Shown here: piece after piece, positions 1-64,000 of the stretch | Position numbering within the stretch: position 1 is the first letter of the stretch | Layout: each line of letters opens with the position of its first letter | Assembly (NCBI RefSeq): GCF_037042905.1 | Contig: NC_087245.1 | Location: 7,628,001 to 7,692,000, forward strand | DNA from: Lytechinus pictus | Taxonomy: Eukaryota | DNA: 64,000 bases | Direction: 5' to 3' | Notes under the pieces: model-generated | Database searches by the model: none | Seen by the model: only the letters and a program-made list of their open reading frames with translations | Told to the model about the DNA's origin: nothing | Translations under genes and position numbers: made by a program

Positions 1-1242
1 CAACATCAAAATCTTAACCTAAGGTTAAGTTTTTGAAATGTCATCATAACTTAGAAAATATATGGACCTAGTTCATGAAACTTATACATAAGGTTAATCA
101 AGTATCACTGAACATCCTGCATGAGTTTCACGTCACATAACCAAGGTCAAAGGTCATTTAGGGTCAATGAACTTTGGCCAAATTGGGGGTATCTGTTGAA
201 TTACCATCATAACTTTGAAAGTTTATGGATCTGATTCTTGAAACTTGGACATAATAGTAATCAAGTATTACTGAACATCCTGTGCAAGTTTCAGGTCACA
301 TGATCAAGGTCAAAGGTCATTTAGGGTCAATGAACTTTGGCCAAATTGGGGTATTTGTTGAATTACAGCCATAAATTTGAAAGTGTGTTGGTCTAGTTCA
401 TAAAACTTGGACATAAGAGTAATCAGGTATCACTGAACATCCTGTGCGAGTTTCAGGTCACATGATCAAGGTCAAAGGTCATGTAAGGTCAAAGAACTTT
501 GGCCACGTTGCTGGTACATGTATTTGTTGAATTGCCATCATATCTCTTTAAAGGAGAATGAAACCCTTGAAACCAGCTGAATCCATATCAAAGAGAAAAA
601 TCAAAGAAACATATTGTTGAAAGTTTGAGGAAGATTGAATGAATAATAAGAAAGTTATGAGCATTTGAATATTGAGATCACTAGTGCCATGTAGATCCTC
701 CCATCGGCAATGCGACCAAGATCTATGATATCACACACGTACAACTCCCTCATTACTTTAGTACTTATTTCACTTATATTCTCACTTTTATAGAGTATAT
801 CACAAGGTGAGGTGTTCTCTTTATGAGATGACAAGTACAGAGGTTTCACAACATTATATCATTGATGAATCGTTTGTCATATGATTAGAATGAGCAAAAA
901 GAGATGTTTTGGGGTATATTTTCAGTGTCCAAATGGGAGAGTTGTACGTGTGTGACATCACAGATCTTGATCGCATTGCCAATGGGAGGATCTCCATAGC
1001 ATTAGTGATCTCGACATTCAAATGCTCATAACTCTTTTATTGCTAGTCCTAATTTACTCAAAGTTTTGTTGATCTTATTCTTTGATTTTTCTGCTTTCAC
1101 AAAAGCTAACTTGCTCCAAGAGTTAAGAGTAACCAAGTATCACTGAACATCTTGTGCGAGTCATAGTAGTTTTCAAAATCAGCACTGCTGCTATATTGAA
1201 TCGCGTGATGCAGGTGAGACGGCCAGAGGCATTCCACTTGTT
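1..1242. repeat. Interspersed repeat with ~162-bp internal tandem units, interrupted near 549 by a palindromic MITE
   Basis: aaggtcaaaggtca at 144, 307 and 469; unit sequence resumes near 1125; the insert at ~550-1120 has internal inverted symmetry (gatcactagtgc..gcattagtgatc). Confidence 0.7.
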
Positions 1243-2028
1243 GTATGTATTGACCCCCAAACAAGGACATTTTAAGGACTATATTTTAGGTATCCATTAA
1301 GAGTAAAAATATCTCAGCATAGTCATCTAATGATAGTGGCATCCTTTGCTGATTTTGTTAGAATTACATCTAAACGTATGAAGCACTTTTTGTAGTCATA
1401 GTAATCATAATTATCATACGCATCTCACTAATCAAATACTGCGAGCGCGAAGCGCGAGCTAAAAATTTATGAAATTCAGACCTGAAGAGGGGCATTCTAA
1501 GGCTTGTTTGTAGGAATTCACTAAGTCCTTACGTATTTCACTAACCAAATGATGCGAGCGCGAAGCGCGAGCTAAACATTTTTGATATTCAGATTAAAAA
1601 AATTGACATTTTAAGAACTGATTTTAGGAATTCATGAAGAGCAGACATCTCACCAATCAACTAATGCGAACGTTAGCACGGACAGGAAATGTTTTATATT
1701 AAGTCCCTAAAATTGGGCAATCACTTTAAGTAGTCATGAAAAAGAAGCAAATGTCACTACATAAAACAATAATAACTCGAAATGCGAGGAAATATATTTG
1801 GTGTATATTGGTTTAAAAACGGGAGGTTTTAGTACAACAGGATTATACATCTCGTTAAACAGTCTATGCGAGCACCAGGAACAATGAAGACATAGGCCCT
1901 GAGCAAACTGTTTCATAAAGTCATGAAAAAATGCTTCTTATGTAATAACATTATAATAAACAATAATTTCTTTTTTTTGGGGGGGGGGGGGGACGTGCCC
2001 CCCATGCCCCCTGGTAGTTAAGCCACTG
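1243..2028 (+). mobile_element. Truncated copy of the non-autonomous hAT-like family seen at 52256 and 59377
   Basis: Collinear with 59655-60584; ends gtagttaagccactg. Confidence 0.8.
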
Positions 2029-3100
2029 TATAGGTATACAGAAATCACCAATAAAAATGCGAGCGCACAGCGCTAGCTCATAGGCCTTCATTTTTGACAA
2101 TCGAGACACCTGAAAAGGAATATTTTGAGAATCTTATAGAAAATACACAAAGATAATAGGTAGGCCAACAACATTTCAAAGTTTCGCTTAATTTCACAAA
2201 CCAGTTATATTCACATCCTTGTCGGTATACAAATGAGGAGACTGATGACATCACTCACTCACTACTTCTTTTTGTATTTTAGTATATGAAATATGAAATA
2301 TTCAATTTTTCTCCGTTGTCGTGTGAAACAACGATTAATTCCTCCCTGAACATGAGCAATTAGCATTGTTTAATACTAAATGGTTCAATCAAGTTGGTTC
2401 ATATTGTAAAATCTGTAAAAAATGAAATATTGTATAATTCTAACAATAAAAAACAAAGGAATTAGTGAGTGAGGGACATTATCGACTGTCTCATTTGCAT
2501 CTCACTGTTTTGTGAAAAATAAGCAAAATTTTAAAATGTCATAATTTTCTTAGTTTAAAAATCTGATTTTGATGAAATTTTCAGCATAAAGCTTGTTTGA
2601 TTTTTCTCTATTTATTCAAATCAACATTTTTTTTGGGGGGGTGGACTTGTCCTTTACATGACGAAAACCTTTCATTTGAAAACACTATACCCCAGATTCC
2701 CTCAATCAATTCTCTTCTCCAAGTACGACAAACCATAACTGCCCCAAGCAAGCAATTTAAGTATCAAAACACCTGTTTCTGGTCCGAAGATAACACAACA
2801 GCCCGAGCAAAGCATGCCGTCATTTTAATTCACTTACTTTCCTTATTTCGAGGTCGATTTTCTTCGTTCGAACTTGAAAATGGACTAACATTGGATTTCT
2901 GAATACAATATGCATTTGAAAACGTGATTAAATATCGAATACAATAATTTCATTCCGAAGGTCCTACTACAGGCAGAGAAGTCTTACGTAATAGCACAGC
3001 TGTTGTTTATCATTTCGTCCTTGGCTCAACGCTCATAATCTGGCCTGTGGAGGTAAAATTGAGACAGCGGGGATTACCTGGCCTAGCGGGATTGATCAGG

Positions 3101-3260
3101 CGGGTGTTTCATAAAGCTGTTCGTAAATAAAAAGCGACTGGTGATCCTGTCTTGCGGTAAATGGTACACACCATTGGCGAAGATCTAGCGCGCGAGAAAG
3201 GATCACCAGTCGTTCTTAAAGTCGCTCTTAACTTACGAGCAGCTTTATGAAACGGCCCCC
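3101..3260. mobile_element. Small palindromic MITE, possibly PIF/Harbinger-like
   Basis: gggtgtttcataaagctg...cagctttatgaaacggcccc terminal inverted repeats; inner gactggtgatcc / ggatcaccagtc. Confidence 0.6.
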
Positions 3261-3994
3261 TGGGCTTGGAAATGATTTTGGGATTTACAAACGCAAAATG
3301 GGGTATAGAACCGCAGTTTGCAATCTGAACTGCGGTCTTTCTCCAAACGGGGGTTTGACGTAATGAAGAAATGAATGCGAGCGCGAAGCGCTAGCTGAAA
3401 ACTTTTTAAATGATGAAATGAAAAGGACATTTTCAGTTGTTAGATTAGAATATAAAATATTTTCAGCTTGTGCTTCTCGTTCGCATAAAAAAAAAACTGA
3501 AGTCGGGATGCGTATATAACTGAACAGTGATGCGAGCGCGTAGCGCGAGCTCAATTTTTTTATGTACTGACTTAGGAAGGACTCTTTTAAGGTATAATTC
3601 CTGTTTTAAAAGTCTTTCCTTTTTCTCTTCGTCTTTTTTTTCTTTTTCTTTCCTTTTTTTGCGCCACCATGGGGGGGGGCAAAAACTTTGCCCCCTGGAT
3701 CGGCCTATGTATATTGACTTGAAAAACACTAACATTTTAAGGACTTATGTACGTGTGATCGATGGAGAGGATATACACCTCACTAATCAAATATTGCGAG
3801 CGCGTAGCGCCAGCTGAATTTGATATTTACCCCTTTTCTGACCCTGAACAGGATACCTATCTTGCCAAACAAACTTCAAACTCGAGCACATTGATTTTTG
3901 TCTATTATCGTAAAAACGGGATATTTTAAATCAGCCGCATTAATTTAACCTTTTTGGGCAGGAAATAAATTTCACTATAAACAGACAATACGAG

Positions 3995-6900
3995 CAATGT
4001 TGCGCCCCTGGTCGAACATGAATTTGCATGGATCCCCTAAGTTCAAGGTCAATTTGGCGCCCTTGGTTGAACATGAATTTGGCGCCATGTAAAATATCAC
4101 TTTGCCCTCCCCCTTCTGAAACATGTATTTGTCGCCTTATGGTCAAACATCAAATTAGCGCTTCCCTAGTTCGAACATCAATTTGGCGCCCCGCTAGTTT
4201 GAACATCAATTCGGCGCTCCCCTAGTTCGAACATCAATTTGGCGCCCCGCCCAGTTCAAACATCAATTTGGTGCCCCCATCTAGTTCGAAAATTAATTCG
4301 CCCCCTCCCCCTTGTTCAAACATCATTTCGGCGCCCCATAGTTCGAACGTCATTTTGGCGCCGCCTAGTTCTAACATCAATTTGGCGCCCCAAGTTCGAA
4401 TAGCAATTCGGCGCCCCCTAGTTCGAACATCAATTTGGCGACCCTAGTTCGAACATTCAATCGGCGTCCCCCTACGTCGAACATCTATTTGGCCTTCCTA
4501 GTTCGAATATCAATTCGGCGCCCCCTAGTTCAAACATCAATGTGGTACCCCTAGTTCGAACATCGATTCGGCGCCCCCCCCTAATTCGAGTATCAATTCG
4601 GCGCCCCTACATGTAGGTCGATCATCAATTGATCATCAATTTGCCCCCCCCCCCCCCCCCGTTCGAACATCATTTTGGCATCCCTTCGAACTGAATTTGG
4701 CTTCCCTAGTACGAAAATCATTTCGCCCCCTAGCTCGAGTATCAATTTGGCGCCCCCCTAATTCAAGTATCAATTCGGCGCCCCTACATGTAGGTCGATC
4801 ATCAATTTGCCCCCCCCCCCCCGTTCGAACGTCAATTCGACCCCCAGTTCGAACATCATTTTGGCATCCCTTCGAACTGAATTTGGCTTCCCTAGTACGA
4901 AAATCATTTCGCCCCCTAGCTCGAGTATCAATTTGGCACCCCCCTAGTTCGAACATCAATTCGGCGCCCCCCTAGTTTGAGTATCAGTTTGGCGCCCCCC
5001 TAGCTCGAACATCGATTCGCCCCCTCCCCCCTAGTTCGAGTATCAATTTGGCGCCCCCAGTTCGAACATCATTTTAACATCCCTTCGAACATCATTTTGG
5101 CGCCCTCCTTGATCGAATATCAATTCGGCGCCCCTACATGTAGGTCCAACATCAATTTGGCGCCCCATAGTTCGAGTATCAATTTGGCGCCCCCTAGTTC
5201 CAACATCAATTCTGAGCCCCCCTAGTTCGAGTATCAATTTGGCGTCCCCCTAGTTCGAACATCGATTCGGCCCCCTCCCCCCTAGTTCGAGTATCAATTT
5301 GGCGCCCCCAGTTCGAACATCATTTTAACATCCCTTCGAACATCATTTCGGCGCCCTTCTAGTTCGAATATCAATTCGGCGCCCCTACATGTAGGTCCAA
5401 CATCAATTTGGCGCCCCATAGTTCGAGTATCAATTTGGCGCCCCCTAATTCCAACATCAATTCTGAGCCCCCCCCCCCTAGTTCGAGTATCAATTTGGCG
5501 TCCCCCTAGTTCGAACATCGATTCGGCCCCCTCCCTAGTTCGAGTATCAATTTGGCGCCCCCAGTTCGAACATCATTTTAACATCCCTTCGAACATCATT
5601 TCGGCGCCCTTCTAGTTCGAATATCAATTCGGCGCCCCCACATGTAGGTCCAACATCAATTTGGCGCCCCTAGTTCGAATATCATTTCGGCCCCCCTAGC
5701 TCGAGTATCAATTTGGCGCCCCCTAGTTCCAACATCAATTCTGAGCCCCCCTAGTTCGAGTATCAATTTGGCGTCCCCCTAGTTCCAACATCGATTCGGC
5801 CCCTCCCCCCTCCCCCTAGTTCGAGTATCAATCTGGTGCCCCCAGTTCGAACATCATTTTGACATTCATTCGAACATCATTTCGGCGCCCTTTTGGTTCG
5901 AACATCATTTTCTTTCCTCCTCTTCCTCTTTTTTTCTTCTCGTCCTTCCCCTCTTTCTCTCCCCTTTATTTCTTTTCTTTCCCCCCTTTCTCTCTCTTTT
6001 TTTTCTCTTCTTTCCTCCCTCTTCGAACATTCAATCGGCGTCCCCCTACGTCGAACATCTATTTGGCCTTCCTAGTTCGAATATCAATTCGGCGCCCCCT
6101 AGTTCAAACATCAATGTGGTACCCCTAGTTCGAACATCGATTCGGCGCCCCCCCTAATTCGAGTATCAATTCGGCGCCCCTACATGTAGGTCGATCATCA
6201 ATTTGCCCCCCCCCCCCGTTCGAACGTCAATTCGACCCCCAGTTCGAACATCATTTTGGCATCCCTTCGAACTGAATTTGGCTTCCCTAGTACGAAAATC
6301 ATTTCGCCCCCTAGCTCGAGTATCAATTTGGCGCCCCCCTAATTCGAGTATCAATTCGGCGCCCCTACATGTAGGTCGATCATCAATTTGCCCCCCCCCC
6401 CCCCCCCGTTCGAACGTCAATTCGACCCCCAGTTCGAACATCATTTTGGCATCCCTTCGAACTGAATTTGGCTTCCCTAGTACGAAAATAATTTCGCCCC
6501 CTAGCTCGAGTATCAATTTGGCGCCCCCCTAGTTCGAACATCAATTCGGCGCCCCCCTAGTTTGAGTATCAGTTTGGCGCCCCCCTAGCTCGAACATCGA
6601 TTCGCCCCCTCCCCCCTAGTTCGAGTATCAATTTGGCGCCCCCAGTTCGAACATCATTTTAACATCCCTTCGAACATCATTTTGGCGCCCTCCTTGATCG
6701 AATATCAATTCGGCGCCCCTACATGTAGGTCCAACATCAATTTGGCGCCCCATAGTTCGAGTATCAATTTGGCGCCCCCTAGTTCCAACATCAATTCTGA
6801 GCCCCCCTAGTTCGAGTATCAATTTGGCGTCCCCCTAGTTCGAACATCGATTCGGCCCCCTCCCCCCTAGTTCGAGTATCAATTTGGCGCCCCCAGTTCG

Positions 6901-7492
6901 AACATCATTTTAACATCCCTTCGAACATCATTTCGGCGCCCTTCTAGTTCGAATATCAATTCGGCGCCCCTACATGTAGGTCCAACATCAATTTGGCGCC
7001 CCATAGTTCGAGTATCAATTTGGCGCCCCCTAATTCCAACATCAATTCTGAGCCCCCCCCCCCTAGTTCGAGTATCAATTTGGCGTCCCCCTAGTTCGAA
7101 CATCGATTCGGCCCCCTCCCTAGTTCGAGTATCAATTTGGCGCCCCCAGTTCGAACATCATTTTAACATCCCTTCGAACATCATTTCGGCGCCCTTCTAG
7201 TTCGAATATCAATTCGGCGCCCCCACATGTAGGTCCAACATCAATTTGGCGCCCCTAGTTCGAATATCATTTCGGCCCCCCTAGCTCGAGTATCAATTTG
7301 GCGCCCCCTAGTTCCAACATCAATTCTGAGCCCCCCTAGTTCGAGTATCAATTTGGCGTCCTCCTAGTTCCAACATCGATTCGGCCCCTCCCCCCTCCCC
7401 CTAGTTCGAGTATCAATCTGGCGCCCCCAGTTCGAACATCATTTTGACATTCATTCGAACATCATTTCGGCGCCCTTTTGGTTCGAACATCA
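3995..7492. repeat. ~30-bp GC-rich satellite (ctagttcgaacatcaatttggcgcccc) with a ~1.58-kb higher-order duplication
   Basis: Monomer repeated throughout; block ~4448-6021 is repeated at ~6022-7607 (identical ORFs offset by 1585 nt). Confidence 0.95.
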
Positions 7493-8404
7493 TTTTCTTT
7501 CCTCCTCTTCCTCTTTTTTTCTTCTCGTCCTTCCCCTCTTTCTCTCCCCTTTATTTCTTTTCTTTCCCCCCTTTCTCTCTCTTTTTTTTCTCTTCTTTCC
7601 TCCCTCTTCCTCTCTCCTTTTTCTCCTTTTCTTTCCCCTCTTCCTCTTTTTTCTTCCCCCTCTCCCCCCTCCCTTTTCTTCTCTTCCTTTCCCCTTTTCT
7701 TCCCCCCTTCTCTCTCTTTTTTCTCTTCTTTCTTCCCTTTTCCTCTCTCTCCTTTTTCTCCTTTTCCTTTCCCCCTCTTCCTCTCTCTTCCCCCCTCTTC
7801 TTTTTTCTTCTTTTCTTTCCCCTCTCTTTTTTCTTCTCTTCTTTCCTCCCTCTTCCTCTCTCTCCCTTTTCTCCTTTTCTTTTCCCCTCTTCCTCTTTTT
7901 TATCCCCCTCTCCTTCCCCCTCCCTTTTCTTCTCTTCCTCTTTTTTCTCCTTTTCTCTCCTCTTTTTCCTCTCTCTCTTTTTCTTCTCTTCCTTTCCCCT
8001 CTTCCCCTCTCTCTCTTTTTTCTCCTTTTCCTTTCCCTCTCTTTTTCCTTCTCTTTCTTTCCCCTTTTCCTCTCCCTTTTCCTTCCCTTCCTTCCCCCTC
8101 TTCTCTTTTTCTTCTTTTTTTCCCCCCTTTCCTCTCTCTTTTTTCTCCTCTTCTTCCTTCCCCCTCTTCCTCTCTCTTTTCCTCTCTTTTTTTCCCCTTT
8201 CTCTCTCTTCTCTTCTTTCCTCCTTCTTCCTCTCTCTTTTTTTTCCTTTTCCTTTCCCCCTCTCCCTCTCTCCTTTCCTCTTTTCTTTCCCCCTTTTTCC
8301 TCTCTTTTTTCTTCCCTTCTTCCCCCTCTTCCTTTCTTCTTTTTCTTCTTTTCTTTCCCCTCTTCCCCCTTTTTTTCTCTTTCTTTCCCTCTCTTCTTTT
8401 TTTT
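7493..8404. repeat. Polypyrimidine/polypurine low-complexity tract
   Basis: About 910 nt almost entirely C/T on the plus strand. Confidence 0.97.
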
Positions 8405-8462
8405 AGCCGAAGGGGGGGGGGCCAAGGCCCCCTCGGCCCCCCCCCCCATGGATCCGCGCCTG

Positions 8463-8768
8463 GCACCACGAACCGCGTTTGGCAGTGGATTTCTAACTAG
8501 TGCCTTAGTGGGTCGCGCGTGCTGGGATCTCACTTCTTGGGTCCACAACACACGACTTCTATGGCTTGAATTTTCTTTGCGCGGCGGCATGTAATGAACC
8601 CTTGGGTGGCCATTGAGTTCCTGTACAGATCACCCAAGGGTTCATTACATGCCGCCGCGCACAGAAAAATCAAGCCATAGAAGTCGTGTGTTGTGGACCC
8701 AAGAAGTGAGATCTCAGCACGCGCGACCCACTAGTTAGAAATCCACTGCCAAACGCGGTTCGTGGTGC
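8463..8768. repeat. Long inverted repeat (~140-bp arms, 22-bp spacer)
   Basis: gcaccacgaaccgcgtttgg...aacccttgggtg / cacccaagggtt...ccaaacgcggttcgtggtgc; the right arm recurs at ~25023-25192. Confidence 0.9.
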
Positions 8769-8954
8769 GAGGTTAGTATACTAATACTAACCTCGCAATA
8801 CGTGTGAGTGCTCAATGGCCATATGTTTATGTATTAAGTTTGGAAAGAATCTAAACCAAGCCTCCAACTTAGGAAGTGAGAGTTGCGTGACAGCCAGCCG
8901 AAGTAAGTCAGTAGTCACTGTTGTTTTTTTTCCTTTTGACCAAAAAAATCTCAT

Positions 8955-9030
8955 GTTCACCCCTGGGTTCCAACCCTCGACCTTAGGATTGCAAGTCTGA
9001 TGCCTTATCAACTGAGCTACGCTATTTCCC
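8955..9030 (-). pseudogene. Degenerate tRNA-like sequence (SINE head or tRNA pseudogene)
   Basis: Minus strand agcgtagctcagttgataaggcatcagacttgcaatcctaaggtcgagggttggaaccc; A box and degenerate B box, no intact acceptor stem. Confidence 0.55.
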
Positions 9031-9848
9031 ATAGACTAATACACATAAGCACTATTTCCCATAGACTTTACACATAGCAAATTGAGAGGATCTCAAATCC
9101 AATTTTGCAAGTGAAATACGGGCATGATCTGATTTTCTGATTGGAAAATGAAGACCACACTAGCGATAGCTTACAATCTCAGCTACAACATACTCCAAGC
9201 TCAGAGAAAACTGACAAAAAGAAATGGAGATATGGCTCGCGAAATAGAAGAATGTAAAATCCAGTTTTGAGAAAAAGTCATTTCCCATAGAGATTGCACA
9301 CAAAATGAGCGAAAATGACATGCCTCTATAATTTGCCATTTTTCAGGATGATTCATTCCTTTAAAAGAAAATATAGCAATCAAATTAAAAAGAGTACGTC
9401 CTCAGCTACAATATATTGAAAACTGAGCGAAAATTGGCCAATATTTGAGGAGTTAGTGTCAAATTTGCATAACTATGATGACGTCATAGGTAGCAAAGTG
9501 GTAATTTTGAGTTTCGACGCCACTTTGATGACGTCATGATAAAATTAAGGGTCAAATGTGACATGAAATCATATCTCCCATTTATACACTATTGGAATAT
9601 GAAAAAAAAATCGGGGGTCAATGGACTACCTGGAGAGCTATGATGAGTTTTGTATAGGCATGTTTTTGCACATATATTGTCTATGGTTAGTGCGCGCGCG
9701 CGTGCGTGCTGTAAACTTTGATGGAGGCTAATTCCTTTATTACTTGTCGTAGAAGGTTGATCAAGGTATTAAATTACTCAGAATTATATAATCAATGCAT
9801 TGATATTAAAAAAATGCCGATACAATGTTGTATAGTGCCGTTTGACAG

Positions 9849-10274
9849 TGTTGTTCGAGTGCTCAGTTCGAACAATCTTAAAAGTGGAAATGTACTGCAC
9901 AAAAGACGAAATACATGCATCACATATATTCAGTCAAAAGTATATTGACTCACCGTAAGTTCTGTCCCACGATGAATCCAGTAGAACAACTGAACTGGTA
10001 GAAAACAGCAATATAACTCAGCAATAACAACAGTATAACTTCTCAATAGGTTGGTTCCAGTACATCTCTCAGCAGTATCCAAAGATGGCGATGCCGTCCG
10101 CATCCTCTATCACGGGGTGTCGAATCCCTGCTTCTGATTGGTCACCTCTGGTGAAGTTGCACGCGGCACTACATCTTGGCTTGCCATGAGGTCTCCAGCA
10201 GCAGACGACGATGGTAGCAGACGACAAGGATCAGTAGCTGAAAACGCCAAATCGGCCTGGCCGTTTTCACTACA
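9849..10274 (-). repeat. 3' LTR of the Gypsy element
   Basis: tgttgttcgagtgc...ttttcactaca; matches 21618-22043 with no differences found by eye. Confidence 0.97.
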
Positions 10275-10295
10275 CTGCTCCCTTCCCAATTTTTT
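10275..10295 (-). other. Polypurine tract
   Basis: Minus strand AAAAAATTGGGAAGGGAGCAG directly before the 3' LTR start TGTAGTG. Confidence 0.85.
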
Positions 10296-12272
10296 GAGGA
10301 TCGATACGGGGATCTCTGAAGAAGCACTCAAACTCTGGATGAGCAAGACCGTTGGAACCCGAAAGAAAGTGCCTCGGCCATGGCTACACCCATGAGGAAT
10401 GCCAACAACCCCTATCTGAACCTAGCCAAAACACAACAATCAGTAGTTCTGTTAACCACCTTCGGAAACTGCTCACTCGGCACCCCCGCTTGGACATTGG
10501 GTCCTCACTAGAGCTTCCGCAGAGCACAGGGTATCCATGACTCAACGGGATAAGAGCAAGGCTCCATTATCTAGACCGGAGTCATAGGCGAACCAAACCT
10601 AGTATTCACTTCCCATAAACTTCCTAAGGGCTGCAAATTATGCCATGCCAGCCCACTGGGTAAACCACTAACCCAGTGCTTGGATACAAATCCTACTCAC
10701 TCTAACTCTTCGACAACATCCTGAACTATCTAGAGCAAGAATCTGAGCTATGCAAAACGCACTACATCCGACGGCAATAAGTCGCGAACATCCACCTGTA
10801 TAAAATATACAACAGGGACGGCGCTCGTGTTCCAGATATTCTCGAAGAATTATCCCAGAAGAGGAGAATTCTCCATCTTCATGGCAAGTAATTACTGGCA
10901 AGTGGAACCGTAAGTTCCAGGCTTACACACTTCATTCTAGCATGATCGGACACAATCCGAGACTAGTCACTAAAAGAAACTCTTTCCATAGAGAAGCCCA
11001 GCCTACAACAAGCTCAGAGCAATGCTATTGACAATCCAGTACTGCACCACCAAAGCAGGGTTATCAGCATGTGGCAACTGCAATGCTCGGAGATCATTAT
11101 GGAAAATTCTGAGTATCCATCTCGCCCTGGAAAGAACATCCTTTGTAAACCCATCTCGAACATGTTCATGGTACGGCTGCACAATCCAGCTGCCGACCAT
11201 ACCTCAAGAAGTATTCTCCTTAACTGTCGTGGCGTTGGCAAAGAAGAATTCTTCTTGCCAGCCACTGCCACAGTAAGAGAAGACGGAAGCGAAACATGAA
11301 ATATAACACCCGGTGCCTCAGGGTATATACTTAAATCACTTCACGATCATCCACTTCTGACACAGTATCTAGTGAGGGCATATAGCTACTTAAAGCCAGC
11401 ACAGCTCAAAAACTAGAACACTACGTTATCCAGGTCAGCTAACACAGCTAACATCTGAATAGCACACAGAAGGATGCATCTCATCTTATAAGCACACCAT
11501 CAGGAAACATTATAAGCTTCATGCAAGCTACTCAGCATCACACCATAAGTCAGGCAAGAACATTCTCCCTACCCTACTCCTTGGAATGCCAGTCCTAAAG
11601 GCGAGCGAGGATAAGTTCTCTGCCCCTTCCTTAGTGGACTACTTGGCTCCACATTGAACACAGGATGGAAATGGGTTCCTTGCCTCACCCATTGGTGTTG
11701 CGAGGCTGGCACTACTAGACGACCGAAGGAATATCTCCAGTAATCTTTAACATGTTTCACATGATGGCATACCATTCAGTTACAGAGCGGGACATGAGGA
11801 ATAATAGGGAAATACATAGCTAACACAGCTGACAACACAGTAACATATATCTCAGAGTCCTAAAATCTGCCATGGACCAAGATACTCCGTTTGCCTAATT
11901 TCCATTTACCTTATCCTCACTACCCGTTCCGCTCTCCCACAACTACCAGTCCTGGAGAGAGGTGACGGACACAGGCCCAGTCAATTCTCCCCAGTAACCT
12001 TGCGGGTGGTCACTTACCTTGTCCTCTCGCAGGCGGTTGATTGTTGGGTCTGACTCAGGAGGCGAGGATTGTAGCTGGGTCCCAACTTCCTCCATCCCCA
12101 GTGAAGATAGTCCCTGAGCTATTACTTCCGCACTGTGAGCCTGGCCCAATACCTCATAATCTTCCAGAAGGAAAAACCTATCCGTCGATTTGAGGACATC
12201 CGCCTGTAGCTGACAAAACCCAGACCTTCTAGCTCTGAAATGCAAAGCAGAAGTCAAACACACCGAAGAGAG

Positions 12273-12524
12273 CATCTTTTGGTCGATGGTGCCTGTGATG
12301 CGTTTCAGCACATTTGCCGAAAGGGTGGTTATGAGCGACATCTTCTGGTCAATAACGCCAGTGATCCGCTTCAGCAAGTTGGCCGAAACCGTGGTCACAG
12401 TCATCCTCTGACCAATGATACCTGTGACATGTCTTAGCATATTTGCCCAAACGATGGTCACACTTTCCTTCTGATCGATCAATCCTGTGATCCGTTTCAG
12501 CACGCTTGCCTGAACGGTAGTCAC
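12273..12524 (-). repeat. Four tandem 60-66-bp units homologous to pol segment 16219-16275
   Basis: Units translate VTTVQASVLKRITGLIDQKES / VTIVWANMLRHVTGIIGQRMT / VTTVSANLLKRITGVIDQKMSL / ITTLSANVLKRITGTIDQKM; pol reads TTIPPNTLKRVTGVIDQRM. Confidence 0.85.
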
Positions 12525-12616
12525 AATTTCCTTCTGTCTTATCTCCCAGACCCCATAAATAATATACCAAGACCCACATGTCCATTAGAGGTTCTTGAGA
12601 AAAGGAGTGGATTTCC

Positions 12617-14608
12617 CTAGGTCCTAGATGCGCATCCCGGACAATGGTACTCTTCATCCAACCCCAGCATCTCGCCTTCCTCTTCGGACATTCCCACGCA
12701 CTGACCGTGGAACCATTCTTCGCATTTATCACACTGGATCATAAATTTTCCTCCCCAGGGCTTCCTGCAAAGGCAATACACCTCCTCGTGCCTGTGCTTC
12801 TTCCCTTTCTTATTCGGAGGAATAGTCCGATCTCTGCATGGTTTCATGCGGTCATGGTTCACCGTCATCCTAACATTCTTATACTCGACCCGGTACAGGA
12901 ATGGAGACAGTCTCTCCACAATCAATGCAGGACCTTTCCAGGGAGGGCAAAGTTTCTTGCACTTCCCTTTGGATTGAGCAGTGTCCAACAAGTATACTCG
13001 TTCACCTACCTCATACTTCCTCTGGAACACTTTCATGTCATAGTCCTTTTTCTGTCTTTTTTGGGTCTCTTTTAGATGAGACCTGGCCAGCGAGTGTACA
13101 TCGGCTAATGTCTTACGCAGATTCGCACAGTACTCCTCGCTTTCTACTGGTTGTGCTGCTTGCGGCATCGGGAACAGTAAGTCCACCGGTTGGGTCACTT
13201 CCCTTCCAAGCATTAGCCGGTTGGGAGTAAATCCGGTGCTTCTATTCACTGTTGATCGTATGGCTCCTGCGATTTGAGGAACAAACTCGTCCCAACTTCG
13301 CTGGTTCTTGCCTACGAAACAACGCACTGCATCCATCAGCGTCCGGTTAAATCGCTCCACCTGACCATTGGCCGAAGGACGATAAGCCGTTGTTCTCGCC
13401 TTATGTATTTGCAACATCTTACACATGCTTGTAAACAAACGACTCTCGAAATTACGGCCTTGGTCGGTGAAGACCTGCAGGGGACACCCGAAACGGCTGA
13501 AGAAATGGTCCACCGCTGCTCGGGCTGTCACTTCTGCGGTCTGTGAAGGCAAAGGTATGCACTCCACCCATTTCGTGAATTGATCAACCATTACCAGGAT
13601 ATTCTCGTTCCCATTCGCCGTTTTTGGCAGGGGACCCAAGAAATCCAAGTGCACCCTTTCCATGGGGTAGCCAGCATGATAGCTGATCATAGGGTTCCTC
13701 CCGTGTCTGGCAGACTTCTTGCATTGGTTACAGGTTGGACATTTGCGGATAAAGTCACTCACATCCTTCCCCATACCATACCAGAAGAACCGCCTCTTCA
13801 TCTTGGAGATCACCCTTACATTGCCAGCATGCCCTGCCAAGGGCAAATCATGGTTAAGTCTAACCAATTCTTCCCTCATAGAGTGAGGAATGAGAAGTAA
13901 ATCCCCTTCGCCCTTGTTCTGGTAAATTACCCCATTTTCCAGGTGAAATGTATCCTTGTTGATCCACAGGTTCTTCTGCTCGGGACTCCATAACATCATA
14001 GTTCCCTCGCTAGGTTCTTCACCTGTGGCCAACCATTCCCGTAATGGAAGAAATTCTGGATCTTTGTCTTGTTCTTCTTTCAATCTCACGGCTGGGGGTG
14101 TTTCTGGCTCCTCGACCACCTGGGAGATATTCAGTTCCTCTGTGATCGGTCTGGAGCTCTCAACTACCTCGTCCGACCGTAAATCCGATCTCACGGCCGG
14201 GGGTGTTTCTGGCTCTTCGACCGCCTGGGAGATATTCTGTTCCTCGGCGATCAGCCTTGAGCTCTCAACTACCTCTTCCGACCGTAGATCAGGGTCCGAT
14301 TTCACCACCATGTGGGTTGTCCAAAACCCTGACTCAAGGTTTTGGCCAATGGTGTTTTTCCGTTCTCCTTTGACTGATGCCAAGGGAACTACGTCATCCA
14401 CCTCTTCTACAAAAGGAGCCCAGTTCCGGTGAGCCTTCTCACAGTAGGGGCACCCACCACAAGGAAGATCTTCTAACTTGAATCCTAGCCGGAATTCCTC
14501 GCAGAAAAGCTCAGTGTCAGGAACTCGAGACAATGCGTACTCCGCATTCCCATGCTGTTTCCCCGGGCGGTGTATCACCTTCATCTGATACTGACTTAGT
14601 TCTTCCAA
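12617..14608 (-). CDS. pol: Pol 3' part: end of RNase H, integrase (HHCC, DDE, WKGP motif) and C-terminal PHD finger; separated from the 5' part by a 1-nt frameshift
   Basis: HDLPLAGHAG...CPTC zinc-binding motif; VHLDFLGP, FTDQGRNFES and NGQVERFNRTL catalytic core; C-terminal C4HC3 pattern YCLC..MIQCDKCEEWFHGQC..CPGC. Confidence 0.96.
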   Translation of the reverse strand: MEELSQYQMKVIHRPGKQHGNAEYALSRVPDTELFCEEFRLGFKLEDLPCGGCPYCEKAHRNWAPFVEEVDDVVPLASVKGERKNTIGQNLESGFWTTHMVVKSDPDLRSEEVVESSRLIAEEQNISQAVEEPETPPAVRSDLRSDEVVESSRPITEELNISQVVEEPETPPAVRLKEEQDKDPEFLPLREWLATGEEPSEGTMMLWSPEQKNLWINKDTFHLENGVIYQNKGEGDLLLIPHSMREELVRLNHDLPLAGHAGNVRVISKMKRRFFWYGMGKDVSDFIRKCPTCNQCKKSARHGRNPMISYHAGYPMERVHLDFLGPLPKTANGNENILVMVDQFTKWVECIPLPSQTAEVTARAAVDHFFSRFGCPLQVFTDQGRNFESRLFTSMCKMLQIHKARTTAYRPSANGQVERFNRTLMDAVRCFVGKNQRSWDEFVPQIAGAIRSTVNRSTGFTPNRLMLGREVTQPVDLLFPMPQAAQPVESEEYCANLRKTLADVHSLARSHLKETQKRQKKDYDMKVFQRKYEVGERVYLLDTAQSKGKCKKLCPPWKGPALIVERLSPFLYRVEYKNVRMTVNHDRMKPCRDRTIPPNKKGKKHRHEEVYCLCRKPWGGKFMIQCDKCEEWFHGQCVGMSEEEGEMLGLDEEYHCPGCASRT

Positions 14609-16854
14609 CCATCGGCTATTTGCCCTTGAGGATGTTTGAAGTTCATCAGCCAGATGAGACTACTGTGATCTGTGCGCACCAAAAACGAGTTACCTAAAAG
14701 GTAGTGGCGGTACTGCCGTGTGAACTTCACCACTGCTAGGAGTTCTCTCCTTGTCACACAGTACCTTCTCTGTTCGGGAGACAGTGATATGCTTCCGTAG
14801 GCCACTACTCTCTCTTGTCCATCCTGAACCTGGAGTAACTCCGCACCGATAGCCTCATTCGAAGCATCGGTGTCCAGGATGAATGGATCCTGCAAGTTGG
14901 GCATGGTCAACACTGGGGCTGAGGTAAGCAGCTCCTTTATAGAGTCAAACGCCTCCTGTTGTTCAGGTCCCCAGCAGAACATGTTTTTCCCAGTGATCTT
15001 GTACAGAGGAACAGCCGCCGCTGCATAATTCTTGATGAAGGTCCTGTGATAGTTCACTAACCCCAAGAATCTCTCCACTTGTTTCGTGTTGCGCGGCGCT
15101 GGCCAATTCCTCACTGCTTCAATCTGATCTGGTTTCAGAGAGATCTTGTTTTCTCCTACATTCCGGCCCAGGAACTCTACCTCGCGCCGGAACAATTCAC
15201 ACTTCTTTGGTTTCAGCTTCAACTTGAAGCTTCTAAACCTTTGTAAGACCTCCTTCAAGTTATTCATGTGATCCTCAAAAGACTTTCCCAGAACTACTAC
15301 ATCATCGAGGAATGCTAGGACTATGTCCCAATTCAAACCTCTTAAGATTAAGTCCATGGCTCGTGAGAAAGTCGCGGGAGCGTTGCACAATCCAAAACCC
15401 ATCCTCACAAATTCGTACAATCCGTACTTTGTGGTGAAAGCAGTCTTCTTGCGATCCTCTTCCGCTATTTGGACTTGCCAATACGCAGAGTTCGCATCCA
15501 GCTTGGAAAACCAACGCGTCCCGGAAAGGGTATCCAGACACTCCTCGATATTCGGGAGGGGATACACATCTTTCTGAGTGATCTGATTTAGTCCTCGGTA
15601 ATCTACACACCAGCGGACTCCCCCATCTCTCTTCCGTACCAGTACAGGTGCAGACGCCCACTCCGATTGTGAAGGCTGAATAACCCCAGCCTCCTTCATT
15701 CGTTTCAGCACTGCCTTTTCTTCTTCTGCGAAACGCATCGGCGTTCTTCGCATCTTGTGCTTTACTGGGGCTGACGTACCTGTCTCTATCTTGTGCTCAA
15801 TAGCTGTAAATTCTCCTAAGTCGAAGTCGTGACGGGCAAACGCGTCTCCGAACTCCCCCAGGATACGCCTAAGTTCAGCTTCCTGTTCAGAGTTCAAGAG
15901 TTCCGAAGATCGGTCATACAAATCCTGTAAATGTTCTGGCACCTCTTCCGCCACGTCCTCTGTTAAGCAGTTGACTTTAGGTTCCAGCTCTTGAGGCGCC
16001 GAATGTGACCTGGTTTCCTCATCTCTTTCTGGAAGAGAAGATGGCACCTGAGCCACAGCCACTGCCTCGAAGACCCGGCCTATTATCTTGTTGCCCTCCA
16101 GATGGACTACTCTGTCGGTTGGGTTCAAAACATACAGTTGAATGAGCGTACCTCCGTCATGTAGCGACCTAGGTGCTAGAGCGGGTAATACGGATGATGG
16201 CTCAAAAACACAAGCGTTCATCCTCTGGTCTATTACCCCGGTGACACGCTTCAGTGTGTTGGGTGGGATGGTGGTCCGGTGTGAGGTGCTAACTCTGGCT
16301 ACTCGTCCACCATTCCGACCAACTCCGAACTTCATGGGTATCCGTTCATCCCCCATAAGCAGCTCCTTACTACTTATAAGGATATCGATTGAATGCTGCT
16401 CAAGAAAATCTAGACCCAACAGCATGTCATCCGCTATCGATGCTGTGTAAATGTTACCGGGAAAACACTTTCTTCCAATTCCTACCTCCACTGGGCCGAT
16501 CACTGCTCCTTGCAAGCGTGTATCTCGGCCAGCGGTGCTTAAAACAACTTCCTTCACCAGGGGCGGGGCAGGGTCAAGTAGTTTCATCACTCGATCCGAG
16601 ATAATGGTCACTTCTGCAGCAGAATCTACCACTGCGTCAAGTGTAACGCCATTCACCTTTACCTCTACTCTCAGCATCGAGGACGAACGAAGTTGACAGA
16701 CCACTACCTCCTGCGGAGATTCCAACTCCGGTTCTTCCCATTGGGTAGGGAGGACGTTGCTCTCTTCTTCACCAGCTGATAATTCTACCTCTGAGGAATG
16801 CGGATCCTCGTCTTCCAGTTCCAGTTGGTTTACATATTCCGCTAACACCTTCAT
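14596..16854 (-). CDS. pol: Pol 5' part: aspartic protease, reverse transcriptase, RNase H
   Basis: AVVDSAAEVT protease motif; RWCVDYRGLN, FSKLDANSAYWQV, MGFGLCNAPATF and AFLDDVVV RT motifs; LDTDAS and RRELLAVV RNase H motifs; lies in the -1 frame relative to gag. Confidence 0.97.
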   Translation of the reverse strand: MKVLAEYVNQLELEDEDPHSSEVELSAGEEESNVLPTQWEEPELESPQEVVVCQLRSSSMLRVEVKVNGVTLDAVVDSAAEVTIISDRVMKLLDPAPPLVKEVVLSTAGRDTRLQGAVIGPVEVGIGRKCFPGNIYTASIADDMLLGLDFLEQHSIDILISSKELLMGDERIPMKFGVGRNGGRVARVSTSHRTTIPPNTLKRVTGVIDQRMNACVFEPSSVLPALAPRSLHDGGTLIQLYVLNPTDRVVHLEGNKIIGRVFEAVAVAQVPSSLPERDEETRSHSAPQELEPKVNCLTEDVAEEVPEHLQDLYDRSSELLNSEQEAELRRILGEFGDAFARHDFDLGEFTAIEHKIETGTSAPVKHKMRRTPMRFAEEEKAVLKRMKEAGVIQPSQSEWASAPVLVRKRDGGVRWCVDYRGLNQITQKDVYPLPNIEECLDTLSGTRWFSKLDANSAYWQVQIAEEDRKKTAFTTKYGLYEFVRMGFGLCNAPATFSRAMDLILRGLNWDIVLAFLDDVVVLGKSFEDHMNNLKEVLQRFRSFKLKLKPKKCELFRREVEFLGRNVGENKISLKPDQIEAVRNWPAPRNTKQVERFLGLVNYHRTFIKNYAAAAVPLYKITGKNMFCWGPEQQEAFDSIKELLTSAPVLTMPNLQDPFILDTDASNEAIGAELLQVQDGQERVVAYGSISLSPEQRRYCVTRRELLAVVKFTRQYRHYLLGNSFLVRTDHSSLIWLMNFKHPQGQIADGWKN

Positions 16855-16907
16855 AAACTCTGGAAGACCGGCTACACCTTCCTCAGGTTTGTCTGTAGTT
16901 GGGTGAC

Positions 16908-19115
16908 CTATTGTTGCTCGAGCCAGGGTGTGGCCTCCCTCTCCTCCTCTGACTCGCTCGAGTTTGACGCCTCCTCTTCCCTGAGGACCGAAGCGGAAGC
17001 CACGGGGCTTTTATCGGGACAATCTCTCCTAAAATGTCCCGGCTTACCACACTTGAAACAGCCCTCAGTCCTGGGTGCAGGGGATGGCGATCTCCCTCGT
17101 CTTCCTATTTGTGACATTCTTCTATTAAGATTATCCATGGAGGACTGCAGTTTCTCGAACTTCTCATCCCAATCGGAAACCCTCTCCTCTAAAGCCCGCG
17201 TGCGATTATCCAACGCTGACACCAACTTGGTCAAGCTTTCACCCTCTGAAGATATCTTACTCGAAGTGCCAGGCACTGAGCTGTTCTTCTCCAGCCGGGG
17301 TTTATTAGCTGGCGGGGGGGCACCAATCTGTTGGATCACTGCCTCTTCAGATGACCAAGCATCTTGTGGCCAATGGACTATCTTGACCTCTGGTCTCCTC
17401 TGCCTGCCATACACAACCTTTTTCGAATGTATATACCAAGTCACATGATCCACAGCCTTCTCAACTGAGTCCGGCCGTAAGTTCAGGGCGTGCAAACCAG
17501 CTTCCCGTTCAGAACACCCCTGACAAAACTTCAATACCCCTTGTCTCTGTACTTGAGACTCCGGAACCCCTGGGAAAGTTTTAACAGCCAGGCTGACCAC
17601 ACGGTCAGCCCACTCCATGATTCCTTCCTCAGCCAGCTGGTGCGCCCGCATGAACTCCATTTGAGCTACCTCTAGAGGATCATCCGCGCCAAACCGGCGC
17701 TCCATCCTCCTCACCAGATCTTCAAAAGACATGTCTCTGTCACGCGACATCAGTAATGAGAAATAGTCACTTCCAATACCTTTCATGCACCACCACATCT
17801 GATATTTCCTTTGAATGGAGGACCAGCCCTGCTCATCCGCATAGGCCATGAACTTGAGGTAAAACCCTCTCCAGCTCCCTCGACCATCATAGTTAATGGT
17901 CTTGGGGAGCGAACCCATGTGACTCAATGACTGTGAACCCATTTGCCTGGAGCGGCCAGTAGTCTTGTGTGTAGAGATATTCCCCGAAGACTGGCTAGTG
18001 GTGGGGCTCTGGGGTAGCTGATGTGTTGCGGCCTGGTGCGACTGGAACGCCCTTGACTGTGGTGGTGCCGGCTGGCAAGCTGTTGTTTGGACTTGCATCT
18101 GATTAGTCTGTGCATGTCGAGATGATGGGACTTGTGATACCGGCGTTGTTGTCATCTGATAGGATCCAACCGCTGCCGGTTGCACTGGCGGTGCCGCCTG
18201 CGGCTGCGGCAGTGGAGCCGCTGGTATCTGTGGCGGCGCCTGTGGCGGTACCTGTGACGTTGCGGGCGCCTGTGCGCACCTCAGCGGTACACGCGTATAC
18301 CATACAGTAGGCATGCGCGGCACTGGGGCCGCTGTTACTCTTGGCGGAGGGCCAGCCGATAACTGCGGCGGTGGACCCACTGGGTCTACAAGAGGTTGGG
18401 TCGTCGCACTTTGTGGTGATTCTGTCGCTAACAGCTGGGCCGGTGGAACCAATGGGGCTCGTGGTGTTGCCGGCACTGTGGGTGGGCCAGATAGCCGCCT
18501 GACTGAAACATCATACTCCGACAAGTTGGGACCTGGTCTGGTCTGATGTAAGATCTGATGGGGTTCTTGGCCCCCAGTGCCTGGTTGTGAAGTTGGAGCT
18601 TGCACCCTTTCCAGCTGGGCTGGGCGTAAGACCTGCTGTGAGGGATTAACTTGCAACCCCTCCTGTAAAACTCTACCACCAAAGCCTGGGTGGGACTCTG
18701 ACTGCCACCACCTCTCGGATACTCCTGGAGGGGGCGGATACCTCTGCCACCGATAAAATGCTGGGCTAACCTCCTGCACCGGGCTGGGTGCATGGGAATA
18801 CTGAAACAACTCTCCATCCGCTCCTATAGGTTCACCCATGATACCTCTATCATGATCCAGCAACCCTTGTGCAAGCCCATTAGACTGTTGTGATGCCGTA
18901 CTAAAGGGCGTGAAGTCAAGCTGATCCAAAACCTCTTCCGGCAATGAAACCAATGACGAGAAATAATCCCTTGTGATACCACCTTTACGTTCCAACAGCA
19001 AGCCTGCCACAGCATGACTTACTCCTGGAATGCCCACGAGTTCGTCATATGAACACTCGTTCACCGGAAGTGGGCCTTCAATAACCTCAAAAGGGCTTAC
19101 TATATCTGACAACAT
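16908..19115 (-). CDS. gag: Gag, 735 aa: N-terminal HhH-like motif, Pro/Gln-rich linker, capsid-like domain, coiled coil, CCHC zinc knuckle
   Basis: Intact ORF; CFKCGKPGHFRRDC knuckle; YDGRGSWRGFYLKF...QGWS gag core motif. Confidence 0.93.
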   Translation of the reverse strand: MLSDIVSPFEVIEGPLPVNECSYDELVGIPGVSHAVAGLLLERKGGITRDYFSSLVSLPEEVLDQLDFTPFSTASQQSNGLAQGLLDHDRGIMGEPIGADGELFQYSHAPSPVQEVSPAFYRWQRYPPPPGVSERWWQSESHPGFGGRVLQEGLQVNPSQQVLRPAQLERVQAPTSQPGTGGQEPHQILHQTRPGPNLSEYDVSVRRLSGPPTVPATPRAPLVPPAQLLATESPQSATTQPLVDPVGPPPQLSAGPPPRVTAAPVPRMPTVWYTRVPLRCAQAPATSQVPPQAPPQIPAAPLPQPQAAPPVQPAAVGSYQMTTTPVSQVPSSRHAQTNQMQVQTTACQPAPPQSRAFQSHQAATHQLPQSPTTSQSSGNISTHKTTGRSRQMGSQSLSHMGSLPKTINYDGRGSWRGFYLKFMAYADEQGWSSIQRKYQMWWCMKGIGSDYFSLLMSRDRDMSFEDLVRRMERRFGADDPLEVAQMEFMRAHQLAEEGIMEWADRVVSLAVKTFPGVPESQVQRQGVLKFCQGCSEREAGLHALNLRPDSVEKAVDHVTWYIHSKKVVYGRQRRPEVKIVHWPQDAWSSEEAVIQQIGAPPPANKPRLEKNSSVPGTSSKISSEGESLTKLVSALDNRTRALEERVSDWDEKFEKLQSSMDNLNRRMSQIGRRGRSPSPAPRTEGCFKCGKPGHFRRDCPDKSPVASASVLREEEASNSSESEEEREATPWLEQQ

Positions 19116-19424
19116 GATGTATCAATTAAAAATAACAACTTTCCAAAACACAAAATTACCTTAAAACCCAATTGGGTAACACCCCACTCCCCGTCAAACA
19201 AAAAGGCGAACCACCGGGGTAAGAAAAAACCCTAAAGACAAAAATCAGCACCTGCAAAGAAAAATATACCAACGCTTAGTCGGCCTAAAATAACAAGTAC
19301 CAACTCTTCGGTGGTCTAAGAAAAAAAACGAAGTCCAAACACAGCAATGTCACCACCTAAGGTAAAAGTACACCCGCAAGCGCACGAACACTCCAAAATT
19401 CCCAAAATATATAACAAGTAGCCC

Positions 19425-20175
19425 GGGAAAGGCGTCCGTTTAATAGCAGGAACAAAACAAAAAACCGGGCCCTAAATGCAGGAAAAACTAATCTGAAAAG
19501 GGTATCCCTTTAATTTCCCCCAGCACCGGAATTAATTTCTCAATGAAGAAAAATAATCCAAAAAGGCGTCCCTTGAATCCTCAGAAAACACAAAAAGTGA
19601 CCCCAAAATGTAACAAAAATTAATCAAGGAAAGATGCCCCTTTAATCCTGAAAGAACACAAGAATTAATCTCTAAATCCAGAAAAAATAATCCAGGAAAG
19701 GTGTCCCTTTAAGCTTAGAAAACCCAGAATTAATCGCTAAATGCATAAAAAATAATTCAGGAAAGGTGTCCCTTTAAGTTTAAAAAACACAAGGATTAAT
19801 TTCTAAATGTAGAAAAAATAATTCAGGAAAGGTGTCCCTTTAAGTTTAGAAGACCCCCGAACTAATATCTAGATGTAGAAAAAACAATTCGAGAAAGGTG
19901 TCCCTTTAACTTCAGAAGACCCCCGAATTAATATCTAGATGTAGAAAAAACAATTCGAGAAAGGTGTCCCTTTAACTTCAGAAGACCCCCGAATTAATAT
20001 CTAGATGTAGAAAAAACAATTCGAGAAAGGTGTCCCTTTAACTTCAGAAGACCCCCGAATTAATATCTAGATGTAGAAAAAACAATTCGAGAAAGGTGTC
20101 CCTTTAACTTCAGAAGACCGACGAATTGATTTTTAAATGTAGAAAAAATAATTCTAAAAGGGTACTCCTTTAATT
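19425..20175. repeat. Tandem array, ~65-66-bp unit, about 11 copies, in the Gypsy 5' leader
   Basis: gagaaaggtgtccctttaacttcagaagac recurs at 19891, 19957, 20023 and 20089; more diverged copies lie to the left. Confidence 0.9.
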
Positions 20176-20384
20176 CAAACACCAAAGTCAAATGCTAGAT
20201 TCTGAAGAAGAATTCAAGATCACGTAAAGGACCCTAGCCCGGTAAGCTAGGAAAGTGTGCATCAAAAGTCCAAGTCAAGAAGGTAACAGAACCTTGTAGC
20301 TCTAATTGTAGTCCAAATGTAAACACACCAGAAAAATAAATACTAACACCTATCCTTAGTCTAAAAGAATATAACAACAACAGG

Positions 20385-20835
20385 GGGACTAAGACGGGAG
20401 ACTTATCCCTTTAATCCAAAATTAATCCTTATAACAGTCACAAATAATCCGAAAATAACTAGACTAAACGGGGAGACTTATCCCTTTAATCTAGAAATAT
20501 TTTTGGAAAGAACCAAAAAATATTGTATACAGCTAAACTCAACAGGGAGACTTATCCCTTTAATCTAGAAATATTTTTGTAAAGAGCCAAAAAATATTTT
20601 ATACAGTTAAACTGAACAGGGGGACTTATCCCTTTAATCTAGAAATATTTTTGCAAGAAGCTGAAAAATATTTTATCACAGCTAAACTAAAGAGGGAGAC
20701 TTATCCCTTTAATCCAGAAATATTTTTGTAAAGAGCCAAAAAATATTGTATACAGCTAGACCAAACAGGGAGACTTATCCCTTTAATCTAGAAATATTTT
20801 TGTAAAAAGCTGAAAAATATTTTATCACAGCTAAG
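20385..20835. repeat. Tandem array, ~74-75-bp unit, about 6 copies, in the Gypsy 5' leader
   Basis: gacttatccctttaat at 20400, 20475, 20549, 20623, 20698 and 20772. Confidence 0.9.
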
Positions 20836-21601
20836 TAACGCCAATTTTTTAGAAATAAATTAGACGAATGAGACTGAGCGTAAAGTCTACCCCTGTTCGT
20901 ACAAACAAAACGTTAAATCAAATATAAAATAAATCAAAAACTAGCCTAGAATCTGTACTGTAGCACAGCCCAACCAGGAACTGCAACTACACCGTCACTC
21001 TGACAGATCGATGCAGGCGCCAGACACACTCTCACTGCTAGATCTATGCAAACGCTATCGGTTCGACGACAGGCACACTCTCACTGTTCGGGTCGGTCAA
21101 AACGAAACGATATTGCTAGACGCCCTAGGTCACAACGAAACGATATTGCTAGACGCCTTAAACGATACCCACACTCTACACGGCAGATCGTAAGCTCCGT
21201 GCCCAATGTGACCGCCGCGATACCAAAACGATATCCAACGTCAACGGAAAATCCCCAAAACGCACGTGGAGAAATATTCACCTCGAGATGGTTGCGAGGG
21301 AGCGCGATAGATAATTGAACAACTTGAGCAAGTTCAATCACCACTCGAAAAGTTTGCAAATCACTAAAACGTGAATCTAAATAACACACAACACAAGCTC
21401 AGCACCCTGCAAAATATCACAAGCTCAGCCCTGGAAAGTTGACAGTCCCACTGTCACCCTCTCCCCCGCCAACGCAAGCAAATTTCACCCCGCACTGACA
21501 CCTGTGCGATAGACACAATAAATCACTGCTGACCGCCACCGAGCAAGCAGCGGGCAGCTATAGGCCTAGCAGTCACCACGACTCCGCAAACGCGATTCGC
21601 A

Positions 21602-21616
21602 CTGCTGACTACGCCA
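21602..21616 (-). other. Primer binding site, tRNA-Ser type
   Basis: Minus strand TGGCGTAGTCAGCAG starts 1 nt after the 5' LTR; plus strand ctgctgactacgcca matches the 3' end of eukaryotic tRNA-Ser (..CTGCYGACTACG-CCA). Confidence 0.85.
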
Positions 21617-21617
21617 A

Positions 21618-22043
21618 TGTTGTTCGAGTGCTCAGTTCGAACAATCTTAAAAGTGGAAATGTACTGCACAAAAGACGAAATACATGCATCACATATATTC
21701 AGTCAAAAGTATATTGACTCACCGTAAGTTCTGTCCCACGATGAATCCAGTAGAACAACTGAACTGGTAGAAAACAGCAATATAACTCAGCAATAACAAC
21801 AGTATAACTTCTCAATAGGTTGGTTCCAGTACATCTCTCAGCAGTATCCAAAGATGGCGATGCCGTCCGCATCCTCTATCACGGGGTGTCGAATCCCTGC
21901 TTCTGATTGGTCACCTCTGGTGAAGTTGCACGCGGCACTACATCTTGGCTTGCCATGAGGTCTCCAGCAGCAGACGACGATGGTAGCAGACGACAAGGAT
22001 CAGTAGCTGAAAACGCCAAATCGGCCTGGCCGTTTTCACTACA
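21618..22043 (-). repeat. 5' LTR of the Gypsy element
   Basis: Direct repeat of 9849-10274; minus strand contains a CCAAT box (gaccaatcag) and a GCCATCTT YY1-like motif. Confidence 0.97.
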
Positions 22044-22603
22044 ACAGATTGACAGATCACCAGATCACCTAATAAATAAATAAAAAAGAAAATTCGTACG
22101 AAATTAATAGTTGATCTGTCGATTGACAGATCACCTAATAATAAATAAATAAAAAAGAAAATTCGTACGAAATTAATAGTTGATCTGTCGATTGACAGAT
22201 CACCTAATGATGTAATTTTAATTGTAATAATTACTGAGACAATAATATTAATGAGATATCAATAATAATCATTATAATAATAATACTTATAATTAAAATA
22301 TAATTGTAGAAATAATTATAATTATAGTAATTATAATTATAGGCCTTATAATTATTGAGACAATAATAACTATTATAACAATAATAATAATAATTATAAA
22401 ATAATTATAATGATAACAATTATAATGAAAGTAATTGTAATTGTAATAATTACTGAGACAGTAATATTGATAAGTCATCAATAATGATTATTATTATAAA
22501 AATTGTTACAATTATTATTATAAATATAATCATAATTATAATTGAGGGCCTTATAATTATTGAGACAATAATAATTATCATTTCAATAATAATTATTATG
22601 AAA

Positions 22604-24222
22604 CAGGGTTGTAATAAAAAACGTTTTTCATTAAAAAAAACAAATAAAACGTTTTAAATCGTTTTTAAACGTTTTTTTTCCAACGAATGATGCAATTTTC
22701 CGTAAATCAATTAAACTATACAGTCTGATTTAAGCTCTTGATGTTTTAAATACATTTTTGGAGTAAGTAAAGAGAAGACTACAATTTTTGTCACTGAATT
22801 TCCAACAGAAAAGTTAATATTTCCCCCCAAAATTACTAAATCATGAAAATTGAATGCCAAAAAAACCCCCACTAAGATTGCTATTTTATAAGTTTATTCC
22901 TCATACATGTACATATACATGTAGTCCCGGGGCATTTTGAGCCTTGTCAATCAAGGGGAGGGGGGGGGGCGAGAAGAAATTGCACAGTGGACGAAAATGA
23001 CATACTGCAATCTATTGGGTTTCAAAGCTTAATTTCATTAAATCAAGAAATGCTTTATTTCATTTGAATCAATTATGCCAATTTTAGTTAAATCTAGCCC
23101 TTGAACTGCTTATTTTTTCATTGAGGAATTGAGATCAAATGCATATAAGAAAAAAAATTAGTATAAAAAGTTTTTTTTACTTTTTTTCTTCTTTTTTTTA
23201 ACAGAAATTATTGGCAATAATTTTAATTTTAAAAAAGTACAAATAATGATATAATAAATCACGTTTTTGAGCAATTTGCGGTCTGAGGTGCACTTGTTGT
23301 GTAATATCATAAATGCATACTTATGCATGCATCCCAAAATAGTCTTTTGTTGAATGATATGACGTGACTGTCATGTTTATAGATTTATCTTATAAATTTT
23401 TGAGGGGGCCATTAAGGTCCCCTGGGATTGTTATGGTTAAGGTTTGCTAGCTGATTATCTATACAGTTTAAAGTACTTTTCTTCATCTTTGCCAAGCGCA
23501 AAGTTTCACCTGCTTTCATGTGTACCTTAAGAGTACGATGTCAGTTTTACAGTCTATTAATTTTCGCCTTCCCGCACAAAGGCCGTAAGCGCGCTTTGCG
23601 CTTGCGCGTCGCCTTCCCACACAAAGGTCGTTAGTGCACACTGCATGTCGCCTTCCTGCAGAAAGGCTGTTAGCGTGCAGTTAACAGTGCGCGCTAACGG
23701 CCTTCGTGTAGGAAGGCGATGCGCAGTCGCACTAATGGCCCTTATGCAGGAAGGCGGTGGTTTCTAAAATATCATTATGCTTGTGCAACACTTCCATTTC
23801 ATTCAAGTTTGTATTTGAGCTTATTTTAAGTAGTGTTTCTTTCCCTGTCCAAAAAGTGAGCACAACACTCAGATATTTTTGTTGAAATGAGAATATTCTT
23901 AATATGGATTGATGTACATAATTGAACAGGTAGGAAAGGAACATGACAAAGCAATGGAGAAGGGGAGAATAAAGGGGGGAAGAGAAAGAGGAGAAAGAGT
24001 GGTGTTGAGAAAGAGTTTTATTTAGTTAGAATAAAATAGTACACCACTTCAGAAAAAAAAGTATGAAAAAAAACATTCATCTAAAATCACATCCATGCAA
24101 ATTTATAACACACAAGTCTATGCGGTGTTTTAAAACACGTTTTTTTTGTAAAACAAACGGGTGTTTTAAAATGCGTTTTAAAACATGTTTTAAAACACAC
24201 CGTTTAAAACGTGCCAACCCTG
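22604..24222. mobile_element. Non-autonomous hAT-type transposon
   Basis: TIR CAGGGTTG...CAACCCTG with 8-bp TSD TTATGAAA; inserted in an (AAT)-rich low-complexity tract. Confidence 0.88.
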
Positions 24223-25194
24223 TTATGAAATAATTATAACAATAATTACTATAATGATAGTAATTATAATTGTAATAATTATTTAGAAAATAATATTAAC
24301 GAAACAAAAATAATTATCCTGATAATTATAATAATAATTGGGACAATAATGAAAAATGATGAGACAATAATAATATCAACAATTTTATTGAGACCACAAT
24401 AACAAGACAATAATGAGATAATACTATAGACAATTGAAATCAATCTTTTTTATTTTTTTCTAGAAATCCTAAGATTATTATTTGAATTCTCTTTGTTTGA
24501 TTACAAATTATATTCATTGAAAACTTAATTTCTAATGTTCAAGCAAAGAAAATCAATATCAAGTCATGTTTACCCTGTGCACAAACCTACCACAGGGCAA
24601 TTACCCCCGAAATAGGGTTAGGTTAGGTGTAGATTTTTGGATAGGGGTACAGTGCAGTTGTCCGGGGGGGGGGGGGGTAATTGTCCAGGGTGGGGGGGTT
24701 GGGAGGGGAATTGTCCGGGGTGGGGGGTTATCGTCCAGGGGTGGTTGCCCTTGAACCAAAGAAATCATATGCTAATATGTCAAATCAATCTGAGCTATGT
24801 ATTATAAATGTGCCATGCCCAAAACAAAGAGAATAAGATTTCGCAATCTTCTTTTGTCCACAAAAAGCCCTGTTTTTTCATCACAAAGATGACAATAACT
24901 CGACTTCTAGATATCGGAATTTGAAAATTCAAACAGTTTTGTGAATCGTAGATATTGAGTCTCATTGTGAGCCTATCAAATATGCTGGAACAGCCTTTCC
25001 TAATTTTCACCTGAAGTGCCTATCATTACATGCCGCCGTGCACAGAAAAATCAAGCCATAGAAGTCGTGTGTTGTGGACACCAGAAGTGAGATCCCAGCA
25101 CGCGCGACCCACTAGTTAGAAATCCACTGCCAAACGCGGTTCATGGTGGGAGGTTAGTATACTTAAATACTAACCTCGCAATACGTGTGAGTGG

Positions 25195-28100
25195 ATATAA
25201 CCTTGTTCTCAGTTACATCTCCATGTGTGGCAAAATAAGGGTGGCAATTTTGGCTTATTTTTTCTTTTTCTATGGGACAAATGCTTGATTTTTTTACACT
25301 GTCAGTTTCCAATTTACGGCTATTCATCATATAACTTGGCTCTTATATAAATTTGATTTTTAAATTATTTTTTCTTAATTAAAAATGGAGATTGAAAAAT
25401 GAAAAATTTCTTGCCATATTACTTTCCACCAATAGAGGGCGTACACAAAAATATGTCCAAAATTCTAGTTTTTGAGCGCTCTGGTGAATACAAAAATTAT
25501 TCCCAAGTTACTAATGAAAAATAAATTGCAACTGTATGGAAATTAGTAATTTTTGGTCACAAAAGTGATATTTTAATGATTTTTTAAAGTATGTGCTATG
25601 TACAGCATTGGCATACCATAGTCCTACCTGTACTAGATTCCCCACAGGCAGGATGGTTGCAGTGAGCAAGTGCTTTTGACTTTGAGTTTTGAGTTTATTT
25701 TTTCCTGTTTTGGTGCATTTCAGGCCAAAACGGAATAATAATTTTTATTCGGTCCAGTTATTTTTTTGGTATATTTTTATGAAATGACACAAATCGATGA
25801 GCCCTGTGGCCTGTCAGGAGGAATTTGCATTTATAAACGCTAGCCGTCTGCAAGCCTTGAAATAAGCGGGCGCTGAGCGCGAAATGCCCATAAAGCCCCC
25901 AAATCATCAAAATTTTGACGACCGGGCGCAAATATTTTCCAGGTAATTGCGCCCGCCGTGAGTGAGCAGTGAAGCCATATCATACATTTTTTCTGTAATA
26001 CATGTGCGCGCGTGCTTCCGGTAGCGGTTTTTCCATACTTCACCATGTGCAATTTCTAATGCACACATTTCCAGTTGGGATATCACAATTCTGCGATATA
26101 GTAATTCGAATTGCACAGGAGATAAATCCCTGTTCACAGCACATACAATGTGCGAGTCTTTTATCCTCACAGTCGCAGACTTTGCTTGTCAAAACGGAGC
26201 CTTAATAATCCAAAATCACTTAGCTTATAGTTGTGAATTGTAGCTTTTTAATTTCTTTCCTGGAGAGGGGTAAATATCAGACAATAAATCATCAAACAAG
26301 GCTCCATCTAAAAAAAAAATAGGAGGATGCCGTGCACTTGAGTGTGGTGTTAGCTAGCCAGTTTGAGCTCATGTTCTATGCCAGAACTCTGGGTGAGAAT
26401 TCTATCAGTAATGGCCTAAGTGATGGTGATTTTCCGTTTCAGATAGAGTTTAGATTTCATGTTAATTTTTGAAAACTGTCAAAAAACTTTATGATTTCTT
26501 CATTGTGATGAATATTTAAGTTATTAATGAATACATTTTCACATAATTTATATGCAATCCAAGTGCACCTCACAGTCACAATCACACACAAACACTCACC
26601 CACACCTGTGATTCTAACCATGACAAAAAACCTTAAAAATTATTTTTTTTTTTTCTAAATTTATTATAAATTGATCTGAATTCTCTCTTTCTCCATCTCT
26701 CTCTCTTTTTTTATATTTTTATTTCATTCATTTATTTATATATTTTTTTTTTTTTGGGGGGGGTTCATTGATCGTGGTTCATTAAAGATGAAAAATAAAT
26801 GAGCCCATGTGTGTGTGGTTGTAAAGGGGATGTGGAGTGAGGGTGTCAAAACACACTTAAACATTTAAATCTGATTTCTTAAATGTTTGAATAAGCCTTA
26901 TACTTAACATATGCTATTCATGTACTAATTAAAAAATTGCAGGAGCTGCGCTAACTATAAACAAATTTGCGGTGTGGTCCACCGTTATATATATTTTTTT
27001 TAAATTGCCCCCTGTTCCAGAAAATGGCCCCGGTTCCTGTAAAAAGCACGTGAGCCGGGGGCAATTAAAAAAAAAATTGCCCCCGGCTCACAGGTGCTTA
27101 TTTCAAGGCTTGGCCGTCTGTCATGTCTGTGTTTACGACACTCATTCAATGAACAATTTATGATATAACCTTGTTCTCTGTTGTATCTCCATGTGTGGCA
27201 AAATGAGGGTGACAATGTTTGGCTTATTTTCTCTTTTTCTTTGGGACAAATGCTTGATTTTTTTACACTGACAGTTTCCATTACACCTATTCATCATACA
27301 ACTTGGCTCTTCAGTAAATTTGATTCTTTAAATTATTTTTTTCTTAATTAAAAGTAGAGATTGAAAAATGAAAATTTTCTTGCCATATTACTTTCCACCA
27401 ATAGAGGGCGTACACAAAAATATGCCCAAAATTCAAGTTTTTGAGCGCTCTGGTGAATACAAAAATTATTCCCAAGTTAATAATGAAAAATGAATTGTAC
27501 CTGTAAGGAAATTAGTAGTTTTGGTCACAAAAGTGATATTTTAATGATTTTTTAAAGTGTGTGCTCTGTACAGCATTGGCATACCATAGTCCTACCTGTA
27601 GATTCCCCACAGGCAGGATGGTTGCAGTGAGCTAGTGGTTTACGAGGAGAAAAAAAATTTAATGTTTAAAAAACTCCTCGAAACAGACTGCTGCCAGCTG
27701 TCTACTTGCAGATATGCATAAATATGGTTGACGCAATGTACTGTGACAGTATGAGTGTGACTGAAGAAAAATTGAATGTGCTTTGAGTTTGAGTGCCTTT
27801 GTAGTTTGTTTGTGCCTGTGGCTGTGGATTTAAAGAGAAATGACAATCAAATGACCCAGTGGCAAATCGTCCGTAGACTGTGTAGCCTACAACGGATAGA
27901 CCACCTCCGCACAGCGATTCGGAGACCGCTGATTGGTCAATCGCGCAAATCACGTCATGACTGTGTTCGCCAAAATAATTCCTTCGGATTGCGTGCGGAA
28001 GTATCGATAGCGAGAACGATATCTAATTAGTATGCCCTAGTCTAGATAGATGGCAGCTGTCTGCTTTGAGAAGTTTTTTTTACATTTTTTTTTTTCATTT

Positions 28101-28290
28101 CTCCTCGTAAACAGACGGCTCGCGATCGTGCAGCTGCCATTAGGGGGTTAATAATGCAAAATCCCCCGGGGCTCATTGATTTTTGTCTTTATTTCATAAA
28201 CATGTATGAAAAGAACTGGACCAAAATAAAGATGATTCCGTTTTGGCCTGAAATGCACCAAAACAGGAAAAAATAAACTTAAAAGAACAA
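25195..28290. mobile_element. Nested DNA-transposon remnants with direct and inverted duplications
   Basis: ~25195-25672 is directly repeated at ~27162-27637; ~25690-25835 is inverted at ~28147-28283; ~27639-27720 is inverted at ~28030-28111. Confidence 0.7.
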
Positions 28291-28591
28291 AAAACAGTAA
28301 CTTTCTTTAGCTGTCGTGCAACTTCACTTCCCTGGTTTATCCGAACTTAATACATATACATATGGCCATTTTTGAGTCCCTGTACAGATCAAGTTAAAAT
28401 TTTGGTCTCTGTAATTGGTGAGCGAAGCCAACGGAGTTTAGCGGAACAACCAATAAAACAGAGTCCGAAACTTTTGGTCTAGCCCTAGTCATAAATGTCT
28501 CCTTTTTTTAAAATACTTTTTTCCTGTTACATCAGTCAACAAACAATAAGTTGAATGGTACTAAAGATATTCAAATCATTTTATTTTTCAG

Positions 28592-28712
28592 GAGCTGTTT
28601 GTTGGATGCCTAGCCCAGGAATCACTTAAGAAGAGTTCATCTCCTCGCAACCTTGTCTACAATGACTTGGCTAATGTAGTCAATGATGAAGAAGAATTTC
28701 AGTTTCTTGCAG
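28592..28712 (+). CDS. CHRAC1: Chromatin accessibility complex protein 1 (histone fold), internal coding exon
   Basis: ttttcag|GAG...GCAG|gtggg; translates ELFVGCLAQESLKKSSSPRNLVYNDLANVVNDEEEFQFLA, which resembles the CHRAC1/CHRAC15 helices; exon 1 not found in the window. Confidence 0.85.
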
Positions 28713-29278
28713 GTGGGTCCTAATCATGTTTCTTCTTCTTTATCTTATTCATTTAGAAGACAGTAAGAAAGTAAGATATTTACAGGTACATGTATGACCT
28801 TCATAGTATATGGACATGTTCAAAGGCATCACATATTACAGACCAAAAGCTTTAGTCTCTGTTTCCTCTCTTATTTTGCTGGAAGTCTTGCTTCATATAC
28901 TGGAGTCATCCTTCCACGCTGCACAGGGAACCTATATCCCAAAATTAATTCAGATTTTTACTGTCAATACTAAATTTTTCATCAAAATATAGGTCTATGA
29001 ATGATTGCTCCTCAACACATTTTTATAACACAATAAGAATCATTCGAATCGAGAACCAGTCTTTAGGAAAATAATGCATTGAGCCCATTGGATAGGTCCC
29101 GCACACAGTGTGCGAGATGGCTAGCTGTCTGTGTAGGAGGAGAAACCAAACAAGTTTTAAAATTTTTTAAAAACTCCTCGAAACAGACAGATTTCAGCTG
29201 TCTATGCAGATTACTATTTGGATTTACAATACGGTAGTCTTTATGCCGAGGCATATAAGGAATGATACTGCCATTTAA

Positions 29279-31777
29279 GGACGTTCCACAGTTAAAATGA
29301 AGTCCATGTCATTTTCACCAAATTTTGCAGAGATTTACTTTGGTATCTTTGCATTATGAAAATGCAAAAAATAACATAGGTTCATGTGCTTATTTTTTTT
29401 CTTCGGGTCTTCAAAGATGCCGTATTCGAATGATATGCAATCTTGCGCAATCAAGAGAATTATGCCTCTCTTAGACCTCACGAATTCACCAAATGAGTTT
29501 AAATCATCTTTACTCAGTGGGTACCGCATCAAACTTCATCAAAATTTCAAGATATATAACAAAGTGTATACCAAAGTAAGAGAACGTCTTTTTATTGGTA
29601 AAACTATATCTATTTGGAGACAGCAGTGCCCTCATTTGGCAAGAATGGTGCAAAAACTTGGAAAAAACAAATCTTCATAGATGTGAATCTACTCAAAAAT
29701 TAAAAAAGTATTTTGTAAGCAGCACTTTTTTCAAAATCCATGTCATTTTCATCAAATTCGGCTAAATTGTAGAGGAATGCCTATCAAAGGTGTAGGGAAG
29801 TTAAAAATATGGGGTCCATGTGCTCGTTTTTTAACTATTGGTGTCCCAAGTGTTGCAAGTTGGCTTGAAAATCGCTGAAAAAGCGCCGAAAACATGCAAA
29901 AGTCTCTTAATACGCTCTAAAATGCAAATGGTTCCATATTTCGCTCCCAAACATTCAAAATCCATGTCATTTTCATCATACTCTCTAGATTTGTAGAGGA
30001 ATATATTCTAAAGGCATTAAAATATTAAAAATATGGGGTCCATGTGCTCGTTTTTAAACGTTCAGTGTCCAAAATGTTGCGAGTTGGCTTGAAAATATTG
30101 AAATGCACCTAAAATGCGCCGAAACTGTGCAAAAGTAAAATAATACCGTCTAAAATGCGAATGGTTTCGTAGTTTTGCTCCCTAACATTCAAAATCCATG
30201 TTTTTTTCATCACACTCTCTAGATTTGTAGAGGAATATATTCTAAAGGCATTAAAATATTAAAAATATGAGGTCCGTGTGCTTGTTTTTAATCTATCAGT
30301 ATCCAAATTGTTGTGAGTTGGCTTGAAAATATTGAAATCCACCTAAAGTGCGCCAAAAACGTGCAAAAGTCTAATAATACCGTCTAAGATGCGAATGGTT
30401 CCGTAGTTTTGCTCCCTAACATTCAAAGTCCATGTCATTTTCATCATACTCTCTAGATTTTTAGAGGAATATATTCTAAAGGCATTAAAATATTAAAAAT
30501 ATGGGGTCCATGTGCTCGTTTTTAAACTATCAGTGTCCAAAGTGTTGCGAGTTGGCTTGAAAGAGTCTATAATGCGCCTAAAATGGGCAAAAGTCTAATA
30601 CCGTCCAAAATATCTAAAATACGAATGGTTCCCTAGTCCTGCTCCCAAACATTCAAAATCCATGTCACTTTCATCATGCTCTCTAGATTTGTAGAGGAAT
30701 ATATTCTAAAGAAGTTAAGACATTTAAACTATGGGGTCCATGTGGTCGTTTTCAAATTATCATTGTCCAAAATATTGCGAGTTGGCATGAAACAGCCCAA
30801 AATGCGCCGAAAACAAGCAAAAGTCTGTTAATACGGTTTAAAATGCGAATGGTTTCGTGGTCTTGCTCCCAAACATTGAAAATCCATGTCATTTTCATCA
30901 TACTTTGCACATACATGTACTTTAGCACCTGAATATTCCAAATATTAAAAAATTAACATGGGTCCATGTGCTTGATTTTTTGGCTATAGAGCTTCAAAGT
31001 TAACCCAAATGGATGATGTTCTTAAGAATTGCGCATCCAAAAGAATTTGGCATTTTTAGACCTCATGAGATCACAACAATGAGTTTAAAGCCCTATTACT
31101 CAGTCAAAATCCATGAAAATTTCATCAAATTTTGCAATATGATTAATAATTGTATCCGTAAGATGGATAACCTATCTATATTGCTGTCAATTGTTAGCTC
31201 ATTTAAGTCTAACAACACTCTCAGTTCTTAGAAATTGTGGGAAAGATACTCAACCTCAACAATTTCAAATTTCAATAACAAACTTGAGAAGTAAAAGAAA
31301 TGCTGCACTTTATTCAAAACCCATGCCATTTTCACCAAACTTTGCAAAGTTGTAGAGGAAGGTATACATAAAAAATATGGGTTCATGTGCTTGTTTTCAA
31401 ACTATCAGCACTCTTATTAGAGCAAATTTGCTTCTTAAAACACCCGACAACGCGCCAAAAGCAGTATCTATGTGAGGAAATATTCCAAACCACTCTACCA
31501 TATATTCAAACTCGGGGTCATATTCATCATACTTGGTAGCACTACAGAGAAACTATTTTGAAATTGTAGAGGAATAGAAAAATGGTCCATGTAATAATTT
31601 CAGTTATTAGCTTCATAAAATAACACATCAGATCTGCAGTTAGTGCAGATAAGGAGAAAAATCAGTTCACATTACCTACAGCTGATTAAATCACCAGTTC
31701 ATCCATTGTGACGTCAGTGCGCAGAGTGTAAAATATGCGCAGATCATGATGCGCACAAACATAACTGTGGAACGTCC
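29279..31777. mobile_element. Non-autonomous TTAA-targeting (Kolobok-like) transposon with internal ~230-bp tandem repeats, in a CHRAC1 intron
   Basis: TTAA|GGACGTTCCACAGTTA...TAACTGTGGAACGTCC|TTAA; about 5-6 units starting tcaaaatccatgtcattttcatca; partial inverted copy at ~55009-55970. Confidence 0.88.
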
Positions 31778-32238
31778 TTAAATTACTTTCACTGATTTTG
31801 GTTATCTTTGATAAGGATTTTCTGACTGTATGAGATATCTAGGGCATCAGCTGTTTAAGTATTTTTCAAGAAACTATTTTACAATTCATGGTGGATGCAT
31901 ATGAAACTTTAATGGTAAGATTAAATGGAACAATTATCAAAATTTTAAAATGACTTTGTTTGTCCAATTGTTTACTTTTGAATGTTTTAATGCGAGTTTA
32001 CTTTAATTATTTACTGTCTTAAACAAACTTAGTGACAAACTCCAGTGTAAAATACAGAAAGTTTGTCCCTCTTGTCATTTTTCTTCATTACTTAGTATAT
32101 CTGGTAAATTTGGTTCAACATTCTACACTCCAGTCATTACATTAGACTGAATCTATTCTATACAATCTACTCTTAGTTCATATTTTTAACTCTGTTTTTG
32201 TTGAAATATTTAAATTATCTATCCTTTGTTCTTGACAG

Positions 32239-32324
32239 ATGTTGTACCTAAGAAGATTTTGGCTGCTGAGTACCTTGAAATGATGAAACAAATGGAACAA
32301 GAAGGGAATTCAGGGAATGATTGA
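32239..32324 (+). CDS. CHRAC1: CHRAC1 terminal coding exon
   Basis: ttgacag|AT, phase compatible with the previous exon; (D)VVPKKILAAEYLEMMKQMEQEGNSGND*; compare human DILPKKILASKYLKML. Confidence 0.85.
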
Positions 32325-35300
32325 TTGACTACTGCCTGTCAGTTTCTAAGCTAAGTGCTGATCTTAGATAAAGACATTGAATGCAACCTACTTTTGTAGA
32401 AGTCCAGTATTTGGTATTTCTTAAGAACATGAAAACAATTTTAATTGAAAGTAGGATTGTTTAAGTGACCTGTGGTGTGATTGATGAAGTTTGGAGGATT
32501 ATGAACAACTGTCAGATGTGTTAAACCAGTCATGTTCCAGTCACAGTGCTATGAGCTCTTTACATGAAGTATACTTAAGTTATTTTGACTAGAATTTCCA
32601 AGGAGAAAAAAAGAAGTGTGTGCCACCACTGAAAGCATAGTGAATCCCCTTCAGCCATAGCCTAATAAATCTTTACCAAACCCAGTTTCGACCTCTTAAT
32701 ACTTATATGTCGTAAAGAGCTCTCACATTAAGATTACATGGTAGTCCTGAAGAAGGAGAGATATTTAAAGGATTATGAAATCATTGACGTCTGGATTTAT
32801 TAATTGCACTCATGCCTTACCTTGGAGCAAATTAAAATTTACATCACTGTAAAGAATACCTGATTATCCAAGCGTGAATATATACCACATAAATATGGTA
32901 TCAAATTATTTTGGAGGAGATACATTTTCTGGCCATATGTAATGATTATGTTTTTATGACATATTTTTCCTTAAATTGGGGATTTTCGAGGTGTCATTTT
33001 TTTTTACTCACCCGGTATATTCAGCTCTTTCTGGGATGACATGTCTTCAAGTTATTACAGATACCCTGTATATCGTACCCTGAAAGCTGTTGTATTATTT
33101 CTTTCCCACACACAATGAAATGTATGTAACATGTACTCTCCCCAACAAGGGCTCCAATATTTTTGTCTTTAATATAAGAATGGTGGATTTGAATTAGATT
33201 CTATTGTTCATGAATCAAAGATGGTGAGTTTATTGACATTGTTGTATGAACACATGACATCACTCTATTACACATTGCATAAGGTCATTTCTAGGCTTAT
33301 GCTATGAGTTTTATTTGCAAGTAATTAGTTACTTTGAAAATATTTTGGCAATAACATGAGGCATGTTCCTCCCAAGTGCAGTTGTTATCTCAGGTTCACA
33401 TGGTCCAGTCATCATTTATCAAGAACAATTTCAACTGATGTAGATTTGTTGTTTAATTTTGTTTTGGGGAGTCAAGTCAAACTATTTTGGCATTGATTCC
33501 ACGACATTTGTTGCAGTTGAGTTGAATTCCATGAAAACAAACTCATTAAGCCAAACATCAAAGCCAATCAAAGCTAATACTAATCCTTTATACCTGCATC
33601 ATTCCAAACCAAAATCCTATCACAACCTACAACAAAACTACCTTCAGAAAAACCCTTTACTTTTAAAGAAAATAACAAATGAGTAGCTGATGCAGAAACA
33701 ACTGTCAAAACATCCTATACACCACACACCAAATAGAATATGATGACAACATGCCCCCATTTCTAGTGAAATTCTACTTTTGCTTTACATACATGCTACC
33801 TGTATCTTGTTTTGAGCTTGTAAAACAATCTTAAACATTAATGGAAAGGGTTGGTGATTGACCTCATAATAAGCACTGGCTGTATGTTGACTGTACAAGA
33901 ACCAAGGTATGTGATAGGATGAAATGTTATCTCTAGGAGGCAAGGGTTGGGTTCCAAGAGGAGTTTAGCAGTGCTTATGATTTGCTAAATCAATTGCAGT
34001 TGATGGAGGTTATTACCACCAGGGACCCTTAACATACGGTGGTCCTCAAAAGTTAGTGAACCCTACCAGAAAATGAATAATGGTATACATTTAAAGTGTC
34101 AAAGTTCTGCCATGTTTTATAGATATTTACATGTAATTATGAAGTCAGGAGATATTACTTTCAGTATACTTTGTTTCTTTGGGCTCGCAGCGTTGTTGTC
34201 TACATTCAACACTCGGCATGAAGGAGTGCATTTTGTGGTGTTCAGTTCACTAATGGCACAGTCACCTTTCCCCTACAGTGGCCATACGACAAGTCAAAAA
34301 CTGCCGTTTTCATGTTTTAACAATTCTTTGTACCGGCTATGTTAAGTTGGTTTGAATAAAATTAGATAAAACGGCTGTATTCGACTTGCCAATAGGGCAA
34401 CCGTAGGGGAAATGTAACTGCAGCATAACTTTTGAGCACAGCTGTATTAAAAAGCTCAGCAATGGATCATGGGACTGCTTTCTACAATTGATTACATTGG
34501 TTTATGTATTGTCAACGTCAATCCCTCAATCAGTTGCTAAGCTTCATGGGCTAAGCTTTATGGGCCCTGAGTAATGCCTTGCAACATGAAGAGATACACT
34601 CAAACTTCCAATCAGTTGAGCCTTCGTAGCTCTTCGTTCTCTAAGAATTACTTGTCTATTTAAACTGGATACTACTAGTAGTTATATGTAGTGATCAGGG
34701 TTTGCTCAGACTCGACACCTGTAAAATATCCCTAAAAATACCCCCCCCCCCCCTCTCCAGCATCATAATTTCAAGCAAATGACGTCCAACTTATGGCCGA
34801 TTTTACTTCTTTTTTTGTTGATAAACCCATGATAGAGTATATAGTTTTTTAACTCCATCATTTTACTCACTCAAAAGTGTTCAGAAAAAGTGAGTTTGGT
34901 TGTTAAAAAAAAATCAGCCTTCTCAGCACCACCCCCATTGTACCAATTGCATATTCCATGTTAATGGGCATTGGAGTCAGATGAATGTATTTAATCTTAG
35001 TTTGCATCATATTCTATCAACTTAATGTAAATATTTATTAAATAAACAAAATGAAACATATTTATGACAGCCTTTGTTTTTTTTCAGTCTGTAAGACATG
35101 CAAAGTTCAGAAGCCAGTAAAATCAATCAGATTTGGTGAGGATTTTCTGAATTCCAGATTAAAAAATGATTTCTACCACAAACTTCTTTTCTGTTTTCTT
35201 ATTATTATTCATTATTAACCCTTCATTTTTATTTAACAAGGAGTTCCATGAAAATACTATCCCTTTCATCTTACATTGTACTTATCTGAAATTCTTTACA

Positions 35301-37243
35301 TTTAAAGGTGAAGTCCACCCCAAAAAAAAAATTGATTTGAATAAATAGAGAAAATTTCAAACAATCATAAATAACACTGAAGACTTCATAAAAATCAGAT
35401 GTAAACATAAAACTCAGCATTTTAAAGTTTTTCTTTTTTTAAGTTGTACAAATGCTAGACATGAGAATGCAATTGAGGCAGCCAATAAATTCTCACTCAT
35501 TTTCCTAAGATATTGTATTTTATTGTAGGAATATGAAATACATGTACTCTGTTTTTTATCCAATGATGTACAACTTTTTATCATGGAACATCACTTTTAT
35601 AATTTGTTGTGATTGGGGGTAATTTATCATATAATATTAATAACATACAGAGGAAACAGAGTGTTATATCATTAGCTCTCTCATATGCATACTGAACGGA
35701 TGTACATATAACTATTTGGAAATAAGCAAAAATGTCAAATTTCATTCTTATTTCACATTAGATTCTAATGAAATTTTCATAGATTTTTGTGCCCGTTTGC
35801 TTTCTTTATATATTTATTCAACTTAATTTTTTGTGTGCGTAGACTTAGCATTGAAGGTAGTAAGTCTTCGTTTTGAAAGAAGAAATTTTTGTTTGTCCTT
35901 GTGGTTTGATTCTCAACATATTTTTATTTCATTTCCTCCACCCACTCTCCCTTGCCCACCCCCACTCTATCTCTCTCTATCTTTCTGCTATCTTTTTTTT
36001 AAACTTCCCTTAAATTATGTTTTTCTATTCTTAGACTTAAAAATAAAAAATGTAAAGAAAATTCATGTAGTTTGTACTCTAAAATATTTTATTTTCACGG
36101 CACATCAAGATATTTGACATATATGTAACACTAGCAATCTTGTCAATATCAATATATATGTTTCAAATACATTTTCAAATATGATATAAAGCATTTTATT
36201 TTCATTCTATCTTTGCACTCTAAAATTTTTTTTCCTTTACAGCATACAAAGTACAAATGTAAATCGTTATTACAAAAAATATTGAAATTTGTATACAAGA
36301 TAATTATATAATGATTTCAATCAAGTTTTCCCCAGCACTCTCTGGCCATGCTCATGTGGATTTCATTCATTTCTACTATTCATTTCCCTTGATCAATTCT
36401 TTTCATTCTGCCATACTCCTCTTACATATTTTACTCTTCTTTTTACACCTCTGTGTATCCTCATTTTGTTTTTCTTCTTGTTTTCCCCTTCCTCCTTATT
36501 GAATTCTTTTCATTTGTTATTCCCCCTTTCTCCTCCTTCCCCTCCTCTCCTCTTCCTCCCATTTCCTTCTTGTTCTCCTTAATTTGTTTCCTTGGTTGTT
36601 CCAGAATTTTACAGCATACACAGGGAGAAGGGACCATTGTCTCACACTCATCATCAATTATGTACACAAAATATTTATTGAATACGTTAACGTTGGTGTA
36701 GTATCACAGCAAATGATCATACCCTATAATTTGGTGGTATGACATACTTATGCAAGAGTTTTTTTTTTTATCAACATTGTGGGGGGGGGGATTGTCGGCC
36801 CACGGACCTCTAGCATAAACATTTTGATCAAACGCGAGTGAAAAACAAATTCACACACATGTCCCAACACAGTCAAAATAACCTTGAATAATTTGCACGT
36901 TTAATGGGTTATAAGTTGTGAATAATTTTTCAGTTGTGTTTGGTTCCTATATTAAATTATTTAAGAGAGCTGCTAGCTTAGCCACAATCCATTGAATGGG
37001 AAACAAGATTGTGGAGTTAGAAATTCTTTGCTAAACTTTTAAATACTAGTAGCAAATTCCATGATTGTTTTAGGAAGTGAGAATATGCTCCAGAAATAAT
37101 TAAGCAATTCTTTAAGTGTCTAGGTAGTGACGCCTCTAAAAAGTACATGGAAGGCACATGCTCAATCGTTTCATCGGGGGGGGGGGATTATAATAAATTT
37201 CTGCTTTTTATTAAGAATTCTAAGAATTCATTAATTATTTTAA

Positions 37244-58317
<21,074 letters not shown>

Positions 58318-59376
58318 GACTCGAAGATTCTTTAGTAATCTTCTGGTGAATTTCAGCAGGCAAATCTAGCTGTAATTGCTCCCGCTCTTGTATCAACCTA
58401 GTTCCTTGCCGTCCAGTGGTTGATATCAGCAACACTCCTATGAAAGACTTATTGATATCGACTCAAGTGATGGCATCATTGTTGCGTAGCATGCAATGGG
58501 AGTCTAACACTTTCCTTGGTGGTACTCAAAATCGATTTGGTTTTAAAAGAGGGACAGGTCCTTACAAAAGAATAGTAGACGTTGATCGATACAGGCGTCA
58601 GAGCAAATACATCTTTGCTTGGCAACAAAGAACATATCGAATCCTAAATGCATAGTTCTTTGATTCGGCAATATCCTCATCAGCATTATCACCTTCAAAT
58701 TGATAAGTTAAATAATTTCCTGATATTCATGATTTACATTTTGTTCGGCCATTTTGATAAATGAACTCAAAAATATTATTTTCTGACTTCAAACTTCACA
58801 GGAATGGTGTATGCCTTGGTAGATTATTGATTATGTAAAACTATTGATTCTTGTCAATGGTTTTGTCAATAAACGTATCATGCAGACCCATCACATGATG
58901 ATGAGCCCTTCAACGTATATGGTCGCATTTCTTTCATGATTACTTTATAATCGAGAGAGATATGGAACCGCCACAAAAAAAAATCGAATTCAAATGAATG
59001 TCAATCGACAACGCAATATGAATATAGCAATCAAATTCGATTCAATACCTATAAGTTTATTCATTTTTCTGTTACCTACATGACATATTAATATCCACGT
59101 CCAAAAAAAAGAATGCTGTATTTCATCAATGTCTTGATGAAAGAGGCCTGGGTGCACTTGATTTCAGGGGTGTGCGGTCTCGAATCTTAATACATAGGGA
59201 CCATAACCCTAAGCGATGAAAAATTCTTCCAAATCTGATAACAAATAACGAAGTTATTGAATTTTAAAGTTTAGACATAAATAATTTCGTGAAAATGGTT
59301 ATGCACACCGCCAATATGCAATATGGTGGGCTTATGATGTCATCCCATTTCTTTTTTTATAAGTTATAACATGAAA

Positions 59377-60584
59377 CAGTGGCGTACCGTGAGTCACGGC
59401 ATTGGGGGCACCAGCAGAAGTTTTGAGTCACTTAATGAGCGCGCGAAGCGCGCTCAGTTACCAGGTATACTGACCGAATAGAGATATTTTAAGGACAGTG
59501 CCATTAAACGGATTGATCAAATAATGCGAGCGCGAACTGAACATTTTTGATATTCAGACCTAGAAAGGGACGTTATAAGCAAATTTTTGTAATCATGTTA
59601 CTTACCGGTCTCGCTATACAAACAATACCAGCTCGAAGCGCAAGCTGAAATTTTTGTATATATTGACCCCAAACAGTGACATTTTAAGAACTACATTTTA
59701 GGAATCCATTAAGAGTATACATCTCTCACCATAGCCATCTAATGCGAGTGCCAAGCGCTTGCTGATTTGGTTAATTAGAATTACATCTAAATATACATGA
59801 AGCACTTTTTGTAGTCATTGTAATCATGATTATCATACGCATCTCACTAATCAAATATTGCGAGCGCGAGCTGAAAATATAGGAAATTCAGACCTGAAGA
59901 GGGGCATTCTACAGCTTGTTTGTAGGAATTCACTAAGACCATACTTATTTCACTAACCAAATGATGCGAGTGCGAAGCGCGAGCTGAAAATTTTGATATT
60001 CAGATCAGAAAAAGAGACATTTTTAGGACTGATTTTAGGAATTCATAAAGAGCAGACATATCTCACCAATCCTTTAATGCGAACGTAAGCACAGACAGGA
60101 AATATTTTATATCAAGACCTTAAAATGGGGCGATCACTTTAAGTAGTCATGAAAAAGAAGCATATGTCACTACATAAAACAATAATACCTCGAAGTGCGA
60201 GAAAATATATTTGGTGTATATTGACTTGATTTGACAACGTCACGTTTCACAAATATACTTGAAAACTATAGAATTCCGAAAAAATATTTGATCTAATTAT
60301 ATCTAGTTAAACAGACAATGCGAGCACCAGGAACAATGAAGACATCGGCCCTGAGCAAATCATGTTTCATAAAGTTATGAAAAAATGTTTTTTTTAATGT
60401 AATATATAGTAAGATAACATAATTATAATATAATATAACATTATAATGAACAATAATTTCTTCTTTCTCAATACGTTTCTTTTCCTTTCTCCCTCTTTTT
60501 CTCCTTTTCCCCGTTTTTTTGCCAGCCGATGGGAGGGGGGGGGCACGTGCCCCCCATGCCCCCCCCCCCGTAGTTACGCCACTG
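59377..60584 (+). mobile_element. Non-autonomous hAT-type transposon
   Basis: TIR CAGTGGCGTA...TACGCCACTG with 8-bp TSD ACATGAAA; inserted into an older MITE. Confidence 0.9.
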
Positions 60585-61924
60585 ACATGAAATCATAATC
60601 ATTTCATGTTTTCAAAAATGTGCATATGATGAAATAATGTCTCACTTCAGGCGTGTATCAAGGATTTTGCACCCCGGGGGCCCAAACCTAATTTTGACGC
60701 CCCTGTGTACTTTTCGAAAAATGTTGGGGTTTCAGTTTAGTTTAACTTCTCATCAGAGTAGGCCTTACTATAATTATGTAAGCGGGAGCTGTAATTTACC
60801 AGGGGCGGATCTAGCTTTTTCCAATAGGGGGATATTTTCATCAATATTTTCCTGATCGGGAGTTAAATGCTGATTTTTTATGTTTTTTTTTTTGAGGATG
60901 TCATTAAAGACTAACGGGGTTTATTAACGTATAAGCTTCATTCGGGGGTATTTTAGTTACTTTAACCTGAATATGAACGTTCTGAGCAGTTTTTGTAAGC
61001 ATAAGCAGGATGGGTATCTATCTAAACAAAGCGAGCGCGAAGCACGAGCTGAATTTTTTTTATATTCTTACCAAAACTGGACATTCTAAGCACTTTTTGT
61101 ACATGAACAGGATGTCCTTCTAACTAATCATTCGATGCAAACGCAAAGTGCGAGCTGATATTTTTTTACATTCCGACCCATATCTGGACTGAAGAGCGAG
61201 CCAATTTTGATATTCTGACCTAAAATTTGGACATCCTAAGCACTTTTGGTAGTTAATGCGAGCATCAAACCCATGTAAAACGTTAGTTTGGTGCCCCCGC
61301 CATTATTATTTGAAATATGAATTTGGCGCCCCCCTCCCCGCGGTCTATAGCGTCCCTTGTGCCAAGTTGGTGCTCCGGCCAAACATCAAATTGGCGCCCA
61401 TAAGCCCCCCCCCCCTCCCGGGTCGGATCCAGAATTTTTCAAAGGGGGGGGGGCACATTTTCCCGAGCAAAAAAAAAGAAAGGTTTTCAACCCCAAAATT
61501 AAGGACATTTCGTCCACGGAAAAATTTGACAAGCAAAAAACAAAAACAAAAAAGTCTTCACTTTCAAGAGGGGCACGCTTCTGTTTTAACGGCATTTTTA
61601 CATTACAAATTTTAATTGTGCCTCTCAAGGGGGGGGGGGCACGAATCGGCTGTGCATCCTGGATCCACCAGTGCCCCCCCCCCCCCCTTTCCCCGGAAAC
61701 AATACAGAAAACGGGGAACACCCTATATAGGTCGATGACTGTAGCTGTGCATATAGGCCTCTATCGGCCCTTTTTTAATGCCTATATTTGTACTGGTAAT
61801 AAATGAAAACTCGAAAACAATACTTATAAAAGTCTATGGATTATAAAATGTGTACGATAGGAAATATTGCATATTGCAATACACAAGAAGTGCTGTTTTT
61901 TTCTAAATCTAGAAAATAGATCTG

Positions 61925-62100
61925 CATAAAAGGTGGGCGTGTTTCCGAGTCATTACGATTTAATCCGGAAGCTTCCGAGAACGCCCAGTACAGGATTTGT
62001 GTGTAATCAGAGTACGAATGGTTTCGGGTCACCTCGCCCTGCATAAAATTGACATACTTCACATCGCCATCCATTGTTGCATTCCAACTAGGCTCTGAAC
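61925..62100 (+). promoter_or_regulatory. Probable TATA-less promoter of clathrin light chain
   Basis: gggcgtgt GC-box-like motif, ccggaagc/cttccg ETS-like motifs and cgccat YY1-like motif 250-400 bp upstream of the ATG. Confidence 0.4.
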
Positions 62101-62343
62101 CGACCCACTGTCCCTCACTTTAAATTGACAATTTAAATATATAATATAATTTGGGAAAGATTTTTCGAACCTATAACATGTGAAGGGATTTTTTTGCAGA
62201 CACTGATATCTTCTTTAAAATCTTCCCTGATATTGATGAAATTCTGCGATTTGGGGAGCGAAAGTTCTAAACTGCATATTTTGAATTGGACGTGTGTACC
62301 GAAACTACAGACTACAGATTTTGGAGCTCCACATAAAACAATC

Positions 62344-62530
62344 ATGGCTGCTGACATGGCTGAGTTTGACGAATTGCAAGCTCCTGCTACCGAAAACCCT
62401 CCCCCTGCCACAGAGGAAGATCCAGCAGCAGCATTTCTGGCTAGAGAACAGGATCAGCTTGCAGGAATTGAAGATGATGACTTTGGAATTGGTTCAGAAC
62501 CCGCACAAACCGAAGCCGTCCCCGTTACCG
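62344..62530 (+). CDS. CLTA: Clathrin light chain, first coding exon
   Basis: MAADMAEFD...EEDPAAAFLAREQDQLAGIEDD contains the conserved clathrin light chain consensus segment; donor G|gtaatg; invertebrate CLTA/CLTB-type orthologue. Confidence 0.9.
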
Positions 62531-64000
62531 GTAATGTATCATTACTACATTAGACAAGTCATTACGGTACTGCCAGTATAATCTAGTATTAGGGTGTCTG
62601 GAGAAAAAAATTATTTTTCTTATTTCAAGAAAATATCACATTTTCTTTGTGAATTTGAAGAGAAATGACCTTCAGACTGACAGAAATGTAACATTTTTGA
62701 AAAAAATCCAATTATTGGCTGCAAAAAAGAAGAATGAAATTAGGTAAATTTTCAGCATTTCTCTGCCATAGGCATAGATGATAGACTGTGTAGGCCTAGT
62801 TAAGAAATGGACACACACAAATCCAAATTTTTAGCTTCTGAGAGCTGTTATAAATTTATTATTAATGCCAAAAACTTGTCCATAAAGAGTCGAATAGGAT
62901 TTTTTATGCTCTATCTGATGGTATGATTTTTATAAAGATTTGGAAACAAGATCACAATGAAAAATTGCGACAAAGTGAAAAAAATTGTGCAAAACAGAAA
63001 TTTCATTTTCCCATAGAAGACGCATGGAGAAATGGCAATTTCAACACACACAAAAATAAGGGTTTGCAATTTATCTCTAAATCCTTATTTAAAATGATCA
63101 TATAAACTTGTCCTTACTGTCAAAAGAAGCCCCTGAATTTTCTCTTTCCATACATGCCAAACACAAGTTAATAATTAATTCAGATCACATTTTTCTAGTA
63201 GCCTGAACTTCCCCTAAAAAATGTGCCATATTTTCCCCTAAATTAGCCTGTTTTATGCTGACACTTTTCAGTGTGGCTTCAGACACCCTACTAGTATAGG
63301 CCTATACCGTACGGTACTCCTCGTAGACAGTATAAATAGTATACAAATAATGCATGCAGCCGAGTGCGTTAGTGGAAATGCAGAGCACGCGAGGTTTCTT
63401 TAGATAGGTGCCGCACTGTGTAGCCAGGCGGCTTCTTGAGAGTAAAAATCAAATTATAGAGAGTGATTGTATTAGTTACCGACCGGCCTAAGTTGTAGTT
63501 GTATTACCGAACATGCGCATCGTAGCTAGGGACGTACTCACGTAGCGTCAGAAAATGCTCAAAACTTTGCAGCATTCTTCCAAGGGGAACTTGAATAGAA
63601 AGATGATGAAAAATGGTCAAAAACACATTTTCAAAGTATTAATATTCTAAAAATAATAAAATACGATAAAAATGGCTCATCAGTAATTTTGTTGTTTTCT
63701 CAACTTTTCCCATAGAAAACACACGTTCGGTAATACAATACTTTTTTCAAGTGACCAAAATATTTCACATGCGAAGAGGGGTCCGATTGGAAGCTAATTT
63801 CGTAAAAAGGAAAAACGATTTCTGCAAAATTTTTACATGTTTATATTTTCTAGGTAATTGTGTATTTATGGTGAAAGTTTGGTGAATTTTATGAGAATAA
63901 TGTGTTTGATATGATTGAATTCATGAAAAGTGTTCGGTAATACGATCCACTACCATACTAACGTAGGTTTACTCTAAATGAAGCCAGGGAGTCCTATTCA

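Follow-up and report, generated by a model that had tools for sequence, protein, structure and literature searches.

Non-autonomous LTR elements are usually thought to keep cis-acting signals only, and sometimes Gag. In wheat, the non-autonomous Gypsy element RLG_Quinta, which has RLG_Cereba as its helper, is described as encoding Gag together with a domain whose function is not known, with no reverse transcriptase (RT) or integrase (PMC11302176). RLG_Sabrina_SA, WHAM and non-autonomous Angela, also from wheat, are reported to carry an intact Gag or Gag-Pro under purifying selection (PMC9744471), and semi-autonomous elements are likewise described for Athila (PMC2410132). A dUTPase located between protease (PR) and RT is on record for rotifer, planarian and fungal Gypsy elements (PMC5408684, PMC6431247), and a 74-aa dUTPase-related protein of BIV was reported to be inactive yet needed for replication (PMC4261571). 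Ty1 p22 is presented as a self-encoded, Gag-derived, inhibitory restriction factor (PMC4599808).

The window, that is, the whole 64,000-nucleotide stretch of Lytechinus pictus DNA that was analysed, contains an array of repeats derived from a Pol segment, and the closest known systems are the semi-autonomous Quinta, Sabrina and Athila partners. We are highly confident that a Gypsy element (A) has a non-autonomous sister family (B) from which the array stems, and that the window copy arose recently by A/B recombination. This copy is a 12.2-kb Ty3/Gypsy LTR retrotransposon on the minus strand (22043-9849), as reflected by direct LTRs with TG...CA ends, a target-site duplication (TSD), a primer-binding site (PBS), a polypurine tract (PPT) and a domain order of gag followed by PR-RT-RNase H-integrase. 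Its features in window coordinates are:

22044-22047 and 9845-9848: target-site duplication, 4 bp
21618..22043, minus strand: 5' LTR, 426 bp, TG...CA, same sequence as the 3' LTR
21602..21616, minus strand: primer-binding site, common to the non-autonomous copies
16908..19121, minus strand: gag frame of helper (A) type, 737 codons, with CCHC knuckle
14596..17010, minus strand: first pol frame, with protease, predicted dUTPase-fold domain, RT and RNase H
16219..16275, minus strand: the repeated motif in its native, single form, at residues 138-156 of the model, made up of short strand, turn and long strand
16048..16311, minus strand: PR-RT linker, a predicted dUTPase-fold domain (pseudo-dUTPase) with no recognisable catalytic motifs
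12617..14659, minus strand: second pol frame, integrase with C-terminal PHD finger
12533..12536, minus strand: recombination junction, helper-type to non-autonomous-type sequence at a 4-nt microhomology
12273..12536, minus strand: array, the last four units and the tail of the fifth, from the 6-7-unit array of the non-autonomous family; 21-22-aa motif per unit
12528-12536, minus strand: tail of the fifth unit
12465-12527, 12402-12464, 12339-12401 and 12273-12335, minus strand: the four array units, start spacing 63, 63 and 66
11943..12335, minus strand: last unit, diverged second predicted dUTPase-fold domain and spacer, up to the stop codon
11593..12536, minus strand: stretch peculiar to the non-autonomous family, closest to the copy at G000:C3:63.84 Mb
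10275..11592, minus strand: 3' untranslated region ending in the polypurine tract, common to helper and non-autonomous copies
9849..10274, minus strand: 3' LTR, 426 bp

The pol gene of the window copy is divided into two frames, with the break near 14.6 kb, and its spacer between RNase H and integrase contains an in-frame 105-bp duplication (14083-14290). The C-terminal PHD finger of the integrase (12620-12790; PF00628, E 1e-8) is a possible chromatin-targeting module. The 2.5-kb 5' leader carries a 66-bp tandem array of about 10 copies (19529-20177) and a 74-bp array of about five copies (20459-20834), which have a short core in common; similar arrays were present in A and B copies. Additional pol or gag fragments were not found in the 3' and 5' untranslated regions of the element. 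Elsewhere in the window, a near-perfect, MITE-like inverted repeat (8459-8772; 103-nt arms of 97% identity, a 22-nt loop and one more pair of arms), a minisatellite with higher-order structure in which a 28-bp unit recurs about 118 times (4164-7385), followed by a CT-rich 0.9-kb tract (7493-8396), and a foldback of about 170 bp made of three short direct repeats and an inverted copy (23564-23731) were observed.

As described in the initial annotation, four tandem units and the tail of a fifth lie behind pol (12273-12536, minus strand) and resemble the PR-RT linker, which they match around 16219-16276 at 72% (blastn E 2e-6). All units are contained in one open frame, with 11943-12584 being free of stops, and no ATG precedes the array, as was also seen before; the first Met, codon 49, falls inside it. 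The last unit is extended into a 114-aa paralogue of the entire PR-RT linker (38% identity, E 4e-16). Across six native motifs and seven units, the motif core N-x-x-K-R-x-x-G-x-x-D-Q was found to be nearly invariant.

Differences between the units had been thought to fall mostly at third codon positions. Pairwise counts at positions 1/2/3 were 22/29/51, by which the third position accounts for half of the differences only (51/102), and the minimum numbers of changes were 8/10/17 in the window's four units (p 0.15); in the oldest related copy, with its seven units, they were 12/11/24 (p 0.035). The codon model, however, rejected neutrality for both sets, with omega at 0.26 (p 0.001) in the window units and at 0.25 (p 5e-7) in the seven, upholding the earlier view that the array is no neutral minisatellite. 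Outside the part of the units that forms an RNA hairpin (see below), pS was 0.86 and pN 0.12. Constraint on the protein was visible among units (omega about 0.25). Between young copies, changes in the array region were non-synonymous only, as expected from neutral mutation after insertion. We consider it very probable that the motif was kept at the protein level while it was amplified in B. An atlas search gave no lead for the array (best 0.76) and returned unnamed clusters for the linker domain. The idea that the units form amphipathic helices was dropped, none being significant (lowest p 0.08).

Genome searches and fetched stretches, from which copy counts are lower bounds, revealed at least nine copies with internal sequence, namely three helper, four non-autonomous and two recombinant ones, plus one fragment on C10. 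Helper (type A) copies were located on C17, C7 and, as an older copy, at C5:48.05 Mb; they comprise gag and pol, and none of the three contains the array. Their pol has 1463 codons in C17 and C7, where the place of the array is taken by a third ORF with a TatD domain (PF01026, E 6e-30). In C17, this ORF (L048:3206-7006, G000:C17) has 1267 codons and ends in the TatD DNase domain. Non-autonomous (type B) copies were found on C16, at C3:63.8 Mb, at C5:22.6 Mb and, as an older copy, at C3:76.05 Mb. In these, gag is followed by a pseudo-pol of about 700 codons without RT core, RNase H or integrase, which opens with a protease whose catalytic Asp is missing and continues with the linker domain and the beginning of RT; then come another protease tail, 6-7 in-frame units and a diverged second domain. 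The frame is full in one B copy, stops 13 codons early in another, is cut by an insertion in the third and is split in the protease in the old one. Two B copies carry insertions of about 2.3 kb (L043:4364-6655) and about 3.2 kb (L045:2495-5679).

In the window copy, A-type gag-pol is joined to B sequence at the 4-nt microhomology at 12533-12536, and its B part differs from the copy at C3:63.8 Mb at 3 positions in 937 nt. Two further mosaics were detected. The recombinant on C8 has A-type gag and protease joined in frame to the 3' ORF of B, and the 5' end of gag in the old A copy (L051, G000:C5:48.05 Mb), of which only the 5' LTR was found, matches young B at 96% and young A at 74%. Directly beyond the 3' LTR of the C8 copy lies a gag-pol frame of an unrelated Gypsy element (L041:6959-9499). 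The lack of an ATG before the window array follows from the decapitation of the ORF by recombination, and since all that the window copy has of B's ORF is its headless end, the array is carried along there as a passenger. The initial annotation had proposed a selected accessory peptide; this holds insofar as the array is coding, under selection and built from repeats of a Pol segment, but it is not accessory to the window element, in which it is a recombination remnant, and helper copies have a different ORF at this place. The locus shows that an unusual accessory ORF seen in one copy alone can be left over from recombination.

All eight copies with both LTRs were flanked by 4-bp TSDs and showed 0-3 differences within the LTR pair, and all four B copies as well as both recombinants had TSDs of their own and near-identical LTRs. 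Between copies, the LTRs differed at 2-11 positions for young A versus young B, at 11-12 for old A versus old B and at 59-72 for old versus young. The LTRs, thus, sort by age and not by internal type, whereas the coding regions sort by type, with a dS of 0.71 between the pol of A and the pseudo-pol of B. The same pattern is on record for Angela, Sabrina and Quinta of wheat (PMC9744471, PMC11302176) and for non-autonomous pararetroviruses (PMC5491270). The PBS was identical in the young copies and had one difference in the old B copy. B keeps an open gag and has the PBS, PPT and LTR termini in common with the helper, with the LTR body being conserved, as is characteristic of a semi-autonomous element. 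We infer that the RNAs of A and B undergo joint reverse transcription and recombination, with template switching in shared particles as the cause. From the recombinants and the common LTRs, B would be cross-mobilised by the helper. It is not abundant, given four copies and two recombinants versus three helper copies.

The reading frame of B showed signs of maintenance. The eight gaps that separate A from B all add up to whole codons (51, 3, 8+19, 3, 3, 3 and 3), and in a neutral simulation, a frame of 452 codons stayed open in 46/2000 runs at 0.1 and in 0/2000 runs at 0.2 changes per site. Comparison of old with young copies of the B pseudo-pol revealed a pN/pS of 0.51 (p 0.003) over 636 codons; values for B gag (0.30) and helper A pol (0.21) were lower, selection on the B ORF being weaker. 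No region of the pseudo-pol was significant alone (array 0.33, p 0.08), and in branch tests, in which outgroups were saturated, omega of the B protease and domains was not separable from 1. The gag/pol overlap and the hairpin downstream of it are retained in B, which suggests that a Gag-pseudo-Pol fusion is made. Matching RNA reads were very few, amounting to 10, 5 and 8 in three runs, and sense-oriented RNA over the B-specific stretch, at a depth below 1, occurred in one run only.

For the linker domain, an AlphaFold2 model based on 120 sequences reached a pLDDT of 94.5. Residues 127-213 of the model aligned with human dUTPase 24ok (Z 8.9, rmsd 3.0, 86 aligned) and with 3h6x (Z 8.9, rmsd 2.7, 85 aligned); further structural neighbours were many dUTPases and their herpesvirus derivatives, which are dUTPase-fold proteins without an enzyme role. 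Such herpesvirus proteins have host-binding roles. According to the model, the linker has the beta-fold of dUTPases, and the repeated unit corresponds to the domain's first, short strand, a turn and a long strand. Sequence searches with the linker domain gave no match in PDB, Pfam or a 90% protein set; none of eight members had a Pfam match for the domain, Foldseek returned protease matches only, and a deep profile retrieved one dUTPase at E 0.46. The 88-aa linker is, thus, recognised by its fold alone. Trimeric dUTPases have catalytic motifs that include an aspartate hairpin (motif III) and a C-terminal arm (motif V). Neither was recognisable in the linker, as judged by eye from sequence and aligned ranges, and the GVIDQ of the repeat sits in the N-terminal strand and not in motif III. 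A single-sequence fold of the array with the second domain had a pLDDT of 41, and a prediction in which three pseudo-dUTPase domains were combined with the array of four units, the alignment being unused, had a score of 0.00, which speaks neither for nor against binding.

A profile search of 1.84 billion representative proteins, with the profile weighted to the window motif type, yielded 142 hits. The window motif type was present in 12 representatives, four of which (P0005, P0009, P0028 and P0059) have at least two copies, separated by unrelated spacers and in ORFs without RT; a relative of P0009 has four motif copies where P0009 has three. In P0107 and P0140, the motif is retained while the remainder of the domain is missing. 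With a profile of the other motif type, 136 proteins were matched, and none of these (0/136) had two copies. At the key position, 21% of 120 rows have G versus 68% with C, and most of the wider family has a different sequence in place of the motif core. These database proteins are known without DNA context, by which an LTR-bounded setting is not visible, and for P0009, a DNA context was not found in metagenome contigs.

In the same genome, 16 further places with protease and motif in frames of 227-316 codons were found, plus two relatives with longer frames. One of the former (L056, G000:C15:24.43 Mb) has an intact protease motif and the same motif, followed by a stop. In comparison with one copy of a longer relative, its pN/pS rose from 0.07 in the protease to 0.2 within the motif and 0.55 behind it, where all eight gaps lie. 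The motif, thus, marks the end of the conserved frame in a second RT-less family of this genome. Several copies of this family have a TatD remnant close behind. Among linker hits in frames of at least 1100 codons, 16/19, paired by hand, were followed on their own strand by a TatD hit, at most about 7 kb downstream, by which TatD looks like clade-wide cargo of these Gypsy elements. A TatD-carrying Gypsy clade was not described in the literature as searched by title and start of abstract, with Repbase, subscription journals and supplements outside the scope.

As an explanation of the array, we propose that the conserved gag/pol overlap lets B produce a Gag-pseudo-Pol fusion, and that the repeated motif would serve in it as a multivalent short linear handle for the partner of the native motif, which may be helper Pol, Gag or a host cofactor. 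The array would then raise B's share of helper RT and integrase in mixed particles, and the RNA hairpins of the units may add a cis-acting binding array. That the array is a multivalent handle with which a parasite competes for the enzymes of its helper is, on the sequence evidence, somewhat short of an even chance. More doubtful is a wider form of the proposal, according to which, in this TatD-carrying Gypsy clade, one 15-residue stretch of the pseudo-dUTPase would be the signal that docks Pol into particles, which parasites would have kept, excised and multiplied more than once as an avidity device, with the hairpin overlaid on each unit in this family. In B, one element retains a selected, rebuilt pol, and several lineages converge on one short Pol motif; this convergence would act as a natural deletion scan, pointing out which surface of the dUTPase-fold domain is functional. 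If the proposal is true, LTR retrotransposons would be engaged in a protein-level arms race with their own parasites, and a function would be indicated for the dead dUTPase domain. The small peptide and the small RNA are directly testable.

The first rival concerns RNA. With moderate support, most units are predicted to share an RNA hairpin that is missing from the native motifs. Units 2-6, and partly unit 7, fold into one hairpin over the first 41 nt, in which 10-13 of 14 pairs are kept in the window units, compared with 5-8 in native motifs. The consensus energy was -8.7, with -2.7 as the best value in 500 synonymous redraws that preserved the peptide, by which the hairpin is not a mere consequence of the peptide. 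It is unlikely, although conceivable, that the array is mainly RNA, with hairpins that bind Gag or Pol in cis and confer an edge in packaging or reverse transcription, the peptide being kept secondarily. In accordance with this, the array outfolded permutations of synonymous codons (four units, z -2.4, 4/200; seven units, z -3.2, 0/100), synonymous divergence was roughly halved in the hairpin part (0.46 vs 0.86 outside), a null of descent alone from a well-folded unit seldom folded alike (energy P <=0.018; paired fraction 0.024-0.30) and changes in the stem were mostly wobble-compatible. Under the same permutation null, however, one of nine helper-pol windows folded as well (z -3.2), and covariation was weak, with two pairs showing two-sided change and a score reached by 45/500 shuffles. 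The tool's own fold of 14 rows kept six pairs, and stem and non-stem third positions did not differ significantly (p 0.16). The hairpin was absent from 7/7 native motifs tested, with no separate copy in helper or B sequence, and no Rfam match at E <=1 was obtained for 9800-22100. In the third of the unit that stays unpaired, conservation is at the protein level (ratio 0.14), so that the hairpin does not account for the entire signal.

The array might also be a decoy that soaks up a host factor recognising the Pol motif and so protects helper and parasite alike, in a kind of mutualism. The motif is specific to a clade, as seen from the key position in the 120 rows, and was multiplied as free peptide with variable spacers, and herpesvirus dUTPase-fold proteins without an enzyme role are among the structural neighbours of the linker. 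A motif under attack should diversify, however, while the core is nearly invariant across families, and we regard this reading as quite unlikely.

It is improbable that the pseudo-Pol is a dominant-negative regulator which, like Ty1 p22, poisons helper particles and limits copy number. The dead protease and partial RT in an open frame would suit such a role, as would the small size of the family, with nine copies having internal sequence. Poisoning would, however, cost B most, because it depends on the helper and has transposed recently (0-3 differences within LTR pairs), and other families keep an intact protease motif ahead of the repeats. Assignment to the restriction factor class of the Ty1 p22 type was rejected, the array being Pol-derived and absent from 3/3 helper-type copies.

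No better a chance is given to a by-product of slippage, in which RT would have expanded a hairpin-prone unit within a dispensable ORF, with frame and rough composition being kept. Selection on the whole ORF is weak, no region being significant alone, and further tandem arrays occur in the element's 5' leader and pol. Omega of 0.25 among the units conflicts with this, as does the multiplication or terminal retention of the motif in other families. Finally, a cassette of pol fragments captured from related elements, acting as small-RNA decoy or recombination donor as the initial annotation had alternatively suggested, is highly improbable: unit 1 matches other families at 39 and 38 of 57 nt and A at 37/57, and a 57-column tree forces no single clade, but one clade was not rejected (p-AU 0.3), the units share derived states, 6/7 match another unit best and the A/B linker over the four other families tested, the native motif is identical in young helper-type copies, with no cassette switching seen, and the 5' arms of the hairpin, ranking 29th-246th among 948 sites, show no preferential pairing with the helper motif.

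The preferred reading, a multivalent handle of a semi-autonomous parasite, was compared with known systems. The motif array itself was not described in the literature as searched by title and start of abstract, with Repbase, subscription journals and supplements outside the scope. Grass non-autonomous pararetroviruses, in the part of the account available, are like B in having distinct coding sequence while regulatory sequence is homogenised by recombination, but they are viruses and have no motif array (PMC5491270). Ty1 p22, as far as the accessible account goes, is likewise a piece of a protein encoded by the element itself, with a possible trans effect on particles, whereas the array is derived from Pol and carried by a mobile, dependent family (PMC4599808). 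In the rotifer, planarian and fungal Gypsy elements, fold and position of the dUTPase are like those of the linker, and the available parts of the two reports do not describe duplication or strand amplification (PMC5408684, PMC6431247). The BIV protein and the linker are, on the available description, alike in fold and position, the BIV protein being short and without activity (PMC4261571). The LTRs of Sabrina, WHAM, Angela and Athila are reported to co-evolve with helpers or to switch between them, as in B, and tandem amplification of a Pol motif is not mentioned in the available portions of these papers (PMC9744471, PMC2410132). Quinta, according to the available part of its description, is like B in being derived from its helper, in having PBS and LTR ends in common with it and in recombining through template switching; it differs in its thousands of copies in a plant, compared with nine copies of the B system in an animal host, and in an extra domain without known origin, whereas that of B is a rearranged pol made up of a dead protease, a duplicated domain of predicted dUTPase fold and a 6-7-fold array (PMC11302176).

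Follow-up and report, generated by a model that had tools for sequence, protein, structure and literature searches.

An integrase-terminal PHD finger of the putative H3K4me3-reading class in a clade of gypsy retrotransposons of marine invertebrates

Analysis of a 64,000-nucleotide stretch of the Lytechinus pictus genome (hereafter the window) revealed that the integrase of a Ty3/gypsy LTR retrotransposon terminates in a genuine C4HC3 PHD finger, and that this finger is an integral and conserved part of pol across a clade of gypsy elements of marine invertebrates. Its sequence, predicted fold and cage residues support its assignment to the H3K4me3-reading subclass of PHD fingers. As judged from sequence, modelling and analogy, the integrase PHD of this clade probably helps to choose the insertion site. 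The initial annotation had proposed that the lineage may tether integration to active or promoter chromatin through a captured histone reader; taken as a whole, this interpretation is partly supported.

The element occupies positions 9849-22043 of the window on the minus strand, with gag followed by pol (PR-RT-RNaseH-IN), and is a very recent insertion, whose two LTRs (426 bp each, TG..CA ends) show 0 mismatches. TG..CA LTRs, a short target-site duplication (TSD), a primer-binding site and a polypurine tract, i.e. the characters of Metaviridae, were all found, and the Pfam domains follow the order gag(CCHC), PR, RT, RNase H, H2C2, rve, PHD. The CCHC zinc knuckle of gag (Pfam zf-CCHC) lies at 17016-17063 and, according to the coordinates, the gag ORF and pol overlap, with pol in the -1 frame. 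We infer from its sequence that the purine run 10275..10295 acts as the polypurine tract. The surroundings of this copy are simple repeats on both sides. The following features were distinguished:

9845..9848, no strand: target-site duplication, 4 bp, copy at the 3' LTR; the same 4 bases at both element ends
9849..10274, minus strand: 3' LTR, 426 bp; TG..CA ends, identical to the 5' LTR
10275..10295, minus strand: putative polypurine tract adjoining the 3' LTR; purine-rich run read from the sequence
11369..12524, minus strand: about 1.16 kb in place of the 3.8-kb ORF3 of sister copies; no alignment to the ORF3 region of copies C7 and C17
12632..12778, minus strand: PHD finger C4HC3, spanning the Tyr ahead of Cys1 through the final Cys; Pfam PF00628, PDB matches, AF2/Foldseek
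12779..12835, minus strand: basic linker from barrel to PHD; pLDDT about 50, mean pairwise identity 0.28
12836..13000, minus strand: integrase C-terminal beta-barrel, GPY/F-type, with WKGP; five strands (AF2), weak Integrase_p58_C match
13376..13666, minus strand: integrase catalytic core (rve); Pfam PF00665, E=6.2e-13
13715..13891, minus strand: integrase zinc-binding domain (H2C2); Pfam PF17921, E=5.9e-18
14596..14659, minus strand: overlap of two pol frames; two ORFs here versus one in C7 and C17
14617..16668, minus strand: protease, reverse transcriptase and RNase H of pol; Pfam gag-asp_proteas, RVT_1 (E=8.5e-33), RT_RNaseH_2 (E=3.3e-31)
16908..19121, minus strand: gag ORF; ORF list, Pfam zf-CCHC
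19529..20834, minus strand: 5' untranslated region, in which 66-bp and 74-bp units form two tandem arrays; Tandem Repeats Finder, repeat search
21598..21616, minus strand: primer-binding site, beginning with TGG one base past the 5' LTR; read from the sequence
21618..22043, minus strand: 5' LTR, 426 bp; identical to the 3' LTR
22044..22047, no strand: second copy of the target-site duplication, 4 bp; matches 9845..9848

Integrase and PHD are encoded by the minus-strand open frame 12617..14659 (680 aa from stop to stop), in which Pfam located Integrase_H2C2 at residues 257-315, rve at 332-428, Integrase_p58_C at 576-607 (a weak match) and PHD (PF00628) at 629-676. The PHD match reached 35.2 bits (E=1.2e-8) against a curated cut-off of 24; both profiles named as a check in the initial annotation, PHD and rve, were recovered. 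That annotation had quoted a full C4HC3 finger at the end of the integrase ORF; the peptide is exact, being followed by four residues and the stop codon, and the interval given for it (12620-12790) correctly encloses the finger itself. Its attribution of the integrase to Ty3/gypsy was borne out by the Pfam domains and the LTR element anatomy, and the location of the finger after the WKGP barrel and a basic linker by Pfam, the AF2 model and the alignment. All 8 zinc ligands (Cys4-His-Cys3, canonically spaced) are present in the window copy and are unchanged in 64 of the 64 aligned sequences.

The cage positions of the window finger are occupied by Tyr, Trp, Met and Trp, with Asp after Cys3; these include the Tyr before Cys1, the Met before Cys3 and the Trp before the His that had been pointed out as an aromatic cage. 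In phmmer searches of PDB chains, the finger matched DIDO1 (2.2e-18), PHF2 (1.9e-15) and BPTF (8.5e-14), as well as PHF8, KDM7A, Pps, CFP1 and Spp1, and the best matches are all H3K4me3 readers, of which PHF2/PHF8, BPTF and CFP1/Spp1 were among the relatives first suggested. In the AF2 model (pLDDT 86.9; 82-95 in the blocks over the finger) the barrel and the PHD are joined by a low-confidence linker (pLDDT about 50), and the finger has the interleaved two-zinc PHD fold with a small beta-sheet. The top Foldseek matches were the fingers of DIDO, PPS, BPTF and PHF2, several of them bound to H3K4me3, the best being 4l7x (rmsd 1.1 A over 51 columns, 57% identity). Overall, the fingers of DIDO1, PHF2/PHF8/KDM7A, BPTF, Pps and CFP1/Spp1 are 41-57% identical to the present one over about 50-58 columns, superpose on the model with an rmsd of 1.0-2.0 A, and share with it the Cys-x-Cys start, the cage residues and the Arg2-binding Asp. 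In contrast to these cellular domains, which reside in regulators of transcription and chromatin, the present finger forms the tail of a retroelement integrase. In DIDO1 and TAF3 the Met lines the back of the K4me3 cage, a position taken by Tyr23 in BPTF, and the variable fourth cage position is His in DIDO1 and Asp in TAF3 (PMC8246079). Asp27 of BPTF holds Arg2 of H3 (PMC8166343), and the Asp after Cys3 matches, by its place in the sequence, this Arg2-binding acid of H3K4me3 readers. A complex prediction of the PHD with residues 1-36 of H3 (from the genome's own H3 gene), made with the lysine lacking its trimethyl group, gave a score of 0.24 with the mark at 0.34, and counts neither way.

Comparison with related elements revealed that the finger is conserved far beyond the window copy. 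PF00628 was present in 116 of the 120 best pol relatives listed, i.e. the PHD is kept and has not decayed in other copies, and the full zinc-ligand pattern was found in 112 of the same 120. In these 112 complete fingers among the best 120 relatives, Met at Cys3-3 and Trp at His-2 are invariant (112/112 each) and the residue before Cys1 is Tyr or Phe in 109, while the fourth cage position is occupied by Asp (56), Trp (21) or Tyr (20). Since this position varies, affinity or methyl-state preference may differ between families. Asp after Cys3 was observed in 58 of the 64 aligned sequences, and the barrel residues W21, G23 and P24 are invariant in the alignment. The mean pairwise identity of the PHD (0.55) is close to that of the whole pol (0.52); the two domains flanking the linker (barrel and PHD) reach 0.55-0.57, and the linker only 0.28. 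The finger ends intact pol frames of 1385-2165 aa at many loci, in families that are only 51-59% identical. The recurrence of the finger at an identical position in numerous diverged copies and families, together with the DIDO1 match (E=2.2e-18), excludes a chance origin. In a quick tree of pol, covering the families of the Lytechinus pictus genome and database relatives, the elements with PHD formed one clade (SH-aLRT 100) with one loss, whose hosts are echinoderms and molluscs. A protein-representative search returned retroelement tails mixed with cellular PHD proteins, and its counts are rough.

The window copy is a defective derivative, with one break in the pol frame and ORF3 gone. The break lies at about position 14613, whereas in the sister copies C7 and C17 pol is a single ORF of 1463 aa; at position 14613 the contigs of all four sequencing runs differ from the window by one letter in length. 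These contigs demonstrate the presence of related copies of the element and have no bearing on transcription. With its pol broken, the window copy itself yields no full pol, and it was presumably mobilised by proteins of intact sister copies. All three ORFs are open in two copies of the family. Seven young copies have perfect TSDs and in five of the seven the LTR pairs are identical, which shows that the family was recently active. One young copy is nested in another retroelement.

The third ORF of the intact sister copies (3.8 kb) encodes a TatD-type DNase (PF01026) at residues 1000-1263 (E=4.7e-30, 105.2 bits against a cut-off of 27), and across the clade the PHD is almost always paired with this TatD ORF3. 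Neither a TatD domain nor ORF3 was detected in the window copy. ORF 11943..12584, considered as a third gene, was rejected: it stands where the sister copies have the real ORF3, gave no match in a Pfam scan and holds four degenerate copies of a repeated peptide unit similar to part of pol. No description of a TatD ORF3 in LTR retrotransposons was found in the literature searched, and a survey of metazoan env-carrying gypsy elements (PMC13524379) mentions neither 'PHD' nor 'TatD'; a third gene with a zinc knuckle and a TatD-type nuclease thus appears to be undescribed for LTR retrotransposons.

The integrase-PHD of Lytechinus pictus belongs to an already published class, the PHD-bearing retrotransposons (Kapitonov & Jurka 2003; de Mendoza 2019; Grau-Bové 2022; Craig 2022), which includes Gypsy Gag-Pol and PHD-plus-integrase architectures. 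PHD fingers occur in CR1 non-LTR elements (Kapitonov & Jurka 2003), in REM1 and Gypsy-7a_cRei of Chlamydomonas (Perez-Alegre 2005; Craig et al. 2022), in Chlamys PLEs and, as PYGO-like fingers, in cnidarian elements (Grau-Bové et al. 2022). In all of these, as here, the finger lies inside the element's own polyprotein, and chromatin reading or guidance of insertion has already been proposed by their authors; these papers contain no binding or targeting data for a PHD. The present clade differs in its animal hosts (echinoderms and molluscs) and in its coupling to the TatD ORF3. Furthermore, the finger of Gypsy-7a_cRei is not at the integrase C-terminus, according to the order RH, PHD, INT in a figure legend, and those of the cnidarian elements are PYGO-type, whereas the present one is terminal and DIDO/PHF2/PHF8/BPTF-like. 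No description or test of this animal clade was found in the literature searched, which covered Grau-Bové et al. 2022 in its main text; the main text of PMC5890265 does not contain the term 'PHD'.

The classic example of a retroelement that reads histone marks is the guidance of integration into heterochromatin by a chromodomain. In chromoviruses such as MAGGY and Tf1, which are Ty3/gypsy elements, the integrase ends in a chromodomain (Gao et al. 2008, via PMC6673714 and 10.1101/2021.11.30.470311), and the initial annotation rightly placed the PHD at the corresponding site, i.e. behind the GPY/F-type barrel and a linker that is basic and little conserved. Chromoviruses and the present clade thus both have a histone-mark reader behind a GPY/F-type integrase module, with tethering of integration as its presumed use. 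When the elements are compared by C-terminal domain, the reader of the present clade is a PHD of the H3K4me3 class, and the integrase ORF gave no chromo-family match (Pfam, E<=0.01), its terminal domain being the PHD. The mark read would be an active one, in contrast to the heterochromatic H3K9me of chromoviruses.

We give about even chances to the proposal, drawn from sequence, modelling and analogy, that IN-PHD binds H3K4me2/3 and biases integration to H3K4me3-marked chromatin. Cleavage of pol would deliver an IN-PHD protein to the pre-integration complex, where the finger would bind N-terminal tails of H3 that bear K4me2/3. The intasome would thereby be held on H3K4me2/3 nucleosomes, and integration would be biased towards H3K4me3-marked (active, promoter-proximal) chromatin, as the mirror image of the chromodomain-H3K9me tethering of chromoviruses. 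A natural likeness is offered by RAG2, whose H3K4me3-reading PHD guides and stimulates RAG1, a DDE-type enzyme of transposon origin, although RAG2 is a separate protein of a domesticated DNA-transposon system that involves no reverse transcription. An engineered parallel is the fusion of a PHD to the integrase-binding part of LEDGF, with which HIV-1 integration within 2.5 kb of TSSs was 50.3% versus 3.8% (PMC4176367). In these LEDGF(IBD)-PHD fusions a PHD linked to the integrase complex redirects integration to TSSs, which is the mechanism proposed here; they are engineered and act via a host cofactor, whereas the present one occurs in nature, with the PHD in cis.

The 14 flanks of the seven young copies, a tiny sample, carried no promoter-like signal and resembled ordinary AT-rich intergenic DNA (GC 0.37 and CpG o/e 0.77, versus 0.36 and 0.71 elsewhere in the window). 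A Pfam scan of 92 of the 102 flank ORFs, leaving out 10 window ORFs in the simple-repeat stretches 7849-8629 and 22046-22654, gave one match only, from another retrotransposon, and no gene-like signal. A sample of this size, compared by base composition and ORF content, neither supports nor refutes targeting.

It is also conceivable, if rather unlikely, that the PHD binds the H3 tail and serves a step other than site choice: holding on to chromatin (in mitosis or at nuclear entry), allosteric stimulation of catalysis, or an influence on how the new copy is packaged in chromatin or transcribed. Such a role would draw on the same sequence and fold evidence for H3-tail reading, agrees with the lack of a promoter-like signature in the flanks of the seven young copies, and has a precedent in RAG2, in which H3K4me3 binding by the PHD stimulates RAG catalysis besides localising RAG. 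Against it, tethering by a reader domain suffices to redirect a retroviral-type integrase (PMC4176367), so that some site bias is expected whenever the finger binds chromatin.

We consider it improbable that the finger reads another ligand, such as H3K4me0/me2, another histone region or a non-histone H3-like N-terminus (of a host factor or of ORF3). The PHF2 finger also binds the H3-mimic N-terminus of VRK1 (PDB 7m10; PMC8166343), and 7m10 was among both the sequence and the Foldseek matches to the present finger. At the fourth cage position, half of the clade has Asp in place of an aromatic side chain, and the nearly constant pairing of PHD with TatD ORF3 makes a partner within the element conceivable. 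However, TAF3, a K4me3 reader, likewise has Asp at this variable position (PMC8246079), the nearest solved relatives of the finger are all K4me3 readers, and three features of H3K4me3 effectors are conserved, namely the cage, an acid for binding Arg2 and the fold pairing with a free N-terminus (PMC8166343). The idea of a functionless passenger or artefact (with the ORF extended by chance, the assembly chimeric or a host exon read through), which could appeal to the broken pol and missing ORF3 of the window copy, is extremely improbable and for practical purposes refuted by the intact pol frames that end in the same finger at many loci and in diverged families, by the PHD ending pol in 116 of the best 120 database relatives with cage Met and Trp invariant, and by a conservation of the PHD equal to that of the enzymatic parts.

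Returning to site choice by IN-PHD, a naturally occurring fusion of integrase with a PHD of the H3K4me3 class would represent the active-chromatin counterpart of the chromodomain case; active-chromatin targeting by a PHD has so far been demonstrated only with engineered HIV cofactors. Linked to the PHD pol is an accessory gene, the TatD ORF3, which is not described for LTR retrotransposons in the literature searched. The family is young (identical LTRs, seven copies, two with three open ORFs) and its host is a laboratory-model sea urchin, and thus the question of whether the PHD steers insertion is directly testable. Tentatively, we suggest that this widespread and still active gypsy clade of marine invertebrates might possess a two-part kit, consisting of an H3K4me3-reading integrase PHD, which would make its members the first natural animal retroelements known to aim at active-chromatin marks by a reader in cis, and the zinc-knuckle/TatD third gene, and that both may cooperate at integration or cDNA processing.

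The integrase frame of the element does end in a PHD finger, and this observation of the initial annotation is thereby confirmed. The peptide quoted there is present letter for letter and closes the frame, being followed by four residues and a stop codon, and the Pfam scan of the integrase ORF matched both rve and PHD (PF00628, E=1.2e-8, 35.2 bits, the curated cut-off being 24). The frame belongs to a whole LTR retrotransposon with the following features.

9849-22043, minus strand: whole LTR retrotransposon, 12,195 bp
Both ends of the element: LTRs of 426 bp each with TG..CA ends (0 mismatches between the two by sequence comparison) and a 4-bp target-site duplication
One base after the 5' LTR: TGG-initiated primer-binding site
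19529-20177 and 20459-20834: pair of 5' untranslated tandem arrays, of 66-bp units x 9.8 and 74-bp units x 5.1
16908..19121, minus strand: gag frame containing a CCHC knuckle; relative to it, pol lies in the -1 frame
14596..17010, minus strand: upstream pol frame (Pfam: aspartic protease, RVT_1, RNase H)
12617..14659, minus strand: integrase frame (Pfam: Integrase_H2C2, rve, weak Integrase_p58_C, PHD)
Preceding the 3' LTR: purine tract
L030:478-4278 (stretch of contig C7 with a sister copy), minus strand: ORF3, 1267 aa, of the sister copy; its place in the window is taken by 11369-12524

The DNA around the element has a GC content of about 35% and is rich in repeats. To its left (window 4000-8600) the DNA is GC-rich and of low complexity, and its strands are strongly biased for purines or pyrimidines, which accounts for the long spurious ORFs found there in all frames; to its right (22070-22600) are AT-rich minisatellites, including an exact 69-bp duplication. 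Within pol, at roughly 14400-14500 in the window, an alignment of the clade (A1) revealed that a cluster of Cys residues (consensus DLPCGGC..C) is conserved in the interval from RNase H to H2C2; the scan matched it to no Pfam family.

When the LTR was used as a query against the 812-Mb host genome, 18 matches were obtained, and seven of the elements that these delimit have paired LTRs at least 97% identical to those of the window. All seven are bordered by perfect 4-bp target duplications, of a different sequence in each case. The two LTRs are identical in five copies, while a one-base difference separates them in a sixth and a small indel in the seventh; the family has therefore moved very recently. 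The length of both 5' untranslated arrays differs among copies. Only the copies on contigs C7 and C17 are complete (about 14.8 kb each), carrying gag, an unbroken pol of 1463 aa with the same terminal PHD, and ORF3. Two features mark the window copy as a derivative. A break at about 14613, a position at which the contigs from all four sequencing runs (4/4) differ from the window by one letter in length, divides its pol into two frames, and about 1.16 kb of other sequence (11369-12524) stands in place of the 3.8-kb ORF3 region. This replacing stretch includes an ORF (11943..12584, minus strand) without a Pfam match, which encodes four degenerate repeats of a unit of about 14 residues that resembles the element's own pol segment between protease and RT.

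The remaining copies are less complete: the one on C8 has no integrase, while those on C5, C3 and C16 have only LTRs and ends in common with the window element, their interior being only about 82% similar. An older copy (93% identity) has a stop codon within the finger. Within the family the finger is thus preserved in every copy whose pol is intact, and disappears only together with larger deletions or general decay.

More distant relatives were found in the same genome, where 27 further matches at 51–59% identity extend through the finger (26 of the 27 continue at least to query residue 256, and many lie within open pol frames of 1385–2165 aa); matches at 44% identity or less end before it. 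The C-termini at eleven diverged loci show the finger; six non-PHD families finish shortly after the integrase barrel. A search with the last 284 residues of pol against a collection of 5.8 billion proteins returned 780 matches, the best 120 of which were examined. PF00628 was present in 116 of these 120 and the complete zinc-ligand pattern in 112; a median of 5 residues comes after the final Cys, which puts the finger at the very end of the relatives as well. Mean pairwise identities in an alignment of 64 sequences were 0.55 for the finger (0.46 without zinc ligands), 0.57 for the barrel, 0.52 for the whole pol and 0.28 for the linker between barrel and finger. The finger, being conserved to the same degree as the barrel and the whole pol, genuinely belongs to the integrase.

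When 31 pol proteins were placed in a quick maximum-likelihood tree (midpoint root), all 24 PHD-bearing rows fell into one clade with a long stem (SH-aLRT 100), within which one secondary PHD loss was observed. Among the matches listed, sea urchin proteins come closest of those with a name, and named relatives occur in echinoderms (Lytechinus, Diadema, Acanthaster) and molluscs (Ostrea, Pinctada, Haliotis, Nucella, Gigantopelta); the majority of the remainder are environmental contigs. According to precomputed Pfam annotation, two pol relatives carry extra domains: Tpt1/KptA RNA 2'-phosphotransferase (P0098) and HHH_3 (P0065).

The initial annotation had also assigned the finger to the H3K4me3-reader type. 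Its best solved relatives by sequence are DIDO1 (E=2.2e-18), PHF2 (1.9e-15), PHF8, KDM7A and BPTF (8.5e-14), followed by Drosophila Pps, CFP1 and Spp1. The AlphaFold2 model of the last 127 residues (mean pLDDT 86.9) comprises a barrel of five strands and the finger, joined by a linker of low confidence, and a Foldseek search of the PDB with this predicted model listed, in this order, the fingers of DIDO, PPS, BPTF and PHF2, several of them H3K4me3 co-crystals (top match 4l7x: 57% identity over 51 columns, rmsd 1.1 A). Fingers of the K4me3 type require a free H3 N-terminus, an Arg2 groove (BPTF Asp27) and a cage (PMC8166343). The four cage positions, which hold H3K4me3 in solved relatives, are Tyr, Trp, Met and Trp in the window finger, and Asp follows Cys3, as in 58 of 64 relatives. 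Throughout the 112 complete fingers the cage Met (three before Cys3) and Trp (two before His) are invariant, and Tyr/Phe precedes Cys1 in 109; the fourth position is variable (Asp 56, Trp 21, Tyr 20). In K4me3-reading PHDs a conserved Met backs the cage (DIDO1 M35, TAF3 M882; Tyr23 in BPTF), and the equivalent variable position is His in DIDO1 and Asp in TAF3 (PMC8246079). Because solved relatives, predicted fold, cage residues and the Asp after Cys3 agree, assignment to the H3K4me3-reader type is well supported by homology, although the ligand may be other than H3K4me3.

This part of the earlier claim stands, while the tethering attached to it is plausible only. As the likeliest reading, the IN-PHD would tether the intasome to H3K4me2/3 nucleosomes and so bias integration towards active or promoter chromatin, the natural analogue being chromodomain-directed integration (Gao et al. 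2008, as cited). Exchange of the chromatin-binding part of LEDGF/p75 for a PHD finger placed HIV-1 integration within 2.5 kb of TSSs in 50.3% versus 3.8% of events (PMC4176367), a precedent which shows that a PHD tether can suffice to redirect integration. Alternatively, the PHD may serve chromatin retention or catalytic activation and not site choice. The small sample of 14 flanks from the seven young copies has a GC content of 0.37 and a CpG o/e of 0.77 (0.36 and 0.71 in the rest of the window), and only 1 of 92 flank ORFs scanned gave a Pfam match. This ORF (L044:1274-3271, right flank of the C8 copy) is the gag-pol of a different LTR element, with PNMA-like gag, protease and RT, in which the C8 copy is nested.

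De Mendoza et al. 2019 (PMC6673714) cite earlier reports of PHDs, in CR1 elements by Kapitonov & Jurka (2003) and in Chlamydomonas REM1 by Perez-Alegre (2005), and describe such domains as widespread among retrotransposons and able to read histone tails. A preprint by Grau-Bové et al. counts 823 chromatin-TE gene models across 172 genomes; it notes that PHD and Chromo frequently accompany the domains of reverse transcriptase and integrase, and that some retrotransposons of cnidarians have a PHD of the PYGO-like, H3K4me-reading kind. In Chlamydomonas, Gypsy-7a_cRei has a Gag-Pol listed with a PHD between RNase H and integrase, and it inserts into intergenic DNA 2.6 times more often than expected; PHDs are also recorded in Chlamys PLEs, Rehavkus transposons and one Ginger1 transposase. 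A literature search combining PHD with integrase, gypsy, LTR retrotransposon, H3K4me3 or target site found no description or test of the present animal clade.

ORF3 lies outside the PHD finding as given, because the window copy is without it. It begins with a long N-terminal stretch of low complexity, has one C2H2-like knuckle (also present in its database relatives) and carries a complete DNase domain of the TatD-related kind (PF01026, E=4.7e-30, residues 1000-1263). A TatD match is found 0.5–3 kb downstream, on the same strand, at 22 of the 27 diverged PHD-integrase matches and likewise in both complete copies; it also follows the PHD-integrase match in 9/11 metagenome contigs that extend 2.5 kb or more past that match. 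In one database gene model the frame continues from within the finger directly into the TatD protein, and another, from Acanthaster, combines TatD, rve and PHD. The proteins related to ORF3 are labelled "uncharacterized" in Diadema and Strongylocentrotus; of the named cellular proteins, Octopus TATDN2 is nearest (30% identity). A literature search on TatD with LTR retrotransposon, gypsy, reverse transcriptase or integrase yielded only unrelated papers, none describing TatD in LTR retrotransposons. The PHD by itself is of modest novelty, its combination with TatD of more. Though missing from the window copy, the TatD ORF3 belongs to, and defines, the PHD-integrase clade, and this unexpected extra is noteworthy in its own right.
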